Shown here in pieces: positions 1 through 64,000 of a stretch of DNA of 64,000 bases. Position 1 is the stretch's first letter, and each line of letters starts with the position of its first letter. The stretch spans positions 212,104 to 276,103 of the forward strand of contig CACYWP010000001.1 in the NCBI GenBank assembly GCA_902778135.1. The letters are read 5' to 3'. Origin of the DNA: an uncultured Coriobacteriaceae bacterium (lineage in GTDB: Bacteria; Actinomycetota; Coriobacteriia; Coriobacteriales; Atopobiaceae). Below the pieces are notes generated by a model. That model was given only the letters and a program-made list of their open reading frames with translations. It had not been told where the DNA came from and did no database searches. The position numbers were made by a program, and so were the translations under genes.

Positions 1-315
1 ATCATGGACTCCGACCTGGGCATCACCCCCTCCAACGACGGCATCACCATCCGCCTGCCGTTCCCCAAGCCGACCGAGGAGCGCCGCAAGGAGCTGGTCA
101 AGGAGTGCAACAGGTATGCCGAGGAGGGCAAGATCGCGGTGCGCAACGCCCGCCGTCACGCCAACGAGAAGGCAGAGCGTGCCGAGAAGGACGGCGAGCT
201 GACCGAGGACGACGTCAAGCGCGAGAAGAAGGCCATCCAGAAGCTGACCGACGAGTACACCAAGTCCGTTGACGAGCTGCTGAAGGCCAAGGCCGCCGAG
301 GTAATGGAGATCTAA
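1..315 (+). CDS. frr: Ribosome recycling factor, C-terminal part (5' end outside window)
   Basis: The frame is open to the window edge. The translation GITIRLPFPKPTEERRKELVKECNRYAEEGKIAVRNARRHANEK...DDVKREKKAIQKLTDEY matches the conserved Frr C-terminus. uppS follows immediately, as in many bacteria. Confidence 0.9.
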   Translation: MMDSDLGITPSNDGITIRLPFPKPTEERRKELVKECNRYAEEGKIAVRNARRHANEKAERAEKDGELTEDDVKREKKAIQKLTDEYTKSVDELLKAKAAEVMEI

Positions 316-316
316 G

Positions 317-1102
317 TTGGAGAGAGACGAAGACCTGCTCCGGGCCTACTTCTCGCCATCGCGTGACGACATTGCGCTCGAGGACATAGACCTCGGGCGC
401 ATTCCCTCACACGTGTCCATCATCATGGACGGCAACGGCCGCTGGGCACAGGCTCGCGGGCTGGACCGTTCGAAGGGACATGTCGCAGGCGTCGACTCGC
501 TGCGCGAGACCGTCACCACGAGCGTGAGGCTGGGGCTCGACGCGCTGTCGGTCTATGCCTTCTCGACCGAGAACTGGAAGCGCCCGCAGCGCGAGGTCGA
601 GCTGCTGATGCACCTGTTCGCGACGACCCTGGTGAAGGAGCTCCCGCTGTTCCACCAGGAGAACGTTCGCCTGCGCTTCCTGGGAGACCTGACGGCGCTG
701 CCCAAGAAGACCTTCGACGTCTTCCAGCAGGGCTTGGACGAGACCGCGGACCACACGGGGATGACCTTCGCGCTGGCCGTCAACTACGGTTCGCGCGCCG
801 AGATGACGCGTGCCTGCCGCACGTTGGCCGAGCGGGCGAGCGCAGGGACGCTCGATCCCGCGGACATCGACGAGGCCATGGTCTCGTCGCAGCTCTACAC
901 GGCGGGCATGCCCGACCCGGAGCTGCTCATCCGCACCTCGGGCGAGCTGCGCCTGTCCAACTACCTGCTCTGGCAGCTGGCATACACCGAGTTCTACGTG
1001 ACCGACATGTATTGGCCCGACTTCGACCGTTGGGAGTTCCTGCGCGCCATCCGCTCATTCCAGGGCAGGGACCGCAGGTTTGGGGGAGTGATCAACCGAT
1101 GA
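317..1102 (+). CDS. uppS: Undecaprenyl (isoprenyl) diphosphate synthase
   Basis: Has the cis-prenyltransferase motifs IIMDGNGRWA and RTSGELRLSNYLLWQLAYTEFY. The TTG start lies 2 nt after the frr stop. Confidence 0.9.
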   Translation: MERDEDLLRAYFSPSRDDIALEDIDLGRIPSHVSIIMDGNGRWAQARGLDRSKGHVAGVDSLRETVTTSVRLGLDALSVYAFSTENWKRPQREVELLMHLFATTLVKELPLFHQENVRLRFLGDLTALPKKTFDVFQQGLDETADHTGMTFALAVNYGSRAEMTRACRTLAERASAGTLDPADIDEAMVSSQLYTAGMPDPELLIRTSGELRLSNYLLWQLAYTEFYVTDMYWPDFDRWEFLRAIRSFQGRDRRFGGVINR

Positions 1103-1929
1103 GTGACGCAAAGCCTGAGGGAACGAGCAAGCTGCTGGTCCGCACGATCGTCGGTGCCGCCTATGCGGTGGCCATCGTGGGCTGCCTGTACGTCGGCGTC
1201 GCCGCGACGGCCGTCGTCGTCTCGGTGATGGGGACGCTCTGCGCCTGGGAGCTGCTGCGGCTGCTGCGCGGGTCCGGGCGACAGCCGAACGAGATGATCG
1301 CGCTGGTCGTGACGGCGCTCTACCCGCTGCTGCCACTGGCACCGGTGCGTGGTGGCGCGACGCTGGTGACCGCCCTCTTGCTCATCGCCTGTGCCGTGTG
1401 GTACATCTACGTGCCCCGCGTCTCCTTCACCGACGTCGCCATGACGGTGCTCGTTCCCGTCTACTGCGGGTTTGCCTTCTCCGCCATCACGTCGATACGC
1501 TACAGCACGCCCGGTTTCGAGGGGTTCCTCCTCACCTTCGGCGTCATGGGCTCCATCTGGCTGAACGACGCAATGGCCTACTTCGTCGGCTCGCGCTTTG
1601 GCAGCCACAAGCTGGCTCCGCGCATCTCGCCCAACAAGAGCTTCGAGGGATTCTGGGGTGGCCTGGTCTCCTGCGTGCTCATCTGGGTGCTGATGTCCGT
1701 GCTGAAGGTTCGTGGCATCAAGCTGATCTACGCGATTCCGTTCGGCCTGCTGGTCGGCCTGGCCGGCGTGCTGGGAGACCTGTTCGAGTCGCGCATCAAG
1801 CGCGGCTTTGCCGTCAAGGACTCGGGCAGCCTCCTGCCGGGGCATGGTGGCATGCTCGACCGCAGCGACGCGCTGCTGTTCGGCTGCATGACCGCATACG
1901 TCCTGCTGCGGCTGGGAGGAATCCTGTGA
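1099..1929 (+). CDS. cdsA: Phosphatidate cytidylyltransferase (CDP-diglyceride synthase)
   Basis: Polytopic membrane protein with the C-terminal signature SRIKRGFAVKDSGSLLPGHGGMLDRSD. The ATG at 1099 overlaps the uppS stop (ATGA). The track ORF start at 1012 lies inside uppS and was rejected. Confidence 0.85.
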   Translation: MSDAKPEGTSKLLVRTIVGAAYAVAIVGCLYVGVAATAVVVSVMGTLCAWELLRLLRGSGRQPNEMIALVVTALYPLLPLAPVRGGATLVTALLLIACAVWYIYVPRVSFTDVAMTVLVPVYCGFAFSAITSIRYSTPGFEGFLLTFGVMGSIWLNDAMAYFVGSRFGSHKLAPRISPNKSFEGFWGGLVSCVLIWVLMSVLKVRGIKLIYAIPFGLLVGLAGVLGDLFESRIKRGFAVKDSGSLLPGHGGMLDRSDALLFGCMTAYVLLRLGGIL

Positions 1930-3125
1930 GCATCTTCGAGGACACCGCACCTCGCAGTCCTCGCCCAAGGCCGCTGCGGGTCGCCGTGCTGGGATGCTCG
2001 GGCTCGATTGGCACCCAGACGCTGGACGTCTGCCGCCAGCATGCGGACAAGGTGAGGGTCGTCGCCCTGTCGGTCTACGGCTCGACCGATGCCCTCGTGT
2101 CGGCCGCGCGCGAGTTCGGCGCGCGTCACGCCTGCGTGGCAGACACGGCCCATGCGGCCGACCCCATCCTCTCCGAGCTGCCCGACGGCTGCGAACTGAC
2201 CGTCGGCGACGACGCCTTGGCCGACCTGGCCGAGCTGCCCGACGTCGACTGCGTGGTTAACGCCCTGGTCGGTGCCGCGGGCATCAAGGCGGGCTATCGC
2301 GCGCTCGCGGCGGGCAAGGTCCTCGCCTATGCGAACAAGGAGTCCATCATCGTCGCCGGCGACCTCCTGATGCCGCTGGCACGCCCCGGCATGCTGATAC
2401 CGGTCGACTCCGAGCACAGCGCGATATTCCAGAGCCTGGTGGAGGAGCGCGCCCGTGACATCCACAGGCTGTGGCTGACCTGCTCGGGTGGTCCCTTCTA
2501 CGGCAGGAGCCGCTCCGAACTGGCCCATGTCACGGCCGCCGATGCCCTTGCGCATCCGACATGGCTGATGGGGGCCAAGATCACCATCGACTCCGCGACG
2601 CTGATGAACAAGGGGTTCGAGGTCCTGGAGGCCCATCACCTCTTCGAGGTGGACGTGGACGACGTGCGGGTGCTGGTGCAGCGCCAGAGCCGCATCCACT
2701 CGATGGTCGAGTTCGTCGACGGATCCTCCATCGCCCAGCTGGGGCCCTCCGACATGCGCATCCCCATCCAATACGCCCTCAGCTATCCCGAGCGCTGGGA
2801 GACGCCCTCCCCGCGCATGGACTGGTGTGCGGAGCCGCCGCTCACCTTCGGCGAGGCGGACGAGGAGAGCTTCGGCTGCCTGGCGCTGGCACGCGAGGCG
2901 GGCCGTGTCGGGGGCACGATGCCCTGCGTCCTCAATGCCGCCAACGAGGTCGCCAACGAGGCCTTCCGGCGGGATGCGTGCGGCTTCCTCGACATCGAGC
3001 GCATCGTACGCACGGTGGTCGAGGCGCATGACGTCCAGCGGGTCGAGAGCCTCGGGCAACTGGACCAGATCGATCGAAAGGCACGCGAGGATGCGCGTGC
3101 CGCGCTTGCGGAAGTGATGCAATGA
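1926..3125 (+). CDS. dxr: 1-deoxy-D-xylulose 5-phosphate reductoisomerase
   Basis: Shows VAVLGCSGSIGTQTLDV (NADPH fold), DSEHSAIFQ and NKGFEVLEAHHLF. The GTG at 1926 overlaps the cdsA stop. The upstream part of the 575-aa track ORF is out-of-frame overlap with cdsA. Confidence 0.9.
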   Translation: MSIFEDTAPRSPRPRPLRVAVLGCSGSIGTQTLDVCRQHADKVRVVALSVYGSTDALVSAAREFGARHACVADTAHAADPILSELPDGCELTVGDDALADLAELPDVDCVVNALVGAAGIKAGYRALAAGKVLAYANKESIIVAGDLLMPLARPGMLIPVDSEHSAIFQSLVEERARDIHRLWLTCSGGPFYGRSRSELAHVTAADALAHPTWLMGAKITIDSATLMNKGFEVLEAHHLFEVDVDDVRVLVQRQSRIHSMVEFVDGSSIAQLGPSDMRIPIQYALSYPERWETPSPRMDWCAEPPLTFGEADEESFGCLALAREAGRVGGTMPCVLNAANEVANEAFRRDACGFLDIERIVRTVVEAHDVQRVESLGQLDQIDRKAREDARAALAEVMQ

Positions 3126-4507
3126 GCTTTATCACGTCGTTCCTCTCGGCAGTGTTCTGGGGACTGCTGGTGCTGTCCCTGCTGGTCGGCGCGCACGAGG
3201 GCGGGCACTTCCTGGCCGCCCGCGCCTTCGGCATGCGCGTGACGGAGTTCTTCCTGGGGCTGCCGTTCCGCTACCACCTGTCGACGAAGTCCCCCCGCTA
3301 TGGCACCGAGTTCGGCGTCACGCCCATCCTGCTGGGCGGGTACAACCGCATCTGCGGCATGGAGGGCAACCTCGACGACCTGCTGGCTCCGGCGCTGGGC
3401 ATCGTGCAGCGCGAGGGTCGCGTCCTGGCCAGCGACTTGGCTCGCGAGCTGGGGATAGAGGAGGATCGCGCCTACGACATCCTGGCGGTCCTGGCCGACA
3501 TGGGCTCCATCAGGCCCTACTTCGACCCCGAGCGCGGCGAGCACCCCTGGCAGTCGGACTATCCCGCGGCCTTCGAGACACTGCGCCGCGACGCGGGCAT
3601 GCTGACCGAGTACGATGCGGGCCACGACTTCGCCAGCTCCGGGACGACCGATGCCGGCGCGCCGCGTCCCGTCTCGGATGCCGATGCGTTCCTGGCGGAC
3701 GAGACCACCCACACCTATCGCGGCAAGGGCTTCCTTGCGCGGCTGGTCACGCTGGCTGCCGGGCCCGCCGTCAACATCGCCCTGGCATTCGTGCTGGTGG
3801 TGGGGTCGCTGATGACCTCCGGCGTCGAGGTCAACGCGAACTCGAACGTGTTGGGTGACGTGGCGGAGGACTCGTATGCCCAGGCCGCGGGCCTGCAGGC
3901 GGGCGACCGCATCCTCCAGGTCGGTGACCAGACGGTCACCTCATGGGTCACGCTCTGCGAGGCCATCGACCGCAGCCTCGAGGCGGGCGGCAACATCAGG
4001 ATCGCCTACGAGCGCGACAGCGCGACCTACGAGACGACCGTCATCATCCCCGAGGGCCAGAAGGTCGATGCGATCGGCGTGATCGCCCTCATGGAGACCT
4101 ACCGTCCCACCTTCCCCGAGGCGATGTCGGTCGCCGTGTCCTACGTGACGCTGGTCGCGCGCACCGTCGCGCGCATCATCATGCCCCAGCACACCCTGGA
4201 GGTCGTCAGCCAGTCGTCGTCGATCGTGGGCATCTCCGCCATGGCGTCCGAGGCCGCTGCCTCGGGCATCGCCGACCTGGTCCTGCTCGCGGCCGCCGTG
4301 TCGCTGTCGCTGGGCTTCATGAACCTGCTGCCCATCCCGCCCCTCGACGGTGGCAAGATTCTGCTGGAGATCATCCAGCTAATCACCCGCAAGCCGATCT
4401 CGGCACGCACCGAGAGCGCGGTCAGCTACCTTGGCCTGGCGTTCTTCCTGTTCATCTTCTGCTTTGCGGTGCGCAACGACATCGTGCGCCTGCTGGGCAT
4501 CGGCTGA
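3122..4507 (+). CDS. rseP: M50 site-2 zinc metalloprotease with PDZ-like insert (RseP/Rip1-like)
   Basis: HEGGHFLAARAFG (HExxH) sits in the first TM region. There is an internal PDZ-like segment (AAGLQAGDRILQVGDQ) and a C-terminal NLLPIPPLDGG motif. The start overlaps the dxr stop. Confidence 0.85.
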   Translation: MSFITSFLSAVFWGLLVLSLLVGAHEGGHFLAARAFGMRVTEFFLGLPFRYHLSTKSPRYGTEFGVTPILLGGYNRICGMEGNLDDLLAPALGIVQREGRVLASDLARELGIEEDRAYDILAVLADMGSIRPYFDPERGEHPWQSDYPAAFETLRRDAGMLTEYDAGHDFASSGTTDAGAPRPVSDADAFLADETTHTYRGKGFLARLVTLAAGPAVNIALAFVLVVGSLMTSGVEVNANSNVLGDVAEDSYAQAAGLQAGDRILQVGDQTVTSWVTLCEAIDRSLEAGGNIRIAYERDSATYETTVIIPEGQKVDAIGVIALMETYRPTFPEAMSVAVSYVTLVARTVARIIMPQHTLEVVSQSSSIVGISAMASEAAASGIADLVLLAAAVSLSLGFMNLLPIPPLDGGKILLEIIQLITRKPISARTESAVSYLGLAFFLFIFCFAVRNDIVRLLGIG

Positions 4508-4520
4508 GGGGGCGATACCC

Positions 4521-5615
4521 ATGAGCAACGACAGTCCTTCGGTCGTCGCCAAAGCTGCGCGCGACGCGACCAGGCGGGTCATGGTCGGGTCCGTCGCCAT
4601 CGGTGGGGGAGCGCCGGTCAGCGTCCAGTCCATGTGCAACACCAAGACGGCGGACGCGGAGGCGACGCTCGCGCAGATCCGCCAGCTGGCCCAGGCTGGC
4701 TGCGAGATCATTCGCGTGACGGTGCCCGACAAGGCGTCGCTCGACCCCTTCGGGCGCATCTGCGCCGAGTCCCCGCTGCCGGTCGTGGCCGACATCCACT
4801 TCGACCACAGGCTGGCCATCGGCGCGGCGCGGCACGGGGCCGCGGCCATGCGCATCAATCCCGGCAACATCGGCTCGTTCGACCGTGTGGACGAGGTCAT
4901 CGACGCGGCGGGAGAGGAGGGCTGCGCCATCCGCATCGGCGTCAACGCCGGCTCGCTGGACCCCGCCGTGGGGGAGCGCACCGACCTCACGCTGCCCGAG
5001 AAGCTCGTCGCCTCGTCGGTCTCCTTCGTCGAGCACTTCGAGCGCCGCGGCTTCTCCGACATCGTGCTGTCCGCAAAGGCACACTCCGTGCCGGTGACGC
5101 TGGAGACCTACCGCGCGCTCTCGCGCGAGCTGCCCGACATCCCGCTGCACCTGGGGGTCACCGAGGCCGGCACCCTGCGCCAGGGCACGGTGAAGAACTC
5201 GGTCGGCGTGGGAATCCTGCTGGCCGAGGGCATCGGCAACACCATCCGCCTGTCGCTGACGGCCGACCCCGTCGAGGAGGTCGACGTCGCCTGGGACCTG
5301 CTCTCGTCGTTGGGCATGCGTCGCCTGCATCCGGAGCTCGTCAGCTGCCCGACCTGCGGGCGGACCCAGGTCGACCTGATAGGCCTGGCCGAGCAGGTCT
5401 CCTCGCGCCTCTCGCGCACCAACGCGCCCATCAGCGTCGCCGTGATGGGCTGCGTGGTCAACGGGCCGGGCGAGGCTCGCGATGCGGACATCGGCATCGC
5501 CTGCGGCAAGGGCCAGGGGCTGCTCTTCGCCAACGGCGAGCCCATCCGCAAGGTGCGCGAGGACGAGATGGTCGACGAGCTGTTCGCCGAGATCGAGCGG
5601 CGGTTTGGCGTGTAG
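4521..5615 (+). CDS. ispG: 4-hydroxy-3-methylbut-2-en-1-yl diphosphate synthase
   Basis: Contains VSVQSMCNTKT, RINPGNIG and C-terminal Fe-S cysteines (SCPTCGRT, GCVVNGPGE). The ATG at 4521 is preceded by GAGGGGG. Confidence 0.9.
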   Translation: MSNDSPSVVAKAARDATRRVMVGSVAIGGGAPVSVQSMCNTKTADAEATLAQIRQLAQAGCEIIRVTVPDKASLDPFGRICAESPLPVVADIHFDHRLAIGAARHGAAAMRINPGNIGSFDRVDEVIDAAGEEGCAIRIGVNAGSLDPAVGERTDLTLPEKLVASSVSFVEHFERRGFSDIVLSAKAHSVPVTLETYRALSRELPDIPLHLGVTEAGTLRQGTVKNSVGVGILLAEGIGNTIRLSLTADPVEEVDVAWDLLSSLGMRRLHPELVSCPTCGRTQVDLIGLAEQVSSRLSRTNAPISVAVMGCVVNGPGEARDADIGIACGKGQGLLFANGEPIRKVREDEMVDELFAEIERRFGV

Positions 5616-5685
5616 GCTCCCATACCGGGCAGACGAAGGCGCATTCCACGCAGAACATGCGCGCGGTGACGCGTGCGGAAAGGAT

Positions 5686-7404
5686 ATGGCACCCATGAAG
5701 CACTATATGAAGATGTCCCAGCTCTACGCCCCCACGCTGAAGGAGGACCCGGCCGAGGCGGAGCTGGCCAGCCACAAGCTGCTGCTGCGCGCCGGCATGA
5801 TCCGCAAGACGGCAGCCGGCCTCTACAGCTACCTTCCGCTGGCATGGCGCTCGCTGCTGAAGATCGAGGCCGTCATCCGCGAGGAGATGGAGGCCATCGG
5901 CGCCCAGGAGATCCAGGTGCCGATGATCGTGCCGGGCGAGATCTGGCAGGAGTCCGGCCGCTGGGACGTCTATGGCCCCGAGCTGCTGCGTCTCAAGGAC
6001 CGTCACGGCCGCGACTTCGTCGTGGGCCCCACGCACGAGGAGACCTTCGTCGACCTCGTCCGCAACGAGCTGCGCTCCTACAAGCAGCTGCCCGTCACGA
6101 TCTACCAGATCCAGGACAAGTTCCGCGACGAGATGCGCCCCCGCTTCGGCCTCATGCGCGGCCGCGAGTTCATCATGAAGGACGCCTACTCCTTCGACGC
6201 GACCGTCGAGGGGATGCAGCGCAGCTACGATGACGAGAAGGCTGCCTACGCGCGCATATGCGAGCGGTGCGGGCTGCGCGCCCTGCCGGTCGTCGCCGAC
6301 TCCGGCCAGATCGGTGGGGACACCTCGGTGGAGTACATGGCCCTGGCGGATGCCGGCGAGGCCGAGCTGGTCTGGTGTGACTGCAACTATGCCGCCGACG
6401 TCGAGGCCGCCTGCGTGGGCATCGCCGTCGACGAGGGCCCGGCAGGTGACTGCGAGCGCATCGAGACCCCGTGCGAGGGGACGATCGCCTCGCTGGCCGC
6501 CTTCCTCGGCGTCACCGAGCGCGCCTGCCGCAAGAGCTTTGCCATCATCGCCGAGGACGAGACTCCCGTGCTCTGCCTGCTGCCGGGCGACCACGAGCTG
6601 AACGAGGTCAAGGCCGAGCATGCCTTCGGCCACTACGACGTGATGAGCGAGGAGCAGATGGCCGAGTATGGCCTGGTGAAGGGCTACATGGGCCCCGTCG
6701 GCGCAGACGAGCGCGTGCGCATCGTGGCCGATGTCTCCCTGCGCGACACGCAGAGCTGGCTCATCGGTGCCAACGAGGCGGGCTATCACATCAAGGGCGC
6801 CCGTCCGGGTCGCGACTTCGAGGTCGACGAGTGGCTGGACCTGGCCTCCGCCAGGGAGGGCGACGCCTGCCCGCATTGCGGCAAGCCCCTGCATGCCGCC
6901 CGCGGCATCGAGGTCTCCCAGGTCTTCCAGCTGGGCACCAAGTACTCCGAGGCCATGGGGGCCACCTTCATGGACGAGGACGGCGTCGAGAAGCCCTTCC
7001 AGATGGGCTGCTATGGCATCGGCGTCAGCCGCACCCTGGCCGCCGTCGTCGAGCAGCACCACGATGATCAGGGCATCATCTGGCCGGTCTGCGTCGCACC
7101 CTACGAGGTGGAGATCGTGCCGCTCGACGCCAAGGGCGAGGTCTGGGACGCGGCCAGCCGCGTCGCCGACGAGCTGGTCGGGCTTGGCATCGAGGTCGTC
7201 GTGGACGACCGCAAGGAGCGTCCCGGCGTCAAGTTCAACGATGCCGACCTGATGGGCTTCCCGTACCAGGTCGTCTGCGGCAGGCGTGGCGTGAAGAACG
7301 GGACCGTCGAGGTCAAGGAGCGCGCCACCGGCGAGCGCACCGACGTCGCGATCGACGAGGTCGCCGCCTACCTGGCGGAGAGGGTCGTCTCCGAGCGCCT
7401 CTAG
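5686..7404 (+). CDS. proS: Prolyl-tRNA synthetase (bacterial type with editing insertion)
   Basis: Class II aaRS motifs (RPRFGLMRGREFIMKDAYSF, GCYGIGVSR), a long insertion domain and a C-terminal anticodon-binding domain. In-frame ATGs within about 30 nt downstream are alternative starts. Confidence 0.9.
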   Translation: MAPMKHYMKMSQLYAPTLKEDPAEAELASHKLLLRAGMIRKTAAGLYSYLPLAWRSLLKIEAVIREEMEAIGAQEIQVPMIVPGEIWQESGRWDVYGPELLRLKDRHGRDFVVGPTHEETFVDLVRNELRSYKQLPVTIYQIQDKFRDEMRPRFGLMRGREFIMKDAYSFDATVEGMQRSYDDEKAAYARICERCGLRALPVVADSGQIGGDTSVEYMALADAGEAELVWCDCNYAADVEAACVGIAVDEGPAGDCERIETPCEGTIASLAAFLGVTERACRKSFAIIAEDETPVLCLLPGDHELNEVKAEHAFGHYDVMSEEQMAEYGLVKGYMGPVGADERVRIVADVSLRDTQSWLIGANEAGYHIKGARPGRDFEVDEWLDLASAREGDACPHCGKPLHAARGIEVSQVFQLGTKYSEAMGATFMDEDGVEKPFQMGCYGIGVSRTLAAVVEQHHDDQGIIWPVCVAPYEVEIVPLDAKGEVWDAASRVADELVGLGIEVVVDDRKERPGVKFNDADLMGFPYQVVCGRRGVKNGTVEVKERATGERTDVAIDEVAAYLAERVVSERL

Positions 7405-7552
7405 CGGCCGTCACATAGGGACGAGGTCACGGCGCCCTGCCCGCCTACGCTTGGCGGTCAGGGCGCTGCCATCTGTCGCGCATAGGTCCACCGAGGCGGT
7501 CACGGCGAGTAGCATCGCAGGTAGAAGCCCTCAACGTGGGAAGGGAGCAACG

Positions 7553-8230
7553 ATGAGCTACCTGTACCTGTGTCCCATCTGCCTGGTCATCGCCGCGGTC
7601 TTCATTGCCATCGAGAAGATGGGGATGTACCTGGTCGCCGATGTCATCAAGGGAGTGGCGTCGGCCTTCTTCGTCGCGTTGGGAATCCTGAGCGCCTTGA
7701 TGTGCAACGATCCCGACCATGCGCGCATGGTCGTGGTGGGCCTCGTCCTGGGGATGGTGGCCGACGTACTGCTCAACCTGCGCTACGTCTACGAGGGCAG
7801 CAAGGCCAAGATCGCCTTCCTCACGGGCATCCTCGTCTTTCTGGGCGGGCACGTCTGCTACATCATCGCATGCCTGCGCTTCTGCGCATGGCCGGTGGTG
7901 GCGACGGTGCTGGGCGTCGCGTTGGCGGCGGCACTGCTGTGGTGGATATTCGCGCATGTCGAGGCCCAGGTCGCCTTCAAGGTCTTCGGCGTGTTCTACA
8001 TCGGTGCCATCACGGTGCTCAACTGCGTGGTGCTGATGGCGCTGATTGCCGACCCCAGCCAGCACTGGCTGATGTTCTTCGCAGGCACGCTGCTGTTCCT
8101 GGTGAGCGACGTCATACTCATCCTCAACACCTTCGGGCCGCGGCAGAGCTTCGTGATGCGCGTCTCGAACCTCATGCTCTACTACGTCGGCCAGTTGCTC
8201 ATCGCACTGTGCCTGCAGCTGCCGCTCTGA
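7553..8230 (+). CDS. YhhN-family (lysoplasmalogenase-like) membrane protein
   Basis: About 225 aa and all hydrophobic helices. Two acidic-motif helices (GLVLGMVADVLL and LLFLVSDVILIL) are typical of YhhN/TMEM86. The family call is from memory of the motif pattern. Confidence 0.6.
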   Translation: MSYLYLCPICLVIAAVFIAIEKMGMYLVADVIKGVASAFFVALGILSALMCNDPDHARMVVVGLVLGMVADVLLNLRYVYEGSKAKIAFLTGILVFLGGHVCYIIACLRFCAWPVVATVLGVALAAALLWWIFAHVEAQVAFKVFGVFYIGAITVLNCVVLMALIADPSQHWLMFFAGTLLFLVSDVILILNTFGPRQSFVMRVSNLMLYYVGQLLIALCLQLPL

Positions 8231-8406
8231 AAGCGGCAGGTCTGCCGCAGACCGATTCGTTTGCCCCGCTTGTGGGTCAGAACGGGTTTCCGGATTGCGT
8301 TGATGGTCTGAAGTGCGCGTGTTGACTTGCGTCTTTGGGCCTCATGCCCGCCCGTCGATGCCATAATGGAAAAGCTTGCACCCCTAGGGCAAAGGAGCGT
8401 TACGCC

Positions 8407-9837
8407 ATGGGCGATGACCTGCTTGAGCAGATAAACCAATCCATCGAGTACAACGAGTTGCTCGATGATGACGTTGCATTCGACGACTCGGTGAGCGATG
8501 CCGACGCCGCCATAGAGTCCCTGCGCACCGAAGACACCATGGACATCGGCAACACGTCCGACTTCGTGACCTACGAGGCCGTCGCGCCCGTGGCCGTCGA
8601 CCCCGAGCTGGACGGCTTCCACGTCTATGGCATCGGTGGCGGCGGCCTGGCCTCGGCCAGCCCCTTCATCGAGGAGGACGAGGCTCCCCAGACGTTCGAC
8701 GAAGTCGAGGAGGAGCAGCCCCAGGACGAGGAAGAGAACGACAAGTCGGCCGTCGTGGGACGCGTCATCGCGGGCGTCGCCGGCCTTGCGCTGGTCGCCT
8801 CCATCGGCGTGTTCGCGCTGCCCCGCATCCTGGGGGGACATGACAGCGAGCCTGTGGCCGAACAGCCCCAGCCCGAGCCCGAGCCCGAGCCGGAGGAGCC
8901 TCAGGAAGAGCCGAAGGAGAAGGTCAAGATCGTCACCGCCGACCTGAACGCCTCCAAGATCGTGGCGCTCATCGGGACGCTGCCCTCCGTCGATGACGAA
9001 TTCCTGTCCCTGGTCGCCTCCGAAGTCGACGTGCAGGTGCGTGACGGCAGGGTGCTGGTGACCCACACGGTCCCCGACGGTGTCGTGGTCGACGCCGACT
9101 CCCTGGCCCACATGGCGGGCCTGCGCTCCAACCGCCTTGCTGCCCTGCTGACCGGCAAGACGGTCGGCCAGGGCCCCGACGAGGAGGGCGCCCCGTTCAA
9201 AGACCTGACGTGGGTCGTGCGCAACGCGGCCGGCGAAGCCTACCTGGCAACGGTCGAGGGTCCCGGCGAGGATCGCGAGACGGGCAAGCGCTATGGCATC
9301 ATAGCTGGCTCGAGGGGCTATGTCCTCTCTCCGACGATGGTCGAGCTGCTGGGCTCGGACTCCGGTCTCGAGGAGAAGGCGGGGGAGGTCCCAACCGACC
9401 TGGACGGTAACGAGATCGCGGCGCTGGCAATCGTGACCTTGGCAAAGGCGCCGGCTCCGAGCGACAAACAGACCGCTCCGCGACAGACCCAGACCCAGAC
9501 GACCACCAACCGGACCACCACGCCTGTCGTGACGAACGACTACAGCTACGACTACTCCTATGACGACGGCGGCGACTCCTCGGGTGGCTACAGCGCGCCC
9601 TCGACCCCGTCGACGCCCTCGACGCCGAGCACGCCCTCGACCCCGTCGACCCCCTCGACGCCGAGCACGCCCTCGACCCCGTCGACCCCGTCGACGCCCT
9701 CGACGCCGAGCACGCCCTCGACCCCGAGCACGCCCTCGACCGATACGCCGGTCGACGACTCCGGCAGCGGATCCGACTTCGTCGACGATGGCGGCGGCTC
9801 GGGTGCCGTCGACGACTCCGGCAGCGGCGGCGAGTAG
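8407..9837 (+). CDS. Hypothetical single-pass membrane protein with acidic N-terminus and C-terminal (STP)n repeat
   Basis: AAGGAG lies 11 nt upstream of the ATG at 8407. There is one hydrophobic span (VIAGVAGLALVASIGVFALP), codon usage is GC3-rich, and the tail holds 15 STP units. No recognisable enzymatic motif. Confidence 0.6.
   Translation: MGDDLLEQINQSIEYNELLDDDVAFDDSVSDADAAIESLRTEDTMDIGNTSDFVTYEAVAPVAVDPELDGFHVYGIGGGGLASASPFIEEDEAPQTFDEVEEEQPQDEEENDKSAVVGRVIAGVAGLALVASIGVFALPRILGGHDSEPVAEQPQPEPEPEPEEPQEEPKEKVKIVTADLNASKIVALIGTLPSVDDEFLSLVASEVDVQVRDGRVLVTHTVPDGVVVDADSLAHMAGLRSNRLAALLTGKTVGQGPDEEGAPFKDLTWVVRNAAGEAYLATVEGPGEDRETGKRYGIIAGSRGYVLSPTMVELLGSDSGLEEKAGEVPTDLDGNEIAALAIVTLAKAPAPSDKQTAPRQTQTQTTTNRTTTPVVTNDYSYDYSYDDGGDSSGGYSAPSTPSTPSTPSTPSTPSTPSTPSTPSTPSTPSTPSTPSTPSTPSTPSTDTPVDDSGSGSDFVDDGGGSGAVDDSGSGGE
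9601..9741 (+). repeat. Coding tandem repeat: 15 x 9-bp (Ser-Thr-Pro) units with 36-bp higher-order periodicity
   Basis: Read directly: tcgaccccg/tcgacgccc/tcgacgccg/agcacgccc blocks recur three times with small variations. Confidence 0.9.
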
Positions 9838-9985
9838 CGTCCGCGCCATGGCATGAGACGCAAGGGGTGGCAGGCCGAAAGGTCGCCACCCCTTTCGATT
9901 CGCCAGCCGACCAGCCGGAATGTCGCGCCTGTCTGCGGGCTGGGGGTGACGGCGAAGCAATTTCCAAAAAAGTTGAGATTGTCGC

Positions 9986-10013
9986 TTGACCGTGGCCGTG
10001 ACTTTGGTAATAT
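9986..10013 (+). promoter_or_regulatory. Candidate sigma70-type promoter for the tRNA cluster
   Basis: TTGACC (9986-9991), a 16-nt spacer, then TAATAT (10008-10013), about 20 nt upstream of tRNA-Ala. Pattern match only. Confidence 0.4.
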
Positions 10014-10032
10014 ACCTCTTGCACCAACCCAC

Positions 10033-10108
10033 GGGGAATTAGCTCAGCTGGGAGAGCGCATGACTGGCAGTCATGAGGTCAGGGGTTCGATCCCCCTATT
10101 CTCCACCA
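10033..10108 (+). tRNA. tRNA-Ala (anticodon GGC)
   Basis: A cloverleaf was folded by hand: acceptor GGGGAAT/ATTCTCC with the G3:U70 alanine identity pair, anticodon loop CTGGCAG, T-loop TTCGATC, encoded CCA. Confidence 0.9.
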
Positions 10109-10118
10109 GAAACTAGAG

Positions 10119-10144
10119 GGCGGCGGCTTCGGCCGTCGCCTTTT
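10119..10144 (+). terminator. Rho-independent terminator-like hairpin
   Basis: GGCGGCGGC-TTCG-GCCGTCGCC (9 bp with one G-U, a tetraloop) followed by TTTT. Confidence 0.6.
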
Positions 10145-10150
10145 CAGTAA

Positions 10151-10226
10151 GGGCCTATGGCGCAACGGTTAGCGCAGGGGACTCATAATCCCTGGGTTGG
10201 GGGTTCGAATCCCTCTGGGCCCACCA
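10151..10226 (+). tRNA. tRNA with CAT anticodon (elongator Met, or Ile2 if lysidine-modified)
   Basis: Acceptor GGGCCTA/TGGGCCC, anticodon loop CTCATAA, T-loop TTCGAAT, encoded CCA. The G1:C72 pair argues against an initiator tRNA. Confidence 0.85.
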
Positions 10227-10292
10227 GAATGCAGCGAGGTCAGGTGCATAGGCGCCTGGCCTCTATTCGTATCTCGTAGAATCGAGGATAAG

Positions 10293-10673
10293 ATGACTGG
10301 TGACGGCAAGCTTCTCAAGATCTCGTGTCTGACCGCGCTCTTCGTGGGCTTGGGAACTCTCGTCCTAGGGGTCGTGCTTGCCTTGGGCAACCTGGCGGAT
10401 CTGGATGCGTGGGCCACGGCCGCCGAGGGCCTTGGGTCGGCCGTGTTCGGTGTCCGCAGCGCGATTCTGGCCAACGTCCCGTCGAACACCTCCAAGATTC
10501 GCGGCAAGTCCGTCGCCCTGATGCTGCTGGCTGCAGTCACGCTGGGCTATCTCGTCTACAGCGGCGCGGCGGTCCAGGTCGCGCAGCTCTGCCTGGCGGC
10601 CGTTGTCGCCATCGTCGCGGTCGTTGCCTTCGTGCTCGCCAGCAAGATCGTGAGGGATCAGTTGCGCAGGTAG
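10293..10673 (+). CDS. Hypothetical small membrane protein (126 aa) between tRNA genes
   Basis: Three to four hydrophobic helices and GC3-rich codon usage consistent with the neighbours. No recognisable motif. The upstream part of the track ORF overlaps the tRNA. Confidence 0.5.
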   Translation: MTGDGKLLKISCLTALFVGLGTLVLGVVLALGNLADLDAWATAAEGLGSAVFGVRSAILANVPSNTSKIRGKSVALMLLAAVTLGYLVYSGAAVQVAQLCLAAVVAIVAVVAFVLASKIVRDQLRR

Positions 10674-10845
10674 GCCCTGGTGCGTGCGCCGTGTCGACAT
10701 TTGCGGGTCAGGGGGGCGGGCGTGGTGTCCGGGCCCTCATCTGCCTGCGCGTGACGCCCGGCATCCCACTTTCTTCACGAGTTTCGGAAAAGAGGGATTC
10801 TCGCGCACATCGGACGGGGATATCTGCTAAGATTCCTTCTGCTAC

Positions 10846-10920
10846 GGGCGATTGGCTCAGGGGTAGAGCACATCCTTCACACGGATGGGGTCGCTGGTTC
10901 GAATCCAGCATCGCCCACCA
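10846..10920 (+). tRNA. tRNA-Val (anticodon CAC)
   Basis: Acceptor GGGCGAT/ATCGCCC, anticodon loop TTCACAC, T-loop TTCGAAT, encoded CCA. Confidence 0.9.
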
Positions 10921-10929
10921 GAAAACACG

Positions 10930-10959
10930 AGGTCAGAGGCTATGTTCTCTGGCCTTTTT
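10930..10959 (+). terminator. Rho-independent terminator after tRNA-Val
   Basis: The GGTCAGAG...CTCTGGCC stem is followed by TTTTT. Confidence 0.6.
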
Positions 10960-11182
10960 CTTTTGCGCAAAGGCCTCCGCTGGTTTGTACAAAATGTGCA
11001 CCCAATTCGGCCCCCAGCTTGTGCCAAATCGCGAATCGCCGAGCGGTTTGGCCACTTGCGGTCTCCCTACTGCTACGATGGTCAAAGCCCACCATGTTCC
11101 GGTTGGGCCCGGGTCGCGAAAGTGGACGGCTCGGACCGCTGAAGAGACGTCAGCCCGGGCGAACCAGAAAGGAAACAGCACC

Positions 11183-11377
11183 ATGAACTTCGAAGACCTG
11201 ACCCCCGAACAGCAGCGGAAGGCCCGTGCCTGCAAGACGCCCGAGGAGCTGCTCATGCTGGCCCGCGAGGAGGGGTACGAGCTCAACGAGGACGAGCTCG
11301 CCGCCCTCTCTGGCGGTGTGAGCTGGGACTGCATCTCGGACTGCCCCGATCACACGCCCTGCCCTTCGGACCGCTAG
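11183..11377 (+). CDS. Small precursor-like peptide (64 aa) with Nif11-like double-glycine leader
   Basis: MNFEDLTPEQQRKARACKTPEELLMLAREEGYELNEDELAALSGG | VSWDCISDCPDHTPCPSDR. AAAGGA lies upstream of the ATG. These are the last 64 codons of a spurious 350-aa track ORF that runs across tRNA-Val. Confidence 0.6.
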   Translation: MNFEDLTPEQQRKARACKTPEELLMLAREEGYELNEDELAALSGGVSWDCISDCPDHTPCPSDR

Positions 11378-11509
11378 CACGACCGGCACGGAACGCGTCA
11401 TGCACGTGTCCCCGGATGCGACGAATCGGGACCGGGGCGGCGTGAGGCAAGTGCTACCATCCAAAAGACAAGGCCTGTGCGCCTCGGACCGCAGACGGAA
11501 GGACGAACC

Positions 11510-11696
11510 ATGAATCTTGCCGATCTGACCCCGAACAGCAGGAGAAGGCCCGCGCCTGCGAGACGCCCGAGGAGATGCTCGCCCTTGCCAAGGAAGAGGG
11601 CTTCGAGCTTTCCGACGAGGACCTTGAGGCGGTATCAGGCGGTAACGCTTGGGATAAAGCCGTTGACGAATACATGAAGTGCCTGAGATTCGGCTG
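11510..11696 (+). pseudogene. Frameshifted paralog of the Nif11-like GG-leader peptide gene
   Basis: GGAAGGA RBS plus ATG gives MNLADLTP. After a 1-nt deficit near 11533 the other frame reads QQEKARACETPEEMLALAKEEGFELSDEDLEAVSGG | NAWDKAVDEYMKCLRFG*. This is collinear with the 11183 gene. Confidence 0.55.
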
Positions 11697-11778
11697 ACGG
11701 CTTCCGACGTCAGCTCGGAGGGCCTTTCGGTTGAATCCGGGTCGCGAACGTGACCCTCCTTCAACCGAAACCCAACCA

Positions 11779-11930
11779 TTCGACCATCTGGGACGGTTCT
11801 CCACGGTCGAAAGTGGCGAAGACAGCCAGCCTCTCGGGTGATGGGGCGACACGGTGACAGGACGCTGTCACGCATGCAGCCCGCATCAGGCACAGAGTTC
11901 GACCGTGGAGAACCGTCCCAGACGGTCGAA
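11779..11930. repeat. Inverted pair of ~33-bp self-complementary hairpin units
   Basis: 11779-11812 (ttcgaccatctgggacggttctccacggtcgaa) is the reverse complement of 11898-11930 with one mismatch. Each unit is itself a TTCGACCGT...ACGGTCGAA hairpin. Confidence 0.75.
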
Positions 11931-11992
11931 CGACGCACGCCCAAGAAGTGGGGCAGGCCCCCCGGAGACCTGCCCACCGTGGAATCGCACGA

Positions 11993-12020
11993 GGCCAGAG
12001 ATTGCTTCTCTGGCCTTTTT
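11993..12020 (+). terminator. Terminator hairpin closely resembling the tRNA-Val terminator
   Basis: GGCCAGAG-attgctt-CTCTGGCC followed by TTTTT. Preceded by tgcccacc, which resembles the tRNA-Val 3' end. Confidence 0.5.
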
Positions 12021-12165
12021 CTCTGCGTGCGGCGAACGCCTGTGCCTGTACCGTGCCCGGCAGTTCCTTTGCCAAACGGATGGCGCGCATCTGGGCAAGC
12101 GCTATCATCAGTTCGTCAGGTTCCCCATGGAAAGCGAGCCACCCTTGGCAATCAACAGGTCCTCC

Positions 12166-13467
12166 ATGCTCCGCCGTCTGCCGCCTTTCGGCCTGACCGG
12201 CCACGCGGCCCGTGATGGGAGACCGTCTTCGGGGCGTCGGTCGACCTTGGCCCCCATGTTGCTGCTTGCCCTCGTCCTGACCGGGCTTTCCGGCTGCGTC
12301 CTGCCGTTCGGCGCCTCCCGCAAGGTGATGCCGGGCATGGTGCAGGTGGTCGGCCGTGGCATGTCTGGTGCGGAACGCGAGGCGCGTGGGAGCGAGGGCC
12401 CGGACCGTCTTGTGGAGACGGCCCGTCTTGTGCGCTCTCTGTCCACCGAGCAGAAGGTCGCCCAGCTCTTCTTCGTGAGGCCGGAGTCACTGGTGCGCCG
12501 CTACACCGACGAGACGGTCACCGCCACAGGCGAGGTCATGCGGTAAGGCATCATGGAGCGGCCGGTGGGCGGCATCATCTACTTTGCCGCCAACCTCGTC
12601 GATGCGGACCAGACCACGCAGATGATCGCCGATGCCAAGCAATGCGCGCTCGAGGCCTGTGGAATCCCCCTGCTGGTGGGCATCGACGAGGAGGGCGGCA
12701 CGGTCCTGCGCGTCGGCGGCCGCGACGGGTTTGGGATCGCGGCCATAGGCAACATGAGCGATGTCGGCGCGACGGGCGACCTCTCCTATGCCGAGGAGGT
12801 CGCAGCCGACATCGGGTCGTACCTGCATGACCTGGGATTCACGAACGACCTGGCCCCCGTCGCGGACGTCGCGAACAACCCTGAGGCAACCCTGATGAGG
12901 TGGCGCTCCTTCGGCTCGGACCCCCAGCTGGTCGCCGACATGGTCGCCGCCCAGGTGCGCGGCTTCCGCTCGCAGGGCATCATAGCCTGCGCGAAGCACT
13001 TCCCGGGGCTGGGTGGGTCTGAGGGGGACCCTCACGGCAGGACCGTCTATATCCACAAGACGCTCGAGGAGATGGAGCAGGTGGAGCTGGTACCCTTCGC
13101 CGCGGCCATAAGCGAGGGGATTCCCATGATCATGGTGGGCCACATCAGCTGGCCCGAGTACATCGGCAGCGAGCTGCCCACATCGGTCAGCCCCGAGGTG
13201 ATGGGCGACCTGTTGCGCGATCGCATGGGCTTCAAGGGGGTCATCGTCACCGACTCGCTGGACATGGGAGCGGTCTCGGAGAGCTATGGGCAGGAGCGCC
13301 TGTCGGCAGAGGTGTTCCTTGCCGGAGCCGACGCGTTGCTGATGCCCGCGGACTTCGACGCCGCGTATGCGGGGGTGCTGGATGCGGTCTATTCGGGAGA
13401 GATCGGCGAGAGACGCCTCGACCAGTCGGTCTTCCGCATCGTGTGGATGAAGCTCGCCAACGGATAA
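12166..13467 (+). pseudogene. GH3 beta-N-acetylhexosaminidase-like lipoprotein interrupted by an in-frame TAA
   Basis: N-part: lipobox LALVLTGLSGC and KVAQLFFVRPESL. TAA at 12544-12546. The same frame continues GIMERPVGGIIYFAANL...LLVGIDEEGGTVLRV...KHFPGLGG (GH3 motifs). The start at 12166 is approximate. Confidence 0.7.
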
Positions 13468-13490
13468 CGCTCGAGCGGCGAGCGGTCCGA

Positions 13491-13650
13491 CGTTGTCTGC
13501 GCAACGAATCCGGTTTTCGCCCTTCAAAAGCGCGCTGTCTGCGTTTTGGTGAGGTCCGTCTTCGCCTCTTGAGTTGTCTGCGCTTCCAGTTGCGCAGAAT
13601 AGAGCGTTGTATGCGTAGCTCGCCGAGACGCGCAAACGAAAGCGCAGACA
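13491..13650. repeat. Cluster of GCGCAGACAA / TTGTCTGCGC motif copies (intergenic)
   Basis: Exact 10-mers at 13493-13502 (rc), 13574-13583 (rc) and 13641-13650. Degenerate copies at 13535-13544 and 13592-13600. Confidence 0.75.
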
Positions 13651-13755
13651 AGTGTAGGCGCATGGGCGTTCTGGGGGCTTTGCGTGGGCAAACGCAGGTC
13701 GGGACCGTCGTGGCCTATACTTCTGTGACGACGAGCATATGGTAGAGGAGAGCCC

Positions 13756-15767
<2,012 letters not shown>

Positions 15768-15771
<4 letters not shown>

Positions 15772-16439
15772 GCTACGATCCACGCAGGGGGTCGAGCCCC
15801 TACCTGGACATGGATAACGACGAGACGACCGTTGGGGGCTGGGACGCCCAGGCCGACGAGACGACGGTCGGGAGTTGGGGCGCAGGCGCCGATGACACGA
15901 CGTCGGTCGACGACACCTCGTGGGGCGTCCCTGCGACCACCTACCGCCCCGCGCGGGCGCCGCAACGGGCGGTCGCACCGGCGCGGGGTCAGCAGGCCGG
16001 GCAGACGCGCATCGTGCGTCCCGTCCCCCAGCCGGCACCGCGTGCCGTCCCCAGCCCCGAGCAGCAACCCTACCAGGCCGAACCCCTGCACATGCCCCAC
16101 GGGGTCGGCTCGCGTCTCTCCGGCCCCCTGACGACGCTCACGGCGCTGGCCTTCTGGCTCGCGGGGTTTGCCCTGCGCCTCGCGGCCATCGCGCTCGCTG
16201 GCGTCGTGGTGGCCTCTGCCGTGCTCACCGACGCGCATCGCGCGTCACTCGTCGAGGCGCTCAACCTGACCACGACGCTGATGCCACCGGTGCTGCTCGG
16301 TCGCCTGGTGTACGAGACGCCCTTCGGGGGAGCCCTGCGCGGCGACCTCATGATTGCGTCGCTCGTCCTGTTCTTCGCGGACTGGCTCTGCGTGCGCCAT
16401 GCGGCGGCGCTGCGCCAGGGCCGCACGAGGGGAGTCTAG
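15768..16439 (+). CDS. Hypothetical membrane protein with repeated DETTVGxW N-terminal motifs
   Basis: The ATG overlaps the ABC-F stop. The N-terminal half is Pro/Gln-rich and disordered, and the C-terminal half has hydrophobic helices. No family recognised. Confidence 0.5.
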
Positions 16440-16440
16440 C

Positions 16441-17127
16441 ATGCTTGCGCGCCCCAGCATCCAACGCCTGCTCCTGACGGCTCTCTCCGTCCTGCTGGTG
16501 ATGGTGTCCGCGTCGATCCACGAGTTCGGCCACGCCTTCGCGGCCCATCGCCTGGGCGATGACACGGCCAAGCGTGCCGGGCGCCTGACCCTGAACCCGT
16601 TGGCGCACCTCGACCCCTTCGGCTCCATCTTCCTGCCGATGATCATGGCCATGGCGGGCGGACCGGTCTTCGCGTTTGCCAAGCCGGTGCCCTACAACCC
16701 CCGCAACCTGCGCAACATGCAGCGTGACGAGGTCCTCGTCGCACTGGCGGGACCGGCCACCAACCTGCTGCAGGCGGCGGTCGGCGCCATGGCGTGCCGC
16801 CTCGTCTGGAGCCGCATGACGCTCGACATCGTCACGGGTGGGGCCGCCTACTGGATCTACACGACCCTCTCCACCTACGTCTACGTCAACTGCTCCCTGG
16901 CGTTCTTCAACCTGATACCGCTGCCGCCGCTCGACGGCTCGTCGATCGTCTCGCCCCTCCTGAGGGGCGAGGCGCGGCGGAGGTATTACGTGGTCCAGCA
17001 CTATTCCCTGCCCATCCTGATGGCGTTGCTCTACCTCGTGCCCATGATGCTGCCCATCGACCCGCTGGGCGCCTACCTCGACGTCACCGCCGGCGCCCTG
17101 GCCGACCTGCTGCTGGGATGGGTGTAG
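16441..17127 (+). CDS. M50-family site-2 protease-like zinc metalloprotease (no PDZ)
   Basis: HEFGHAFAAHRLGD (HExxH) in TM1 and FNLIPLPPLDGS later in the sequence. Confidence 0.8.
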   Translation: MLARPSIQRLLLTALSVLLVMVSASIHEFGHAFAAHRLGDDTAKRAGRLTLNPLAHLDPFGSIFLPMIMAMAGGPVFAFAKPVPYNPRNLRNMQRDEVLVALAGPATNLLQAAVGAMACRLVWSRMTLDIVTGGAAYWIYTTLSTYVYVNCSLAFFNLIPLPPLDGSSIVSPLLRGEARRRYYVVQHYSLPILMALLYLVPMMLPIDPLGAYLDVTAGALADLLLGWV

Positions 17128-17130
17128 CCC

Positions 17131-17943
17131 ATGGCGTTCACGGTCAGGACACAGGCGTACAGCGGCCCCTTCGACCTGCTGTTGCAGCTGGTCAGCCGCC
17201 AGAAGGTGGCCATCGGCTCCATCTCGGTGGCCGACGTGGCGGACCAGTACCTCGCCGAGGTCGACCGCATGGGTGAGATGGACCTGGACGTCGCCAGCGA
17301 CTTCCTGCTGGTGGCGTCGACGCTGCTGGACATGAAGGCCTCGTCGCTGGTCCCCGCCGACGTTCCCCGCTCGCGCGTCGTCGACGAGGAAGAGGACGAC
17401 TTCGCGGACCTCTCGCCCGACGAGGCGCGCGAGGTGCTGATAGCGCGCCTCATCGCCTACAAGCAGTTCCGCAACGCCGCCGCGGCGCTCGCGGGCCGCA
17501 TGGAGGCCGAGGCCCTGATGGAGCCACGCACCGCTGGCCCCGACCCGGAGTTCCTCAACCTCATGCCCGACTACCTGGAGGGCATCAGCCTGCGCTCCCT
17601 GGCCGTCATCTGCGCCGACCTCGACAGCCGACGCGAGAGCTTCCTGCTGGAGGCCGAGCATGTCGCGCCGCGCCGCCTGCCCATCGCCCTGACGGTCGCG
17701 ACGGTGGACCGCCTGACGCGCACGCACCCGCAGATGACCTTCACGGAGCTCCTGGACGGGCAGGTCACGGCAGAGGCGGTGGTGGCCACCTTCCTGGCCA
17801 TCCTCGAGCTGTACAAGCGCGGCTCGGTGGTGGTCAGCCAGTCGGAGACCTTTGGGGAGATCGACGTCATACGCGTGGAGGGCGCCCCCGCGTTCGAGCT
17901 GGACGACTCGGAGCTGACGAGCATTGAGGAGGACCTCACATGA
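17131..17943 (+). CDS. scpA: Segregation and condensation protein A
   Basis: YSGPFDLLLQLVSRQKV..I..ISVADVADQYL is the typical ScpA N-terminus. The gene is translationally coupled to scpB. Confidence 0.85.
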   Translation: MAFTVRTQAYSGPFDLLLQLVSRQKVAIGSISVADVADQYLAEVDRMGEMDLDVASDFLLVASTLLDMKASSLVPADVPRSRVVDEEEDDFADLSPDEAREVLIARLIAYKQFRNAAAALAGRMEAEALMEPRTAGPDPEFLNLMPDYLEGISLRSLAVICADLDSRRESFLLEAEHVAPRRLPIALTVATVDRLTRTHPQMTFTELLDGQVTAEAVVATFLAILELYKRGSVVVSQSETFGEIDVIRVEGAPAFELDDSELTSIEEDLT

Positions 17944-18725
17944 GAGACCTTGAGACGCTGGGTCACGACCAGCTGAAGGGCGCCCTGGAGGCGCTGCTGC
18001 TGGTGTCGGGGGACGCGGTCTCCGCGCTCGACCTGGCCAAGGCGCTGGATGCGAGCCCGGGTGACGTCTCTGGCGCGCTGGCCGAGCTGTCCGCCGAATA
18101 CGCCGACGCCAACCGTGGCTTCCAGCTGCGCGAGGTGGCTGGCGGCTGGCGCCTGTTCACCCATCCCGCCTACCACGACCAGGTCGAGGGCTACGTGCTC
18201 TCCTGGGACACCCACAAGCTGTCGCAGGCGGCCCTCGAGACCCTGGCCGTCATCGCCTACCATCAGCCCTGCACCCGCGACGGGGTCAAGGCCGTCCGCG
18301 GCGTCAACTCGGACGGCGTGATCGCCTCGCTGCGTGACAAGGGCCTGGTGCGCGAGGTGGGCCGTGGCAACGGGCGCACCGGCGCCATACTCTACGGCAC
18401 CACGCGCGCCTTCCTCGAGCGCTTCGGCCTGCGGTCCCTGAAGGACCTGCCGCCCCTGGAGGACTTCGCGCCCGACGAGGAGTCGCGACAGTTCATCCGC
18501 GAGCGGTTGTCGGGCCATGCGATCTCGTCGACGCTGGAGGAGACGGCTGCCGACATCGAGGACGAGCGCGAGCTGCTGGGCGCCTATGGAGGCGACGACG
18601 AGGCATACCAGCTGGCAGGGAGCGCGGACGAGGTCGGTTCCACGCCCTTCGGGCCCACGGATGCCGACTCCGGGGAACGCCCCAGCGCCTGGGCGGACGA
18701 CTGGGAGGATGGCCTGGATGACTGA
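17940..18725 (+). CDS. scpB: Segregation and condensation protein B (with acidic C-terminal tail)
   Basis: Contains ALEALLLVSGD, GFQLREVAGGWRLFT, LSQAALETLAVIAYHQP.TR..V...RGV and TT..FLE.FGL. Confidence 0.85.
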   Translation: MRDLETLGHDQLKGALEALLLVSGDAVSALDLAKALDASPGDVSGALAELSAEYADANRGFQLREVAGGWRLFTHPAYHDQVEGYVLSWDTHKLSQAALETLAVIAYHQPCTRDGVKAVRGVNSDGVIASLRDKGLVREVGRGNGRTGAILYGTTRAFLERFGLRSLKDLPPLEDFAPDEESRQFIRERLSGHAISSTLEETAADIEDERELLGAYGGDDEAYQLAGSADEVGSTPFGPTDADSGERPSAWADDWEDGLDD

Positions 18726-19548
18726 GGAGCGCATCGTCCCCATGCGCCTGCAGCGCTTCCTCGCCCGGGCCGGCGTGGCCAGCCGCCGCGGCTCGGAGAA
18801 CCTGATGACGGCCGGGCGCGTGACGGTGAACGGCCAGGTGGTGAGCGAGCTGGGCAGCAAGGTCGACCCGCTGGTCGACGTCGTCGCGGTCGACGGCCGC
18901 GAGGTGCGCCTGGCCGACGGGCACGCCTATCTCGTGCTGAACAAGCCCACCGGGTACCTCTCTTCGATGAGCGACCCCCAGGGGCGCCCCTGCGTGGCAC
19001 GCCTCGTGCCGACCAGGCGCTACCCGGGGCTCTTCCCGGTGGGACGCCTGGACAGCGACACGACCGGCCTGCTGCTCTTCACCACCAACGGAGATGCGGC
19101 CCAGCGCATGCTGCACCCCTCCATGCACGTGTGGAAGCACTACGTCGCCCTGGTGCGTGGCATTCCCGGCGAGGGCGACCTCGAGCGCCTGCGCAAGGGC
19201 GTGCGCCTGGATGACGGGCGGGCCCAGCCCGCCGAGGTCGAGCTGCTGCGGGGCGACGACCCGCGGGTGACGCCCGTCGCGCCGGAGGGCATCCCCCATG
19301 CGCACGCCGTGGTGGGCCTGCGCATCCACGAGGGCAAGAAGCATCAGGTCAAACGTATGATGAAGGCGGTCGGTCACGACGTGGTGCGCCTGCATCGCGA
19401 CGTGTTCGGCCCCATCGGGCTGGGGGACGTCGCCCCCGGCTGCTGGCGCGAGCTGGACGCGGACGAGCGTGCGGCCATCGAGCGCCTGACCGAAGCCATA
19501 GGAAACGGCCGCCGCAAGCGGACGGCCCACGGACAGGAGGAACCATGA
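18718..19548 (+). CDS. rluB: RsuA/RluB-family pseudouridine synthase
   Basis: S4 domain (RLQRFLARAGVASRRGSENLMTAGRVTVNG), the catalytic motif GRLDSDTTGLLLFTTNGD, and HEGKKHQVKRM. Confidence 0.85.
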   Translation: MTEERIVPMRLQRFLARAGVASRRGSENLMTAGRVTVNGQVVSELGSKVDPLVDVVAVDGREVRLADGHAYLVLNKPTGYLSSMSDPQGRPCVARLVPTRRYPGLFPVGRLDSDTTGLLLFTTNGDAAQRMLHPSMHVWKHYVALVRGIPGEGDLERLRKGVRLDDGRAQPAEVELLRGDDPRVTPVAPEGIPHAHAVVGLRIHEGKKHQVKRMMKAVGHDVVRLHRDVFGPIGLGDVAPGCWRELDADERAAIERLTEAIGNGRRKRTAHGQEEP

Positions 19549-20231
19549 TCGTTGCCATCGACGGCCCTGCCGGGTCGGGAAAGTCGACCGTAGCCCATGC
19601 CATCGCCGAGCGGTGCGGCATCACCTACCTGGACACGGGGGCGATGTACCGCAGCGTGACGCTGGCCTGCCTGCAGCGCGGCGTTGACGTCGCCGACGCG
19701 GACGCCGTCGCCGCGCTCGCCCAGGGCGTGCGCATCGAGTTCGGGTCCAACGAGGGCGGCCAGACCGTGCTGCTCGACGGAGTCGACGTGACGTCTGCGA
19801 TCCGCACCCCCGAGGTCGACCGCACCGTCTCTGCCGTCTCGGCCATCCCCGCGGTCCGCGCGGCCATGGTGAGCCTGCAGCGAGCGGTGGGGGAGGCGGG
19901 TGACGTCGTGGCCGAGGGACGTGACATCGGCACGGTCGTCTACCCGAACGCCGAGGTGAAGGTGTTCCTCACCGCGGACGCGACGGCCCGTGCGCACCGG
20001 CGCGCGGTGCAGCGGGCCGGCAAGGACGCGGCGACCGACGCGAGCGCAACGGCCGACGCGGACGCCGAGCGCGCGATCCTCGCCGACCTCAAGCGCCGCG
20101 ACGAGCTGGATTCCACCCGCAAGGAGGCCCCGCTGCGCCCCGCCGAGGACGCGCACCACATCGACTCGTCCCAGATGGGCGTCGAGGAGGTCGTCGCAGA
20201 GGTCATCCGTCTGATCGAGGAGGCGCGCTAG
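19545..20231 (+). CDS. cmk: Cytidylate kinase
   Basis: IVAIDGPAGSGKSTVA P-loop and YLDTGAMYR. The start overlaps the rluB stop. Confidence 0.9.
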   Translation: MIVAIDGPAGSGKSTVAHAIAERCGITYLDTGAMYRSVTLACLQRGVDVADADAVAALAQGVRIEFGSNEGGQTVLLDGVDVTSAIRTPEVDRTVSAVSAIPAVRAAMVSLQRAVGEAGDVVAEGRDIGTVVYPNAEVKVFLTADATARAHRRAVQRAGKDAATDASATADADAERAILADLKRRDELDSTRKEAPLRPAEDAHHIDSSQMGVEEVVAEVIRLIEEAR

Positions 20232-20233
20232 CC

Positions 20234-20956
20234 ATGGCGAAGGCACGGCGCTACACGCGCGAGGACTACTTCGACAACGCGATGGACGACTTTCCCTGGA
20301 CGGCAAAGCTCCTGCTGGGCATCGTCATATGCGTGGTGGGGGCACTGTCCAAGATCGTCTACCCCTGGCGCATCGAGGACGGGGAGAAGCTGTGGAACGA
20401 CCACCGCGGCCGCATGATCATCATGAACCACGTGTCGTTCCTCGAGACGGTGCTGCCGTCGGTGACGATGTGGTTCCGGGGGCATCACGTCCGCCCCATC
20501 TACAAGAGCGAGTGGGACGACAACGGCTTTCTGCACTGGCTGCTGCCTCGGGTGGGCGGCATCCCCGTCGAGCGAGGCACCGCCGACGTCAAGGCCGTCA
20601 AGCGGGCGGTCAACTGCCTGAAGCGGGGCGAGAGCGTGCTGGTCTTCCCCGAGGGCACGCGCATCCGCACGGAGGACCAGCCGGTGGAGATCCACGGTGG
20701 CTTCGCGCTGATGGCACGCATGGCCAAGGTGGACGTGCAGCCCATGGCCATCGTCGGCGCCCGTGACATCGCGGCGCCGGGCAAGCGGGTGCGCGTCTTC
20801 TGGCGCGTGTTCCTCAAGGCGGGCGACTGCGTGCGGTGGGAGGACATGACCTCCGAGAAGCGCCGCGAGCGCACCGAGGAGATGGAGCGTGTCGGCATGG
20901 AGCGCGTCTACGAGCTGCGCTCCCAGCTGCGCTCCGAGCATCCGGGCAAGAACTGA
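20234..20956 (+). CDS. plsC: 1-acyl-sn-glycerol-3-phosphate acyltransferase
   Basis: NHVSFLE (HX4D-type block, here NHxxxxE) and VFPEGTR blocks of the lysophospholipid acyltransferase family. Confidence 0.75.
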   Translation: MAKARRYTREDYFDNAMDDFPWTAKLLLGIVICVVGALSKIVYPWRIEDGEKLWNDHRGRMIIMNHVSFLETVLPSVTMWFRGHHVRPIYKSEWDDNGFLHWLLPRVGGIPVERGTADVKAVKRAVNCLKRGESVLVFPEGTRIRTEDQPVEIHGGFALMARMAKVDVQPMAIVGARDIAAPGKRVRVFWRVFLKAGDCVRWEDMTSEKRRERTEEMERVGMERVYELRSQLRSEHPGKN

Positions 20957-20970
20957 GCGAGGAGGTACCC

Positions 20971-21813
20971 ATGGCACAGGTCATCGTCGCCGAGGAGGCT
21001 GGTGCCTGCTATGGCGTCGAGCGCGCCTTGCAGATGGTGCGCGACGCGGCCGAGGAGAACGGCGGGCACATCCACACGCTGGGCCCGCTGATTCACAACC
21101 CCCTGGTCGTCGCCGACCTCGAGCGCCGCGGCGTGACGGTCGTCGATGGCCCGCAGGTCGAGGCCGGCTCCACGCTAGTTCTGCGCACCCATGGGGTGAC
21201 GCCGCAGGTCAAGGAGGCCGCGCTCCAAGCTGGGGCGAACGTGCTCGACGCCACCTGCCCCTTCGTCAAGCGGGCCCACCGTGCTGCCGCCCGCCTCGCG
21301 CGCGAGGGCTACCAGGTGCTCATCGTGGGGGAGGAGGGCCATCCCGAGGTGGAGGGCACGCTGGGTCATGCGCCTGACGCCCTGGTGGTGGGCTCTCCCG
21401 AGGATCTGGAGGGGGTCGAGCTGGGGCGCAAGGTGGGCATCGTGGTCCAGACGACCCAATCCGAGGCCAACCTGCGGTCGGTGGTGGGCGCCCTGGTCGG
21501 CCGTGTCGACGAGCTGCTGCTCGTCGACACGATCTGCGAGGCGACGGCAGGCCACCAGGGTGCCTGCGAGCGCCTCGCCCGGACGGTCGACGTCATGGTG
21601 GTCGTGGGCGGCAAGAACTCGGCGAACACGACCCACCTTGCCGACATCAGCAGCGAATGCTGCCCGAGGACCCATCACATCGAGCAGCCAGGCGAGCTGG
21701 ACCGCTCGTGGTTCGCCGATGCGCGGCGCATCGGCATCACGGCGGGTGCCTCGACGCCTGCCGAGCACATCAACGCGGTGCGAGAGGCGATCTGCGCCAT
21801 GGTGGAGTCCTAG
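20971..21813 (+). CDS. ispH: 4-hydroxy-3-methylbut-2-enyl diphosphate reductase
   Basis: Contains GACYGVERAL, LGPLIHNP, THGV, ATCPFV, HPEV and GGKNSANT. Confidence 0.9.
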   Translation: MAQVIVAEEAGACYGVERALQMVRDAAEENGGHIHTLGPLIHNPLVVADLERRGVTVVDGPQVEAGSTLVLRTHGVTPQVKEAALQAGANVLDATCPFVKRAHRAAARLAREGYQVLIVGEEGHPEVEGTLGHAPDALVVGSPEDLEGVELGRKVGIVVQTTQSEANLRSVVGALVGRVDELLLVDTICEATAGHQGACERLARTVDVMVVVGGKNSANTTHLADISSECCPRTHHIEQPGELDRSWFADARRIGITAGASTPAEHINAVREAICAMVES

Positions 21814-21817
21814 GCCC

Positions 21818-23230
21818 ATGCCGACCACGGGCAAGAAGGGTTCCAAGCGTGCGGACTATGCCTCCACGCGACCCCAGGCGGACGGTGCGTGGGTGGCCTC
21901 CGTCGAGCCGGGCAGCCCCGCCGACGACGCCGGCATCGAGGAGGGCATGCGCATCGACGCGGTGGGTGGCGTCCCCTTGCGCGACATCATAGACTGGCGG
22001 TGGGAGGCCGACGGCGAGGTGGCCGAGCTGGACGTCTACGTGCCGGAGGACGACGAGGTCTACGCGGCGACGCTCTATCGCGAGCCGGGCCAGGACTGGG
22101 GCATCGACTTCACCGACGTGCTCTTCGATGGCATCCGCACCTGCGTCAACGCCTGCCAGTTCTGCTTCATGGCGATGCTGCCCGACGACGCCCGCGCCTC
22201 GCTGATGCTGCGCGACGACGACTACCGCCTCTCCTTCCTGCAGGGCAACTTCGTCACGCTGACCAACGTCAGCGACGAGGAGGTGGAGCGCATCATCCGC
22301 TGTCGCCTGGAGCCGATGAACGTCTCCCTGCACGCCATCTCGCCCGAGGTGCGCCGCTCGCTCATCGGGCGGCGGGCCCAGCGTGGCATCGACGTGCTGG
22401 AGCGCCTGCTGGACGCGGGCATAGAGGTTCATGGCCAGATCGTGCTCTGCGCGGGCATCAACGACGGCGACGAGCTGCGCCGCACCCTCGACTGGGTGGA
22501 GGGCTACGACAGCTTCACCTCGCTGGCCCTGGTGCCCATGGGCTACACCAAGTACTCGAAGCGCTTCTCGGCGTCGTTCTCCGAGGACGAGGAGGCGTCG
22601 CGGGCGGTCGTGAGGATGCTGGAGCCCTACCAGCGCAGGGCCCGTGCCCAGCGTGGCATGACGCGCTTCCAGTTGTCCGACGAGTTCTACCTCGACGCGA
22701 GGCTGCCCATCCCGCCCGCCGAGACCTACGACGGCTACCCGCAGTTCTACGACGGCATCGGGATGCTGCGCAGCTTCCTCGACGACTCCGCCGAGGTGTG
22801 CGCCGTGCGGACCGCCGACCTGATGCGCCTGACGGTGGCCCTGCGCCACAGGGGGTGGGAGGCGCTCCTGGTCTGCGGCGAGGCGGCCCAGGGCGTCATC
22901 GGCGAGTTCTGCGACGGATGGACCGTCGTGTGCGACCTGGAGGGCCCCCTGGCGCGCCCCGTCGCCATCCGCAACGACTACTACGGCGGTGACGTCAACG
23001 TCACGGGCCTGATCGTCTCCTGCGACCTGCTGGGCCAGCTGCCCGACGACCTGACGGACAGGGTCGTCGTGCTCCCCGAGGTCATGTTCAACTTCGACCA
23101 CGTGACGCTCGACGGGGACTCCCAGGAGCACATCGTCAGCGAGCTGGAGCGGCGTGGCGCCCGGGTGGCCATCTGCCAGACGACTCCCGCAGACCTGGTC
23201 GACGCCCTGCTGTCCGCCGTGGATGCCTAG
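21818..23230 (+). CDS. PDZ plus radical-SAM-like DUF512 protein
   Basis: N-terminal PDZ (VEPGSPADDAGIEEGMRIDAVGG), then the CVNACQFCF (CxxxCxxC) cluster. Its position upstream of der resembles the arrangement seen in many Gram-positives. Confidence 0.75.
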   Translation: MPTTGKKGSKRADYASTRPQADGAWVASVEPGSPADDAGIEEGMRIDAVGGVPLRDIIDWRWEADGEVAELDVYVPEDDEVYAATLYREPGQDWGIDFTDVLFDGIRTCVNACQFCFMAMLPDDARASLMLRDDDYRLSFLQGNFVTLTNVSDEEVERIIRCRLEPMNVSLHAISPEVRRSLIGRRAQRGIDVLERLLDAGIEVHGQIVLCAGINDGDELRRTLDWVEGYDSFTSLALVPMGYTKYSKRFSASFSEDEEASRAVVRMLEPYQRRARAQRGMTRFQLSDEFYLDARLPIPPAETYDGYPQFYDGIGMLRSFLDDSAEVCAVRTADLMRLTVALRHRGWEALLVCGEAAQGVIGEFCDGWTVVCDLEGPLARPVAIRNDYYGGDVNVTGLIVSCDLLGQLPDDLTDRVVVLPEVMFNFDHVTLDGDSQEHIVSELERRGARVAICQTTPADLVDALLSAVDA

Positions 23231-23359
23231 CGCGGCGCGCCCGCGCGGCAGCGCACGTCACGCGCCAGATGGCGGTGGCGTGTCCGGCGGGGAACCCGGT
23301 CGGGCGGACCTGCGCCACATGGTATCCTTATGCGCGCGAACAAGCAGGAAGGAACTGCT

Positions 23360-24691
23360 ATGCCCAAACCCATCGTGGCCGTGGTCGGCCGTCCCAACGT
23401 GGGCAAGTCGACCCTGGTCAACCGTCTCGCAGAGAAGCGCGACGCCATCGTCCACGAGTCCCGTGGCGTGACGCGCGACCGCTCGTACCATACCACCGAC
23501 TGGAACGGACGCGAGTTCGTCCTCATCGACACAGGTGGCATCGAGTCGTTGAAGAGCAAGGACACCTTCGCCCCGCGCATCCGGGAGCAGGCCCTGGCTG
23601 CATGCGACGAGGCCGACGTCATCGTCTTCGTCGTCGACGGCACCGTCGGCGTGACCGACGAGGACGAGGAGGTCGCCCGTGTCGTGCGCAAGGTGGACAA
23701 GCCGGTCTTCCTCTGCGTCAACAAGCTGGACAACCCCGAGACCGACCTGGAGGCCTGGGGCTACTACTCCCTGGGCGTGGGAGAGCCACGCGCCATCTCG
23801 GCAGGGCACGGCCATGGCACTGGCGACCTGCTGGACGACATCGTTGCGGTGCTGCCCGAGCCCTCCGATGACGAGGGCGTCGACCCGAACGACGACGCCC
23901 TGCCCGTGGCCATCATCGGCCGGCCCAACGTGGGCAAGTCCTCGCTGGTCAACCGCCTGTCCGGGAAGAACCGCGCCATCGTCTCCGACGTCGCGGGCAC
24001 CACGCGCGACGCCATCGACACGCTGGTGCAGTGGAAGGACCAGAAGTTCCGCCTGGTCGACACGGCGGGCATGCGCAAGAAGACCCAGGTGCACGAGGAC
24101 GTCGAGTACTACAGCCTGGTGCGTGGCCTGGAGGCGATGGACCGCGCAGAGGTCGCGCTGCTGGTCGTGGACTGCTCGGTCGGCCTGACGGAGCAGGACC
24201 AGAAGCTTGCCGGCATGGCCATCGACCGCGGGTGCGCGCTGGTCATCGTCCTCAACAAGTGGGACCTCGTCACCGACGAGCAGCAGCGCACCGACATCCA
24301 GAGCTCGCTGGACAAGCGCATGGCCTTCGCGACCTGGGCGCCCGCCATCACGACATCCGCGCTGACGGGCCGCGCCATCGACCGCGTCCTGGCGACCACG
24401 GTGCGCGCCGCGGAGGCGCACGCGCGCCAGATCAAGACCTCCCAGCTCAACGACTTCCTGTCCGGGCTGCGCGAGACCGGCCATACCGTCAGCTCGGGCA
24501 AGCGCCGCCTGCGCCTGCAGTATGCGACCCAGACCGGCACCAAGCCGCCGGTGTTCACCTTCTGGTGCAACGCCCCCGACCTGGTGGACGACAACTACGA
24601 GCGCTACCTCGAGAACCGACTGCGTGAGTCCTTCGACCTCGAAGGCACTCCCATCCGGCTGAAGTTCCGTCGGAAGGACGAGAAGGCATGA
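23360..24691 (+). CDS. der: Ribosome-associated GTPase Der (EngA)
   Basis: Two tandem GTPase domains, each with GRPNVGKS, plus DTGG/DTAG, NKLD/NKWD and a KH-like C-terminus. Confidence 0.9.
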   Translation: MPKPIVAVVGRPNVGKSTLVNRLAEKRDAIVHESRGVTRDRSYHTTDWNGREFVLIDTGGIESLKSKDTFAPRIREQALAACDEADVIVFVVDGTVGVTDEDEEVARVVRKVDKPVFLCVNKLDNPETDLEAWGYYSLGVGEPRAISAGHGHGTGDLLDDIVAVLPEPSDDEGVDPNDDALPVAIIGRPNVGKSSLVNRLSGKNRAIVSDVAGTTRDAIDTLVQWKDQKFRLVDTAGMRKKTQVHEDVEYYSLVRGLEAMDRAEVALLVVDCSVGLTEQDQKLAGMAIDRGCALVIVLNKWDLVTDEQQRTDIQSSLDKRMAFATWAPAITTSALTGRAIDRVLATTVRAAEAHARQIKTSQLNDFLSGLRETGHTVSSGKRRLRLQYATQTGTKPPVFTFWCNAPDLVDDNYERYLENRLRESFDLEGTPIRLKFRRKDEKA

Positions 24692-25347
24692 GTGTCCTTG
24701 CGTTGACGCTGGTATGCATGTGCGTGTCGTTTGCCGTATGTGGCATACCGTTTGGCTTGCTCGTTGCGCGCACCAAGGGGGTTGACGTGCGCAAGGAGGG
24801 CTCCGGCAACATCGGCATGACCAATGTCGCGCGCACCGTCGGCGGTGGCGCCGCCGCGGTGACGTTCGCGCTCGACGTGCTCAAGGGGACGGCCTGCGTC
24901 CTGCTGGCGCGTCTGGCGCTGGCCCACCTCTGCTTCGGTGGCGACTGGTCGCAGACGCTGCCGCAGGCGCCCATGGGCTGGTCGTCCTCCTGCGTCTGGG
25001 CGTCCTGTGTCCTCGGGCACGTCTTCTCGCCGTACCTGGGCTTCCATGGGGGCAAGGGCATCTCGGTGGGCTTGGGGGCGGGCCTGGGCCTATGCTGGCC
25101 AGTGGCACTGCTTGCCCTGGCGGTCTTCCTGCTGATGGCCCTGCCATCGGGCTATGTGTCGCTCGGTTCCATCTGTGCTGCCGCGGCGCTGCCCGTGTGG
25201 GCGCTCGTGTTCGGGTTCACGCCCCAGGCGATGGTCCCGCCCATCATCGTCGCCGTCGTGGTCATCTGGTCGCACCGCGCCAACATCGAGCGGCTGCGCA
25301 CCGGCACCGAGAACAAGTTCTCCGCCAAGGGCAAGAAGGCACGCTAG
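24688..25347 (+). CDS. plsY: Glycerol-3-phosphate acyltransferase PlsY
   Basis: Contains GSGNIGMTNV.R, SPYLGFHGGKG and HRANIERL. The start overlaps the der stop. Confidence 0.85.
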   Translation: MSVLALTLVCMCVSFAVCGIPFGLLVARTKGVDVRKEGSGNIGMTNVARTVGGGAAAVTFALDVLKGTACVLLARLALAHLCFGGDWSQTLPQAPMGWSSSCVWASCVLGHVFSPYLGFHGGKGISVGLGAGLGLCWPVALLALAVFLLMALPSGYVSLGSICAAAALPVWALVFGFTPQAMVPPIIVAVVVIWSHRANIERLRTGTENKFSAKGKKAR

Positions 25348-25478
25348 CAGGCCCCTGCCCAGGCGGAAACCACGTTTCGGTCCTTGCCGGAGCCTCTGCC
25401 CCGTCGTCCTGCGACGAACCGTCCCACACGCGCTATCCTGTCTATGTGCGAGTCCAAGACAAACGAATAGGTGATGAC

Positions 25479-26156
25479 ATGCTATCTGACGTGCGTATCG
25501 CTCCCTCGATCCTGTCCGCAGACCTGATGTGCCTGGGCGAGGAGCTCGATTCGATCAAGAGCGCGGACTACATACACTTCGATGTCATGGATGGCGTGTT
25601 CGTCCCCAACCTGACGTTTGGCCCGACGCTGCTCTCCCAGGTCAAGGCCGCAAGCGACCTGCCCGTCGACGCCCACCTGATGATTTCCGACCCCGACCGC
25701 CGCGTCGGGGCGTATCTGGATGCCGGTGCCGACATCGTCACCTTCCACTACGAGGCCCAGCTCCATGCCCTGCGCACCATCTCGCTCATCAAGGACCGTG
25801 GCGCGAAGGCGGGCATAGCGCTGAACCCCGGAACGCCCACCTCGGCGCTCGAATGCCTGATCGAGGATGTGGACTTGGTCCTGGTCATGTCGGTGAACCC
25901 CGGCTTCTCGGGCCAGGCCTTCATCAGGCACACCTACGACAAGCTGCGCCAGGTGCGCAACATGGCGTCCGAGCATGGCGTCGCCCCCCTCATCGAGGTG
26001 GATGGCGGCATCAGCGCGGCAAACGCGGAGCGGGTCGTCCGCGCGGGTGCCAACCTGCTGGTTGCGGGCAACGCGGTCTTCAAGGCGGACGACCGTGCGG
26101 CGGCGATCGACGACATCCGGGTCGCCGGACGGCGCGGCTTCGGGAGATGGGCGTAG
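25479..26156 (+). CDS. rpe: Ribulose-phosphate 3-epimerase
   Basis: Contains IAPSILSAD, HFDVMDG.FVPN, MSVNPGFSGQ.F and EVDGGI. Confidence 0.9.
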   Translation: MLSDVRIAPSILSADLMCLGEELDSIKSADYIHFDVMDGVFVPNLTFGPTLLSQVKAASDLPVDAHLMISDPDRRVGAYLDAGADIVTFHYEAQLHALRTISLIKDRGAKAGIALNPGTPTSALECLIEDVDLVLVMSVNPGFSGQAFIRHTYDKLRQVRNMASEHGVAPLIEVDGGISAANAERVVRAGANLLVAGNAVFKADDRAAAIDDIRVAGRRGFGRWA

Positions 26157-26158
26157 CG

Positions 26159-27343
26159 ATGGCTGACCAGAGGAGGGTCTACCTCGACTACGCCGCGTCG
26201 GCACCCCTGTCGCAGGTCGCGCGCGAGGCCGAGGTTGCCTACGAGGCGGCCGACTATGCCGGTGCCAACCCCAACTCCCTGCATACGATGGGCCGCCAGG
26301 CGGCTCGGGCGCTCGATGCGGCACGTGCCGACCTGGCGCGGTGCCTGGGCGGAGGCTTCCGTCCAGCCGACGTCACGTTCACCTCGGGCGGTACCGAGTC
26401 CAACAACCTGGCGCTGCTGGGCCTCGCGCTCGGGGCGCGCGACCGCGACCGCAAGCGCAACACGGTGGTCGTCTCCGCCATCGAGCACGACTCGGTGCTG
26501 GACATGCTGCCCACGCTGCGTGCCAATGGCTTCGAGGTCGTGATGGCCCAGCCGGACCGTTCGGGCGTGGTGCGCGCCGAGACCGTGGGGGCCCTGGTCG
26601 GCCGGGACTGCGCCCTCGTCTCGGTGATGAGCGCGAACAACGAGACGGGCATCGTCCAACCGGTGGGGCAGATCGCCCGCGTCGCGCATGCGTCGGGCGC
26701 CCTGATGCACACTGACGCGGTGCAGGCCTTCGGGCGCATCCCGCTGCAGCTTGACGAGGTCGATGCGGTGAGCATCGCCGCGCACAAGATCGGTGGCCCG
26801 GTGGGCATCGCCGCGCTGGTCTGCCGCTCGCGGGTGCGCATCCGCCCCCAGAGCTTTGGCGGAGGCCAGGAGCAGGGGCGTCGTGCCGGGACCCAGGACG
26901 TGCGGGGGGCGCTGGCCTTCGCCGCTGCGGCACGGGACTGCCACGCGCACCTCGACGAGCGTGCCAGCCTGGCGCGCGGGCGTGCCGCCCGCCTGATGGA
27001 CGCGCTGGCAGCGGATGGGAGCGGCATCAGGCCGTCGGTCCCCTTCGACTTGGTGCCGGCCGAGGGCAGGCTGGCGGGCATCGTCTCCGTCCTGTCGCCC
27101 GGCGTCGACTCCGAGACGCTCGTCCTGGAGTGCGACCAGGCCGGCTTCGAGGTCTCGGCTGCCTCTGCCTGCTCGAGCGGATCGCTCGATGCCAGCCATG
27201 TCCTGTTGGCGATGGGCATACCGCGCGACGAGGCGCTCTGCAGCCTGCGCATATCCTTCGACGAGCGCGTCGCACCTTCCGACCTGGACCTCTTTGCCGA
27301 GTCGCTGCGCGACATCGTCGCCCGGCGCTCGCGTCGTCACTAG
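26159..27343 (+). CDS. Class V aminotransferase / cysteine desulfurase (NifS/IscS-like)
   Basis: YLDYAASAPL, FTSGGTESNN, the PLP lysine context SIAAHKIGGPVG, and the active-site Cys in SAASACSSGS. Confidence 0.85.
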   Translation: MADQRRVYLDYAASAPLSQVAREAEVAYEAADYAGANPNSLHTMGRQAARALDAARADLARCLGGGFRPADVTFTSGGTESNNLALLGLALGARDRDRKRNTVVVSAIEHDSVLDMLPTLRANGFEVVMAQPDRSGVVRAETVGALVGRDCALVSVMSANNETGIVQPVGQIARVAHASGALMHTDAVQAFGRIPLQLDEVDAVSIAAHKIGGPVGIAALVCRSRVRIRPQSFGGGQEQGRRAGTQDVRGALAFAAAARDCHAHLDERASLARGRAARLMDALAADGSGIRPSVPFDLVPAEGRLAGIVSVLSPGVDSETLVLECDQAGFEVSAASACSSGSLDASHVLLAMGIPRDEALCSLRISFDERVAPSDLDLFAESLRDIVARRSRRH

Positions 27344-27374
27344 CCCACGAACCCCGGAGAATCGAGGCCATCCC

Positions 27375-28103
27375 ATGAGTACAGAATCCCAGGCGCTGCT
27401 GCGGCTCCAGGAGGTAGACCTTGAGCTGATGCGCCTAAACGGCCAGCTGAGGGCCATGCCCCAGCAGAAGAAGCTCGATGCCATCAAGGCCGCCAAGCGC
27501 AACCTCGCCGGCAAGATGAAGGCCATCGTCGGCCAGCGCAAGGACGCCGAGATGGAGCTGGAGGACAACGAGGCGGCCCGCGAGAAGACGGTCAACCGCA
27601 TTGCCGAGGTGCAGGGCGAGGCCCAGGAGCGCGCACAGGACTTCCGTGGCATCCGCGATCTGGAGGCACATCTGACGGCACTGGCCAAGCAGCTGGAGAA
27701 GACCGAGTTCAAGCATCGCGAGCTGGAGGCCAACCTCGAGAAGCTGATGAAGGCCGAGCAGAACGCCCTCGACCTGGGACGCAAGCTCGACGAGGAGCAG
27801 GTGGCCCAGCAGGAGTCGTTCGAGCGGAGCTCCTCGGAGGTCATGGCGCGGGTCCGCGTCCTGGCGGGCGAGCGCAAGGCGGCGCTCGGCGCGATGTCCG
27901 ACGAGGTCAAGGCCTCGTATGCCGCCGCCGCGAAGCGGTTCGGCGGCCTGGCGGTCGAGCGCCTGCGCGGCAACATGCCCACCACCTGCCGTGTCAAGCT
28001 GCAGCAGGGCATCTTCAACGAGCTGATGCGCGGCCCCGTCATCACCGAGTGCCCGTACTGCCATCGCATGCTGGTGACCGAGGGGGCGCTGGCGGATGAG
28101 TAG
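27375..28103 (+). CDS. Coiled-coil protein with C-terminal C4 zinc ribbon (DUF164-like)
   Basis: Long heptad-rich region, then C..K.......(x)ECPYCHRML. Family assignment is from memory. Confidence 0.6.
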   Translation: MSTESQALLRLQEVDLELMRLNGQLRAMPQQKKLDAIKAAKRNLAGKMKAIVGQRKDAEMELEDNEAAREKTVNRIAEVQGEAQERAQDFRGIRDLEAHLTALAKQLEKTEFKHRELEANLEKLMKAEQNALDLGRKLDEEQVAQQESFERSSSEVMARVRVLAGERKAALGAMSDEVKASYAAAAKRFGGLAVERLRGNMPTTCRVKLQQGIFNELMRGPVITECPYCHRMLVTEGALADE

Positions 28104-29295
28104 GGTAGCGCTGTTCGTCACCGGGGGCATCGCCGCATACAAGGCATGCGAGGTCATGCGCGACCTGCAGAAGGCGGGACACGAGGTGCGCGTGGCGATG
28201 ACGCAGGACGCGACACGCTTCGTGGGCGAGCCGACCTTCGAGGCGCTGACCCACCACCCGGTCCTCACCGACCTGTATGGCCAGCCAGACGACCCCATTC
28301 CCCACATTAGCCTGTCCGAGTGGGCCGATGTCGCGCTCGTGTGCCCCGCGACGGCAAACGTCATGGCCAAGATGGCCGCGGGTATCGCCGACGACGCGGT
28401 CAGCTCGACGCTTCTGGCCTGCGACTGCCCGGTGCTGGCGGCTCCGGCGATGAACGTGCGCATGTGGCGCAATCCCGCCACACAGGCGAACGTGGCGACC
28501 CTGCAGGCGCGTGGCATCGGCTTCGTGATGCCGGGCTCGGGCCTCCTGGCCTGCGGCGACGTCGGCGAGGGCAAGCTGGCGACGGTCGAGGAGATCGTCG
28601 GTGCCACCCTAGGCGCGCTGGCTCGCCCGGGTCACGCGCGCGACCTGGAGGGTCGCGTCGTGCTGGTCAACGCGGGCCCCACACGCGAGGCCATCGATCC
28701 CGTGCGCTTCATCGCCAACGCCTCGACGGGCAAGATGGGCTATGCGATCGCCGCCGAGGCCGTCGCGCGCGGAGCCCAGGTGCGCCTGGTCTCGGGTCCT
28801 GTCTCCCTCGATGCGCCCGGGGGCGTGGAGCTGGTGCCGGTGGTCTCGGCCGCGCAGATGCTCGACGCCTGCCTTGTGGCCTTCGAGGGCGCCGACGCGG
28901 CCATCTGCACGGCTGCGGTGGCGGACTACACCCCCAGGCAGGCGTTCGACCACAAGATGAAGAAGAGCGTGGAGCGCCTGGACGTCATAGAGCTGGTGGA
29001 GACCGCGGACATCCTGGCCGCCCTCAGCGAGCGCAAGGGGCGCCGCGTCGTCGTGGGCTTTGCCGCGGAGACGAACGACCTCATCTCCTATGCCCAGGCG
29101 AAGCTGGAACGCAAGGGCTGCGACCTCATCGTGGCCAACGACGTCTCGCGCTCTGACTCCACTTTCGGTGCCGACACCAGCCGCATCGCCTTCGTGGATG
29201 CCGGGGGCGTCGAGCAGCTCGACACCCTGCCGCTGCCACAGGTGGCCGAGCGGATCGTCGACCGCCTGGTGGCGCTGCTGGGAGAGCGTGCGTGA
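28096..29295 (+). CDS. coaBC: Bifunctional phosphopantothenoylcysteine decarboxylase / phosphopantothenate-cysteine ligase
   Basis: Flavoprotein N-domain (VTGGIAAYKA, PATANVMAKMA.GIADD) and CoaB C-domain (GPTRE.IDPVRFI.N.S.GKMG, AAVADY). Confidence 0.9.
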   Translation: MSRVALFVTGGIAAYKACEVMRDLQKAGHEVRVAMTQDATRFVGEPTFEALTHHPVLTDLYGQPDDPIPHISLSEWADVALVCPATANVMAKMAAGIADDAVSSTLLACDCPVLAAPAMNVRMWRNPATQANVATLQARGIGFVMPGSGLLACGDVGEGKLATVEEIVGATLGALARPGHARDLEGRVVLVNAGPTREAIDPVRFIANASTGKMGYAIAAEAVARGAQVRLVSGPVSLDAPGGVELVPVVSAAQMLDACLVAFEGADAAICTAAVADYTPRQAFDHKMKKSVERLDVIELVETADILAALSERKGRRVVVGFAAETNDLISYAQAKLERKGCDLIVANDVSRSDSTFGADTSRIAFVDAGGVEQLDTLPLPQVAERIVDRLVALLGERA

Positions 29296-30149
29296 GCGCG
29301 CCGACGCGCCTGGCGGTGGGTTGCCACCTGTCCACCTCGGACGGCTATGCCCAGATGGGACGCACGGCGCTGCGCCTGGACGCGTCCACCTTCGCCTTCT
29401 TCACGCGCAACCCGCGTGGTGGCAACGCGAGGGCCCTCGACCCCGACGACGTGGCCGAGCTGCGTCAGCTGATGGGCGAGCACGGCATCGGGCCGCTGGT
29501 CGCCCATGCGCCTTACACGATGAACCTCTGCTCGGCAAAGCCCGAGACCATCGACTTCGCCCGGCGCGCCATGGCAGGCGACCTGGAGCGCATGGAGTCC
29601 CTGCCGGGCAACTACTACAACTTCCACCCGGGCAGCCATGTCAAGCAGGGCATCGACGTCGGCATCGAGCTGATCTGCGCCGGGCTGAACGAGGTGCTGG
29701 TGCCGGGCCAGGGGACCACGGTCCTGCTGGAGACGATGGCGGGCAAGGGCAGCGAGGTGGGGCGCCGGTTCGAGGAGCTGGCCCGCATCATCGAGGGAAC
29801 GAGGCACGACGAGCTGCTGGGCGTGTGCCTGGACACCTGCCATGTCAGCGACGGCGGCTATGACGTCGCGGGCGACCTCGAGGGCGTGCTGGCGGAGTTC
29901 GACCGCGTCATAGGGCTGGACCGGCTGCGTGCGCTGCACCTCAACGACTCGAAGAACCCCTGCGGCGCCCGCAAGGACCGTCACGAGAGGATTGGGCAGG
30001 GGCATCTGGGGCTGGACTGCTTTGCGGCAATCGTCCGTCACCCCCTGCTGCGGACGCTGCCGATGATTCTGGAGACCCCCAACGACCTGGATGGGTATGC
30101 TGCCGAGATCGCCCAGCTGCGGGCCCTGGCGGGGGAGAGGGAGGCCTGA
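29292..30149 (+). CDS. nfo: Deoxyribonuclease IV (endonuclease IV)
   Basis: Contains HAPY..NL, LETMAGKGSE.G, CLDTCH and LHLNDSK..G...DRHE.IG.G. Confidence 0.85.
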   Translation: MSAPTRLAVGCHLSTSDGYAQMGRTALRLDASTFAFFTRNPRGGNARALDPDDVAELRQLMGEHGIGPLVAHAPYTMNLCSAKPETIDFARRAMAGDLERMESLPGNYYNFHPGSHVKQGIDVGIELICAGLNEVLVPGQGTTVLLETMAGKGSEVGRRFEELARIIEGTRHDELLGVCLDTCHVSDGGYDVAGDLEGVLAEFDRVIGLDRLRALHLNDSKNPCGARKDRHERIGQGHLGLDCFAAIVRHPLLRTLPMILETPNDLDGYAAEIAQLRALAGEREA

Positions 30150-31984
30150 TGGGCATTCTCATTGGCTTGGAGCGCGTCTCGCAGGAGTGGCCGGGCAAGC
30201 GCGTGCTGGTCGACCAGACGATCGGCATCAACGAGGGCAATCGCATCGGCATCGTCGGTCGCAACGGCGACGGCAAGTCGACGCTGCTGGAGCTGATCGC
30301 GCATACGCTGGAGCCCGATGACGGCACGATCACCTATCGCAACAACATCACGGTGGGCATGATCGGCCAGCAGGACCACCTGTGCGACGACGACACCGTC
30401 TGCCAGGCGGTTGTCGGCGACACCCCGGAGTACGTCTGGGCGTCCGACCCGACGGTGCGCTCCATCATCGAGGAGCTGCTCGTCGACATCGACTGGCAGG
30501 GGCTGGTGGGCGAGCTGTCGGGCGGCCAGCGTCGACGGGCCGACCTGGCGCGGGTCCTGGTGGGCAACTGGGACGTCCTGCTCATGGACGAGCCCACCAA
30601 CCATCTGGACCTGCATGCCATCCGCTGGCTGGCGGAGCACCTCAAGCGCCGCTGGCAGCCGGGACAGGGAGCGCTGCTCCTGGTCACCCACGACCGGTGG
30701 TTCCTCGACGAGGTCTGCGAGCACATGTGGGAGGTCCACGACGGCGTCATCGAACCCTTCGAGGGAGGGTTCTCCGCATACATCCAGCAGCGGGTCGAGC
30801 GCCAGCGCGTGGCCGCCGTCATGGAGGAGCGGCGCCAGAACATGCTGCGCAAGGAGCTGAACTGGCTGGCGCATGGCGCCAAGGCCCGCACGAGCAAGCC
30901 GAAGTTCCGCATCGACGCGGCCATGGAGCTCATCGCCAACGACCCGCCGCTGCGCAACCCCGTCGAGCTGAAGCGCATGGCCGTCGGGCGGCTGGGCAAG
31001 CAGGTCATCGAGATGCACGGGGTGTCGGCGGGTTATGGCGACAACGAGGTGGTGCGCGACATCGAGTGGCTGATCGGGCCGGGCGACCGCTACGGCATCC
31101 TCGGCGAGAACGGTGCGGGCAAGACGACGCTGCTGAAGGTCATGACCGGAGCGCTCGCGCCCCTGAGGGGACAGGTCAAGATAGGTGCGTCAGTCAAGTT
31201 CGGCATGCTCTCGCAGCAGCTGGAGGGGCTGGCCGAGCATGACGGATGGCGGGTCTCGGAGCTGCTGGGCACCTACAAGCGCTACCTGATGGTCGAGGGC
31301 AAGCCCCAGTCTCCCGAGCAGCTGCTGGAGCGGCTGGGCTTCGAGCGCCGCGAGTTCCCCACCTTCATCAAGGACCTCTCCGGCGGTCAGCGCCGGCGCC
31401 TCGCCATACTCTGCGTCCTGATGGAGGAGCCGAACGTCCTGGTCCTCGACGAGCCGGGCAACGACCTCGACACCGACATGCTGGCGGTGCTGGAGGACCT
31501 GCTGGACACCTGGCCGGGCACCCTGCTCATCGTCAGCCATGACCGGTACCTGATGGAGCGCGTCACCGACGACCAGTATGCGCTCATCGACGGTCGCGTG
31601 AGGCATGTTCCGGGCGGGGTCGACGAGTACCTCGACCTCCTTGACGCGATGCCAAAGTCTAAAGTACAGGTTGAGGGTAAGGGAAAACCCTCAACCTCGA
31701 GCAGCCTCGAGCAGCCCGCATCCCCGTCGGATGCTGCTGCCACGGACGCGCCCAAACTGACGAATGCCGAGCGCAGAACCCTCAAGAAGCGTTTCGACGC
31801 AGTCTCGAGGAAGCTCGAGAAACTCTCAAGCAGGCCTCAGGAGCTGCGTGACGAGCTGCTGACGCTCGATGCGACCGACTACCAGGCGCTTCTGGACAAG
31901 CAGGCGGAGATTGCCGCCGCCGAGCAGGAGCTGGAGGACCTCGAGACCGAATGGCTGGAGCTGTCGGAGCGCTTGGGGGAGTAG
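30149..31984 (+). CDS. ABC-F family ATPase (Uup-like, coiled-coil C-terminus)
   Basis: Two ABC domains (GRNGDGKST, GENGAGKTT; LSGGQRRR twice) and no TM segments. Confidence 0.85.
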   Translation: MGILIGLERVSQEWPGKRVLVDQTIGINEGNRIGIVGRNGDGKSTLLELIAHTLEPDDGTITYRNNITVGMIGQQDHLCDDDTVCQAVVGDTPEYVWASDPTVRSIIEELLVDIDWQGLVGELSGGQRRRADLARVLVGNWDVLLMDEPTNHLDLHAIRWLAEHLKRRWQPGQGALLLVTHDRWFLDEVCEHMWEVHDGVIEPFEGGFSAYIQQRVERQRVAAVMEERRQNMLRKELNWLAHGAKARTSKPKFRIDAAMELIANDPPLRNPVELKRMAVGRLGKQVIEMHGVSAGYGDNEVVRDIEWLIGPGDRYGILGENGAGKTTLLKVMTGALAPLRGQVKIGASVKFGMLSQQLEGLAEHDGWRVSELLGTYKRYLMVEGKPQSPEQLLERLGFERREFPTFIKDLSGGQRRRLAILCVLMEEPNVLVLDEPGNDLDTDMLAVLEDLLDTWPGTLLIVSHDRYLMERVTDDQYALIDGRVRHVPGGVDEYLDLLDAMPKSKVQVEGKGKPSTSSSLEQPASPSDAAATDAPKLTNAERRTLKKRFDAVSRKLEKLSSRPQELRDELLTLDATDYQALLDKQAEIAAAEQELEDLETEWLELSERLGE

Positions 31985-32100
31985 CCCGAAGCCCACCGAC
32001 GCAGCCATCCGATGCCCGAGGCGAGCACGCGCCAATGATGCCAATGAGGTAGCGTAGAGACGTTGGTACGTCTACCTGATATAGGGGAGAAGGATGCCAG

Positions 32101-33627
32101 ATGTATGACGTGATCATTGTCGGCGCAGGGGTCAGCGGGTGCGCGATTGCCCGCGAGCTGTCGCGCCACGACTGCTCGGTGTGCGTCGTCGAGCGCGACG
32201 AGGACGTGTGTTGCGGCACGTCCAAGGCGAACTCGGCCATCGTCCACGCCGGCTTCGACGCCGAGCCCGGGTCGCTGATGGCCCAGCTCAACGTCGAGGG
32301 GAACCGCCTCATGTACGAGTGGGCCCGCGAGCTGGACGTGCGCTGCGACCAGTGCGGCTCGCTGGTGGTGTGCGTCAGCGAGGACGACCGGGAGGGGCTG
32401 GAGGTGCTGCGTCGGCGCGGCGAGGCGAACGGCGTGCCCGACCTGCGCATCATCGAGCGCGAGGAGCTGCTGGGGATGGAACCGAACATCTCCGACGAGG
32501 CGGTCGCGGCGCTCTGGGCTCCCACGGGGGGCATCGTCGACCCGTTCGGCCTGACGGTTGCGATGGCGGAGAACGCCGCCGCCAACGGCGTGGAGTTCCG
32601 CTTCTGCGCGCCGGTCAGCGACGTGCGTCGTGCTGACGGGTGCTGGCAGGTCGTCGCGGGCGGGCAGGCCCTGCAGACGCGCGCCGTCGTCAATGCCGCT
32701 GGCGTCTACTCGGACGACATCCACAGCCTGTTCGTGGGGGCGCTGGGGGACGCCGACGTGGCTCCCGCCGCGTGCGGTCACGTGGTTCCCACGGACGGCT
32801 TCTCCATCATCCCGCGCAAGGGGGAGTACTACCTGCTGGACACGACGGCGGGCCAGCACGTGCGCCACACCATCTTCATGCTACCCACCAAGATGGGCAA
32901 GGGCGTCCTGGTGTCGCCGACGGTGCACGGCAACCTCATCGTCGGCCCGACGGCCACCGATGTGGAGGACAAGGAATCCACCGACACGACGGCCGAGGGA
33001 CTGGCCGAGGTCGCCACGAAGAGCGCCCTGACGGTGAAGAACGTGCCCCTGCGCGAGGTCATCACGACGTTTGCGGGCCTGCGCGCCCACCAGAGCGCCC
33101 ATGACTTCGTCATCGGCGAGGTGGCCGGGGACACGGGGCTGTTCGACTGCGCGGCCATCGAGAGCCCGGGCCTGACCAGCTCTCCCGCCATCGGTCGCAT
33201 GCTGGCGGACATGGTGGCCGGATACGTGGGGGCGCCGGAGAAGGCCGAGTGGGACGGCACCCGCACCGGCATCCCCAGCGTGAGCGACCTCTCCTTCGAC
33301 GAGTGGGACGCGCTCTGCCAGCGCGACCCCGCCTTCGGCAACGTCATCTGCCGCTGCCGTCGCATCAGCGAGGCCCAGATCGTCGACGCGATCCATCGCG
33401 TGCCAGGCGCACGGTCCCTGGATGCCATCAAGCGTCGCACCTTCGCGACCGCCGGACGCTGCCAGGGCGGGTTCTGCACGCCCAAGATCATGGAGATCCT
33501 CGAGCGCGAGCTGGGGATGAGCCCGCAGGAGGTCACGAAGCGCGGACCGGGGTCCGAGCTGGTCGTGGGATACAACAAGGACCGCATCGCCGCACCGGCA
33601 GGGGATGCGGAGGGAGGTGAGGCGTGA
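32101..33627 (+). CDS. FAD-dependent oxidoreductase with BFD-like [2Fe-2S] domain (anaerobic G3P-dehydrogenase-like subunit)
   Basis: YDVIIVGAGVSGCAIA dinucleotide fold, and C-terminal CRCRRISEAQIVDAI...GRCQGGFC. Confidence 0.8.
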   Translation: MYDVIIVGAGVSGCAIARELSRHDCSVCVVERDEDVCCGTSKANSAIVHAGFDAEPGSLMAQLNVEGNRLMYEWARELDVRCDQCGSLVVCVSEDDREGLEVLRRRGEANGVPDLRIIEREELLGMEPNISDEAVAALWAPTGGIVDPFGLTVAMAENAAANGVEFRFCAPVSDVRRADGCWQVVAGGQALQTRAVVNAAGVYSDDIHSLFVGALGDADVAPAACGHVVPTDGFSIIPRKGEYYLLDTTAGQHVRHTIFMLPTKMGKGVLVSPTVHGNLIVGPTATDVEDKESTDTTAEGLAEVATKSALTVKNVPLREVITTFAGLRAHQSAHDFVIGEVAGDTGLFDCAAIESPGLTSSPAIGRMLADMVAGYVGAPEKAEWDGTRTGIPSVSDLSFDEWDALCQRDPAFGNVICRCRRISEAQIVDAIHRVPGARSLDAIKRRTFATAGRCQGGFCTPKIMEILERELGMSPQEVTKRGPGSELVVGYNKDRIAAPAGDAEGGEA

Positions 33628-34907
33628 TGGCCAAGACGATCGAGCGCCGTGACGTCGTCATCGTCGGTGGAGGTCCCGCGGGCCTCGCCGCCGCCATCTC
33701 TGCGCACGAGGCCGGCCAGACCGACATCCTGGTGCTGGAGCGCGACACCCAGCTGGGCGGCATCCTCAACCAGTGCATCCACAACGGCTTCGGCCTGCAC
33801 ACCTTCAAGGAGGAGCTGACCGGTCCCGAGTATGCGGCGCGCTACATCGAGCGTGCCGCCGAGCTGGGCATCGAGTACCGCCTGGGGACGATGGTCATCG
33901 ACATCTCGCCCGAGCGCCTGGTGACGGCGGTCTCCTCGGCCGACGGCATCACCCAGGTCGAGGCGGGGGCCATCGTGCTGGCCATGGGCTGCCGCGAGCG
34001 GCCGCGCGGGGCGCTGGCCACGCCGGGGTATCGGCCGGCGGGCGTCTATTCCGCCGGCACCGCCCAGCGCCTGGTCAACATCGAGGGCCAGATGCCGGGG
34101 CGCGAGGTCGTCATCCTCGGCTCGGGTGACATCGGCCTCATCATGGCGCGCCGCATGACGCTGGAGGGCGCCCATGTCGCGTGCGTGGCGGAGATCATGC
34201 CCTACTCCGGTGGCCTGAAGCGCAACATCGTGCAGTGCCTCGACGACTTCGGCATCCCGCTGCTGCTGTCCCACACGGTGACGCGCGTCGAGGGACGAGA
34301 CCGCGTGGAGGCCGTCTGGATCGCCGAGGTGGACGAGCGGATGCAGCCGATCGCGGGCACGGAGGTGCGCTATCCGTGCGACACGCTGATGCTGTCGGTC
34401 GGCCTGCTGCCGGAGAACGAGCTCTCGCGGGACGCGGGGGTCCAGATCTCGCCCGTGACGCGTGGGCCGGTGGTGGACCAGAGCCTGCAGACCAGCGTGC
34501 GGGGCGTCTTTGCCTGCGGCAACGTCCTGCATGTCCACGACCTGGTGGACTACGTCAGCGAGGAGGCTGCCGCCGCGGGCGCCAACGCGGCCCGCTTCGT
34601 CGCGCAGGCTCAGGCGGAGACCGAGGCCGACCGCGGCATCCCGGTCGTCGCCGAGGGCGGCGTGCGCTACACGGTGCCGTCGTTCGTCTCCCCCCAGCTG
34701 ATGGACGACCGCCTGACGGTGCGCTTCCGCGTCGCGAACGTGTATCGCGACCACTTTGTGTCGGTCTACCTCGACGACGAGCGCATCCAGCATCGCAAGA
34801 AGCGCGTGATGGCACCCGGCGAGATGGAGAGCGTCGTGTTGCGGCGCGCCGACCTGCTGGCCCGCGAGGGGCTGCAGCGCATCACCGTCAAACTGGAGGA
34901 GGAGTAG
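33624..34907 (+). CDS. NAD(P)/FAD-dependent pyridine nucleotide-disulfide oxidoreductase family protein
   Basis: VVIVGGGPAGLAAA and a second fold VVILGSGDIGL. Translationally coupled to the flanking genes. Confidence 0.75.
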   Translation: MMAKTIERRDVVIVGGGPAGLAAAISAHEAGQTDILVLERDTQLGGILNQCIHNGFGLHTFKEELTGPEYAARYIERAAELGIEYRLGTMVIDISPERLVTAVSSADGITQVEAGAIVLAMGCRERPRGALATPGYRPAGVYSAGTAQRLVNIEGQMPGREVVILGSGDIGLIMARRMTLEGAHVACVAEIMPYSGGLKRNIVQCLDDFGIPLLLSHTVTRVEGRDRVEAVWIAEVDERMQPIAGTEVRYPCDTLMLSVGLLPENELSRDAGVQISPVTRGPVVDQSLQTSVRGVFACGNVLHVHDLVDYVSEEAAAAGANAARFVAQAQAETEADRGIPVVAEGGVRYTVPSFVSPQLMDDRLTVRFRVANVYRDHFVSVYLDDERIQHRKKRVMAPGEMESVVLRRADLLAREGLQRITVKLEEE

Positions 34908-34909
34908 CC

Positions 34910-35275
34910 ATGGCACGCGAGACTCGCGAACTCACCTGCATCAACTGCCCCCTGGGCTGTCCCCTGACGGTCGTGCTGGAGGATGGGGAGGTCATCTCGG
35001 TGACGGGCAACACCTGCCCGCGCGGCGAAAGCTATGGCCGCAAGGAGGTCACCAACCCAACGCGCATCGTGACCAGCTCGGTGCCGGTCGATGGCAGCGC
35101 TTCCGAGCGGATGGTGTCGGTCAAGACGGCGTCGGACATCCCCAAGGACATGATCTTCGACGTCGTGCGCGCGCTGAAGGACGTGCGTGCCACGGCGCCG
35201 GTGGCGATAGGCGATGTGGTGCTGGCTGACGTGTGCGGCACGGGCGTTGACATCGTCGCGACCAAGGGCGCGTAG
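34910..35275 (+). CDS. DUF1667 domain protein (Cys-rich small subunit of the oxidoreductase trio)
   Basis: LTCINCPLGCPLTV......V.GNTCPRGE.Y is the pattern typical of DUF1667. Confidence 0.75.
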   Translation: MARETRELTCINCPLGCPLTVVLEDGEVISVTGNTCPRGESYGRKEVTNPTRIVTSSVPVDGSASERMVSVKTASDIPKDMIFDVVRALKDVRATAPVAIGDVVLADVCGTGVDIVATKGA

Positions 35276-35296
35276 GGCCCAGGGAAGCCGACAGAA

Positions 35297-35493
35297 GCGC
35301 AGACAATACGTATGGTGCCCCGTGGCAGATGTCGCGGGGCACCATTGTCTGCGTTTTGGAAAAGGCGCGCTTTCTCGCTGCGCAGAACACGGCGTTGTCT
35401 GCGCAGCGCAAAGCGCAGACAACGCAAGCTGCTCCATCGGCATGAGTGAAAGCGCAGACAACGCCTGCAGTGCGGCGAAAGCTGGCCGAAAAA
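35297..35493. repeat. Second cluster of GCGCAGACAA / TTGTCTGCGC motif copies (between convergent genes)
   Basis: Exact 10-mers at 35297, 35395 (rc), 35413, 35452 and 35484. Degenerate copies at 35345 (rc) and 35380. The first two copies flank a GGTGCCCCG...CGGGGCACC hairpin. Confidence 0.8.
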
Positions 35494-35592
35494 GCGCAGA
35501 CAATGCCGCCGCACCTCGCTGGCGGGAAGTGCCACGAGGCGTGTAGCTGGGTGAATGCTCGTTTGCCCACCGTGGCGCATCGCACCACGACC

Positions 35593-35910
35593 TTATGCCT
35601 CCCAGCAGCAGCGCTCCATGTCCACGCGTCCGTCGGGGAGGAACTCGATGCCCTCTGCCTCGAGCATCTGCCGTTGCACGTCAGGACCACCAAAGGCGAA
35701 CCCCGGGGCCAGCCTGCCGTCCTTGAAGACCACGCGGTGGCAGGGGACCCCCGCAGCCATGCCAGGGCTGTCGTGCATGGCGAAACCGACGAACCGCGCC
35801 TTGCGTGGCTCGCCCAGCATGCGGGCTATCTGGCCATAGCTGGCGACGCGGCCCTCGGGTATCTGCCGCACCAGCTCGTAGGTGCGGGCAAAAAAGCCTT
35901 CCTTCTCCAT
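35593..35910 (-). CDS. MGMT-family (methylated-DNA-protein-cysteine methyltransferase DNA-binding domain) protein
   Basis: Contains IPEGRVASYGQIA and VPCHRVV (active-site PCHR). The ATG at 35910 has AAGGGG upstream; the ORF could extend to 35943. Confidence 0.75.
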   Translation of the reverse strand: MEKEGFFARTYELVRQIPEGRVASYGQIARMLGEPRKARFVGFAMHDSPGMAAGVPCHRVVFKDGRLAPGFAFGGPDVQRQMLEAEGIEFLPDGRVDMERCCWEA

Positions 35911-35983
35911 ATGTGCCCCTTGTGGCTTGGGTACCATCTTCATCTGTGCTCAACGACCCATGATAGCGATAGAGAGGTGGGGC

Positions 35984-36568
35984 ATGGCACGAAGACAACA
36001 GCGCAGGCACGCCTCGCCCGTGCGGCCGTGGGTGGTCCTCCTAGTGTGGGTGGCCATCATCTGGGGGCACTCGCTCATGTCCGGCGACACGTCGTCGGCC
36101 GAGAGCTCGGTCTTCATAGGGCTGGCCCAAAAGGCCATCTATGCCATCTACCAGCAGCACTTTGCGCTTTTCGACCGACTGGCCGCGGCGCATCCACACT
36201 TCCTGCTGAGCCTCACCGATCCCGAGGTCATGCACTTCTACGTGCGGAAGGCGGGGCACTTCAGCGAGTACTTCGTGCTGGCGTGCCTGACGCTCAACGC
36301 GGCGCGCCACACGCTGCCCGGTCCCGTCTGGGGCACGATCGTGACGCTGCTGTTCTGGACGGCGACGCCCTGCGTCGACGAGTGGATCCAGCTGCACGTG
36401 CCCGGTCGCGCCGGCGCCCTCACCGACGTGCTCATCGACATGGCGGGGTTTGGCACCGGGCTGGCGCTGGGCCTGGTGGCCTGGGCCTTGTGCGCTGCGA
36501 TCGCGGGCATGTTTGGGCTGCTCACGGGCTCGCTGGGCAGCCATGGCGACGAGCTGGAGCCGTGGTAG
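35984..36568 (+). CDS. VanZ-like family membrane protein
   Basis: Has VanZ-like hallmarks: ...H...Y..L..L......DE.IQ...PGR.....DVLID..G. The assignment is by pattern only. Confidence 0.6.
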   Translation: MARRQQRRHASPVRPWVVLLVWVAIIWGHSLMSGDTSSAESSVFIGLAQKAIYAIYQQHFALFDRLAAAHPHFLLSLTDPEVMHFYVRKAGHFSEYFVLACLTLNAARHTLPGPVWGTIVTLLFWTATPCVDEWIQLHVPGRAGALTDVLIDMAGFGTGLALGLVAWALCAAIAGMFGLLTGSLGSHGDELEPW

Positions 36569-36725
36569 GGGATTGGCGTCCCCAAGGGTCGGACCCCTTT
36601 GCAACGGGCGCAGATAGCCAGGACGGGCACGTCGACGGGACGAGTCCTGAGGTTGTGCGTTGGCATGCGGTCTGCATGCTACGATGGGGACAACCGTAAG
36701 CTTCTGCGATCGAGAGGGGACTTCC

Positions 36726-38219
36726 ATGGGCTTTGGCAAGGATTTCTTCTGGGGTGGCGCCACCGCCTCCAACCAGTACGAGGGCGGCGTGTTCGAGGGT
36801 GGCGCGGGCCTCTCCACGGCTGACGTGATGACCAATGGCGCGCACAAGGTGCCTCGCCAGGTGACGTATCGCATGCCGGACGGCAGCTGGGGCAAGACGC
36901 CGCTGTGCTTCCACAGCCCCGAGCGCCATCTTCCCGAGGGTGCGCAGGCCTGCCTGGTGGACGACCCCGACATCTACTATCCCAGCCACATCGCCTCGGA
37001 CTTCTACCATCACTACAAGGAGGACATCCGCCTGTGCGCGGAGGAGGGCTTCAACTGCCTGCGCTTCTCGCTGAAGTGGAGCCGCATCTTCCCGAACGGT
37101 GACGACGCGGAGCCCAACGAGGAGGGCATCGCCTACTACAAGGACATCTTCGAGACCTGCCGCGAGTATGGCATCGAGCCGCTGGTCACCCTGGAGCACT
37201 ACGAGAACCCGCTCTCGCTGGCCAACCGCTTCAACGGGTGGGACAGCCGCTACCTCGTCGACCAGTTCGTCAAGTACGCCACCACGTGCTTCGAGCGCTT
37301 CGACGGGCTGGTGAGGTACTACCTGACCTTCAACGAGATCAACTGCATCGAGTGGGCGCCCTTCGTGACCGCCGGCCTCATCCATGCCGATCCGCAGAAC
37401 ATCGCCAACGCGACGTTCCACCAGTTCCTGGCCTCCGCAAAGACCGTCATCGCCGCGCACAACTACTGGCCCGACCTCTCCATCGGCATGATGCTCGCCT
37501 ATGGCCCGGTGTACGGCTACACCTCCGACCCGGCCGACCAGCTTGCCGCCATGCAGGCGCAGGACCAGAAGCTGTTCTACTCCGACGTGCAGATGCTGGG
37601 CGAGTATCCCGTGTGGAAGCTGGCCGAGTACGAGCGTGACGGCATCAGGATTCCCGCGCTTCCCGGGGACTGGGACATCATCGCCGAGGGCGTCTGCGAC
37701 TTCCTGTCCTTCTCGCTCTATGGCAGCGGCACCGTCACGACGCATACCGACGATCTCGAGGCCGGCGAGGGCAACGGCGGCGCCGTGGGCATGGTCGCCA
37801 ACCCGTACCTCAAGACCAACGCCTGGGGCTGGGCGACCGATCCCGACTGCCAGCGCATCACGCTGAACACCCTGTACAACCGCTACCGCTGCGACCTGTG
37901 GTGCGTCGAGAGCGGCATCGGCTGGAACGACGAGTTCGTGGACGGCACCGTGCACGACGACTACCGCATCGACTACATGCGCGCCAACATCAAGAGCATG
38001 AAGGACGCGGTGGAGCTGGACGGCATCCCCCTGATGGGCTACCTGTACTGGGGCTGCGTCGACATGGTCTCCAACGGCGAGGGCGAGATGGCCAAGCGCT
38101 ACGGCCAGATCTACGTCGACGCCGACAACTACGGCCAGGGCACGATGAAGCGCTCGCTGAAGGATTCCTACCACTGGTACAAGAAGGTCATCGAGTCGAA
38201 CGGAGAAGATTTCGATTAG
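36726..38219 (+). CDS. GH1 6-phospho-beta-glucosidase (intact)
   Basis: FFWGGATASNQYEGG, LTFNEIN (acid/base), and the complete canonical C-terminus YHWYKKVIESNGEDFD*. Confidence 0.9.
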   Translation: MGFGKDFFWGGATASNQYEGGVFEGGAGLSTADVMTNGAHKVPRQVTYRMPDGSWGKTPLCFHSPERHLPEGAQACLVDDPDIYYPSHIASDFYHHYKEDIRLCAEEGFNCLRFSLKWSRIFPNGDDAEPNEEGIAYYKDIFETCREYGIEPLVTLEHYENPLSLANRFNGWDSRYLVDQFVKYATTCFERFDGLVRYYLTFNEINCIEWAPFVTAGLIHADPQNIANATFHQFLASAKTVIAAHNYWPDLSIGMMLAYGPVYGYTSDPADQLAAMQAQDQKLFYSDVQMLGEYPVWKLAEYERDGIRIPALPGDWDIIAEGVCDFLSFSLYGSGTVTTHTDDLEAGEGNGGAVGMVANPYLKTNAWGWATDPDCQRITLNTLYNRYRCDLWCVESGIGWNDEFVDGTVHDDYRIDYMRANIKSMKDAVELDGIPLMGYLYWGCVDMVSNGEGEMAKRYGQIYVDADNYGQGTMKRSLKDSYHWYKKVIESNGEDFD

Positions 38220-38249
38220 GCTCTCTGACCTGCGGAAACGCTGAGCTTT

Positions 38250-38315
38250 GGGCCGTTGTGTTCGCTGGCTGGTACGAAAGTGGCACAAATCGTGCAGCCG
38301 AGAACACAACGGCCC
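38250..38315. repeat. Perfect 14-bp inverted repeat with 38-nt spacer at the core/accessory boundary
   Basis: GGGCCGTTGTGTTC (38250-38263) pairs with GAACACAACGGCCC (38302-38315). It lies between the convergent stops of GH1 and the integrase remnant. Confidence 0.7.
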
Positions 38316-38354
38316 CTCTCATGCCGCGAATACCTTGTCTAACGTGCCAAAGGC

Positions 38355-38693
38355 CTAGCGCTTTGCCTCGAGGTTGACGTGCGTGTAGACCTTCATCGCG
38401 GTCTGGGGGTCGGAGTGTTCGGCCAGCTCCTGCATGAGGCGCGGGTGGACTCCCTTGGGTGCGATCATCGCAATGAAAGTATGACGCAGCTCATGGAAGG
38501 TGACGCCCTCGAGACCGAAGCTGCCACGCTCGTCCTCCCACCACTTGCTGAGCGTGCAGGGCTGGAGGCGCATGCCGGAGATGCTCGAGATCACGGGGTT
38601 CTCGTCCGTGATGACAAGAGGCTCGCCCTTGTAGTGGCACGCCTTCTTGCGGTCGCGGTTGAGCTTGTCGAGGCGCCTCTCATGAGCTATGCG
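38355..38693 (-). pseudogene. Tyrosine recombinase (phage-integrase family) C-terminal remnant
   Basis: The open frame reads ...GVTFHELRHTFIAMIAPKGVHPRLMQELAEHSDPQTAMKVYTHVN (HxxR...Y catalytic end). Only about 112 codons are present and a stop bounds it at 38694. No N-terminal domains. Confidence 0.75.
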
Positions 38694-38808
38694 TTACTCT
38701 GCCTATTACTCTTAGGAGGACTTGTTCCAGCGGGTTGGGCCAGACACTTCACGCACGTAATGTTTATAATCCGTTTAGATAAACGCAGCTTAAACGAGGA
38801 GAAATCCC

Positions 38809-41800
38809 ATGGAACAACGTCGTGTACCATCTTGCTTGCTCATCATCTCGTTTGTCGTCGCGCTGATGCACCTCACACTCCTCCCGCTGGTCGCCCATGC
38901 GGACGAGATTGACGACATGCTTGCAGTCGGCAGCTACGCCGAGGGCGAGGTCATCGCGGCGTTCTTTCCCCAAAGCGGCCAGCTCGCGGCACAGTCCGAG
39001 GCGCCTTACGAGGTCACGCCGCTCATGAGGGTAGGCGCGTCGACAACCCAGGCAGGCGACGGCATGCTGATGGCGCAATCCGAGGAAGGCCTGACGCTCT
39101 CGTCCGTCACCTCCGCCACCCTCACGACCGAGGAGCTCCTGCGCCTGCTGTCCGAAGACGCAAGCGTCGCGTTCGTCGAGCCCAACTACACCTACTCGCT
39201 CGAGGACGCAGATCCGAGCAACCCCGCATCTGACGGCAGCCTGTCACCACAAGTGGATGCCACCACCGTCGGCGACCTGAAACCGATACAGTGGGCCAAC
39301 TGGACGACCGACCAGACGCTGCGTACGGATGCGTTTACAGCCAACCCGTCCGTCAACGTACCCAACTTCGGGTCGTCCCAGCGCGGCGCGAACATGAGCA
39401 AACCAATCGTAGTGGCACTAATCGACTCGGCCGTCGACAACCAGCACCCCGACCTGGCCAACGTCTTGTACCACTTCTCCCCCGAGCAGCGGGACGCGCT
39501 TGGCTGCTACGATCTGGGCTACAAGGCGGGGAACAAGGGAGCCATGGGAAACTACTACGACCCGGAATCCGTGGAAATCGGGCACGGCACGCACACGGCA
39601 GGCATCATCGGGGCGGAGTGGAACGACTTTGGCACCAGCGGCGTCGCGTCAGACGTGCGCATCGTGTCGATTGACTTCGCAAGTGAGGGTAAGGTCGTGT
39701 CGACTGCGGACGCCATCTGCGCCTTCGGGTTTGTCGACCGATTCAACGAGCAGGCATCTGAGGACGATCGCATTCGGATCACCAGCAACTCGTGGGGCGC
39801 CATGCAGTCGACTCGCGCCGTTGATGCGGCCGTTCGCAAGCTGGGGGAAACGTGGAACGTCGTCAGCGTCTTCTCCTCAGGCAACGACGGCAGGAACAAC
39901 GACCACTACGAGCGGGCCAACTCGTATGTCGAGGACAACCCCTATGCCGTCATCGTCGCAAACTCGAATGGAGCCGAAACCCTGGACCCCAGCAGCGAGT
40001 ACGGTACCGCCAGCGTGGACCTGGCGGCACCCGGGACGCTCATCCTGTCGACCATGGCCAAGACGGACATGCACTCGCAGTACCTTGCCGATGTGACCCG
40101 CTCGTTCGACCCTCTCTACGTGGGATTCGACGGCGACCCCGAGCCCCCAGTGACCGTCTCCCAGCTCTACCAGGACGGCAACCCCAGCATCTCGCAGGAT
40201 AACAACGTCGTGGTGGACAGCGTGGGGGAAGTGGTGAACAACGTCCATGCCTACGGATCGGGTGGCCTCAGAATCGACGTCGACCCATCGTATGCCCTCG
40301 GCACGAGCACAAGTGATAAGACCGATCACTACGATCTGAAGTTCGACATCGATTTGACGGGCACGGACATCGCCGACAGGTTGGAGGGACTCGAGGGCCT
40401 TCACCTCGGGTTTATGTTTGCGGGCGGCACGGATTCGGCCAACGCAATGGTCTGGTCGCTCGCCACGAACCTCGCGAACATCGAGTTCCCCCTTGGCTTG
40501 TACCCGACGGGACGCACCGAATGGCTCTCCTTCGACAAGGTCATCACCGAGCTAGGGGCAAACGACAAAGCCATCGAGGGAGAGGAGGCCCCAACGGGAG
40601 CGGCCCTACGTCCCGAAGGCGACCACCTCGTGATCAAGATTCGCGTTGCGCTTCCCAAGGGCAGCACCACGTGCTATATTGACTCGCTGGGTCTGGGAAC
40701 GCAGGTCGCGCCGTACGGCTTCAAGTCGGGCACGTCCATGGCCACGCCACTCGTGGCGGGAGCCGGAGCCGTGCTCGCCTCGCAGGGACATGAGGGTACC
40801 GAGCTCGCGTCGCTGCTGCGCTCGAAGGTGCGCGTTCCCGATCCCGCGCTCGAGGTGAAGACCGGCGGCATCTTCGACTTTCTCGCTGACGGCTCGACCG
40901 AAACCACAGGTTCGCACGCTCTTGGCCCCGACATCACCGGCGTGAACGTCGACGGCACGACCGTGACCATAACGGGTGCCAACTTTGGTGCGGATCCGGT
41001 ATCCGTGAAACTCGCCCGCTACGTGGTAGGCGCCGAGGACCAGCCGGTTGCCGCAACGGTTGCGTCGTGGTCCGACAACGAGGTGGTGCTCTCGCTTGAT
41101 GCACCGTTCGAGGGGATCCTGCGCGCCGTGCTCACCAACGCCGCCAGCAAGTGGGACACGCAGTATGTCTTTGTGAGCAAGGGGGCGAGCGTCTACGAGC
41201 AGGACCTGCCCTTCGATGCCTCCGTCGGCAACGCCTTCGTCTACGGCGACGGCCTAGGTGACTGGGAGACCAAGGGGCCGCTCGTTGGCTTGGGCTGCAA
41301 GCTGTACTACCTGCCCGGCTATGCGGGATACGACGAGCTTGTGCCAGGCTACAACAGGATGCTCTGCTTCGACCTCAAGAAGCAGACGTGGTCGGAGCTT
41401 CCCGCGTTGCCCGAATGGCTGAGCGGCGTCTCTGCGGTCATGCACGAAGGCAAGATCGTTGTTGAGGGCGCCAGCATGTACGCGCTGGAGAACGGTGAGC
41501 ATGCGGCGTCGTTCCCCGCGGGCGAGTCCGCCGAGGAGCGCGTGTACGTGTACGACCCCACGGCCGGCTCGTGGACAAAGGCGTCCTCGAACGGGATGCA
41601 CCTGGACCAGACCATCGTCAATGACGGCGGCAAGCTCAAGCTGGCGGGAGGCTCCATGCCCGACCCAGAGCATCCCGAGCAGCCGGGAAGAACGGTGCCG
41701 GCGCCGGTGACGAGCTACGACCTCTCGTCGGGTGCGGGTGACGAGCTGTGCGCCCTGCCCCTCGCGCTGCCCAATCCCCAGGTGGCGGCGCATGACGGCA

Positions 41801-42519
41801 CGCTGCTCATCTACAGCGACGGTATGAGCCCCAAAGCCCTTGTTCCTGCGGTCATAGGCGTACGAGACGAACAGGCGACCGAGCTCGAGGGAGCGCTGCC
41901 GGCATTCGTGGCCGACTCGGAGACGATCACCAACATCTTGTTCAGCGAGAAGAGGAACATTCGCCTCCACGGCGTGCTAGCACCCACAAGCGACGGCTTC
42001 GTGCTCGTGGGTCCGCCTGCCGCAGACGGGTCGTCGGACACCTATGTGCTGCGCGACGGTTCGGACAAGTTCGAGCCGTACAGCAAGCGCTCGTCCGAGG
42101 ACTGCGTGTACTCTCAGGCGGCGTGCACCTATCGCGGACGGCTCTTCGCGATCGGGGCAACCCTGCTCGAGCCCGACAACCGGCTCTTCCGCGCAACCGC
42201 CATGGAGGTACCCGAGTACCCGGGTGACATACCTTGTGATGAGGAGCCGGAACCCGAACCCGATCCAAAGCCGGACCCGCAGCCAGAGCCTACGCCGGAC
42301 CCGCAGCCAGAGCCGACACCAACTCCGGATTCCAATAAAGGTGGCACGTCGCGACCGGCATCGGCCTCCACGTCAGTAGATGGCAGAACCACGGCCGCGG
42401 AAACCAGGACTCTTCCCCATACCGGGGACGAGACGGCTTCACCGCTCGCCGTGTTCCTTGCGGGTCTTGCTGCCATAGCAGCAGGAATCCTGAAAAGAAG
42501 GGATACTTCCATTTGGTGA
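38809..42519 (+). CDS. Cell-wall-anchored subtilisin-like (S8) serine protease with propeptide, IPT/Kelch-like region, Pro-rich stalk and LPXTG
   Basis: Signal peptide, then catalytic D (VALIDSAVDNQHPDL), H (GHGTHTAGIIG) and S (GTSMATPLVAGA). Also PEPEPDPKPDPQPEPTPDPQPEPTP, then LPHTG plus a hydrophobic span and KRR. Confidence 0.9.
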   Translation: MEQRRVPSCLLIISFVVALMHLTLLPLVAHADEIDDMLAVGSYAEGEVIAAFFPQSGQLAAQSEAPYEVTPLMRVGASTTQAGDGMLMAQSEEGLTLSSVTSATLTTEELLRLLSEDASVAFVEPNYTYSLEDADPSNPASDGSLSPQVDATTVGDLKPIQWANWTTDQTLRTDAFTANPSVNVPNFGSSQRGANMSKPIVVALIDSAVDNQHPDLANVLYHFSPEQRDALGCYDLGYKAGNKGAMGNYYDPESVEIGHGTHTAGIIGAEWNDFGTSGVASDVRIVSIDFASEGKVVSTADAICAFGFVDRFNEQASEDDRIRITSNSWGAMQSTRAVDAAVRKLGETWNVVSVFSSGNDGRNNDHYERANSYVEDNPYAVIVANSNGAETLDPSSEYGTASVDLAAPGTLILSTMAKTDMHSQYLADVTRSFDPLYVGFDGDPEPPVTVSQLYQDGNPSISQDNNVVVDSVGEVVNNVHAYGSGGLRIDVDPSYALGTSTSDKTDHYDLKFDIDLTGTDIADRLEGLEGLHLGFMFAGGTDSANAMVWSLATNLANIEFPLGLYPTGRTEWLSFDKVITELGANDKAIEGEEAPTGAALRPEGDHLVIKIRVALPKGSTTCYIDSLGLGTQVAPYGFKSGTSMATPLVAGAGAVLASQGHEGTELASLLRSKVRVPDPALEVKTGGIFDFLADGSTETTGSHALGPDITGVNVDGTTVTITGANFGADPVSVKLARYVVGAEDQPVAATVASWSDNEVVLSLDAPFEGILRAVLTNAASKWDTQYVFVSKGASVYEQDLPFDASVGNAFVYGDGLGDWETKGPLVGLGCKLYYLPGYAGYDELVPGYNRMLCFDLKKQTWSELPALPEWLSGVSAVMHEGKIVVEGASMYALENGEHAASFPAGESAEERVYVYDPTAGSWTKASSNGMHLDQTIVNDGGKLKLAGGSMPDPEHPEQPGRTVPAPVTSYDLSSGAGDELCALPLALPNPQVAAHDGTLLIYSDGMSPKALVPAVIGVRDEQATELEGALPAFVADSETITNILFSEKRNIRLHGVLAPTSDGFVLVGPPAADGSSDTYVLRDGSDKFEPYSKRSSEDCVYSQAACTYRGRLFAIGATLLEPDNRLFRATAMEVPEYPGDIPCDEEPEPEPDPKPDPQPEPTPDPQPEPTPTPDSNKGGTSRPASASTSVDGRTTAAETRTLPHTGDETASPLAVFLAGLAAIAAGILKRRDTSIW

Positions 42520-42629
42520 ACCATTCCGGGAAACAGGGGAGAAAGCCTAGTTACCTGCGAGTTTACCTGCGATTTTGGTAACGAATCCCTCCTTTCGCCT
42601 CCGAACCGTTTCTGAGGTAGAACAGGCAC

Positions 42630-42668
42630 AAGAAGGTCATCGCGAGTAACGGCGAGGACCTGGACTAA
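42630..42668 (+). pseudogene. Orphan 3' end fragment of a GH1 gene
   Basis: Reads KKVIASNGEDLD*, the canonical GH1 6-phospho-beta-glucosidase C-terminus (compare YKKVIESNGEDFD* at 38180-38219). A stop lies a few codons upstream and there is no gene body. Confidence 0.5.
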
Positions 42669-42955
42669 CATTTCGCAGGTAGATAGGGTGTTAGGCTGAG
42701 AACGAAAGGGACGTCGGTAAGGGCGTGCCAGAGAGACACTAAATAGGTGAGAGGCCAGCCACATATTGCCCTAAAGGGGCAGGACCGCTTGTATGAGGTC
42801 CTGCCCTTTCTTCTACCGCATATGACGATAATTCGAGTCGAATCCGTGAGGGCGCAACATGCCTGTACATGTTGCGGGTTGATCGCGAAGCGCGGACCCT
42901 AAGAGCCGCCTGTCTGGCGCATTATCGTCTCTCGGAGCGGATGGTGGCGTAGCCA

Positions 42956-43153
42956 CTACTTCTGGGGCTTCCACATGAACGCCGCAGACATGCCCAAGGC
43001 CAGCGGCAGCAGCAGGCCTTTCACAAAGTCGAACGTAAACGGTACATGGGCGATGAACGAGTCCCTTATGAAGAGGGCCAGGTTGGTTGCCACCACGCAC
43101 GTTGCGATACAGAAGAGCAGACGTAGGGCGAAGTTCTCGATGTAGAATTTCAT
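42956..43153 (-). CDS. Small hydrophobic protein (65 aa), last gene of the ABC operon
   Basis: AAAGGAG lies 6-7 nt upstream of the ATG. Two predicted TM helices. Begins 27 nt after the permease stop. Confidence 0.55.
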   Translation of the reverse strand: MKFYIENFALRLLFCIATCVVATNLALFIRDSFIAHVPFTFDFVKGLLLPLALGMSAAFMWKPQK

Positions 43154-43180
43154 GGATGCTCCTTTCTGACGAGCACATTT

Positions 43181-44836
43181 CTATTCGAACGACGCCGCGC
43201 TGCGTGTGGCCGAAGCAAGGAGCATGCGCCCCAGAACCACGGCGCAGGCGACGCCGATGACGGCGATTATGGGCATGAACACACGCGGATCGAGGCCCGT
43301 AAGCGGCGACGCCAGCAGCGGCAGTGCTGCGTAGACGAGCCCCACGAGCACGCCGCGTAGCGTGCCGGCGTTGCCCTTGAGCGTCTTGGGATCCACGTCG
43401 GCGTCCTTGCCCCATTCCACATGAGGGTTACGCGCGTCTGCCCAGGTCCCCACACAGCACATGAGCCATGCTGCGCCAAGCGCCAGGACGAGTCCGCAGA
43501 CGGCGACCTGCAAATCGATGCCGACGGCCGCCGCGAGCGCAATGCCTCCTGCTCCCGCGAACAGACAGACGATAACAACGTCCAAGGCGAACCCGACGAG
43601 CGTCTTGGCGAGGAGCTGCGTAGCCATGGGAACGGGAACGAACTTCATGTAGGTCCAGCTGTTACCCTCGCGTGACACGCAGGTGGCGCATGCCTTGTTG
43701 GAGAGGCAACAGATGGTGGTCACAAAGATTACTGATGCCAGTACGAATCCTGCAGCTATGGAGGTGACGTCGCCGTATTTCGCGAGGGTGCCCGCGAGGT
43801 CTGCGAGCGTTCCTCCAGACGATAGGCTGATGAAGAGGAGAACCGGCGTGATGACGAGCGGATAGATCACGTAATACAGGAGCACGGAGGAGTTGCGAAC
43901 GATCCTGCGCGCCTCGGTGCGCACGAGCGAGGCGAGTACACCGGATTGCCGCTGCGCGAGCGCGCCGTCTAGCGACTGAGCCTTGGCGCCACCCGTCGAG
44001 AGGGAGGTGACGATGCGCAGGTAGAGGAAGCGTGCCACGAGCACGAACGCAGCGAAAGACGCGACGGATATCAGCACGAACGCGATGACGCCCATGGGAT
44101 CTGGCTCTTGGAGCGCATGCACGGCGAATCCGTAAGCGGGAAACGCCATAACCGCTCCGCCCACAGTCCCAGACATGCCCCCAAGTGTGGCGGCTGCGCC
44201 GCTCCCTCCGCCTAGGCGGTTGGAGACGAAATAGATGACAACGGAGGCGCCTATCGAGACCACGGTCGTGATGGTGGTGATCGTGTCCTTTCGGCGCATG
44301 CGCTTGAACACCGTCGCGACGAGGATGGCGAGCGTACCGGAGTAGGCCGTGGGCGTGAGAGGCGCGAAGCAGACGGCCGCGAGCCAACCCATCCAGTAGT
44401 GCGCACCTGCACCAGCAGCGATGCCCCAACCTGCGAGTGGGGCCGCTACGAAGACGAGCGTCCAGAGGTACGAGGACGCGAGCGCCCCGAGTGCCTTGGA
44501 GATCACGATCGCGAGGGAAGACACGGGTAGTGGCAACAGGTCGCCTATGTCCGAGGAGCCAAAAAACGAGGAGAGGACCGTGGGTAGCGAAAAGATGAAA
44601 GTGAGCGATCCGCAGGCCAAGAACAGGAAGTCGAAGACGGTCTTCTGAAGTTCCGCTCTGCCCAGGACGCCGTATGCCGCCCAGCCTAGCCAACCGATGC
44701 CCCCGAGCACGATCATTGCGATGATTGCGGTGCCCGCCAAGGCGCCGTTCGCCCCGGTGCGCTTCTCGATCGTGGCGCGCAGGCCGCCTATGGACTGCAT
44801 GACTTGCAGTTTTGTGAGGAGAAGCACGTTACTCAT
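43181..44836 (-). CDS. Large polytopic ABC exporter permease-like protein (551 aa)
   Basis: At least 10 hydrophobic spans. The start overlaps the stop of the upstream ATPase gene by 8 nt. Confidence 0.75.
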   Translation of the reverse strand: MSNVLLLTKLQVMQSIGGLRATIEKRTGANGALAGTAIIAMIVLGGIGWLGWAAYGVLGRAELQKTVFDFLFLACGSLTFIFSLPTVLSSFFGSSDIGDLLPLPVSSLAIVISKALGALASSYLWTLVFVAAPLAGWGIAAGAGAHYWMGWLAAVCFAPLTPTAYSGTLAILVATVFKRMRRKDTITTITTVVSIGASVVIYFVSNRLGGGSGAAATLGGMSGTVGGAVMAFPAYGFAVHALQEPDPMGVIAFVLISVASFAAFVLVARFLYLRIVTSLSTGGAKAQSLDGALAQRQSGVLASLVRTEARRIVRNSSVLLYYVIYPLVITPVLLFISLSSGGTLADLAGTLAKYGDVTSIAAGFVLASVIFVTTICCLSNKACATCVSREGNSWTYMKFVPVPMATQLLAKTLVGFALDVVIVCLFAGAGGIALAAAVGIDLQVAVCGLVLALGAAWLMCCVGTWADARNPHVEWGKDADVDPKTLKGNAGTLRGVLVGLVYAALPLLASPLTGLDPRVFMPIIAVIGVACAVVLGRMLLASATRSAASFE

Positions 44837-45554
44837 GCGCCGTCATCTCCAGGAAGATCTGCTCGAGGCTTGTGTTCGGATGGGCTGCCTTGAGTTCATC
44901 CAGCGTGCCGTCGAAGAGCTTGTGTCCGTGCGCGATAATGCACACGGCGTCGCACAGTTGGTCGGCGGTCTCGAGTACGTGGGTGGAGAAGAGCACCGAG
45001 TTGCCAGCGGCAGCGTGCTCGCGCATCATTTCCTTCAGCTCGTAGGCACCCTTCGGATCGAGGCCGGTCATCGGCTCGTCCAGGATCCAGACGCTCGGCT
45101 CGTGTATGAGCGCGCCCATAACGTGAACCTTCTGGCGCATGCCATGGGAGTAGTCGCTAATGCGGCTACCCAGGGCATCATAGATTTCAAAGCGCTTCGC
45201 GTAGTCTTCGATGAAGGATGCTCGGCCCTCTGCGGGCGTGCCGTAGACATCCGCCATGAAGTTCAGGTACTCGATGCCCGTAAGGCGTAAAAAGCGGTCC
45301 GGGTCATCGGGCACGTAGCCAAACTGTCGTTTGGCCTCGATGTCGTCGGTAGCAATATCGTGTCCGTTGATGCGAATCGAACCCTCGTCTATGGAGTGCA
45401 CGCCACAGATCATCTTGAGCGTGGTGGACTTTCCCGCTCCGTTAGGGCCGAAGAAACCGGTGATCTTTCCATCTTCGACCGTCCAGGTGAGGTCGTCGAC
45501 GGCCCTCACGTCCTTGCCCGCGTACGTTTTGGACACGTGACTGAGCTCTATCAT
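44829..45554 (-). CDS. ABC transporter ATP-binding protein (ABC-2/DrrA-like single NBD)
   Basis: Walker [11 protein letters not shown], signature YSHGMRQK, Walker B VWILDEPMTGLD. The ATG at 45554 has AAGGAG 6 nt upstream; the TTG at 45581 in the track is less likely. Confidence 0.9.
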   Translation of the reverse strand: MIELSHVSKTYAGKDVRAVDDLTWTVEDGKITGFFGPNGAGKSTTLKMICGVHSIDEGSIRINGHDIATDDIEAKRQFGYVPDDPDRFLRLTGIEYLNFMADVYGTPAEGRASFIEDYAKRFEIYDALGSRISDYSHGMRQKVHVMGALIHEPSVWILDEPMTGLDPKGAYELKEMMREHAAAGNSVLFSTHVLETADQLCDAVCIIAHGHKLFDGTLDELKAAHPNTSLEQIFLEMTAHE

Positions 45555-45576
45555 GGGCCACTCCTTTGAGTCATCT

Positions 45577-45589
45577 TGCAATCATTGCA
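45577..45589. promoter_or_regulatory. Palindrome TGCAAT-C-ATTGCA in the divergent ABC / GG-peptide intergenic region
   Basis: A perfect 6+1+6 palindrome about 25 nt upstream of the ABC ATPase start. It is a candidate operator, based on pattern only. Confidence 0.35.
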
Positions 45590-45805
45590 TTGTAAGCGTA
45601 ACGAGCTGCGAGTTGAATAATGTGCCAGCCATTAATCTGTTCCCGCGCGGCCTGTCAAGCGGCGTAGCGAACGGATGCACCTGGAGGAGGAGATCGCCTT
45701 CAACGAAGCGCTCCAGCACGAGGCCGAGGGATGACCTTGAGACGAATCGTGTCTGTGCAGCGTATCATTTCATGAACAGGCAACGACGACAGAAAGGGCA
45801 CGACG

Positions 45806-47873
<2,068 letters not shown>

Positions 47874-47929
47874 TGTGAGCCTTGCCATGATGTTGTATCG
47901 GGCGCCGAGTCGCCAGGGGAGAGGGTCGG

Positions 47930-48364
47930 ATGATTCGAAGGATGCAGCTGCAGGACGCGGATGGCGTGTGGGAGATCATCTCGCGCTCGCTGGGATATCG
48001 GACCGATGTCGACACCGTGCGCACGCGCATCGGCGAGCTGGCGGACGACGCGCACTATGTCAGCCTGGTGTGGGTGGACGACGCGGATGGCATGGTGCGG
48101 GGCTTCATCCATGCCTGCCGTTACGAGACGCTGCACAGGACGGGCGGATGGGACGTCATCTCCCTGGCTGTGCTGCCCGAGGCGCAGGGTACGGGCATCG
48201 GGCGTGCCTTGCTCGAGGCCTTCGAAGGGGTAGCGCGCGAGCAGGGGGGAGCGTACGTGCGGCTGAACTCCCGCGTGGAGCGCGAGGCTGCGCACGGGTT
48301 CTACGAGCATCTGGGATACTCCTGCGACAAGCTGCAGAAGCGGTTCATCAAGCAGCTGGGATAG
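47930..48364 (+). CDS. GNAT-family N-acetyltransferase
   Basis: The acetyl-CoA motif A is AVLPEAQGTGIGRALLEAFE, followed by FYEHLGY. Confidence 0.85.
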   Translation: MIRRMQLQDADGVWEIISRSLGYRTDVDTVRTRIGELADDAHYVSLVWVDDADGMVRGFIHACRYETLHRTGGWDVISLAVLPEAQGTGIGRALLEAFEGVAREQGGAYVRLNSRVEREAAHGFYEHLGYSCDKLQKRFIKQLG

Positions 48365-48409
48365 GGGATTCCGCGCTGGCGCGGGGTGGTGGGCCCCGGG
48401 CCTTTGCTC

Positions 48410-48537
48410 GCGTGTACACTTCGCGTGCACACAAGCTTCCTCGCGTTTCTCTCCTGCGTGTACACTAAGGGGCCCCTCAGTGTACACGTGAACGCATTTC
48501 CCCAGATGGCAAGTGCGCACGTGAAGTGTACACGTGG
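48410..48537. repeat. Array of GTGTACAC palindromes upstream of tRNA-Pro
   Basis: GTGTACAC at 48412, 48458, 48480 and 48527. The variants are GTGCACAC at 48425 and GTGCGCAC at 48513. Confidence 0.7.
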
Positions 48538-48635
48538 GGATGACGAGGCGGAATCGCTACAAGTCACAAGGCGTGGGCGGCTCCTCGTCGGCTCCTCGAC
48601 CAATCGTGGAGCACAAAAATGTTGCCTTTCGAGTC

Positions 48636-48663
48636 TTGTCAGACGGCGGAGTTGTGGTAAAGT
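48636..48663 (+). promoter_or_regulatory. Candidate promoter of tRNA-Pro
   Basis: TTGTCA, a 16-nt spacer, then TAAAGT, about 30 nt upstream of the tRNA. Pattern only. Confidence 0.3.
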
Positions 48664-48693
48664 ACTTTCTTGCGTGAGCGAGAGCTTGCATAA

Positions 48694-48768
<75 letters not shown>

Positions 48769-48770
<2 letters not shown>

Positions 48771-48843
48771 GAATTCTCCGAGGTCACACATGGTGTGGCC
48801 TTTTTTGTTAGTTGAATTCTTTTGGGCCGATACCAGCAATCAC
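48769..48843 (+). repeat. 75-bp direct repeat, copy 1 (starts in the CCA end of tRNA-Pro, includes its terminator)
   Basis: Matches 51475-51549 at 73 of 75 positions. It contains the hairpin GGTCACAC-atg-GTGTGGCC followed by TTTTTT (48782-48806). Confidence 0.9.
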
Positions 48844-49074
48844 CAGCAAGTGTTTTTTAATGATTTAAAGATTGATATTCGCTTGCAGAGCTATGCAATG
48901 TAAGCCAGATGGCAACTCTCGCCCAGGAATGAAAGCGGCCTAGCTATCAATCACCATGGCTAATTCCGTGCGCAAAAAGTTTCATGCGTGTACAGACTTA
49001 CGTTCATGTGTACGAACAGGGGCCAAGCGTGTACGAACGGCCTGTGAGTGTAAGTACTCGGGTTCCGAAAGTTA

Positions 49075-49140
49075 CATTAGTTTCCATTAGTTTCCATTAG
49101 TCGTAAGTAGTCGTATCTAGCTACTTACGTAGTCGTAAAC
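49075..49140 (+). repeat. Phased ~10-bp direct repeats (CATTAGTTTC x2, then TAGTCGTA x3)
   Basis: Read directly: cattagtttc cattagtttc cattagtcgt aagtagtcgt atctagctac ttacgtagtc gtaaac. Confidence 0.8.
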
Positions 49141-49213
49141 CCATGGGCAATTAGTCCAAAGAAAGTAAGATAGCCCCTTAAACGGGCTTACAACAAGCCG
49201 TTTACCTGCGGTT

Positions 49214-50199
49214 TTATGGTCCTCGGTCAAGTGCGGGAAAATGAAGTGGGCATAAGAAAGACCCGCCACCCACGTCGGGGGTGGGCATCCATCCTTCTGA
49301 CTCACCAGACACGCGCCCGTGCTGCAGCTCGGAGAACAAGGTTTGCTCCGCAACCAGTCGATCGTAGTCCGCCATGATCTCCGCAATTGTCTGGCAAGTC
49401 TCACCAAGCGAGAGGGCTCCAACATACGAGAACCTTCTTGCGTATGTCTCCCACTGCCTGAGCATCGACTTGTCGGACTCGATTGCGGCGATAGTCTCTC
49501 GCCAAGTTGCAATGAGCGACACGCTGCGCCTTTTCTCTGCAGTGGCTTTGAGCGCATCTGCAAGCTCTTCGAGCGTGAAGTCGTCTCGCCTGAGCCTCCA
49601 AAGCATGTGAATGTCGTAGAAGTCGCGGGGGCGGGTGTTGGTCACGCCCCTGGAGAGCACCGTCTCAAGTTTCTCGGCGAGCACAGTTGCGGTGTGATAC
49701 GAGAGGACATCTACGACATCGTCATCGAACGTGAGCTTGAAGGTATGAGTCACGGCGGAGGGGACGATCCTGTCGCAGTGGTCACGTCAACCGAGACGGG
49801 CATAGAGAGCGGAGGGAAGTCTGCCCTGAGGTGCACGCGAATACCTGGGTAGTCGTCTGTCTCGCGTATGTCCTCGGTCCTGACCAAGGTGAAGGAGAAG
49901 TCATCATCGGACTCTAGGGCGCAGACCTCGTCGAACATCGCCCTCGCGCTCTCGTGGGAGAGCTCGAGCCCCCTGACGGTCGTGTCCAGGTCCATGGTAG
50001 TGCGCTTATTGATCCCAATGAGAGAGCCTATGAGAACGCCGCCCTTGACGATGACAGAATCGCAATACCGTGACCTGGAGAGCCTTACGACGAGGCAATC
50101 AAGCACATATGCTTGCATGGCGTGCGCGGGCGAGATGCCGACCGCTTTAGCTCGGTTGTTGACTTTCGCTTTGAGCTGCATGGCGTTGTTTGTCCTCAA
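49214..50199 (-). pseudogene. AbiEii/AbiGii-family nucleotidyltransferase toxin, frameshifted
   Basis: N-part ...IVKGGVLIG...DLD...PVSVDVTT and C-part DRIVPSAVTHTFKLTFDD...AEKLETVLSRGVTNTRPRDFYD lie in different frames. The shift is near 49775 (2 nt between adjacent conserved codons). Confidence 0.7.
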
Positions 50200-50804
50200 A
50201 GCATCGCCTCCACATAGGGCCTGACCTTTGCCTCAACCTTCATGAGACGAGCGTACTCCATGAGGCGGACAGTATTCCTTCCCTCGCTTGACAGGTAAGC
50301 GCGGATCGAGGGGATGGCCAGCTGCAGGTCTGGGGAGGAGGTTGACCTGAAGAGGTCACAGATGGCACGCTCTGGGCAGTAGGCGGCAACCGCGTTCCCA
50401 TAAGGCGTCTTGACCTCCACCGAGCCGGCCAGGTAGAGGCCCGCGGAGACCGTACGTGCGTCTATTCCCGCGTCCCTCGCGTTTCTGGTGTTGTATCCCC
50501 GGGGAAACGTCATGGCCATCGCATCGGGGGCTCGGTCTGTGAGCCCGTGCAGGTAGAGAGCCGTCTCGTGCGAGAAGACGCCCCGCGCGAAGCGGTGCTG
50601 TGCCAAGGCGAACTCGTCCTCCCAGGCGTCAGGAAGCGAGTAGACGCCCCGCGCGATACGGGCGAGCTCTCCTCTCTCGACGGCCTCGGAGAGCTCGCGC
50701 CTGGCAATCCCTGCGGCAGTGGCCTCGCTCGACGACACCATGCCGTTGTTCATTTGGGCCAACGTCACCAGCTCTTTCCGCATCATTCTCCGTTCGACGA
50801 ACAA
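50196..50804 (-). CDS. AbiEi-family type IV antitoxin / transcriptional regulator
   Basis: N-terminal wHTH (G.V.S..A.AAGI.R..LS..V..GEL.RIARGVY) and the C-terminal AbiEi_4-like region. Its stop overlaps the toxin start. Confidence 0.8.
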   Translation of the reverse strand: MFVERRMMRKELVTLAQMNNGMVSSSEATAAGIARRELSEAVERGELARIARGVYSLPDAWEDEFALAQHRFARGVFSHETALYLHGLTDRAPDAMAMTFPRGYNTRNARDAGIDARTVSAGLYLAGSVEVKTPYGNAVAAYCPERAICDLFRSTSSPDLQLAIPSIRAYLSSEGRNTVRLMEYARLMKVEAKVRPYVEAML

Positions 50805-50844
50805 TTATGCTACCGATATCATTATACGTAGCATAAATGTACGG

Positions 50845-51474
50845 TCAACCGAAGCTCCTCAGCTCCTGCGGAGCGAGCCTCCTGCCCATGACCTCGTCTA
50901 TCGTCATGGCGGCCGCCCGCTTGGCGTCCGCGTCAGCGCTTGCGTAGATGTTGAGCGTCATCGCCGCGTTTGCATGGCCCATGATCGAGCTCACGGTCTT
51001 GACGTCGATTCCCTCGGCGATTGCGAAGGTGTGACGGAGGTCGTGGAAGGTCGGCCTCCTGCCTTGCGTTCCCACGAGGCCCATCGAGTCTGCGAGCGCC
51101 TTCCAAGGCCTCCAGAGCCCATGCGGCTTCATGAACGAGCCGTCCACCTCACCGAGGACGTAGATCTGGGACATGCGCTCCTCCGAGGGCTCGAGGCCCG
51201 CGACGATGAGCTCAGTCTCCTGAGCGTCCTTCCTTGCTTTCAGCTTCTCCGCGAGGGCGAGCGTGAGGGGGATGTCGCGCACGCTCGTATGCGTCTTGGG
51301 AGGCTTGACGTAGTACTTTCCGTTATCGCGTGCCACAGACCTCCTCACCCAGAGGGTGCGCTTCTTGAGGTCCACATCGGCCCACCTAAGGCCGCAGAGC
51401 TCGCCCTCTCGCATGCCGGTGGAGAGCGCCATGAGGACGGCGAGGTTGAAGGGCGTGTCCGCGGCTGCGTCGAG
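50845..51474 (-). pseudogene. Tyrosine recombinase catalytic-domain fragment truncated by direct-repeat copy 2
   Basis: Contains LSTGMREGELCGLRWADVD (R), FHDLRHTFA (HxxR) and MGHANAAMTLNIY (H...Y). The frame stays open upstream (LLDAAADTPFNLAVL) until it runs into the repeat at 51475. No N-terminal SAM/arm-binding domains. Confidence 0.8.
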
Positions 51475-51549
51475 CAGAATTCTCCGAGGTCACACATGGT
51501 GTGGCCTTTTCTTTTAGTTGAATTCTTTTGGGCCGATACCAGCAATCAC
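51475..51549 (+). repeat. 75-bp direct repeat, copy 2
   Basis: Identical to 48769-48843 except for 2 positions in the T-run. Includes the terminator hairpin (51488-51510). Confidence 0.9.
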
Positions 51550-51680
51550 ATGGTATGGGACAAAACGACTTTGCAAGCTGATAGTTCCATCGGTACCGTT
51601 TGGAATAGGTCATAGCGTGAGACGGAACCCTTGACGGTTTCGTTATAAGGAAAACGACACCTTACGACGAGATAGTCAAG

Positions 51681-51939
51681 ATGGAATTCCGAGTTGCGAA
51701 CGAAGAGCTGAAAGCCCAGTTGGAGAGCTGCAACGGCCCCGATGACATCCTGGCCCTCGCCAAGGAGGAGGGCTACGAGCTCACGGACGAGGACCTCGAG
51801 GCAGTATCCGGCGGCGATTTCTGGGGTCCTGACACGACGACCGTCACGTGCCCCGCGTGTGGTAAGACGTTCTCGAACCCCCCATCGCTACACGACCATG
51901 CCCTGCCCCAACTGCGGCGCCTATCTCGTTCAGGCGTAA
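51681..51939 (+). pseudogene. Third Nif11-like GG-leader peptide gene; core encodes a CPxCG...CPxCG zinc-ribbon-like peptide if a C6 run is read as C5
   Basis: MEFRVANEELKAQLESCNGPDDILALAKEEGYELTDEDLEAVSGG | DFWGPDTTTVTCPACGKTFSNP. The other frame after the C-run at 51878-51883 reads HRYTTMPCPNCGAYLVQA*. As written, the frame runs 351 aa, antisense through the next gene. Confidence 0.5.
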
Positions 51940-52073
51940 TGCTGGGCGGGTCCGCCCGTTGGTCAGTCAGGCTGCAGGGCCCTTGTGATGGTCGAGCCTG
52001 GCTGGACAACGTAAGGTCGTTTCTTGCTCTGCAGACGGGCGGGTGGGCGAACGGTCCGTCACCCTTGCCCTCC

Positions 52074-52556
52074 TCAGCCGAGGAACGTCATCAACCAGGC
52101 GATGAGGGCATATGCCAGGGGGAACACAACCAGTGTCCCAATCCACTTGTTGACGAGGGTCCTCCCGGCGATGTAGGGCATGAGGTCCTCGGTGCCAGGG
52201 ATGACCCAGGTGCGCGTGTGCCCGACCCACCACCAGTCGATGAAGATGCGGTCGAACAGGCCGAACACGAGGGCGATGAGGGCCATCTGCGTGAATCCCT
52301 CGCGGAAGCCCTGCGCGCCGTTTGTGCCATACACCATGTAGGGCACCAGCAGGAGCGCCGGGACGAAGAGGGCGATGCCGGCCAGAATCGTGTTGCGCCT
52401 GATGCGCCCCCTCGTGGTGAGGCCGAGCTCGACGACCCGCTCCTGAACCTCGGGCTCGTAGAAGGTGACCAGCCCGACGGGGCCGTTGGCGATGCCCACC
52501 ACGCACACGATCAGGAGCACGAAGCACATCACGATTCCCTCAAGCAAGACCAGCAT
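52074..52556 (-). CDS. Hypothetical 4-TM membrane protein (paralog of 55056-55541)
   Basis: GGGAGGA lies 7 nt upstream of the ATG at 52556. Shares the pattern G..F..GF...........D......W..H.R...IPGTED with the 55056 gene. Confidence 0.6.
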   Translation of the reverse strand: MLVLLEGIVMCFVLLIVCVVGIANGPVGLVTFYEPEVQERVVELGLTTRGRIRRNTILAGIALFVPALLLVPYMVYGTNGAQGFREGFTQMALIALVFGLFDRIFIDWWWVGHTRTWVIPGTEDLMPYIAGRTLVNKWIGTLVVFPLAYALIAWLMTFLG

Positions 52557-52730
52557 GGCACGTTCCTCCCTCGGGCCCACCTCACAGCTACCACGTCATT
52601 CTATGCGGAATCGCGACGCGAGGCGGCTCGCGTCCTACCACGAAGAAGGTCATGCCGCGCCGCTCCTTGGGAACCCCACCCTCCGGTACCGCTGGTGCAC
52701 GTCGACAGTGATGGCGAAAGGACTCTGCCC

Positions 52731-53159
52731 CTATAGATGCGCCTCGATGTTTTCCAGGACCCGCCTCAGGTAGCTGTCGAGCTGCTCGGCCTCGGCCTCG
52801 CTGAATCCGGCGTAGAAGATCTCGTTCATCTCGTCGGAGACCTCGTTGTAGTCCCTCTCGAGTGCCCGCGCCTCGTCGGTCAGGGAGATGAGCACCTTGC
52901 GACGATCCTTGCTCGTGCGCTGGCGGAGGACGAGCCCGGAGGCCTCCATCCGGTCGAGCATGCTGGTAAGCGAGGTCATCGCAAGGCCAGTCTCACGCGA
53001 CAGCTCGCTGATGGGCACCCCGTCGCGCTGCCACAGCACGAAGAGGATGCGCCCCTGCGCTCCGTTGAAGGCATCGATGTCCCTCTGGGTCAGGATGCGC
53101 TCCATCACCCGGCCACTCACCTGCTTGATGCGCGAAACCAAGAAGCCGCCGTATCGCAT
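52731..53159 (-). CDS. MarR-family transcriptional regulator
   Basis: wHTH ISELSRETGLAMTSLTSMLDRMEASGLV.R....DRR. It lies upstream of the membrane protein on the same strand. Confidence 0.85.
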   Translation of the reverse strand: MRYGGFLVSRIKQVSGRVMERILTQRDIDAFNGAQGRILFVLWQRDGVPISELSRETGLAMTSLTSMLDRMEASGLVLRQRTSKDRRKVLISLTDEARALERDYNEVSDEMNEIFYAGFSEAEAEQLDSYLRRVLENIEAHL

Positions 53160-53289
53160 GGCCACCGTCCTTCGACATATCATACTAAATAGGATTGTAC
53201 TATATAGGAATATATGAGACAATGGCTTTGCAGAGCACAGACGTGTTCACCCGAGACACCTCGGATGCCAAACGGAAGGGGAGACGCAC

Positions 53290-53649
53290 ATGGATAAGGA
53301 ACTGTTTGACTACACCGCCCAGAAGGTCGAGGAGCTGCTGGCTGCCCCCTCGAGCTCCAAGGTGACGCTCGACGCCGCCCAGGCCTGGAAGGACGCCATC
53401 GCCTCCGGTGCCGACGCAGACGTCGCGACCACCGCGCTGCTCGACGCCATCGACCAGCATCACACCACCATCGACGAGCTCATCGCCTTCGCCAGCGGTG
53501 CCGCCAAGGACATCATGGGCGAGGAGGTTGCCGCCGGCATGCTCGCACACGCCCAGGAGATCAAGGCCCAGGGCGCCAAGTACTGCGACTGCGCAGCCTG
53601 CACCGCCACGCACGAGCTGCTCGCCAAGCACGGCCGTCCCGTCCTGTAG
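53290..53649 (+). CDS. Small acidic helical protein with C-terminal CDCAAC motif (119 aa)
   Basis: Clean ORF with GC3-rich usage, ending ...GAKYCDCAACTATHELLAKHG. A strong terminator follows. No function assigned. Confidence 0.55.
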   Translation: MDKELFDYTAQKVEELLAAPSSSKVTLDAAQAWKDAIASGADADVATTALLDAIDQHHTTIDELIAFASGAAKDIMGEEVAAGMLAHAQEIKAQGAKYCDCAACTATHELLAKHGRPVL

Positions 53650-53735
53650 GTGAAAGCAGCAACGCCGCAGGCATAGCTGGCAACGGTACGCGGGCTCCAC
53701 TTCGGTCTGCGGATGCCACGCCATAGATGGTTCTC

Positions 53736-53767
53736 GGCAGCGTCACCCACGGGTGGCGCTGCCTTTT
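53736..53767 (+). terminator. Rho-independent terminator
   Basis: The GGCAGCGTCACC...GGTGGCGCTGCC stem is followed by TTTT. Confidence 0.65.
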
Positions 53768-53899
53768 GTCGATGGCGTCGGGTGCGACGCCGGACATGGT
53801 GTGACGAGCGCCCCGGCAGCGGACCTACCATAGGGATGGGGGAGCCGCACCCTCAAGGCGACCTGTCAGTCAACACCCAGAACCGTGGAGGCAACCCAC

Positions 53900-55030
53900 A
53901 TGAGCCCAGAGGAGTTCAACCAGCAGTACCGCAGCGACACGAGGGAGCTCGTGGTGCGCATCGCGTGGTGCTGGTCGAAGAAGAGCGGCCCGTTTTCGCA
54001 GGTGGGGAACCTCTACCACGCGAAGGCGCGCTTCGACCAGGCCCTTGACGTGCGCACGGGGGAGATCGTGGGCAAGGGATGCACGAACTGGCTCGAGTGG
54101 CTCACGCCCAAGCGGCGCCTGGGGCATCCGTACGGGTTCGCCTTCCAGGTGGGTCACCTCTACCGGCTGCTCGTGCGCGAGGCCCGCTCCGATGCCGACG
54201 GCGCCTCCACGCGCAGCTACTGCGTGGAGCGGATGCTGGCGGCCGACGTGACGGAGCCACGGCTCGATCCCTACCTGCAGTTTGCGGCCGCCTACCACGA
54301 GCGCGAGGTCGAGCGCTGGCTGCTGATGGAGGGCGGTCCCCTGGGCTGGGCAAACGTGCTGGGGTACCGCCGCGCAGCCGTGCGCTTCGTCGCCATGGCG
54401 GAGGGGGAGACCGACGAGCCCGTGGCATGCGACGGGCTCGTGCGCTGGATGGAGCGCGAGGACACGCGCAGGACGCGCTTCGACGAGATGTGCGTCTACA
54501 GGGTGCGGGTGCGCGAGGGCAGGGAGGACCCCAGCTCCCTCATGCTGGTGAAGGTCGTCCGCAAGCTCGGGGACCCGCGCTTCGACGCCCTGCGGGAGGA
54601 GTACCTGCGGCCGGTCGAGCTGGAGAGCCCGCTGGGCACCTTCGTGCTCAACCGTCGCTACGACTGGTTCGAGGGAGCCATCGACTATCTGGGCAACCCC
54701 TGTGACGTGCTGCTTCACGTGGCCGAGGGCTCGACGGACGGGTCCCGCGCGCTGCGTCGGCTGGAGGCGGTCTGCGCGGACCTTGCCGCGCTGGACCGGA
54801 AGGCGCGGTCGTACGCTGCCGACGAGATGCTGGAGGACGCCTGCGACTGGTGCGAGGAGGACCTCACGCGCGACGATTTCATGGCACGCATGTGCGACGT
54901 CTCGCTGAGCGTTGATGAGGACTGCTCCGTCGAGCTCTGCTATCGGGACGGAGGGATGTTCGCGGGCCACGTGATCGTGGTCGAGATGGACGCGGACGAC
55001 GAGTTCGTGCAGGCGGACATCATGGGGTAG
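53900..55030 (+). CDS. Hypothetical protein (376 aa); C-terminal half resembles DUF2262-type modules
   Basis: GGAGG lies 8 nt upstream of the ATG at 53900. The C-terminal pattern is W.....T...F..R.....S.......L.Y.D...F.GH.I.V. The family call is tentative. Confidence 0.5.
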   Translation: MSPEEFNQQYRSDTRELVVRIAWCWSKKSGPFSQVGNLYHAKARFDQALDVRTGEIVGKGCTNWLEWLTPKRRLGHPYGFAFQVGHLYRLLVREARSDADGASTRSYCVERMLAADVTEPRLDPYLQFAAAYHEREVERWLLMEGGPLGWANVLGYRRAAVRFVAMAEGETDEPVACDGLVRWMEREDTRRTRFDEMCVYRVRVREGREDPSSLMLVKVVRKLGDPRFDALREEYLRPVELESPLGTFVLNRRYDWFEGAIDYLGNPCDVLLHVAEGSTDGSRALRRLEAVCADLAALDRKARSYAADEMLEDACDWCEEDLTRDDFMARMCDVSLSVDEDCSVELCYRDGGMFAGHVIVVEMDADDEFVQADIMG

Positions 55031-55055
55031 GGGAGCGGACCTGCGGCAACAGGCG

Positions 55056-55541
55056 CTAGAGCAGTCGCACCAACAGGCCGACGAGCAGGCATACGGGCAG
55101 GCCGATGGCCGAGCCGATGCAGGACTGCCTGACGTGGAAGAGGTAGTCCTGGTACTCGGGCATGTCCTCGGTGCCGGGGATGCGGACCCGCCTGGAGTGG
55201 CAGAACCATCCGCAGTCGACGGCGATGGCATCCCACCAGGCGATGGCGAGCCAGATGACGTAGGAGTCGCGGAAGCCCTGCCAGAACGTGGTGTCACCGT
55301 TCACCTTCGCGAGCAGGAGCACGAGGGAGACCAGAAGCACGACGACGCCGACGGCCTTGCGAACGAGGTCTGTGGCCGTGAACCTCCTCTCGTGCGCCTC
55401 CACGATGCCCAGCTCCTCGCAGCGCCTGCGGATCGCGGGCGGGTAGTCGCCGATCCAGGCAAGCGGGTCCTTCGCCGTGCTCGGGACGACGATGGCCGTG
55501 AACAGCGCGATGGCAAGTGCGGACTCGATGGCAAGGACCAT
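55056..55541 (-). CDS. Hypothetical 4-TM membrane protein (paralog of 52074-52556)
   Basis: GGAGGC lies upstream of the ATG at 55541. Shares the FWQGFRDSY...WWD...HSRRVRIPGTED pattern with the 52074 gene. Confidence 0.6.
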   Translation of the reverse strand: MVLAIESALAIALFTAIVVPSTAKDPLAWIGDYPPAIRRRCEELGIVEAHERRFTATDLVRKAVGVVVLLVSLVLLLAKVNGDTTFWQGFRDSYVIWLAIAWWDAIAVDCGWFCHSRRVRIPGTEDMPEYQDYLFHVRQSCIGSAIGLPVCLLVGLLVRLL

Positions 55542-55788
55542 GGGGCCTCCGCCTTCCGGGGGATCGATAAAGTTATACGATATTAATTCTAGGGCATGGG
55601 GGAGGTTGTGAGGCGGGAGATGCATGCGTTGTTGCGCACCGGAACCTCGCCGCCGTCCACAAGCTAGGCTGATGTCGGAGAGCCTGCCGTGCAGGATGTG
55701 TCTGAGGACAGGCAGTGAAAGCGTCCTGCTCGATACATCGCGCAGGACGCATTCACTGTCTTGAGATGCAGATCGTATGGCCGAAAAA

Positions 55789-56799
55789 TCACTCTGATAT
55801 GTTTACGTCCAAGGAAATTGGAATCCTATAGAGGGCGCTACCCGAACCAGCTTCGGCAATACCAACCAACGACTCGATAGAGCTGTATTCACCGATGCCA
55901 TCCGGGATGTCGGAATCGTGAATCTCGCATTCCATCACGCCCGTATAACCAGAAGGAATCGAATTGTCTACATAGTATGCCCCTACCTGCTGATTGTTGA
56001 TTGCCGTATAGGAAGAGAAAAGGTAGGCAACTATCGTCTTATCACTGGAATTGGCAACCTCAAGATCGAGGTAATATGCTGGTATTTCATAGCGCGTATC
56101 GTGGACAAAGCCCTTTACCCTAATCGTTCCGTATTCGCCCTCATAGATCAAAGGCGTAGGGTCATCTTTCGTGACACGAATCGGGACAACCTTTACGACA
56201 AGACCAAGCTTGCCTTCGTTGCCCGCTTCGTCTTTTGCAACTAGGGTGACGGGATACTCTGCCGCACTTTGAGTGTCGAAACTGCCCGTAGCGCTGTCAT
56301 AGGCATCGCTTTCGCAGTCGATATGGTAGTCAAGCTGCCCTTCGGTCACGTCATCCGTCACCTTGAGCTTTTCGCCAAGATACTCATCCAAGTTGAACTC
56401 GACTCCACCCTTGACTTCGATTGTCGCGCCATCCTCAAGTCCGGCAAATGTTGGGGCGGTCTTGTCGTTCTCGATGGCAAACTGCTTCTCTAGTGTCGGG
56501 AGCTGCTTCACCGCTTCTTCCAGTGCGGCGTAGTTGCTGACCTGGCCCTTTTGGTCATCAGTGAGGGCGTCATAAAGCGACCGTGCCTGTTTGATGCCGT
56601 CGATATCAGAGACCTCGATCTCTCCCAACCCATCAATGGCATCAATGACGGCTTTCACCTCTTGGTCTACGCCATTGTCAACGCCCTGGTTTGCGCCTTG
56701 GGTTGCGGCCTGGTCTGCACCCCGGTTTGCGCCACATCCAGAGAGCAGAAGCACTCCCGACAGCATCACTCCGAGCAATGCACGCTTATTCATGTTCAT
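55789..56799 (-). CDS. Lipoprotein with Ig-like middle domain (lower-GC gene)
   Basis: Signal peptide plus lipobox LLLSGC, and visibly AT-richer codon usage than the core genome. The start could be the ATG at 56793. Confidence 0.7.
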   Translation of the reverse strand: MNMNKRALLGVMLSGVLLLSGCGANRGADQAATQGANQGVDNGVDQEVKAVIDAIDGLGEIEVSDIDGIKQARSLYDALTDDQKGQVSNYAALEEAVKQLPTLEKQFAIENDKTAPTFAGLEDGATIEVKGGVEFNLDEYLGEKLKVTDDVTEGQLDYHIDCESDAYDSATGSFDTQSAAEYPVTLVAKDEAGNEGKLGLVVKVVPIRVTKDDPTPLIYEGEYGTIRVKGFVHDTRYEIPAYYLDLEVANSSDKTIVAYLFSSYTAINNQQVGAYYVDNSIPSGYTGVMECEIHDSDIPDGIGEYSSIESLVGIAEAGSGSALYRIPISLDVNISE

Positions 56800-56884
56800 C
56801 CTTTCGTCAGTCTATTCACTAGATGATAGGTTGAGCTTCGAATGGGATAGCCGCCAATTTCATATTCGTTTACTCTTGACGATA

Positions 56885-57418
56885 CTAATTGGTTTCCCGT
56901 TTCTTCTGCAGCACCATCCTGAGGTTCGTCACCTCTCCGCCGAGGTCAAGCGTCTGGCTTTTGCCGTCGAACCGAAAGCCGAGGCGCTCGTAGAAGCGTA
57001 TGGCACGCTCGTTTCCCTTAAGGACCCAAACGACGACTTTGTCGCAGCCCGGCATATTCTGGATGGCGGCATTCATGAGTCCCGCGCCTACGCCCTGGCC
57101 GTAATAGTTGTTTAGCAGATATATGGCGTAGACTTCGCCGGCGCCATGCATGTCCTCATCCCGACAGAGGCCGTAGTCGGCGAAGCCGATGACCTCATCG
57201 TTGTCCTTTGCTAGCAGCGTGCTGATGCCTGCATGGAAGGCCTGCAAGGACCTTTCTACGGAAAGCTCGAGCATCCTCGAGTCGAGGAAGTCCTGGTCTA
57301 GGAGGCCGCGATAGGCCTCCTTCCAGGCCGTGCAGTGCACGTGCGCCTTCCCCCTGGCCTCTTCCTCGCTGGTCATCGGCACGATCGGGACCTGCACGGC
57401 TTTCGCCTCCTTCGACAT
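56885..57418 (-). CDS. GNAT-family N-acetyltransferase
   Basis: Motif A is LLNNYYGQGVGAGLMNAAI, followed by RAIRFYERLGF. Confidence 0.85.
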   Translation of the reverse strand: MSKEAKAVQVPIVPMTSEEEARGKAHVHCTAWKEAYRGLLDQDFLDSRMLELSVERSLQAFHAGISTLLAKDNDEVIGFADYGLCRDEDMHGAGEVYAIYLLNNYYGQGVGAGLMNAAIQNMPGCDKVVVWVLKGNERAIRFYERLGFRFDGKSQTLDLGGEVTNLRMVLQKKRETN

Positions 57419-57722
57419 TTTCTTCTCGGCATTTTAGGGCACGCGGGTGTTTGTGACGCGGGCGGATGCTTCACCTGACCTTATCGGCTGGACTATCGGA
57501 GGTGACGCATGCGACATGGCGTGTGGGAGACTCTCTGCAGTGTTCTTGTCTTCGTGGTTGTTAACTAGCCAGGCGTGGTAGAAAGCTAGTCAGAGTTAGT
57601 CCCTAGACACGATCCGTATACATAGCCTACTGCCTGCGTATTCTACCAGATAGGCGCGGCGTAACGACTAGTTGTGACGTATGGGGCAGATATAATGACC
57701 GTATGTTCGAGGGAGGAAGAAG

Positions 57723-58060
57723 ATGAGCGACTTTGAACGAATACGCAAGGCAGTAATTGAGTTCAGAGACAAACGGGATTGGAGACAGTTCCATAATCCT
57801 AAGGACCTCGCCATCTCGCTTTCGCTCGAGGCGGCTGAGCTGCTGGAGACCTTTCAGTGGTCGGGAGACGGTTTTTGGTGCACGGAGAAAGCTGCGGAGC
57901 AGCAGGCTGAACTCGCTGATGTTCTTATTTACGCAATAATGCTTGCCGATAGGTTGGGCATAGATCCAGTGCAACCATAGCTGTAAAGCTCGATGAAAAC
58001 GAACGGAAGTACCCAGCGGACAAAGCACGCGGTAAGTCGGATAAACATACGGAACTCTAG
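57723..58060 (+). pseudogene. MazG-like nucleotide pyrophosphohydrolase, frameshifted near the 3' end
   Basis: Contains RDWRQFHNPKDLAISLSLEAAELLETFQW and ELADVLIYAIMLADRLGID. A stop follows at 57978, but the next frame continues TIAVKLDENERKYPADKARGKSDKHTEL*, the expected family C-terminus. The shift is near 57972. Confidence 0.7.
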
Positions 58061-58201
58061 CGTAAGAACGATTACGTAGTGCTGATGATGTTCACCAAGC
58101 GCGCCGTGCTTGCCGAAAGACGGTATGCTTAACAAAAATGGAGTGACTACGTAGAGAGCATACCAACGGACGGGTTTTCCGCTGTGGTCGGAGAGTGTTA
58201 T

Positions 58202-59944
58202 ATGACAAACACTGCCAACACAAATCCATCCCACCCTGAAGGGGCTGACTTCATCATCGGTCAGGTCGATTTCAATGACATGTTTGCGCAGCAGCTTGCC
58301 GTCGAATACAAGGGCAGAATCCCAGAGGACAGAATTCAAAACTGGCCAATGGTCTACATCCTCAGCAACGAAGAAGAAGCATACGTTGGGCAGACGACAA
58401 GTCTTGCTAGGAGGATGACGCAACACGGCGCCAACCCTGAGAAGAAAGCTTTTCGGAAGGTAAATGCAATCTACAACCAGGAGTTCAATGCGTCCGTAGT
58501 CTTGGACTACGAGCACAGGCTCATTGATTTAATGCACGGCGATGGCCACTTCCGTCTGACAAACAAAAACTCTGGCCAATCTCCCACCAACTACTTTTCA
58601 CGCGATGCATACGCGGCAATGTTTGACGAGCTTTGGGATGAACTAAAGGCAATGGAGCTCGTTGACAACTCCATTGATACGGTCGAGCAGTCGGAAGCCT
58701 TCAAGTTTTCGCCATTCAAGGTACTGAATGCAGATCAAGAAGTAGCGCTGCAATTGATAGTATCAGCGATTGGCGATGGGCTGTTGAACGGTAATCCGCA
58801 GAATACGAGACCGATTGTCGTTCAGGGTATGCCAGGCACAGGCAAGACCGTACTTGCAATATCGCTTCTCAAGGTCCTTAAGGACCTCGCGGTATCAGAC
58901 AGTCCTGAATACGCTCACTTCCACGGGATTAACGTACGTCTCCTCGAGCCGGTCACCGGACTTCGAGAAACCATACGGAGAGCTCTGAGTAAGACGGTCA
59001 ATCTTGACGCGAACGACATCATTGGACCTAACGATCTCGGTAAAGCTGAGTTCGGATGCACTCCTAGAGGCAAGGGATTCGACGTGGTGCTCGTTGACGA
59101 AGCCCATAAGCTCTCTATGAGGAAGAACATGCCGCCCTTGCAGTATGCGTATTACGACGGTGTGACGGATACGCTTGGACTACCGCACGCAGCACCGCAG
59201 ATCGACTGGGTTTTAGACCAAGTGCGAATTCCGGTCTTCTTCTACGATCCGCTTCAGATTGTTGGCCCTAAAAGCGTTGGGGAAGCGGTGATGACCAATC
59301 GCCTTGGCCAGGCACTCGAGCAGCCGATTGAGCTACACAGTCAAATGCGCGTAAAGGGCGGGGACGACTACCTCGAATACGTAAGGCAGATGCTATTTGA
59401 CGAAAACCCAGACCCAAGGACTTTCGACGACTACGAGCTGTCACTTCACATGGATTTTAAAGAGTTCGAGAGTCTTTTCGAGGAGACGTTGGAGCACCAT
59501 TCGCTGACACGCATGGTGGCCGGGTACGCATGGAAATGGAAGACCAGAGATAGCAAAGATTCGCAGCTATTTGACATAGAGCTTGATGGGGTGGGAAAGC
59601 GCTGGAACAGAACCTTCCGCGATTGGGTCGGAAAGGGCGTTGACAATCCCGACATAGCGCATGAGGTCGGATGTATCCATTCGGTGCAAGGCTATGACCT
59701 CTCCCACGCCTTCGTAATCGTTGGCTGGGACTTGCGGTACAGTACCCTAACGCAGTCGCTCCTGGTTGACAAGAAATCATACTGCGACAGAAACGGTAAA
59801 TATGGGGCTTCAAACGAAGAGCTCGACCGATATATTCGCAACATCTACTACGTCCTCATGACACGAGGTATCGAGGCTACGCACCTCTATGTCTGTGATC
59901 CAGCGCTGAGAGAGTACTTCGGCAGGTTTATGACTGCTTGTTAG
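58202..59944 (+). CDS. GIY-YIG nuclease-like domain fused to a DUF2075 (Schlafen-type SF1-like) P-loop ATPase
   Basis: N-terminus: VYILSNEEEAYVGQTTSLARRMTQH...N...E (GIY-YIG pattern). Walker A GMPGTGKT, Walker B VVLVDEAHKL, and C-terminal SVQGYDL and YVLMTRG motifs. Confidence 0.8.
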   Translation: MTNTANTNPSHPEGADFIIGQVDFNDMFAQQLAVEYKGRIPEDRIQNWPMVYILSNEEEAYVGQTTSLARRMTQHGANPEKKAFRKVNAIYNQEFNASVVLDYEHRLIDLMHGDGHFRLTNKNSGQSPTNYFSRDAYAAMFDELWDELKAMELVDNSIDTVEQSEAFKFSPFKVLNADQEVALQLIVSAIGDGLLNGNPQNTRPIVVQGMPGTGKTVLAISLLKVLKDLAVSDSPEYAHFHGINVRLLEPVTGLRETIRRALSKTVNLDANDIIGPNDLGKAEFGCTPRGKGFDVVLVDEAHKLSMRKNMPPLQYAYYDGVTDTLGLPHAAPQIDWVLDQVRIPVFFYDPLQIVGPKSVGEAVMTNRLGQALEQPIELHSQMRVKGGDDYLEYVRQMLFDENPDPRTFDDYELSLHMDFKEFESLFEETLEHHSLTRMVAGYAWKWKTRDSKDSQLFDIELDGVGKRWNRTFRDWVGKGVDNPDIAHEVGCIHSVQGYDLSHAFVIVGWDLRYSTLTQSLLVDKKSYCDRNGKYGASNEELDRYIRNIYYVLMTRGIEATHLYVCDPALREYFGRFMTAC

Positions 59945-60206
59945 CGTGCGTTGTACGTTGCTTGTCTGCACTACTGCGTTTCTATCGCCGAATAAAGGGA
60001 CTTGAGTACTTCGGTGCGTGGCGTATACATGGATGGGTATCTCAGCTGTTAGCAGAGATTTATGTCCTACCCCTTTGATACACTAAATCGGTATGTATCG
60101 CCGTGGTCATGCCTCAGCTAGGTACGCTGCGGCTCTTTCAAGCATGACTTCGACTTGTTCGTGAGGAACCTCATGATCGAGGAGCGGAGCCGGAAGGACT
60201 GAGCAT

Positions 60207-63200
60207 ATGGAGTTCCTATCTAACGAAGGTGTCGATGCTCTGGGAGACAAGCTTCGCTCAGTGTTATCAGAAGGCGATCGGCTGTCTATCATCTCGTCGT
60301 ACTTCACGGTGTTCGCATACGGCGAGCTGAAGGACGAGCTCTCGCAGGTCGACGAGCTCCGCTTCCTCTTCGATGAGCCCACGTTCGTGGAGCAGATGGC
60401 CGAGCTGAAGGAGCCGAAGGAGTTCACGCTCTCGAAGCGTGGACGTGAGCTCGGCATCGGCGGTACTGGCCTTGAGCTGACGCTTCGCAATAACCTGAAC
60501 CAGCGGGCTCTCGCCCACGAGTGCGCAGAGTGGGTTCGAGCTAAGGCGTCCTTCCGTTCCGCACGTTCGCGCGGTATTGTGCAGTCTGGCTCCGTCTACC
60601 ACCTTTCGCATGCTGACGGTTCAGCCGATGGCTTCCAGGGATTCAACCTCCCCTTCACGCTCGAAGGGTTGGGCTACGAACGCAAGGCCGGCGTCGTGGG
60701 CGGTTACGGCTCGTATTCGGGCGCTGCCGAGGCGCAGGGTCTGAAGGCGATGTTCGACGGCATCTGGGACAACCCCTCCATGGTGGCCGACGTGACCGAG
60801 CAGGTAGCCGAGCAGATCGGCACGCTCTACCGCGAGAACGCGCCTGAGTTCGTGTATTTCCTGACGCTTTACCACGTGTTCCGCGACTTCATGGCGGACA
60901 TGGAGGAGACCGACCCGATAAAGCCGGGGCTCTCATTCACCGACTCGGCCGTGTGGAACAAGCTCTACGACTTCCAGCGCGACGCCGTGGTGGGCGCCAT
61001 CCGCAAGCTCGAGCGGTACAAGGGATGCATCATCGCCGACTCGGTCGGCCTGGGAAAGACCTTCGAGGCGCTGGCCGTCATCAAGTACTACCAGGAGCGC
61101 AACGACCGCGTGCTGGTTCTCAGCCCGAAGCGCCTGCGCGAGAACTGGACGCTCTACACCGGCAACGACGGGCGCAACCCGCTCGTGGACGACCGGCTCA
61201 ACTTCGACGTGCTCAACCACACCGACCTTTCCCGCTACACGGGCTTCTCGGGCGACATCAACCTGGAGACGCTGCGCTGGGGCAACTACGACCTCATCGT
61301 CATCGACGAGAGCCACAACTTCCGAAACAAGCCGACCGACCGCACACAGCACAGCCGCTACGACCGCCTGATGGAAGACATCATCCGGGCAGGCGTGCGC
61401 ACCAAGGTGTTGATGCTGTCGGCGACGCCCGTGAACAACAAGCTCCTCGACCTGCGCAACCAGATCGAGATAATCACCGAGGGCGACGACGCCTACCTGG
61501 CCGAGACTGACGGCATCGGCTCAATCACGGCGGTGTGCCGCCTGGCACAGCAGCGGTTCGGGGAATGGAGCGAGCTCCCCGACGAGCTTCGCACGACCGA
61601 GCGGTTCGTGTCCATGGTGAACGCCGACTACTTCAAGCTGCTCGATATCCTGACCATCGCACGCAGCCGCAAGCACATCGCCAAGTACTACCGGGACGAG
61701 ACGGCCACCTTCCCGACGCGCCTCAAGCCGATATCGCTGCACCCGCGCTTCGACACGCAGGACGAGCTGCCGAGCATCGCCGATATGAACGACCTGATTG
61801 CATCGCTCTCCTTCGCGCAGTACCAGCTCCTCTCGTACGTGATGCCGGGCAAGCAGAAGAAGTACGCCGACCGCTACGCCGACACGTGGGGCAACGACTT
61901 CGAGAGCCAGGTTAACCGCACGCACGCTGTGGCGAATCTGATGCGCGTGAATCTGCTGAAGCGCATGGAAAGCTCCATCAACAGCTTCCGGATAACGCTC
62001 GAGCGCGTACTGGGTGGCGCTCGGTCGCTGCTCGACCAGCTGGACAACCTGAGCATGAACGCGGCATACGAGGCAGACGAGCTGGCCGAGGGCTTCGACG
62101 ACGATGATGACGCCGAGGAGTTCGAGGCGGGCGGCAAGGTGCGCGTGGATTTGCGCGACGTGGACGCCATCCGCGTGAGGCAGGAGCTGGAATACGACAT
62201 CCGTACGCTTGAGGAGCTTCTGTACTACGCCAACGAGGTGACGCCCGAGCGCGACGAGAAGCTGGCCGAGCTGAGGCGCTTCATCGACCGGAAGGTAGCG
62301 CACCCGTACAACCCCGGCAACCGCAAGCTGCTCATATTCAGCGCGTTCGCCGACACGGCCCGCTACCTCTACGAGCAGTTGAATCCGTACCTCAAGGAGC
62401 GGTACGGCATGCAGAGCGCCCTCGTGACGGGGGCCAAGGGAACGACCGCCACCATCAAGCTGAAGCGCATGACATTCGACGCCGTCCTGGGGCGATTCTC
62501 GCCCAAGAGCAAGGAGATATCGGAGCGCGAGCTGGCGCAGGGCGAGATTGACGTCGTGTTCGCGACCGACTGCATATCCGAGGGCCAGAACCTGCAGGAC
62601 TGCGACTGCCTGGTGAACTACGACATCCACTGGAACCCGGTGCGCATCATCCAGAGGTTCGGCCGCATCGACAGACTGGGCTCCGACAACAGCTGCGTGC
62701 AGCTGGTGAACTTCTGGCCCGACATCGAGCTCGACGAGTACATCCAGCTGGAGGGCCGCGTCAAGGGGCGCATGGTGCTGCTGGACACGTCGGCCACCGG
62801 CGAGGAGAACGTGCTGGAGGGCAAGGCGGCCGACGAGATGAACGACCTGAAGTACCGCCGCAGCCAGCTGGAGCAGCTGCAGCGCGAGGTCATGGACCTT
62901 GAGGACATCTCGGGCGGCATTTCCATCACAGACCTCGCTTACGACGACTTCCGCGTGGAGCTTGAGCGCTACGCCAAGGCGCACCCCGCTCTGTTAGAGA
63001 ACAGCCCGTGCGGCCTGCACGCCGTGGCGGAGATCCCCGACGCGCTCATAGACAGCGTTGAGCCGGGCGTGATCTTCTGCCTGAAGGCGAACGACGATGG
63101 CGCGAACCCGAAGGACGGGAACCCCACATGGCCATTCCACGTGGTCTACGTGACGGATGCCGGCGAGGTGCGCGGGACGCACACGAACCCGAAGGCCGCG

Positions 63201-63989
63201 CTCGACGTGATGCGAGCTGCCTGTGCGGGCGTCACCGAGCCCGTGATGGAGCTCTGCCGTCAGTTCAACAGCGAGACGCGCGACGGCACGCGCATGGGGG
63301 CATACACCGAGCTCCTTGACGCGGCGGTCAGCCAGATCAGCGGCGTCCAGGCCGACAAGGGCATGGAGTCTCTCTTCAGCTTGGGCGAGGTAGGGACGGG
63401 TACCACGCTCGCCTTCGACGACTACTCGCTCGTGAGCATGGTCGTCCTGCGCGGCAAGGGCCCGGGACATCATGAGGCAACGCAGGAAAAGCCCCAGCGA
63501 CGTGAAGCGCGTCCCCAAATCGGATACAAGGCGCTCGCGTTCCAGGAGCCCTGGGCCACGCTCATCGCCACGGGGGTGAAGACCAACGAGTATCGGAGTC
63601 GCAGGATCAACGTCCCCGTCCGAGACCTCGTCGTCTGCGCGAGCAAGACGGCAAGCGCGTTCGAGCCCTTGCCCGGCCTGACGTACGGCAAGGCAATAGG
63701 CCTGGTGGACGTCGTGTCGTGCGAGCCCGACGGTGACGGCGGCTGGGTATGGGGCCTGGAGAACCCGAGGCTCATCGAGCCGTTCGATGTGCATGCCTCT
63801 GCCAGCTTCTTCTACGTGCACGAGGGGCCGGTGACGCTGCCTACGACCGAAGGGGCGTACCGGGAGCGGGTCCTCCCGCACGCGCGAAAGGGCCACCAGG
63901 ATGACGTCGACGAGGTCGTGCGGGCGATGTTCGGCGACCACGAGGCGCTCTGGGACCTCCTCGGAGACGAGGGCGGGGACTGGCTATGA
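60207..63989 (+). CDS. SNF2-family ATPase (1260 aa) with ~270-aa N-terminal extension and C-terminal ASCH-like domain
   Basis: LYDFQRDAV, DSVGLGKT, VIDESHNFRN, LSATPVNN, and helicase C (SEGQNLQDCD, HWNP, QRFGRIDRLGS). The last ~110 aa read YKALAFQEPWATLIATGVKTNEYRSRR...GKAIGLVDVV. Confidence 0.85.
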   Translation: MEFLSNEGVDALGDKLRSVLSEGDRLSIISSYFTVFAYGELKDELSQVDELRFLFDEPTFVEQMAELKEPKEFTLSKRGRELGIGGTGLELTLRNNLNQRALAHECAEWVRAKASFRSARSRGIVQSGSVYHLSHADGSADGFQGFNLPFTLEGLGYERKAGVVGGYGSYSGAAEAQGLKAMFDGIWDNPSMVADVTEQVAEQIGTLYRENAPEFVYFLTLYHVFRDFMADMEETDPIKPGLSFTDSAVWNKLYDFQRDAVVGAIRKLERYKGCIIADSVGLGKTFEALAVIKYYQERNDRVLVLSPKRLRENWTLYTGNDGRNPLVDDRLNFDVLNHTDLSRYTGFSGDINLETLRWGNYDLIVIDESHNFRNKPTDRTQHSRYDRLMEDIIRAGVRTKVLMLSATPVNNKLLDLRNQIEIITEGDDAYLAETDGIGSITAVCRLAQQRFGEWSELPDELRTTERFVSMVNADYFKLLDILTIARSRKHIAKYYRDETATFPTRLKPISLHPRFDTQDELPSIADMNDLIASLSFAQYQLLSYVMPGKQKKYADRYADTWGNDFESQVNRTHAVANLMRVNLLKRMESSINSFRITLERVLGGARSLLDQLDNLSMNAAYEADELAEGFDDDDDAEEFEAGGKVRVDLRDVDAIRVRQELEYDIRTLEELLYYANEVTPERDEKLAELRRFIDRKVAHPYNPGNRKLLIFSAFADTARYLYEQLNPYLKERYGMQSALVTGAKGTTATIKLKRMTFDAVLGRFSPKSKEISERELAQGEIDVVFATDCISEGQNLQDCDCLVNYDIHWNPVRIIQRFGRIDRLGSDNSCVQLVNFWPDIELDEYIQLEGRVKGRMVLLDTSATGEENVLEGKAADEMNDLKYRRSQLEQLQREVMDLEDISGGISITDLAYDDFRVELERYAKAHPALLENSPCGLHAVAEIPDALIDSVEPGVIFCLKANDDGANPKDGNPTWPFHVVYVTDAGEVRGTHTNPKAALDVMRAACAGVTEPVMELCRQFNSETRDGTRMGAYTELLDAAVSQISGVQADKGMESLFSLGEVGTGTTLAFDDYSLVSMVVLRGKGPGHHEATQEKPQRREARPQIGYKALAFQEPWATLIATGVKTNEYRSRRINVPVRDLVVCASKTASAFEPLPGLTYGKAIGLVDVVSCEPDGDGGWVWGLENPRLIEPFDVHASASFFYVHEGPVTLPTTEGAYRERVLPHARKGHQDDVDEVVRAMFGDHEALWDLLGDEGGDWL

Positions 63990-64000
63990 GGTGGGACGAA
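63986..64000 (+). CDS. Start of a downstream gene overlapping the SNF2 stop (ATGA), truncated by the window end
   Basis: Only ATGAGGTGGGACGAA is visible. The call rests on the 4-nt overlap typical of coupled genes. Confidence 0.25.

What the first reader, a model, noticed from the sequence alone, without database searches (positions are those of the whole stretch)
11183..11696. Family of small peptides with a shared Nif11-like double-glycine leader and a conserved Trp at core position +3, with no maturation or export genes in view
Seen: three loci (11183, 11510 and 51681) encode leaders with the shared pattern C-x-(T/G)-P-(E/D)(E/D)-x-L-x-LA(K/R)EEG(Y/F)EL-x-(D/E)(D/E)(D/E)L(E/A)A(V/L)SGG. 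Their cores are unrelated (VSWDCISDCPDHTPCPSDR, NAWDKAVDEYMKCLRFG, DFWGPDTTTVTCPACG...), but all have Trp at +3 followed by Asp or Gly. Established: Nif11-type leaders ending in GG precede diverse RiPP cores and are cleaved by C39-peptidase ABC exporters. Hypervariable cores behind a conserved leader are the signature of combinatorial RiPP families. Inference: this is a RiPP-like or secreted-peptide family whose processing machinery, if any, lies elsewhere in the genome. No LanM, radical-SAM maturase or PCAT gene occurs within this 64 kb.
Basis: partly seen in the sequence, partly recalled or inferred. Interest (0 to 1): 0.65.

Follow-up and report, generated by a model that had tools for sequence, protein, structure and literature searches.

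The report
Scattered leader-peptide genes with tryptophan mark
Three small genes (one intact, two broken by single-base slips) belong to a large, unstudied family of exported-peptide precursors in rumen Coriobacteriia; this is a known kind of system, unusual for a strongly conserved tryptophan just after the cleavage site, and in related genomes its export pump and a modifying enzyme are encoded at other loci.

Summary
The shared Nif11-type double-glycine leader is real at all three loci (Pfam PF07862 above threshold). Only pep1 (11183-11377) is intact. Pep2 lacks one C in a C-run and pep3 has one extra C; intact orthologues of 62 and 85 aa show both are frameshifts.

The genes belong to a large family (more than 270 database clusters) in ruminant-gut Coriobacteriia MAGs. 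There are several copies per genome, mostly without neighbouring maturation or export genes. The leader is conserved and the cores are hypervariable.

The Trp is a family signature. It lies within +1..+5 in 93% of 233 non-redundant cores and at +3 in 47%, against 1.9% W further in. At least one Cys occurs in 97%.

The window holds no PCAT, LanM or RiPP-type rSAM. In related genomes the family sits next to a two-subunit NHLP-type exporter (C39 peptidase ABC1, TIGR03796, plus ABC2, TIGR03797). That exporter lies in an ECF-sigma and partner-switching operon. In a few loci a radical SAM/SPASM maturase is adjacent.

A shared promoter-like motif links scattered peptide genes, including pep3, to the sigma/exporter operon.

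Verdict: a new variant of a known kind. Whether this genome has the machinery could not be tested.

The parts
11183..11377 (+). pep1: intact 64-aa precursor. Leader 11183-11317 (45 aa, ends SGG), core 11318-11374 (VSWDCISDCPDHTPCPSDR), stop 11375-11377.
   Evidence: ORF and translation. PF07862 at E 2.3e-7. About 30 64-aa orthologues with the same core. Core 90% vs leader 74% mean identity.
11510..11697 (+). pep2: tandem paralogue of pep1 and a frameshifted pseudogene. One C is missing in the run 11529-11532. The corrected product is MNLADLTPEQQEKARACETPEEMLALAKEEGFELSDEDLEAVSGG|NAWDKAVDEYMKCLRFG. As it stands, only a 40-aa ORF from ATG 11575 is in frame.
   Evidence: DNA alignment with pep1 shows a single-base gap. 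Intact orthologues P0112 (62 aa) and P0108-P0115. The same frameshift is present in L008 and L009.
51681..51939 (+). pep3: frameshifted pseudogene of an 85-aa precursor whose core resembles a zinc ribbon (CPACG...CPNCG). There is one extra C in the run 51878-51883. The ancestral stop is TAA 51937-51939, followed by the hairpin GGGCGG-GT-CCGCCC (51944-51957).
   Evidence: Sequence and frames. Intact orthologue P0105 (85 aa), more distant P0106 and P0107.
51619..51649 (+). Family promoter-like motif GAGACGGAACCCTTGACGGTTTCGTTATAAG (GrGACG, 16-19 nt, TAnAAk), 31 nt upstream of the pep3 ATG.
   Evidence: Motif alignment. 23 of 37 relaxed-pattern hits in 757 kb lie upstream of family peptide genes. 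In the window, this is the only hit upstream of a peptide gene.
10846..10920 (+). tRNA-Val, immediately upstream of the pep1-pep2 block.
   Evidence: ARAGORN and Rfam.
10929..10966 (+). Terminator-like hairpin after tRNA-Val; left copy of a duplicated element that brackets the 1.06-kb pep1-pep2 block.
   Evidence: (repeat D4).
11991..12027 (+). Right copy of the duplicated terminator-like hairpin, downstream of pep2.
50845..51432 (-). Truncated tyrosine recombinase (catalytic domain only), next to pep3 in an island that starts at tRNA-Pro (48694-48770).
   Evidence: PF00589; tRNA; GC dip.

Best explanation
These are precursor genes of small secreted peptides, bacteriocin-like or RiPP, of a Coriobacteriia-specific branch of the Nif11-leader family.

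Proposed mechanism:
- The 45-residue leader carries the classical PCAT recognition helix, L(-12)xxxE(-8)L(-7)xx[VL](-4)xGG.
- The leader delivers the peptide to an exporter encoded elsewhere in the genome. The exporter has two subunits of the NHLP type: ABC1 with a C39 peptidase domain, and ABC2.
- The exporter cuts after GG and exports a 15-40-residue core. The core is rich in Cys and Asp and starts with x(0-3)-Trp.
- The genes are scattered singly or in small groups in variable regions, here beside tRNA-Val and in a tRNA-Pro island. They are gained, duplicated and lost quickly.
- Many share a promoter-like motif with the operon that encodes an ECF sigma factor and the exporter. The scattered genes therefore probably form one regulon.
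- A radical SAM/SPASM enzyme modifies at least some family members, probably by Cys thioether cross-links.

In this window pep1 is intact and could be made. Pep2 and pep3 are recent pseudogenes.

Shown: family membership, the frameshifts, the Trp/Cys signature, co-location with exporter and maturase in relatives, and the shared motif.
Inferred: cleavage and export, the regulon, the chemistry, and the presence of the machinery in this genome.
For: - Leader identity: PF07862 and TIGR03798.
- The leader fits the published PCAT consensus Leu(-12)-X3-Glu(-8)-Leu(-7)-GG (PMC6363468; sequences).
- Family size and host range: 104 and 276 database clusters, and 54 loci in ruminant-gut Coriobacteriia MAGs with several loci per MAG.
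- Orphan arrangement.
- Exporter beside family peptides in L012/L065, L022, L030, L066 and L070. ABC1 scores 925.7 bits against TIGR03796 (cut-off 853.3) and has a Pfam Peptidase_C39 domain. ABC2 scores 703 bits against TIGR03797, just under the cut-off of 709.
- At least 120 ABC2 homologues at 66% identity or more.
- Radical SAM/SPASM gene directly next to family peptides in L013, L022 and L070. Of 80 metagenome loci holding a relative, 39 have Nif11-type peptides nearby and 11 have exporter genes (ABC1 and/or ABC2).
- Trp/Cys signature.
- Purifying selection on the pep1 core.
- The promoter-like motif is enriched upstream of peptide genes (23 hits, against roughly 0.4 by a rough estimate from the share of sequence searched). 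It also lies upstream of the sigma/exporter operon at L064 6316 and L068 6259.
- Frameshifts shown by intact orthologues.
Against: - The window has no exporter, maturase or related regulator, and the rest of this genome could not be read.
- Two of the three genes are broken, and pep1 and pep2 lack the family promoter motif. The family may be decaying in this strain.
- No expression, cleavage or export data exist for any member.
- Most family loci have no maturase nearby. Some cores look like zinc ribbons and need no modification, so 'RiPP' in the strict sense is unproven.
- PCAT proteases are generally tolerant at P' positions (PMC6363468), so this model does not explain the conserved Trp.
- The motif's -10 part (TATAAT-like) also fits a housekeeping sigma factor.
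Confidence: 0.62

Rival explanations
1. Every member is an obligately modified RiPP of a new class. The near-invariant Trp (+1..+4) and Cys are the modification sites, for example a Trp-Cys or Cys thioether cross-link. The enzyme would be the radical SAM/SPASM protein or the conserved 290-aa protein with no Pfam match. The orphan genes are substrates of that single enzyme, encoded elsewhere.
For: - W within +1..+5 in 93% of cores and Cys in 97%.
- Radical SAM/SPASM gene adjacent in L013, L022 and L070. Its nearest families are maturases of Cys-rich peptides (TIGR04463, Clo7bot, CefB, PapB, QhpD).
- The 290-aa protein sits next to WSC-type peptides in 8 loci.
Against: - The rSAM-linked peptides with divergent leaders mostly lack the Trp (5 of 25). 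W therefore tracks the leader type and not the rSAM.
- The rSAM scores far below every curated cut-off (199 vs 525 bits).
- Most loci have no maturase.
- Zinc-ribbon-like cores such as pep3 look like self-folding domains.
- None of these enzymes is in the window.
Confidence: 0.2
2. In this genome the three genes are non-functional relics. The exporter has been lost or was never present. The copies arrived with mobile or variable DNA and are decaying.
For: - Two of three are frameshifted.
- Both loci are next to tRNA genes. Pep3 sits beside a truncated integrase in a defence island.
- Pep1 and pep2 lack the family promoter.
- Similar decay is seen elsewhere: a frameshifted copy in L064 against an intact one in L065, an rSAM remnant in L051, and presence/absence differences between strains.
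Against: - Pep1 is intact with a good ribosome-binding site. Its core is 90% conserved across about 30 orthologue clusters.
- Pep3 keeps an intact family promoter.
- The exporter is widespread in this clade.
Confidence: 0.3
3. The peptides are signals, not weapons. After export they are sensed by the 5TMR-LYT/PP2C-kinase proteins encoded in the exporter locus. These act through STAS partner-switching on the ECF sigma factor, giving an autoinducing circuit.
For: - Conserved locus order: small ORF, ECF sigma, HlyD-like protein, ABC1, ABC2, STAS, SpoIIE+HATPase, 5TMR-LYT+SpoIIE+HATPase, family peptide.
- The same promoter-like motif lies on peptide genes and on the sigma operon.
Against: - The evidence is contextual only.
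- Up to about 9 or more different cores were counted in one MAG, which is more typical of bacteriocin arsenals.
- The nearby VanY/M15 peptidases suggest an envelope-stress input instead.
- None of this locus is in the window.
Confidence: 0.12
4. They are small intracellular Nif11-domain proteins that are neither cleaved nor exported.
For: The Nif11 domain also occurs in non-RiPP small proteins. Most loci have no exporter nearby.
Against: - GG or a close variant ends the leader in nearly all members.
- The leader carries the PCAT recognition pattern.
- Cores are hypervariable behind a conserved leader.
- Family peptides repeatedly sit next to the C39 ABC exporter.
Confidence: 0.04

Closest known systems
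Prochlorosin precursors (ProcA) of Prochlorococcus/Synechococcus: Nif11-leader peptides with one promiscuous LanM (ProcM) and a PCAT
   Same: Nif11-type leader ending in GG. Many precursor genes per genome with hypervariable cores, scattered away from the processing genes and often in variable regions. The processing machinery acts on genes encoded elsewhere.
   Different: No recurrent LanM-sized neighbour appeared among about 150 related loci, though LanM was not searched for directly. The cores are rich in Cys, Asp and Trp, not Ser, Thr and Cys. The host is an anaerobic gut actinobacterium. The position-specific Trp after the cleavage site is not, to my knowledge, a feature of prochlorosins. 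The linked enzyme, where present, is a radical SAM/SPASM protein.
LahA1-9/LahT of Lachnospiraceae bacterium C6A11 (PMC6363468)
   Same: Several Nif11-type GG-leader precursors with diverse cores, processed by one substrate-tolerant C39 PCAT in a gut anaerobe.
   Different: The Lah precursors are clustered with LahT, whereas these are mostly orphans. The exporter here is the two-subunit NHLP type (ABC1 plus ABC2) and lies in an ECF-sigma/partner-switching operon.
NHLP/Nif11 bacteriocin export system of Haft et al. 2010 (TIGR03796 ABC1, TIGR03797 ABC2, TIGR03794 HlyD)
   Same: In relatives, ABC1 passes the TIGR03796 cut-off and ABC2 scores just below the TIGR03797 cut-off. A short protein matches the N-terminus of TIGR03794.
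   Different: The HlyD partner is reduced to about 167 aa. The coupling to STAS, PP2C-kinase and 5TMR-LYT regulators is not part of the described system.
Radical SAM/SPASM maturases of Cys-rich peptides (TIGR04463; Clo7bot maturase; CefB; PapB ranthipeptide maturase; QhpD)
   Same: The linked enzyme has the CxxxCxxC motif and a SPASM domain (CX2CX5CX3C). Its best matches are these families, and its neighbours are Cys-containing GG-leader peptides.
   Different: All scores are far below the curated cut-offs (199 vs 525 bits for the best), so it is a separate subfamily with untested chemistry. It is absent from the window.
Class II bacteriocin and pheromone double-glycine leaders (TIGR01847, ComC/BlpC type)
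   Same: The last 13 leader residues (ELSDEELEAVSGG) follow the classical LSxxELxxIxGG pattern.
   Different: The leader is three times longer and is a Nif11 domain. TIGR01847 scores are below its cut-off (13.3-13.6 vs 15.7).

Membership tests
Nif11-like leader peptide family RiPP precursor (PF07862 / TIGR03798) | N-terminal Nif11-type leader domain | tested here: met
   PF07862 is above the gathering score for all three (31.4, 33.6 and 39.2 vs 23.8 bits). TIGR03798 is above its cut-off for pep2 (frame-corrected, 34.6) and pep3 (35.7), and below it for pep1 (24.6 vs 32.3).
Nif11-like leader peptide family RiPP precursor (PF07862 / TIGR03798) | Leader ends in a double-glycine-type cleavage motif followed by a variable core | tested here: met
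   SGG ends the leader in all three window genes and in nearly all homologues. Cores are hypervariable.
Nif11-like leader peptide family RiPP precursor (PF07862 / TIGR03798) | Genomic association with a C39 ABC exporter and/or a maturase | tested here: inconclusive
   Not met inside the 64-kb window. Met for family members in related genomes. The rest of this genome could not be read.
PCAT (C39 peptidase ABC transporter) substrate | Leader recognition pattern Leu(-12)-X3-Glu(-8)-Leu(-7), hydrophobic residue at -4, Gly-Gly at -2/-1 | tested here: met
   Pep1 YEL(-12)NEDE(-8)L(-7)AAL(-4)SGG; pep2 and pep3 EL(-12)xDED(-8)L(-7)EAV(-4)SGG, with Asp in place of Glu at -8. Consensus taken from PMC6363468.
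PCAT (C39 peptidase ABC transporter) substrate | Actual cleavage after GG and export | not testable with these tools
   Needs biochemistry or peptidomics.
Radical SAM-modified thioether RiPP (ranthipeptide/sactipeptide type) | Dedicated rSAM/SPASM maturase encoded with the precursor | tested here: not met
   No homologue in the window by tblastn. An adjacent one is present only in a minority of related loci: L013, L022, L070 and a remnant in L051.
Radical SAM-modified thioether RiPP (ranthipeptide/sactipeptide type) | Cys residues in the core as cross-link donors | tested here: met
   Pep1 core has 3 Cys, pep2 has 1, pep3 has 4. 97% of family cores have at least one. Cross-links themselves were not tested.
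Lanthipeptide (prochlorosin-like, class II) | LanM synthetase in the genome neighbourhood or acting from elsewhere; Ser/Thr plus Cys cores | tested here: not met
   No LanM in the window. The recurrent large neighbours in related loci are SpoIIE-type regulators, ABC transporters, C1 peptidases and molybdopterin enzymes. Cores contain only 6% Ser and 5% Thr. Absence elsewhere in the genome was not testable.

The most novel reading that the evidence does not exclude
The invariant Trp (+1..+4) and Cys mark a new post-translational modification, or a new export or recognition rule, specific to this Coriobacteriia family. Examples would be a Trp-Cys cross-link, or an oxygen-independent Trp hydroxylation by the 290-aa protein that weakly resembles U32/UbiU. 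The scattered precursor genes would form one regulon driven by an ECF sigma factor. That sigma would be switched by a membrane-sensing PP2C-kinase/STAS partner-switching module encoded with the exporter. This way of controlling a peptide arsenal has not been described for RiPPs or bacteriocins.
Probability: 0.15. Interest if true: 0.75.

Novelty: new variant of a known kind. Interest (0 to 1): 0.5.

Why it matters
Rumen and gut Coriobacteriia are poorly studied, and no peptide natural product is known from them in the literature I could search. This family is large: hundreds of distinct cores, and about nine or more genes counted in one genome.

Cluster-based genome mining would tend to miss it, because most precursor genes stand alone.

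The position-specific Trp and the near-universal Cys give a simple rule for finding members. They also pose a concrete question: what reads that Trp?

The link between a PCAT exporter and an ECF-sigma/partner-switching module, together with a shared promoter-like motif, gives a testable model. It would explain how genes scattered round a chromosome can be co-ordinated with a single export machine.

For this window the practical message is more modest: one plausible precursor gene and two fresh pseudogenes.

Tried and rejected
- Window machinery. I scanned the large and neighbouring window proteins with Pfam and NCBIfam for PCAT, LanM and rSAM maturases. I found only an S8 peptidase with Kelch repeats, ABC-F proteins, an ABC-2-type pair and a DUF512 radical SAM; none is of RiPP type. 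A tblastn of the family-linked rSAM, ABC1, ABC2, SpoIIE-type regulator and 290-aa protein against the window gave nothing beyond generic ABC similarity.
- Sequencing error as the cause of the frameshifts. This is unlikely for pep2, because two other short-read assemblies of the strain carry the same base count. It is not excluded for pep3.
- The conserved Trp as a requirement of the rSAM. Rejected, because rSAM-linked peptides with other leaders mostly lack it.
- The 180-aa N-terminal extension of ABC2 as the peptidase. Rejected: no C39 match was found there. The C39 domain is on ABC1.
- The promoter motif as an ECF type with GAAAC as the -35 element. The spacing to CGTA is too short (10-11 nt). 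GrGAC as the -35 element gives 15-16 nt, so the sigma assignment remains an inference.
- Literature searches for Nif11 peptides in Coriobacteriia or the rumen found nothing specific.
- The 290-aa neighbour protein has no Pfam or PDB match, only a non-significant UbiU hit.
- Rfam found nothing meaningful in the long hairpin downstream of pep2.
- Synteny between L001 and the window by blastn/tblastx was uninformative.
- An exact-match look-up of the window protein 52074-52580 found no record.

Full report
**What is in the window**

At 11183-11377 there is an intact 64-codon ORF, pep1: MNFEDLTPEQQRKARACKTPEELLMLAREEGYELNEDELAALSGG|VSWDCISDCPDHTPCPSDR. It has an AGGA-type ribosome-binding site.

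A paralogue, pep2, starts 327 nt downstream at ATG 11510. Its leader DNA is about 76-80% identical to that of pep1. It has CCCC (11529-11532) where pep1 has CCCCC, so the first seven codons are out of frame with the rest. With one C restored it reads MNLADLTPEQQEKARACETPEEMLALAKEEGFELSDEDLEAVSGG|NAWDKAVDEYMKCLRFG.

The third gene, pep3, starts at 51681. As written it has no stop for 351 codons and runs antisense through a well-supported gene at 52074-52580. The +1 frame ends ...MPCPNCGAYLVQA* at 51939 and is followed by a GC hairpin.

All three leaders match Pfam Nif11 (PF07862) above the gathering score. Two pass the TIGR03798 cut-off. A leader HMM built from the family finds exactly these three sites in the window.

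**The two frameshifts are real features of the family history**

A profile search with the two corrected sequences returned intact orthologues.
- P0105 (85 aa) is ...SGG|DFWGPDTTTVTCPACGKTFSNLHCYTTMPCPNCGAYLVPA. It matches pep3 across the junction. The window therefore has one extra C in the run 51878-51883.
- P0112 (62 aa) is ...SGG|NAWDEVVNEYMKCERFG and matches pep2.

The pep2 region is 100% identical, frameshift included, in an ENA contig of 295 kb (L008) and in a Logan assembly (L009). A homopolymer sequencing error is therefore unlikely for pep2. For pep3 I could not make the same check.

Only pep1 is intact. Its core is under purifying selection: across 30 orthologue clusters the core is 90% identical on average and the leader 74%.

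**The family**

Pep1 alone retrieves 104 database clusters, and the pep2/pep3 profile retrieves 276. A scan of one genome per species found 54 loci. Almost all are in MAGs of Eggerthellaceae, Atopobiaceae, Coriobacteriaceae, Olsenella and Denitrobacterium from ruminant guts, with several loci per MAG. I counted up to about nine or more genes in one MAG.

NCBI and JGI already label some members 'Nif11-like leader peptide family natural product precursor'. The kind is therefore known. I found no paper dealing with it in Coriobacteriia or the rumen.

The leader consensus is MNFEDLTPEQQEKARACKTPEEiLALAKEEGYELSDEELEAVSGG. Its last 13 residues fit the published PCAT recognition pattern Leu(-12)-X3-Glu(-8)-Leu(-7)...Gly-Gly (PMC6363468).

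**The tryptophan is a strong, position-specific family signature**

I analysed 233 non-redundant cores.
- W lies within +1..+5 in 93%.
- W lies exactly at +3 in 47%.
- Beyond +6 the W frequency is 1.9%.
- The residue after W is D (46), G (44), S (29) or C (21) in most cores.
- 97% have at least one Cys. The cores contain 11% Cys and 10% Asp.

The cores fall into subfamilies that are conserved across species.
- The pep1 type.
- The pep2 type, xxW[DG]xx[VI]Dx[IY]xxCxxxG.
- WSCSSFGERSDCHLNQWYE.
- KGKWAHEECNDFTRQGKPRKK.
- Types that look like zinc ribbons, such as pep3.

**Surroundings**

Pep1 and pep2 lie directly after tRNA-Val among housekeeping genes (uppS, cdsA, dxr, rseP, ispG and proS upstream; an ABC-F gene, scpA/B and cmk downstream). 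The 1.06-kb block is bracketed by two copies of a terminator-like hairpin. This looks like an insertion or a local duplication.

Pep3 lies in an island that starts at tRNA-Pro. The island carries an AbiE toxin-antitoxin pair, a truncated integrase, a MarR regulator, a GIY-YIG/Schlafen-type helicase and an SNF2/ASCH helicase. Its GC content is lower than that of the rest of the window.

Homologues elsewhere are likewise mostly orphans, with unrelated neighbours. Close strains differ in which copies they carry.

The window has no PCAT, LanM or RiPP-type radical SAM gene.

**Machinery in relatives**

I clustered the neighbours of about 60 loci and annotated the recurrent groups. This showed the following.
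- An ABC pair next to family peptides in L012, L022 and L030.
  - One member is TIGR03797 (703 bits; cut-off 709).
  - The other is TIGR03796.
  - Full copies reached through the ABC2 homologues have a Pfam Peptidase_C39 domain and score 925.7 bits, above the cut-off of 853.3.
- A conserved locus order: 72-aa ORF, ECF sigma, a 167-aa protein like the N-terminus of HlyD, ABC1, ABC2, STAS, SpoIIE(PP2C)+HATPase_c_2, a VanY or M15 peptidase, then 5TMR-LYT+SpoIIE+HATPase_c_2. Family peptides lie inside or beside this locus. One example is a pep2-type gene in L065.
- A radical SAM/SPASM gene directly next to family peptides in L013, L022 and L070, and a deleted remnant in L051.
  - Its best family matches are maturases of Cys-rich peptides (TIGR04463, Clo7bot, CefB, FlmE/OhkG, PapB, QhpD), all far below their cut-offs.
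  - Of 80 metagenome loci holding a relative, 39 have Nif11-type peptides nearby and 11 have exporter genes (ABC1 and/or ABC2).
  - Some relatives stand alone among housekeeping genes.
- A conserved protein of about 290 aa, with no Pfam or PDB match, next to WSC-type peptides in eight loci.

**What the Trp tracks**

Among rSAM-linked peptides, W within +1..+5 occurs in 5 of 25 with divergent leaders (under 40 bits against the family leader HMM). It occurs in 12 of 19 with more similar leaders (40 bits or more), and in 93% of the family proper. Cys is present in 40 of these 44.

The Trp therefore goes with this leader and exporter lineage, not with the rSAM.

PCAT proteases are usually tolerant at P' positions. 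The Trp is thus unexplained by the standard model. It could be a determinant for this particular exporter, a modification site, or a membrane-interface anchor of the mature peptides.

**A shared promoter-like motif**

About half of the peptide genes carry GrGACG-N16-19-(CG)TAnAAk 30-60 nt upstream of the start codon.
- With a strict pattern, 18 of 25 hits in 757 kb (both strands) lie just upstream of family peptide genes.
- With a looser pattern, 23 of 37 hits do. The looser pattern's total count is near that of shuffled sequence (mean 27). The peptide-upstream regions make up only about 1-2% of the searched space, which would give roughly 0.4 hits there by chance; this figure is my rough estimate, not a direct count.
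- The same motif precedes the 72-aa ORF/ECF-sigma/exporter operon (L064 6316, L068 6259) and a STAS-M15-peptide operon.
- In the window only pep3 has it, at 51619-51649. Pep1 and pep2 do not.

ECF sigma factors commonly drive their own operon (established knowledge). My inference, not a demonstration, is that this sigma factor co-ordinates the scattered genes with the exporter, under control of the partner-switching proteins.

**Conclusion**

It overlooked that two of the three genes are broken.

The interpretation (secreted or RiPP-like peptides served by machinery encoded elsewhere) is supported by what the family does in related genomes. It is untested for this genome.

The system is a member of the Nif11/NHLP double-glycine world with several distinctive traits:
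- the Trp/Cys signature;
- extreme scattering and turnover of the genes;
- a distinct rSAM/SPASM subfamily;
- an exporter wired to an ECF-sigma/partner-switching module.

I rate it a new variant of a known kind, of moderate interest.

Noticed in passing
L038:10197-11063, L049:10222-11163, L046:1310-2302, L039:1512-2429, L040:3794-4633, L016:4542-5432(-), L037:4997-5887: A conserved protein of about 290 aa sits directly next to WSCSSFGERSDCHLNQWYE-type and GWSC-type family peptides in eight loci from several MAGs. It has no Pfam or PDB match, only a non-significant UbiU (U32 family) hit at E 4e-4. It is a candidate new maturase or immunity protein.
   Followed up: partly
L064:6385-6603, L068:6330-6548: A 72-aa ORF heads the ECF-sigma/exporter operon. 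Its N-terminal part is conserved and ends ...LD(M/L)LSAAG, followed by a short variable tail (DLFVPGPGEPGWPF / DMSMLCHDLDNLQ). It looks like a second type of double-glycine-type substrate, possibly the cognate signal peptide.
   Followed up: no
window 11779-11811 and 11898-11930: A 33-nt inverted repeat (97% complementary, 86 nt between the arms) lies between pep2 and the second terminator copy. It occurs only once in the window and has no meaningful Rfam match.
   Followed up: partly
window 10929-10966, 11991-12027 and 51486-51518: Near-identical terminator-like hairpins (GAGGyCAGAG...TCTGGCCTTTTTCT) bracket the pep1-pep2 block. A related hairpin (GAGGTCA...TGGCCTTTTCTTTT) lies just past the 5' end of the truncated integrase ORF, upstream of pep3. 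These could be insertion or duplication scars.
   Followed up: partly
window 53885-55030; L001:10236-11390: A DUF7021/DUF2262 protein lies 2 kb downstream of pep3. It is 65% identical to the protein encoded immediately downstream (41 nt) of a pep1 orthologue in another contig. This is a possible recurrent partner, for example an immunity protein.
   Followed up: partly
window 48694-64000: An island at tRNA-Pro with lower GC (0.51-0.60). It carries an AbiEii/AbiEi toxin-antitoxin pair, a truncated tyrosine recombinase, a MarR regulator, GNAT acetyltransferases, a GIY-YIG + Schlafen-type helicase (58184-59944) and an SNF2/ResIII helicase with an ASCH domain (60207 onwards). It looks like a defence island.
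   Followed up: partly
window 38809-42519: A 1236-aa protein with a subtilase (Peptidase_S8) domain and Kelch repeats. An ABC ATPase (44829-45581) and a PF16949 membrane protein (43181-44836) lie nearby. No link to the peptides was found.
   Followed up: no
L064:18502-18854(-) versus L065:18574-18777(-): The same pep2-type peptide gene is intact in one metagenome contig and frameshifted in the leader (after ...ACKTP) in a near-identical contig. Frameshifts in the leader seem to recur in this family. This could be simple decay or on/off switching.
   Followed up: no
L051:694-1200: The rSAM/SPASM gene next to a family peptide is a remnant. An internal deletion joins the CPYC cluster motif directly to the C-terminal SPASM region.
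   Followed up: partly
L003:11747-13162: A 472-aa ORF fuses an N-terminal Nif11-like domain without a GG site to a roughly 400-aa domain. It grouped with the peptides and the 290-aa proteins in single-linkage clustering, but tblastn with the 290-aa protein did not detect it.
   Followed up: no
window 4507-11183 versus L008: Gene coordinates imply an 81-nt length difference between the window and the otherwise matching ENA contig L008, somewhere upstream of pep1. The offset is 1101 at rseP and 1182 at pep1. The window therefore comes from a slightly different strain or assembly.
   Followed up: no
L084:8001-9350: A 69%-identical relative of the rSAM/SPASM maturase stands alone among housekeeping genes (nadE, nadD, rsmA, dut) in what is evidently a different organism. 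No Nif11-type peptide lies within 8 kb, so the maturase too can be an orphan.
   Followed up: partly

Follow-up and report, generated by a model that had tools for sequence, protein, structure and literature searches.

The locus raises the question why an SNF2-type ATPase carries an ASCH domain at its C-terminus and to which cellular system such a fusion protein belongs. The first-pass annotation of the window, i.e. the whole analyzed stretch of 64,000 nucleotides, had regarded the gene as the core of a modification-dependent (type IV-like) module that is self-contained and of an architecture it did not recognise. The gene turned out instead to be one member of an operon ending in predicted type III Mod and Res genes, and its product is probably the motor subunit of a widespread four-gene form of type III restriction-modification (R-M) system with an anti-phage function.

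Domain structure of the SNF2-ASCH protein

The gene forms a single ORF with an ATG start codon (Table 1), and the deduced protein is matched by PHROG 26785 (E 1e-250) as well as by the PADLOC profile PDLC01075 ('C3a139, HKD+Snf2'; E 6.8e-118, profile positions 158-944 of 948). The initial description as a 1260-aa protein with a complete SNF2 core and a terminal ASCH domain was correct according to Pfam, the invariant motifs, and AlphaFold2 (AF2) models searched with Foldseek. Pfam detected SNF2-rel_dom/ResIII at aa 252-409 (SNF2-rel_dom 37.9 bits, cut-off 24.9) and Helicase_C at aa 752-825 (53.2 bits). Walker A (GLGKT, aa 281-285), DESH (aa 367-370), and motif VI (QRFGRIDRLG, aa 816-825) are invariant across the family, and the PDB sequence matches of the motor are RapA, SMARCA5, and Rad54. 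Judged from these motifs, the protein is an SNF2/SWI2 family ATPase with an intact motor.

In front of the motor, about 270 aa without a nameable motif had been noted. This holds true for Pfam, which gave no match to the N-terminal domain even at E<10, PLDc included, but Foldseek with a structure model of only moderate quality (pLDDT 64.7) names about 205 aa of it as PLD fold, with the PLD nuclease domain of SauUSI as top match (E 7e-4, prob 1.0) ahead of PssA, the FAM83 pseudo-PLD, PLD3, and Tdp1. The HxK(x)4D motif is not conserved among 79 family members, in which the H varies and the K is absent, and the window protein reads YHLSHADG...GFNLPFT where HxK(x)4D...GSxN is expected. According to the model, the N-terminal domain is a PLD (HKD) fold with a catalytic motif that has been lost family-wide; the SNF2-ASCH protein is devoid of an active nuclease. 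Behind the motor follows a domain specific for the family, for which no matching Pfam family was found and which ends with '..VVLR', the normal C-terminus of the family. Nearly all members are about 1081 aa long and without ASCH, and more than 99% of the relatives among the matches listed have no reader domain at all.

Table 1. Features of the SNF2-ASCH locus, in window nucleotides
Feature	Position	Strand	Evidence
Remnant (last 18 codons and stop) of a small RHH/DUF6290-like gene	60146..60202	+	tblastn of 67-aa L004 protein
SNF2-ASCH gene, 1260 aa	60207..63989	+	ORF list; PADLOC 'HKD+Snf2' PDLC01075; PHROG 26785
PLD-fold domain at the N-terminus (aa 1 to about 205), catalytically degenerate	60207..60821	+	Foldseek; HxK(x)4D not conserved
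SNF2 ATPase motor, aa 250 to about 870: lobe 1 (Walker A, DESH), helical insertion, lobe 2 (Helicase_C)	60954..62816	+	Pfam; invariant motifs; PDB sequence matches
Family-specific C-terminal domain, aa about 880-1082	62844..63452	+	Conserved throughout the about 1081-aa homologues
Fusion-derived linker of low complexity, aa 1083-1106	63453..63524	+	pLDDT <60; sequence varies among P0009, P0010, and window
ASCH beta-barrel, aa about 1107-1204, GxKxxExR at nt 63573-63596	63525..63818	+	Pfam ASCH; invariant G, K, E, R; AF2 and Foldseek
Helical tail of the ASCH module, aa about 1215-1260	63849..63986	+	Common to stand-alone ASCH proteins of the subfamily
DUF4391 gene, first 5 codons (cut by window end)	63986..64000	+	L001:13780-14544, 254 aa, Pfam DUF4391 E 1.9e-18

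Linkage to type III restriction-modification genes

The ATG at 63986 that overlaps the TGA stop codon (63987-63989; context ...CTGGCTATGAGG) had led to the suggestion that the operon runs past the window, and the DUF4391 gene indeed begins there. Mod and Res lie beyond the window, and the downstream genes were read from the contig L001, which has 99.98% identity with the window across the 13.8 kb in common (3 of 13,794 bases differ from window positions 50207-64000). On this contig, SNF2-ASCH is followed by the genes for DUF4391, a 178-aa ORF, a type III Mod, a type III Res, and then a McrBC-like pair, with tight junctions from SNF2-ASCH onward (ATGA overlap, 8-nt overlap, then gaps of 12 nt and 2 nt). 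The Mod gene (L001:15086-16948, N6_N4_Mtase) matched PADLOC MTase_III with E 1e-192. The Res gene (L001:16951-19983) matched REase_III (E 1.5e-290) and Pfam RE_endonuc (E 1e-34), includes a ResIII helicase domain, and is similar to the EcoP15I Res (4zcf; E 3.4e-57). By sequence, the adjacent full-length Mod and Res represent a putative canonical type III R-M pair. For DUF4391, neither a PDB relative nor conserved acidic or catalytic residues were found, hence its role as an adaptor is only a guess.

The proposed defence island setting was borne out by AbiEi, an integrase fragment, a MazG-like gene, and GIY-YIG-DUF2075 upstream of SNF2-ASCH and by the type III R-M and McrBC-like genes downstream. 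GIY-YIG-DUF2075 itself is not a conserved partner, since other loci have a HARE-HTH or a small RHH gene at this place. In L004, L005, and L006, SNF2 is directly preceded by an intact RHH gene of 67-70 aa; in L002, one gene lies between the two. The window harbors a remnant that is 67% identical over 18 aa to the 67-aa L004 protein in tblastn (FVRNLMIEERSRKD vs FVKRLMIEELSRKD, each ending with the stop), the rest of the gene is missing here. Because this small upstream regulator gene is truncated, expression at the window locus is uncertain.

Bacterial phyla and archaea share the conserved order SNF2, DUF4391, Mod, Res, as seen in a census of 80 species-level loci, which cover at least nine phyla of bacteria and three genera of archaea. 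Mod was present at a distance of up to 8 kb in 60 of 60 loci, Res at up to 12 kb in 46 of 48, and DUF4391 was detected in 57 of 69 loci by a purpose-built HMM; L043, one of the loci missed by the HMM, clearly matches Pfam DUF4391 (E 2.9e-56), and one BLAST cluster joins it with nine further missed loci. The helicase is carried by at least 597 species genomes and at least 116 plasmids, and the family occurs on chromosomes, plasmids, prophages, and islands. Uniform embedding in housekeeping contexts, the outcome that had been named as contradicting a defence role, was not observed; the family is strictly linked to R-M genes. The gene neighbourhoods make it rather likely that the SNF2 and DUF4391 pair is obligatorily attached to type III R-M in the arrangement SNF2(-ASCH), DUF4391, variable slot, Mod, Res. 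Due to the conservation of this operon, the protein is not regarded as a modification-dependent nuclease that stands alone. The same protein family, including PDLC01075, has been noted as HKD-SWI2/SNF2 proteins associated with R-M systems in comparative genomics by the Aravind lab (PMC3417536). In contrast to that description, the HKD motif is degenerate in the window family, and we found no paper that names the system or describes the DUF4391 partner and the ASCH fusions.

Origin and properties of the ASCH module

The ASCH domain on the SNF2 gene is a rare add-on, whereas other members have it on the neighbouring DUF4391 gene. SNF2-ASCH fusions comprise the window protein, P0009, P0010, and the fragment P0124. 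The latter three are only 66-68% identical, with the frame open through the variable linker, and the same SNF2-ASCH protein is present on at least two contigs, hence the initial caveat that an assembly artefact might have joined two genes does not apply. DNA homology to the unfused relative L002 ends at L001:13243, matching the linker position, and the 168-aa stand-alone protein P0122 aligns end to end with the ASCH module, down to '...EEWL', the tail of which was modelled by AF2 as helices at fragment residues 137-181. The domain was gained when a complete stand-alone ASCH gene was captured in frame behind the normal C-terminus of the family.

The identity of the module is supported by Pfam PF04266 with 25.1 bits for the whole protein and 28.4 bits for the isolated C-terminus (cut-off 21.2), the alignment covering only the first half of the profile. 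G1123, K1125, E1128, and R1130 of the GxKxxExR motif are invariant in 48 homologous sequences. With the AF2 model of the ASCH fragment (pLDDT 89.2), the top 20 PDB matches in Foldseek were all of ASCH type (TRIP4, EOLA1/CXorf40A, ZmASCH, and Thermus ASCH proteins; E 1.5e-6 to 3e-3, prob 1.0), with TM scores of only 0.31-0.67. Foldseek and Pfam therefore agree on the proposed ASCH assignment and give no hint that the C-terminus is other than PUA-like. The same subfamily occurs on DUF4391 in at least 38 protein clusters, in operons with the order SNF2, DUF4391-ASCH, Mod, Res, and in L006 such an operon has a stand-alone copy 1 kb upstream. Independently, ASCH has been fused N-terminally to another SNF2 family (P0230, P0229). 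Stand-alone ASCH proteins of the subfamily were beside R-M genes in only 3 of 6 sampled contexts; the others were cobalamin genes with HIRAN, Fic genes, and an MFS transporter.

The binding of modified bases had been taken as established for PUA-like readers including ASCH, which was too far-reaching. To our knowledge, no ASCH domain has so far been shown to read a modified DNA base. Such reading is a prediction (PMC4738411, PMC7641849). Repeated linkage of ASCH to N6A-methylases has been described (PMC4738411), as have an HsdS-ASCH fusion and EVE/ASCH genes accompanying type I R-M systems (PMC7641849). Two activities have been demonstrated. One is DNA binding with helicase stimulation: the TRIP4 ASCH contacts DNA on the ASCC3 SF2 motor, enhances the DNA affinity of ASCC3 about tenfold, and is required for the stimulation (PMC10076317). 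The other is the deacetylation of ac4C, observed for 19 of 19 ASCH proteins, among them TRIP4, EOLA1, and Thermus ASCH, which belong to the same 'GKER' subgroup. This activity strictly requires K and E of the octapeptide motif, and the substrates were nucleosides and tRNA rather than DNA (bioRxiv 10.64898/2026.02.27.708502).

Possible functions and relation to known systems

In type III R-M, self is marked by methylation, which affects one strand, and unmodified DNA is cut, for which two unmethylated sites in inverted orientation are required; the textbook picture is built on two-gene systems; as far as we know, the classical enzymes need only Mod and Res. Like the classical EcoP15I/EcoP1I systems, the window operon ends in full-length Mod and Res, but here an SNF2 protein (dead PLD) and DUF4391 are apparently obligatory before this pair, accompanied by a variable cargo slot and ASCH. 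Taken as a whole, the ORF is best explained as the motor of an accessory SNF2 and DUF4391 pair bound to type III R-M with an optional ASCH module, and the balance of the evidence leans to this side. In this regard, Mod would methylate the host sites and Res, as an EcoP15I-type helicase-nuclease, would cut unmethylated foreign DNA, hence any DNA cleavage would come from Res and not from the SNF2-ASCH protein. SNF2 and DUF4391 may form a complex with Mod/Res or work beside them, and the ATP-driven dsDNA translocase might help the enzyme to reach its sites or to communicate between them, for example by clearing protein roadblocks or by adding directional translocation to a system otherwise reliant on 1D diffusion. 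The ASCH domain could serve as an optional extra DNA-contact module of the SNF2-DUF4391 unit, which most probably senses the base modification state, i.e. the system's own m6A mark or phage modifications, and thereby might tune where the motor engages. Its contribution may be small, because most family members work without it. Further points against this explanation are that the residues of GxKxxExR are catalytic in other ASCH proteins, which favours an enzymatic role, and that stand-alone ASCH proteins of the subfamily are not consistently beside R-M genes. Same-orientation sites and protein-coated DNA are blind spots of type III restriction, and phages with modified DNA escape ordinary restriction. 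The bolder assumption that SNF2 and DUF4391, with or without ASCH, turn type III R-M into a distinct multi-motor machine overcoming such sites and DNA coats, with ASCH as sensor or even eraser enabling the attack on modified-DNA phages, seems rather doubtful.

It might be possible, albeit with clearly lower probability than the sensing role, that ASCH is blind to modification and acts as a DNA clamp or exit guide for the motor, adding DNA affinity and raising the loading or processivity of the SNF2-DUF4391 unit, as in TRIP4-ASCC3. TRIP4 (ASC-1) ASCH structures, including the dsDNA complexes 8yfj, 8yfi, and 9kyl, are the closest structural relatives of the C-terminal domain and likewise place ASCH on an SF2 motor, and the tenfold gain in affinity, the independent fusion to another SNF2 family, and the occurrence of ASCH on either SNF2 or DUF4391 point in the same direction. 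The TRIP4 complex itself is eukaryotic, non-covalent, built on a Ski2-like helicase, and has no R-M role. A clamp leaves unexplained the strict conservation of K and E, both catalytic elsewhere, and the recurrent ties to methylases and R-M specificity subunits (PMC4738411, PMC7641849). An amidohydrolase acting as 'eraser' would remove N4-acyl-type groups from the cytosines of invading DNA or of RNA, and thereby lay modified phage DNA open to Mod/Res or target tRNA in the course of an infection. This would match the ac4C deacetylation by all tested ASCH proteins and the invariance of the same octapeptide residues in the window subfamily. We regard this as unlikely, because the activity was demonstrated on nucleosides and tRNA, whereas fusion partners such as a dsDNA translocase and an R-M adaptor point to a DNA substrate, and we know of no N4-acyl-type phage DNA modification.

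The type IV, ATP-dependent SauUSI shows the same order of PLD, helicase, and reader, provides the best fold match of the N-terminal domain, and would suit the defence island, which could suggest a self-contained modification-dependent restriction ATPase (nuclease-motor-reader) independent of its neighbours. This idea is highly improbable and was rejected, because SauUSI has an active HKD nuclease, a modified-cytosine reader, and no cognate methylase, whereas the window protein has a dead HKD, an SNF2-type helicase, and ASCH in the reader position, and belongs to a family that is nearly devoid of reader domains and behind which a methyltransferase (60 of 60 loci) and Res always follow. Weak PDB and NCBIfam matches include RapA, but a housekeeping RapA-like remodeller or a fusion created by assembly or annotation is hardly conceivable given the NCBIfam RapA score of 51.5 bits (cut-off 576), the strict R-M linkage and occurrence on plasmids, prophages, and islands, and the frame preserved in independent contigs and diverged fusions.

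An apparently obligatory SNF2 motor and DUF4391 alongside Mod/Res in hundreds of bacterial and archaeal species is a partnership for which we found no published description, and the role of a second ATPase for a sliding restriction enzyme could reveal a new way of communicating over long distances or of clearing roadblocks on DNA. Moreover, the ASCH module on either accessory subunit provides a natural handle to test ASCH as reader, clamp, or chemical editor of DNA in bacterial genetics, and the same question applies to human TRIP4 and EOLA1.

Optional PUA-like modules on methylase-containing restriction systems have been described before, such as HsdS-ASCH, stand-alone EVE/ASCH with type I systems, and COG1743-DUF499-SNF2-nuclease with EVE, one of them with an SNF2 protein (PMC7641849), but the window host system is of type III with DUF4391, a different SNF2 family, and ASCH instead of EVE. 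Hma consists of an HmaA SNF2 protein with a C-terminal PD-(D/E)xK nickase (PMC11232893); it was rejected because the window C-terminus is ASCH, and the PADLOC HmaA match covers only the helicase (aa 604-830). Zorya was rejected with an NCBIfam ZorD score of 22.3 bits vs a cut-off of 1500 and no ZorAB-like genes in the L001 gene list. DISARM (DrmA/DrmB core, DrmD SNF2 helicase, methylase, optional PLD DrmC) similarly combines SNF2 helicase, methyltransferase, and PLD-like parts, and DrmD models matched SNF2-ASCH partially (PADLOC E 8.6e-37; NCBIfam DISARM_DrmD 148.9 bits). It was rejected because this equivalog score is far below the cut-off of 610 bits and the DrmA/DrmB core is missing: DrmA/DrmB do not appear in the L001 gene list, and phmmer with the B. 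cereus DrmA/DrmB (DUF1998) gave no match in the window and one weak DrmA match in the 80 census loci. Moreover, Res and DUF4391 of the window operon are not DISARM components. On B. cereus plasmids, DrmA and DrmB are situated directly upstream of the four-gene module and are co-directional with it.

The SNF2-DUF4391-type III operon

The TGA stop of the SNF2-ASCH gene overlaps an ATG at window position 63986, and the genes beyond it were read on a 295-kb metagenome contig (L001; ERZ27280284 k141_673058), which encodes an identical SNF2-ASCH protein and shows 3 mismatches to window 50207-64000 in 13,794 bases. The junctions from SNF2-ASCH through Res are overlapping or few bases wide, which suggests a single operon. 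The type III Mod/Res genes and the McrBC-like genes following SNF2-ASCH support the earlier reading of the region as a defence locus.

Features of the SNF2-ASCH locus, with coordinates in the window or on L001
Feature	Position	Strand	Size	Annotation
GIY-YIG + Schlafen-group-3/DUF2075 helicase gene	window 58184-59944	+	586 aa	Pfam E 2.4e-50
RHH/DUF6290-like remnant	window 60146-60202	+		C-terminal part of a 67-70 aa gene
SNF2-ASCH gene	window 60207..63989	+	1260 aa	single ORF
DUF4391	L001:13780-14544		254 aa	Pfam E 1.9e-18
178-aa ORF	L001:14537-15073, about 4.3-4.9 kb past window end		178 aa	uncalled in source annotation
Type III Mod	L001:15086-16948			PADLOC MTase_III, E 1e-192
Type III Res	L001:16951-19983			REase_III E 1.5e-290; RE_endonuc E 1e-34; EcoP15I Res 4zcf E 3.4e-57
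McrB-like + McrC	L001:20033-23783		1135 aa (McrB-like)	precomputed Pfam DUF8425, DUF8426, AAA_5, McrB_lid, McrBC

A homologue search with SNF2-ASCH returned at least 8000 candidates, every one at E <= 1e-10. Relatives of the helicase occur in at least 597 species-representative genomes and in 116 plasmid records, including those of Listeria, Enterococcus, Bacillus, Escherichia and Acinetobacter; matches to the family also come from a few phages and from PHROG 26785. With the SNF2 alignment as query, 80 species-level loci were gathered from Actinomycetota, Bacillota, Pseudomonadota, Bacteroidota, Planctomycetota, Verrucomicrobiota, Vampirovibrionia, Saccharibacteria and other bacterial groups as well as from the archaea Methanobrevibacter, Methanoperedens and Methanoregula. 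A Mod homologue was present within 8 kb downstream of SNF2 in all 60 loci with sufficient DNA, and a Res homologue within 12 kb in 46 of 48. DUF4391 was detected in 57 of 69 loci by a custom HMM that overlooked the most diverged members; ten overlooked genes form a single BLAST cluster, of which the L043 member is a clear Pfam DUF4391 (E 2.9e-56) and the other nine are linked to it by the clustering. By these counts, SNF2 / DUF4391 / Mod / Res is an old and widespread four-gene unit. No description of this operon was found in the defence-system literature searched, and literature on DUF4391 (PF14335) yielded incidental mentions at most and nothing relevant. The value of the locus lies less in the single SNF2-ASCH fusion than in this uncharacterised, very widespread SNF2-DUF4391-type III partnership, of which ASCH is a recurrent optional third accessory.

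Unrelated defence-type cargo often lies in the intervals that separate DUF4391, Mod and Res (census loci L016-L093), for example AlbA_2/HATPase_c_4, Abi_2, Fic, RhuM, AAA_13, GmrSD, KAP NTPase, OLD, PLDc_2 and YhcG. Bro-N and 23S rRNA IVP proteins are further guests, and several loci have two Mod genes. Type I operons also host guest genes, and the cargo slots of the four-gene unit are alike. On L001, the slot that holds guest defence genes in other operons is filled by the 178-aa ORF, wedged tightly between DUF4391 and Mod, which differs in GC content from its neighbours (47.5% vs ~63%) and has no family match in Pfam, PADLOC or PHROG. Directly 3' of Res, a long-form type IV McrBC system follows in the same direction as the type III operon.

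Domains of the SNF2-ASCH protein

The first-pass annotation described a single frame with an SNF2 core, a stop/ATG overlap and an ASCH C-terminus, and this description was correct, since the ORF, the Pfam domains, the motifs and the overlap were all found as stated. By Pfam, SNF2-rel_dom/ResIII covers aa 252-409 and Helicase_C covers aa 752-825. All ATPase motifs are intact, and they do not vary among relatives (GLGKT 281-285, DESH 367-370, QRFGRIDRLG 816-825). The top PADLOC model for the entire protein is 'HKD+Snf2' (PDLC01075, E 6.8e-118). The ASCH domain at aa 1110-1174 exceeds the Pfam cut-off (25.1 vs 21.2 bits; 28.4 bits with the last 182 aa alone), and the ASCH hallmark GxKxxExR, here G1123, K1125, E1128 and R1130, is invariant among 48 aligned homologues. 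The proposed structural check confirmed the assignment: with the AlphaFold2 model of the C-terminal part (pLDDT 89.2), the top 20 Foldseek matches in the PDB are all ASCH-type (E from 1.5e-6, prob 1.0, at moderate TM scores of 0.31-0.67), among them TRIP4 ASCH and its dsDNA complexes, CXorf40A/EOLA1, Zymomonas ASCH and Thermus proteins.

The N-terminal extension had been reported to contain no nameable motif, which holds for Pfam, where the first 255 aa gave zero matches even at E<10, but not at the level of the fold. The domain was identified by fold search alone, for which aa 1-255 were modelled with AF2 (pLDDT 64.7); the best Foldseek match of this model is the PLD nuclease domain of SauUSI (E 7e-4, prob 1.0), followed by PssA, FAM83 pseudo-PLD, PLD3 and Tdp1. 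The catalytic signature HxK(x)4D...GSxN is not kept in this N-terminus, which has YHLSHADG...GFNLPFT; across 79 members of the family, the HKD motif has a variable H and lacks the K, and the structural 'FTxxGLG' alone is retained. Judged from the modelled fold, the extension is a dead PLD domain. Owing to the loss of the catalytic signature, the protein lacks an evident nuclease, and with Mod/Res conserved downstream the idea of an autonomously acting SNF2-ASCH had to be given up.

Capture and possible roles of the ASCH domain

Of the 120 top-ranked relatives, 118 have lengths of 1075-1097 aa and terminate in the usual '..VVLR' without an ASCH extension. One of the ASCH-less relatives (P0001) is 95% identical to SNF2-ASCH, and its locus reads HARE-HTH / SNF2 / DUF4391 / Mod / Res. 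Among the matches listed, the extension is common only to P0009 (68% identical), P0010 (66%) and the fragment P0124; P0009 and P0010 adjoin relaxase genes on mobile-looking elements. Hence, the fusion of ASCH to SNF2 is a rare add-on to the family. Stand-alone ASCH proteins of 163-176 aa, at most 64% identical, align with the extension from end to end, helical tail included, and the DNA homology to the unfused relative ends exactly at the final family codon and restarts in DUF4391, with ~570 nt inserted. Both observations indicate in-frame capture of a whole ASCH gene.

The same ASCH subfamily is found at the C-terminus of DUF4391 in at least 38 protein clusters (354-389 aa, 44-100% identical to the query member), from operons of the order SNF2 / DUF4391-ASCH / Mod / Res, and one stand-alone copy is found 1 kb 5' of an operon of this kind. 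The occurrence of one module on two neighbouring subunits is good evidence for ASCH working with the SNF2-DUF4391 pair and for both proteins acting jointly, although, of six stand-alone copies sampled, three lie away from R-M genes. P0188 (355 aa, C-terminal ASCH) was ruled out as a DUF4391 fusion (hhalign prob 0.5%). P0230 (1098 aa) and P0229 belong to a different SNF2 family with an N-terminal ASCH, hence fusion of ASCH to an SNF2 protein occurred more than once. Other ASCH architectures are Mrr_N-ASCH, EVE-ASCH, DUF4326-ASCH, ASCH-DUF3320 and ASCH-receiver. The HARE-HTH protein (324 aa) directly upstream of SNF2 in the closest ASCH-less relative (L002:7026-8000) contains another predicted modified-DNA-binding domain, which may play a role there like that of ASCH.

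In the proposed mechanism, Mod would mark self and Res would be the sole nuclease of the system, while SNF2-DUF4391 would serve as an ATP-driven dsDNA-translocating accessory aiding the type III enzyme in reaching, or communicating between, sites, for example by roadblock clearance or by lending directional translocation to a diffusion-based type III enzyme. A search of the DUF4391 profile against PDB sequences gave as sole match a designed coiled coil (E 0.66) on the C-terminal helix. The coiled-coil-like character of this helix and the absence of conserved catalytic residues would fit an adaptor.

The evidence is not decisive between three readings of ASCH. We favour a predicted base-modification sensor, in line with the repeated linkage of ASCH to N6A-methylases and R-M specificity subunits, from which modification sensing has been predicted (PMC4738411, PMC7641849). 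Ranked behind this sensor, ASCH might be a modification-blind DNA clamp helping the SNF2 motor, in the manner in which TRIP4 ASCH aids the ASCC3 helicase (PMC10076317). An amidohydrolase is placed last: 19 ASCH proteins are reported to deacetylate ac4C via K and E of GxKxxExR (2026 preprint, bioRxiv 10.64898/2026.02.27.708502), and both residues are invariant in the present subfamily, which would be compatible with such an activity.

Relation to known systems and the upstream flank

The first-pass annotation saw an architecture outside the named systems; by the sequence-level definition the locus is a type III R-M system, to which two extra obligatory genes of its own are added. SNF2-ASCH is also a member of the HKD-SNF2 family, which comparative genomics tied to R-M systems (PMC3417536), yet its HKD is dead. 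DISARM was rejected as general identity because neither the window nor the census loci contain DrmA and DrmB, one weak DrmA match in the census apart; moreover, the DrmD score of SNF2-ASCH is far under the cut-off. One B. cereus plasmid locus (L094, NZ_AP022875, 274723-288456) has DrmA and a DUF1998 (DrmB) protein directly upstream and co-directional, followed by a helicase-related protein, DUF4391, a methyltransferase and Res, and could be a DISARM/type III hybrid; its helicase match recurs identically on at least 12 B. cereus plasmids, with the gene order read in L094 alone. Matches to Hma, Zorya, BREX BrxH and Dpd DpdE are limited to the helicase core, and a SauUSI-like type IV identity of the system was likewise rejected.

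The GIY-YIG-DUF2075 gene, which the first-pass annotation counted towards a defence island, is not a conserved neighbour of this operon and probably represents a separate defence gene; it shows weak PADLOC PDC-S14 matches and a GC content of 51% vs ~63% in the operon. The 260-nt gap 5' of the helicase ends in 'FVRNLMIEERSRKD*', the remnant of an RHH/DUF6290-like gene that sits directly before SNF2 in related operons. Since this gene is truncated in the window, the 5' edge of the module is a recombination scar, and the loss may have changed the regulation of the module. A scan of the gap gave two weak promoter-like sites and zero terminators. Further upstream, window 50207-57980 (L001:1-7774) has the content of a typical mobile or variable region, with an AbiEi_4 fragment, a short Phage_integrase ORF, MarR, DUF7021/DUF2262, a GNAT acetyltransferase and a MazG-like gene.
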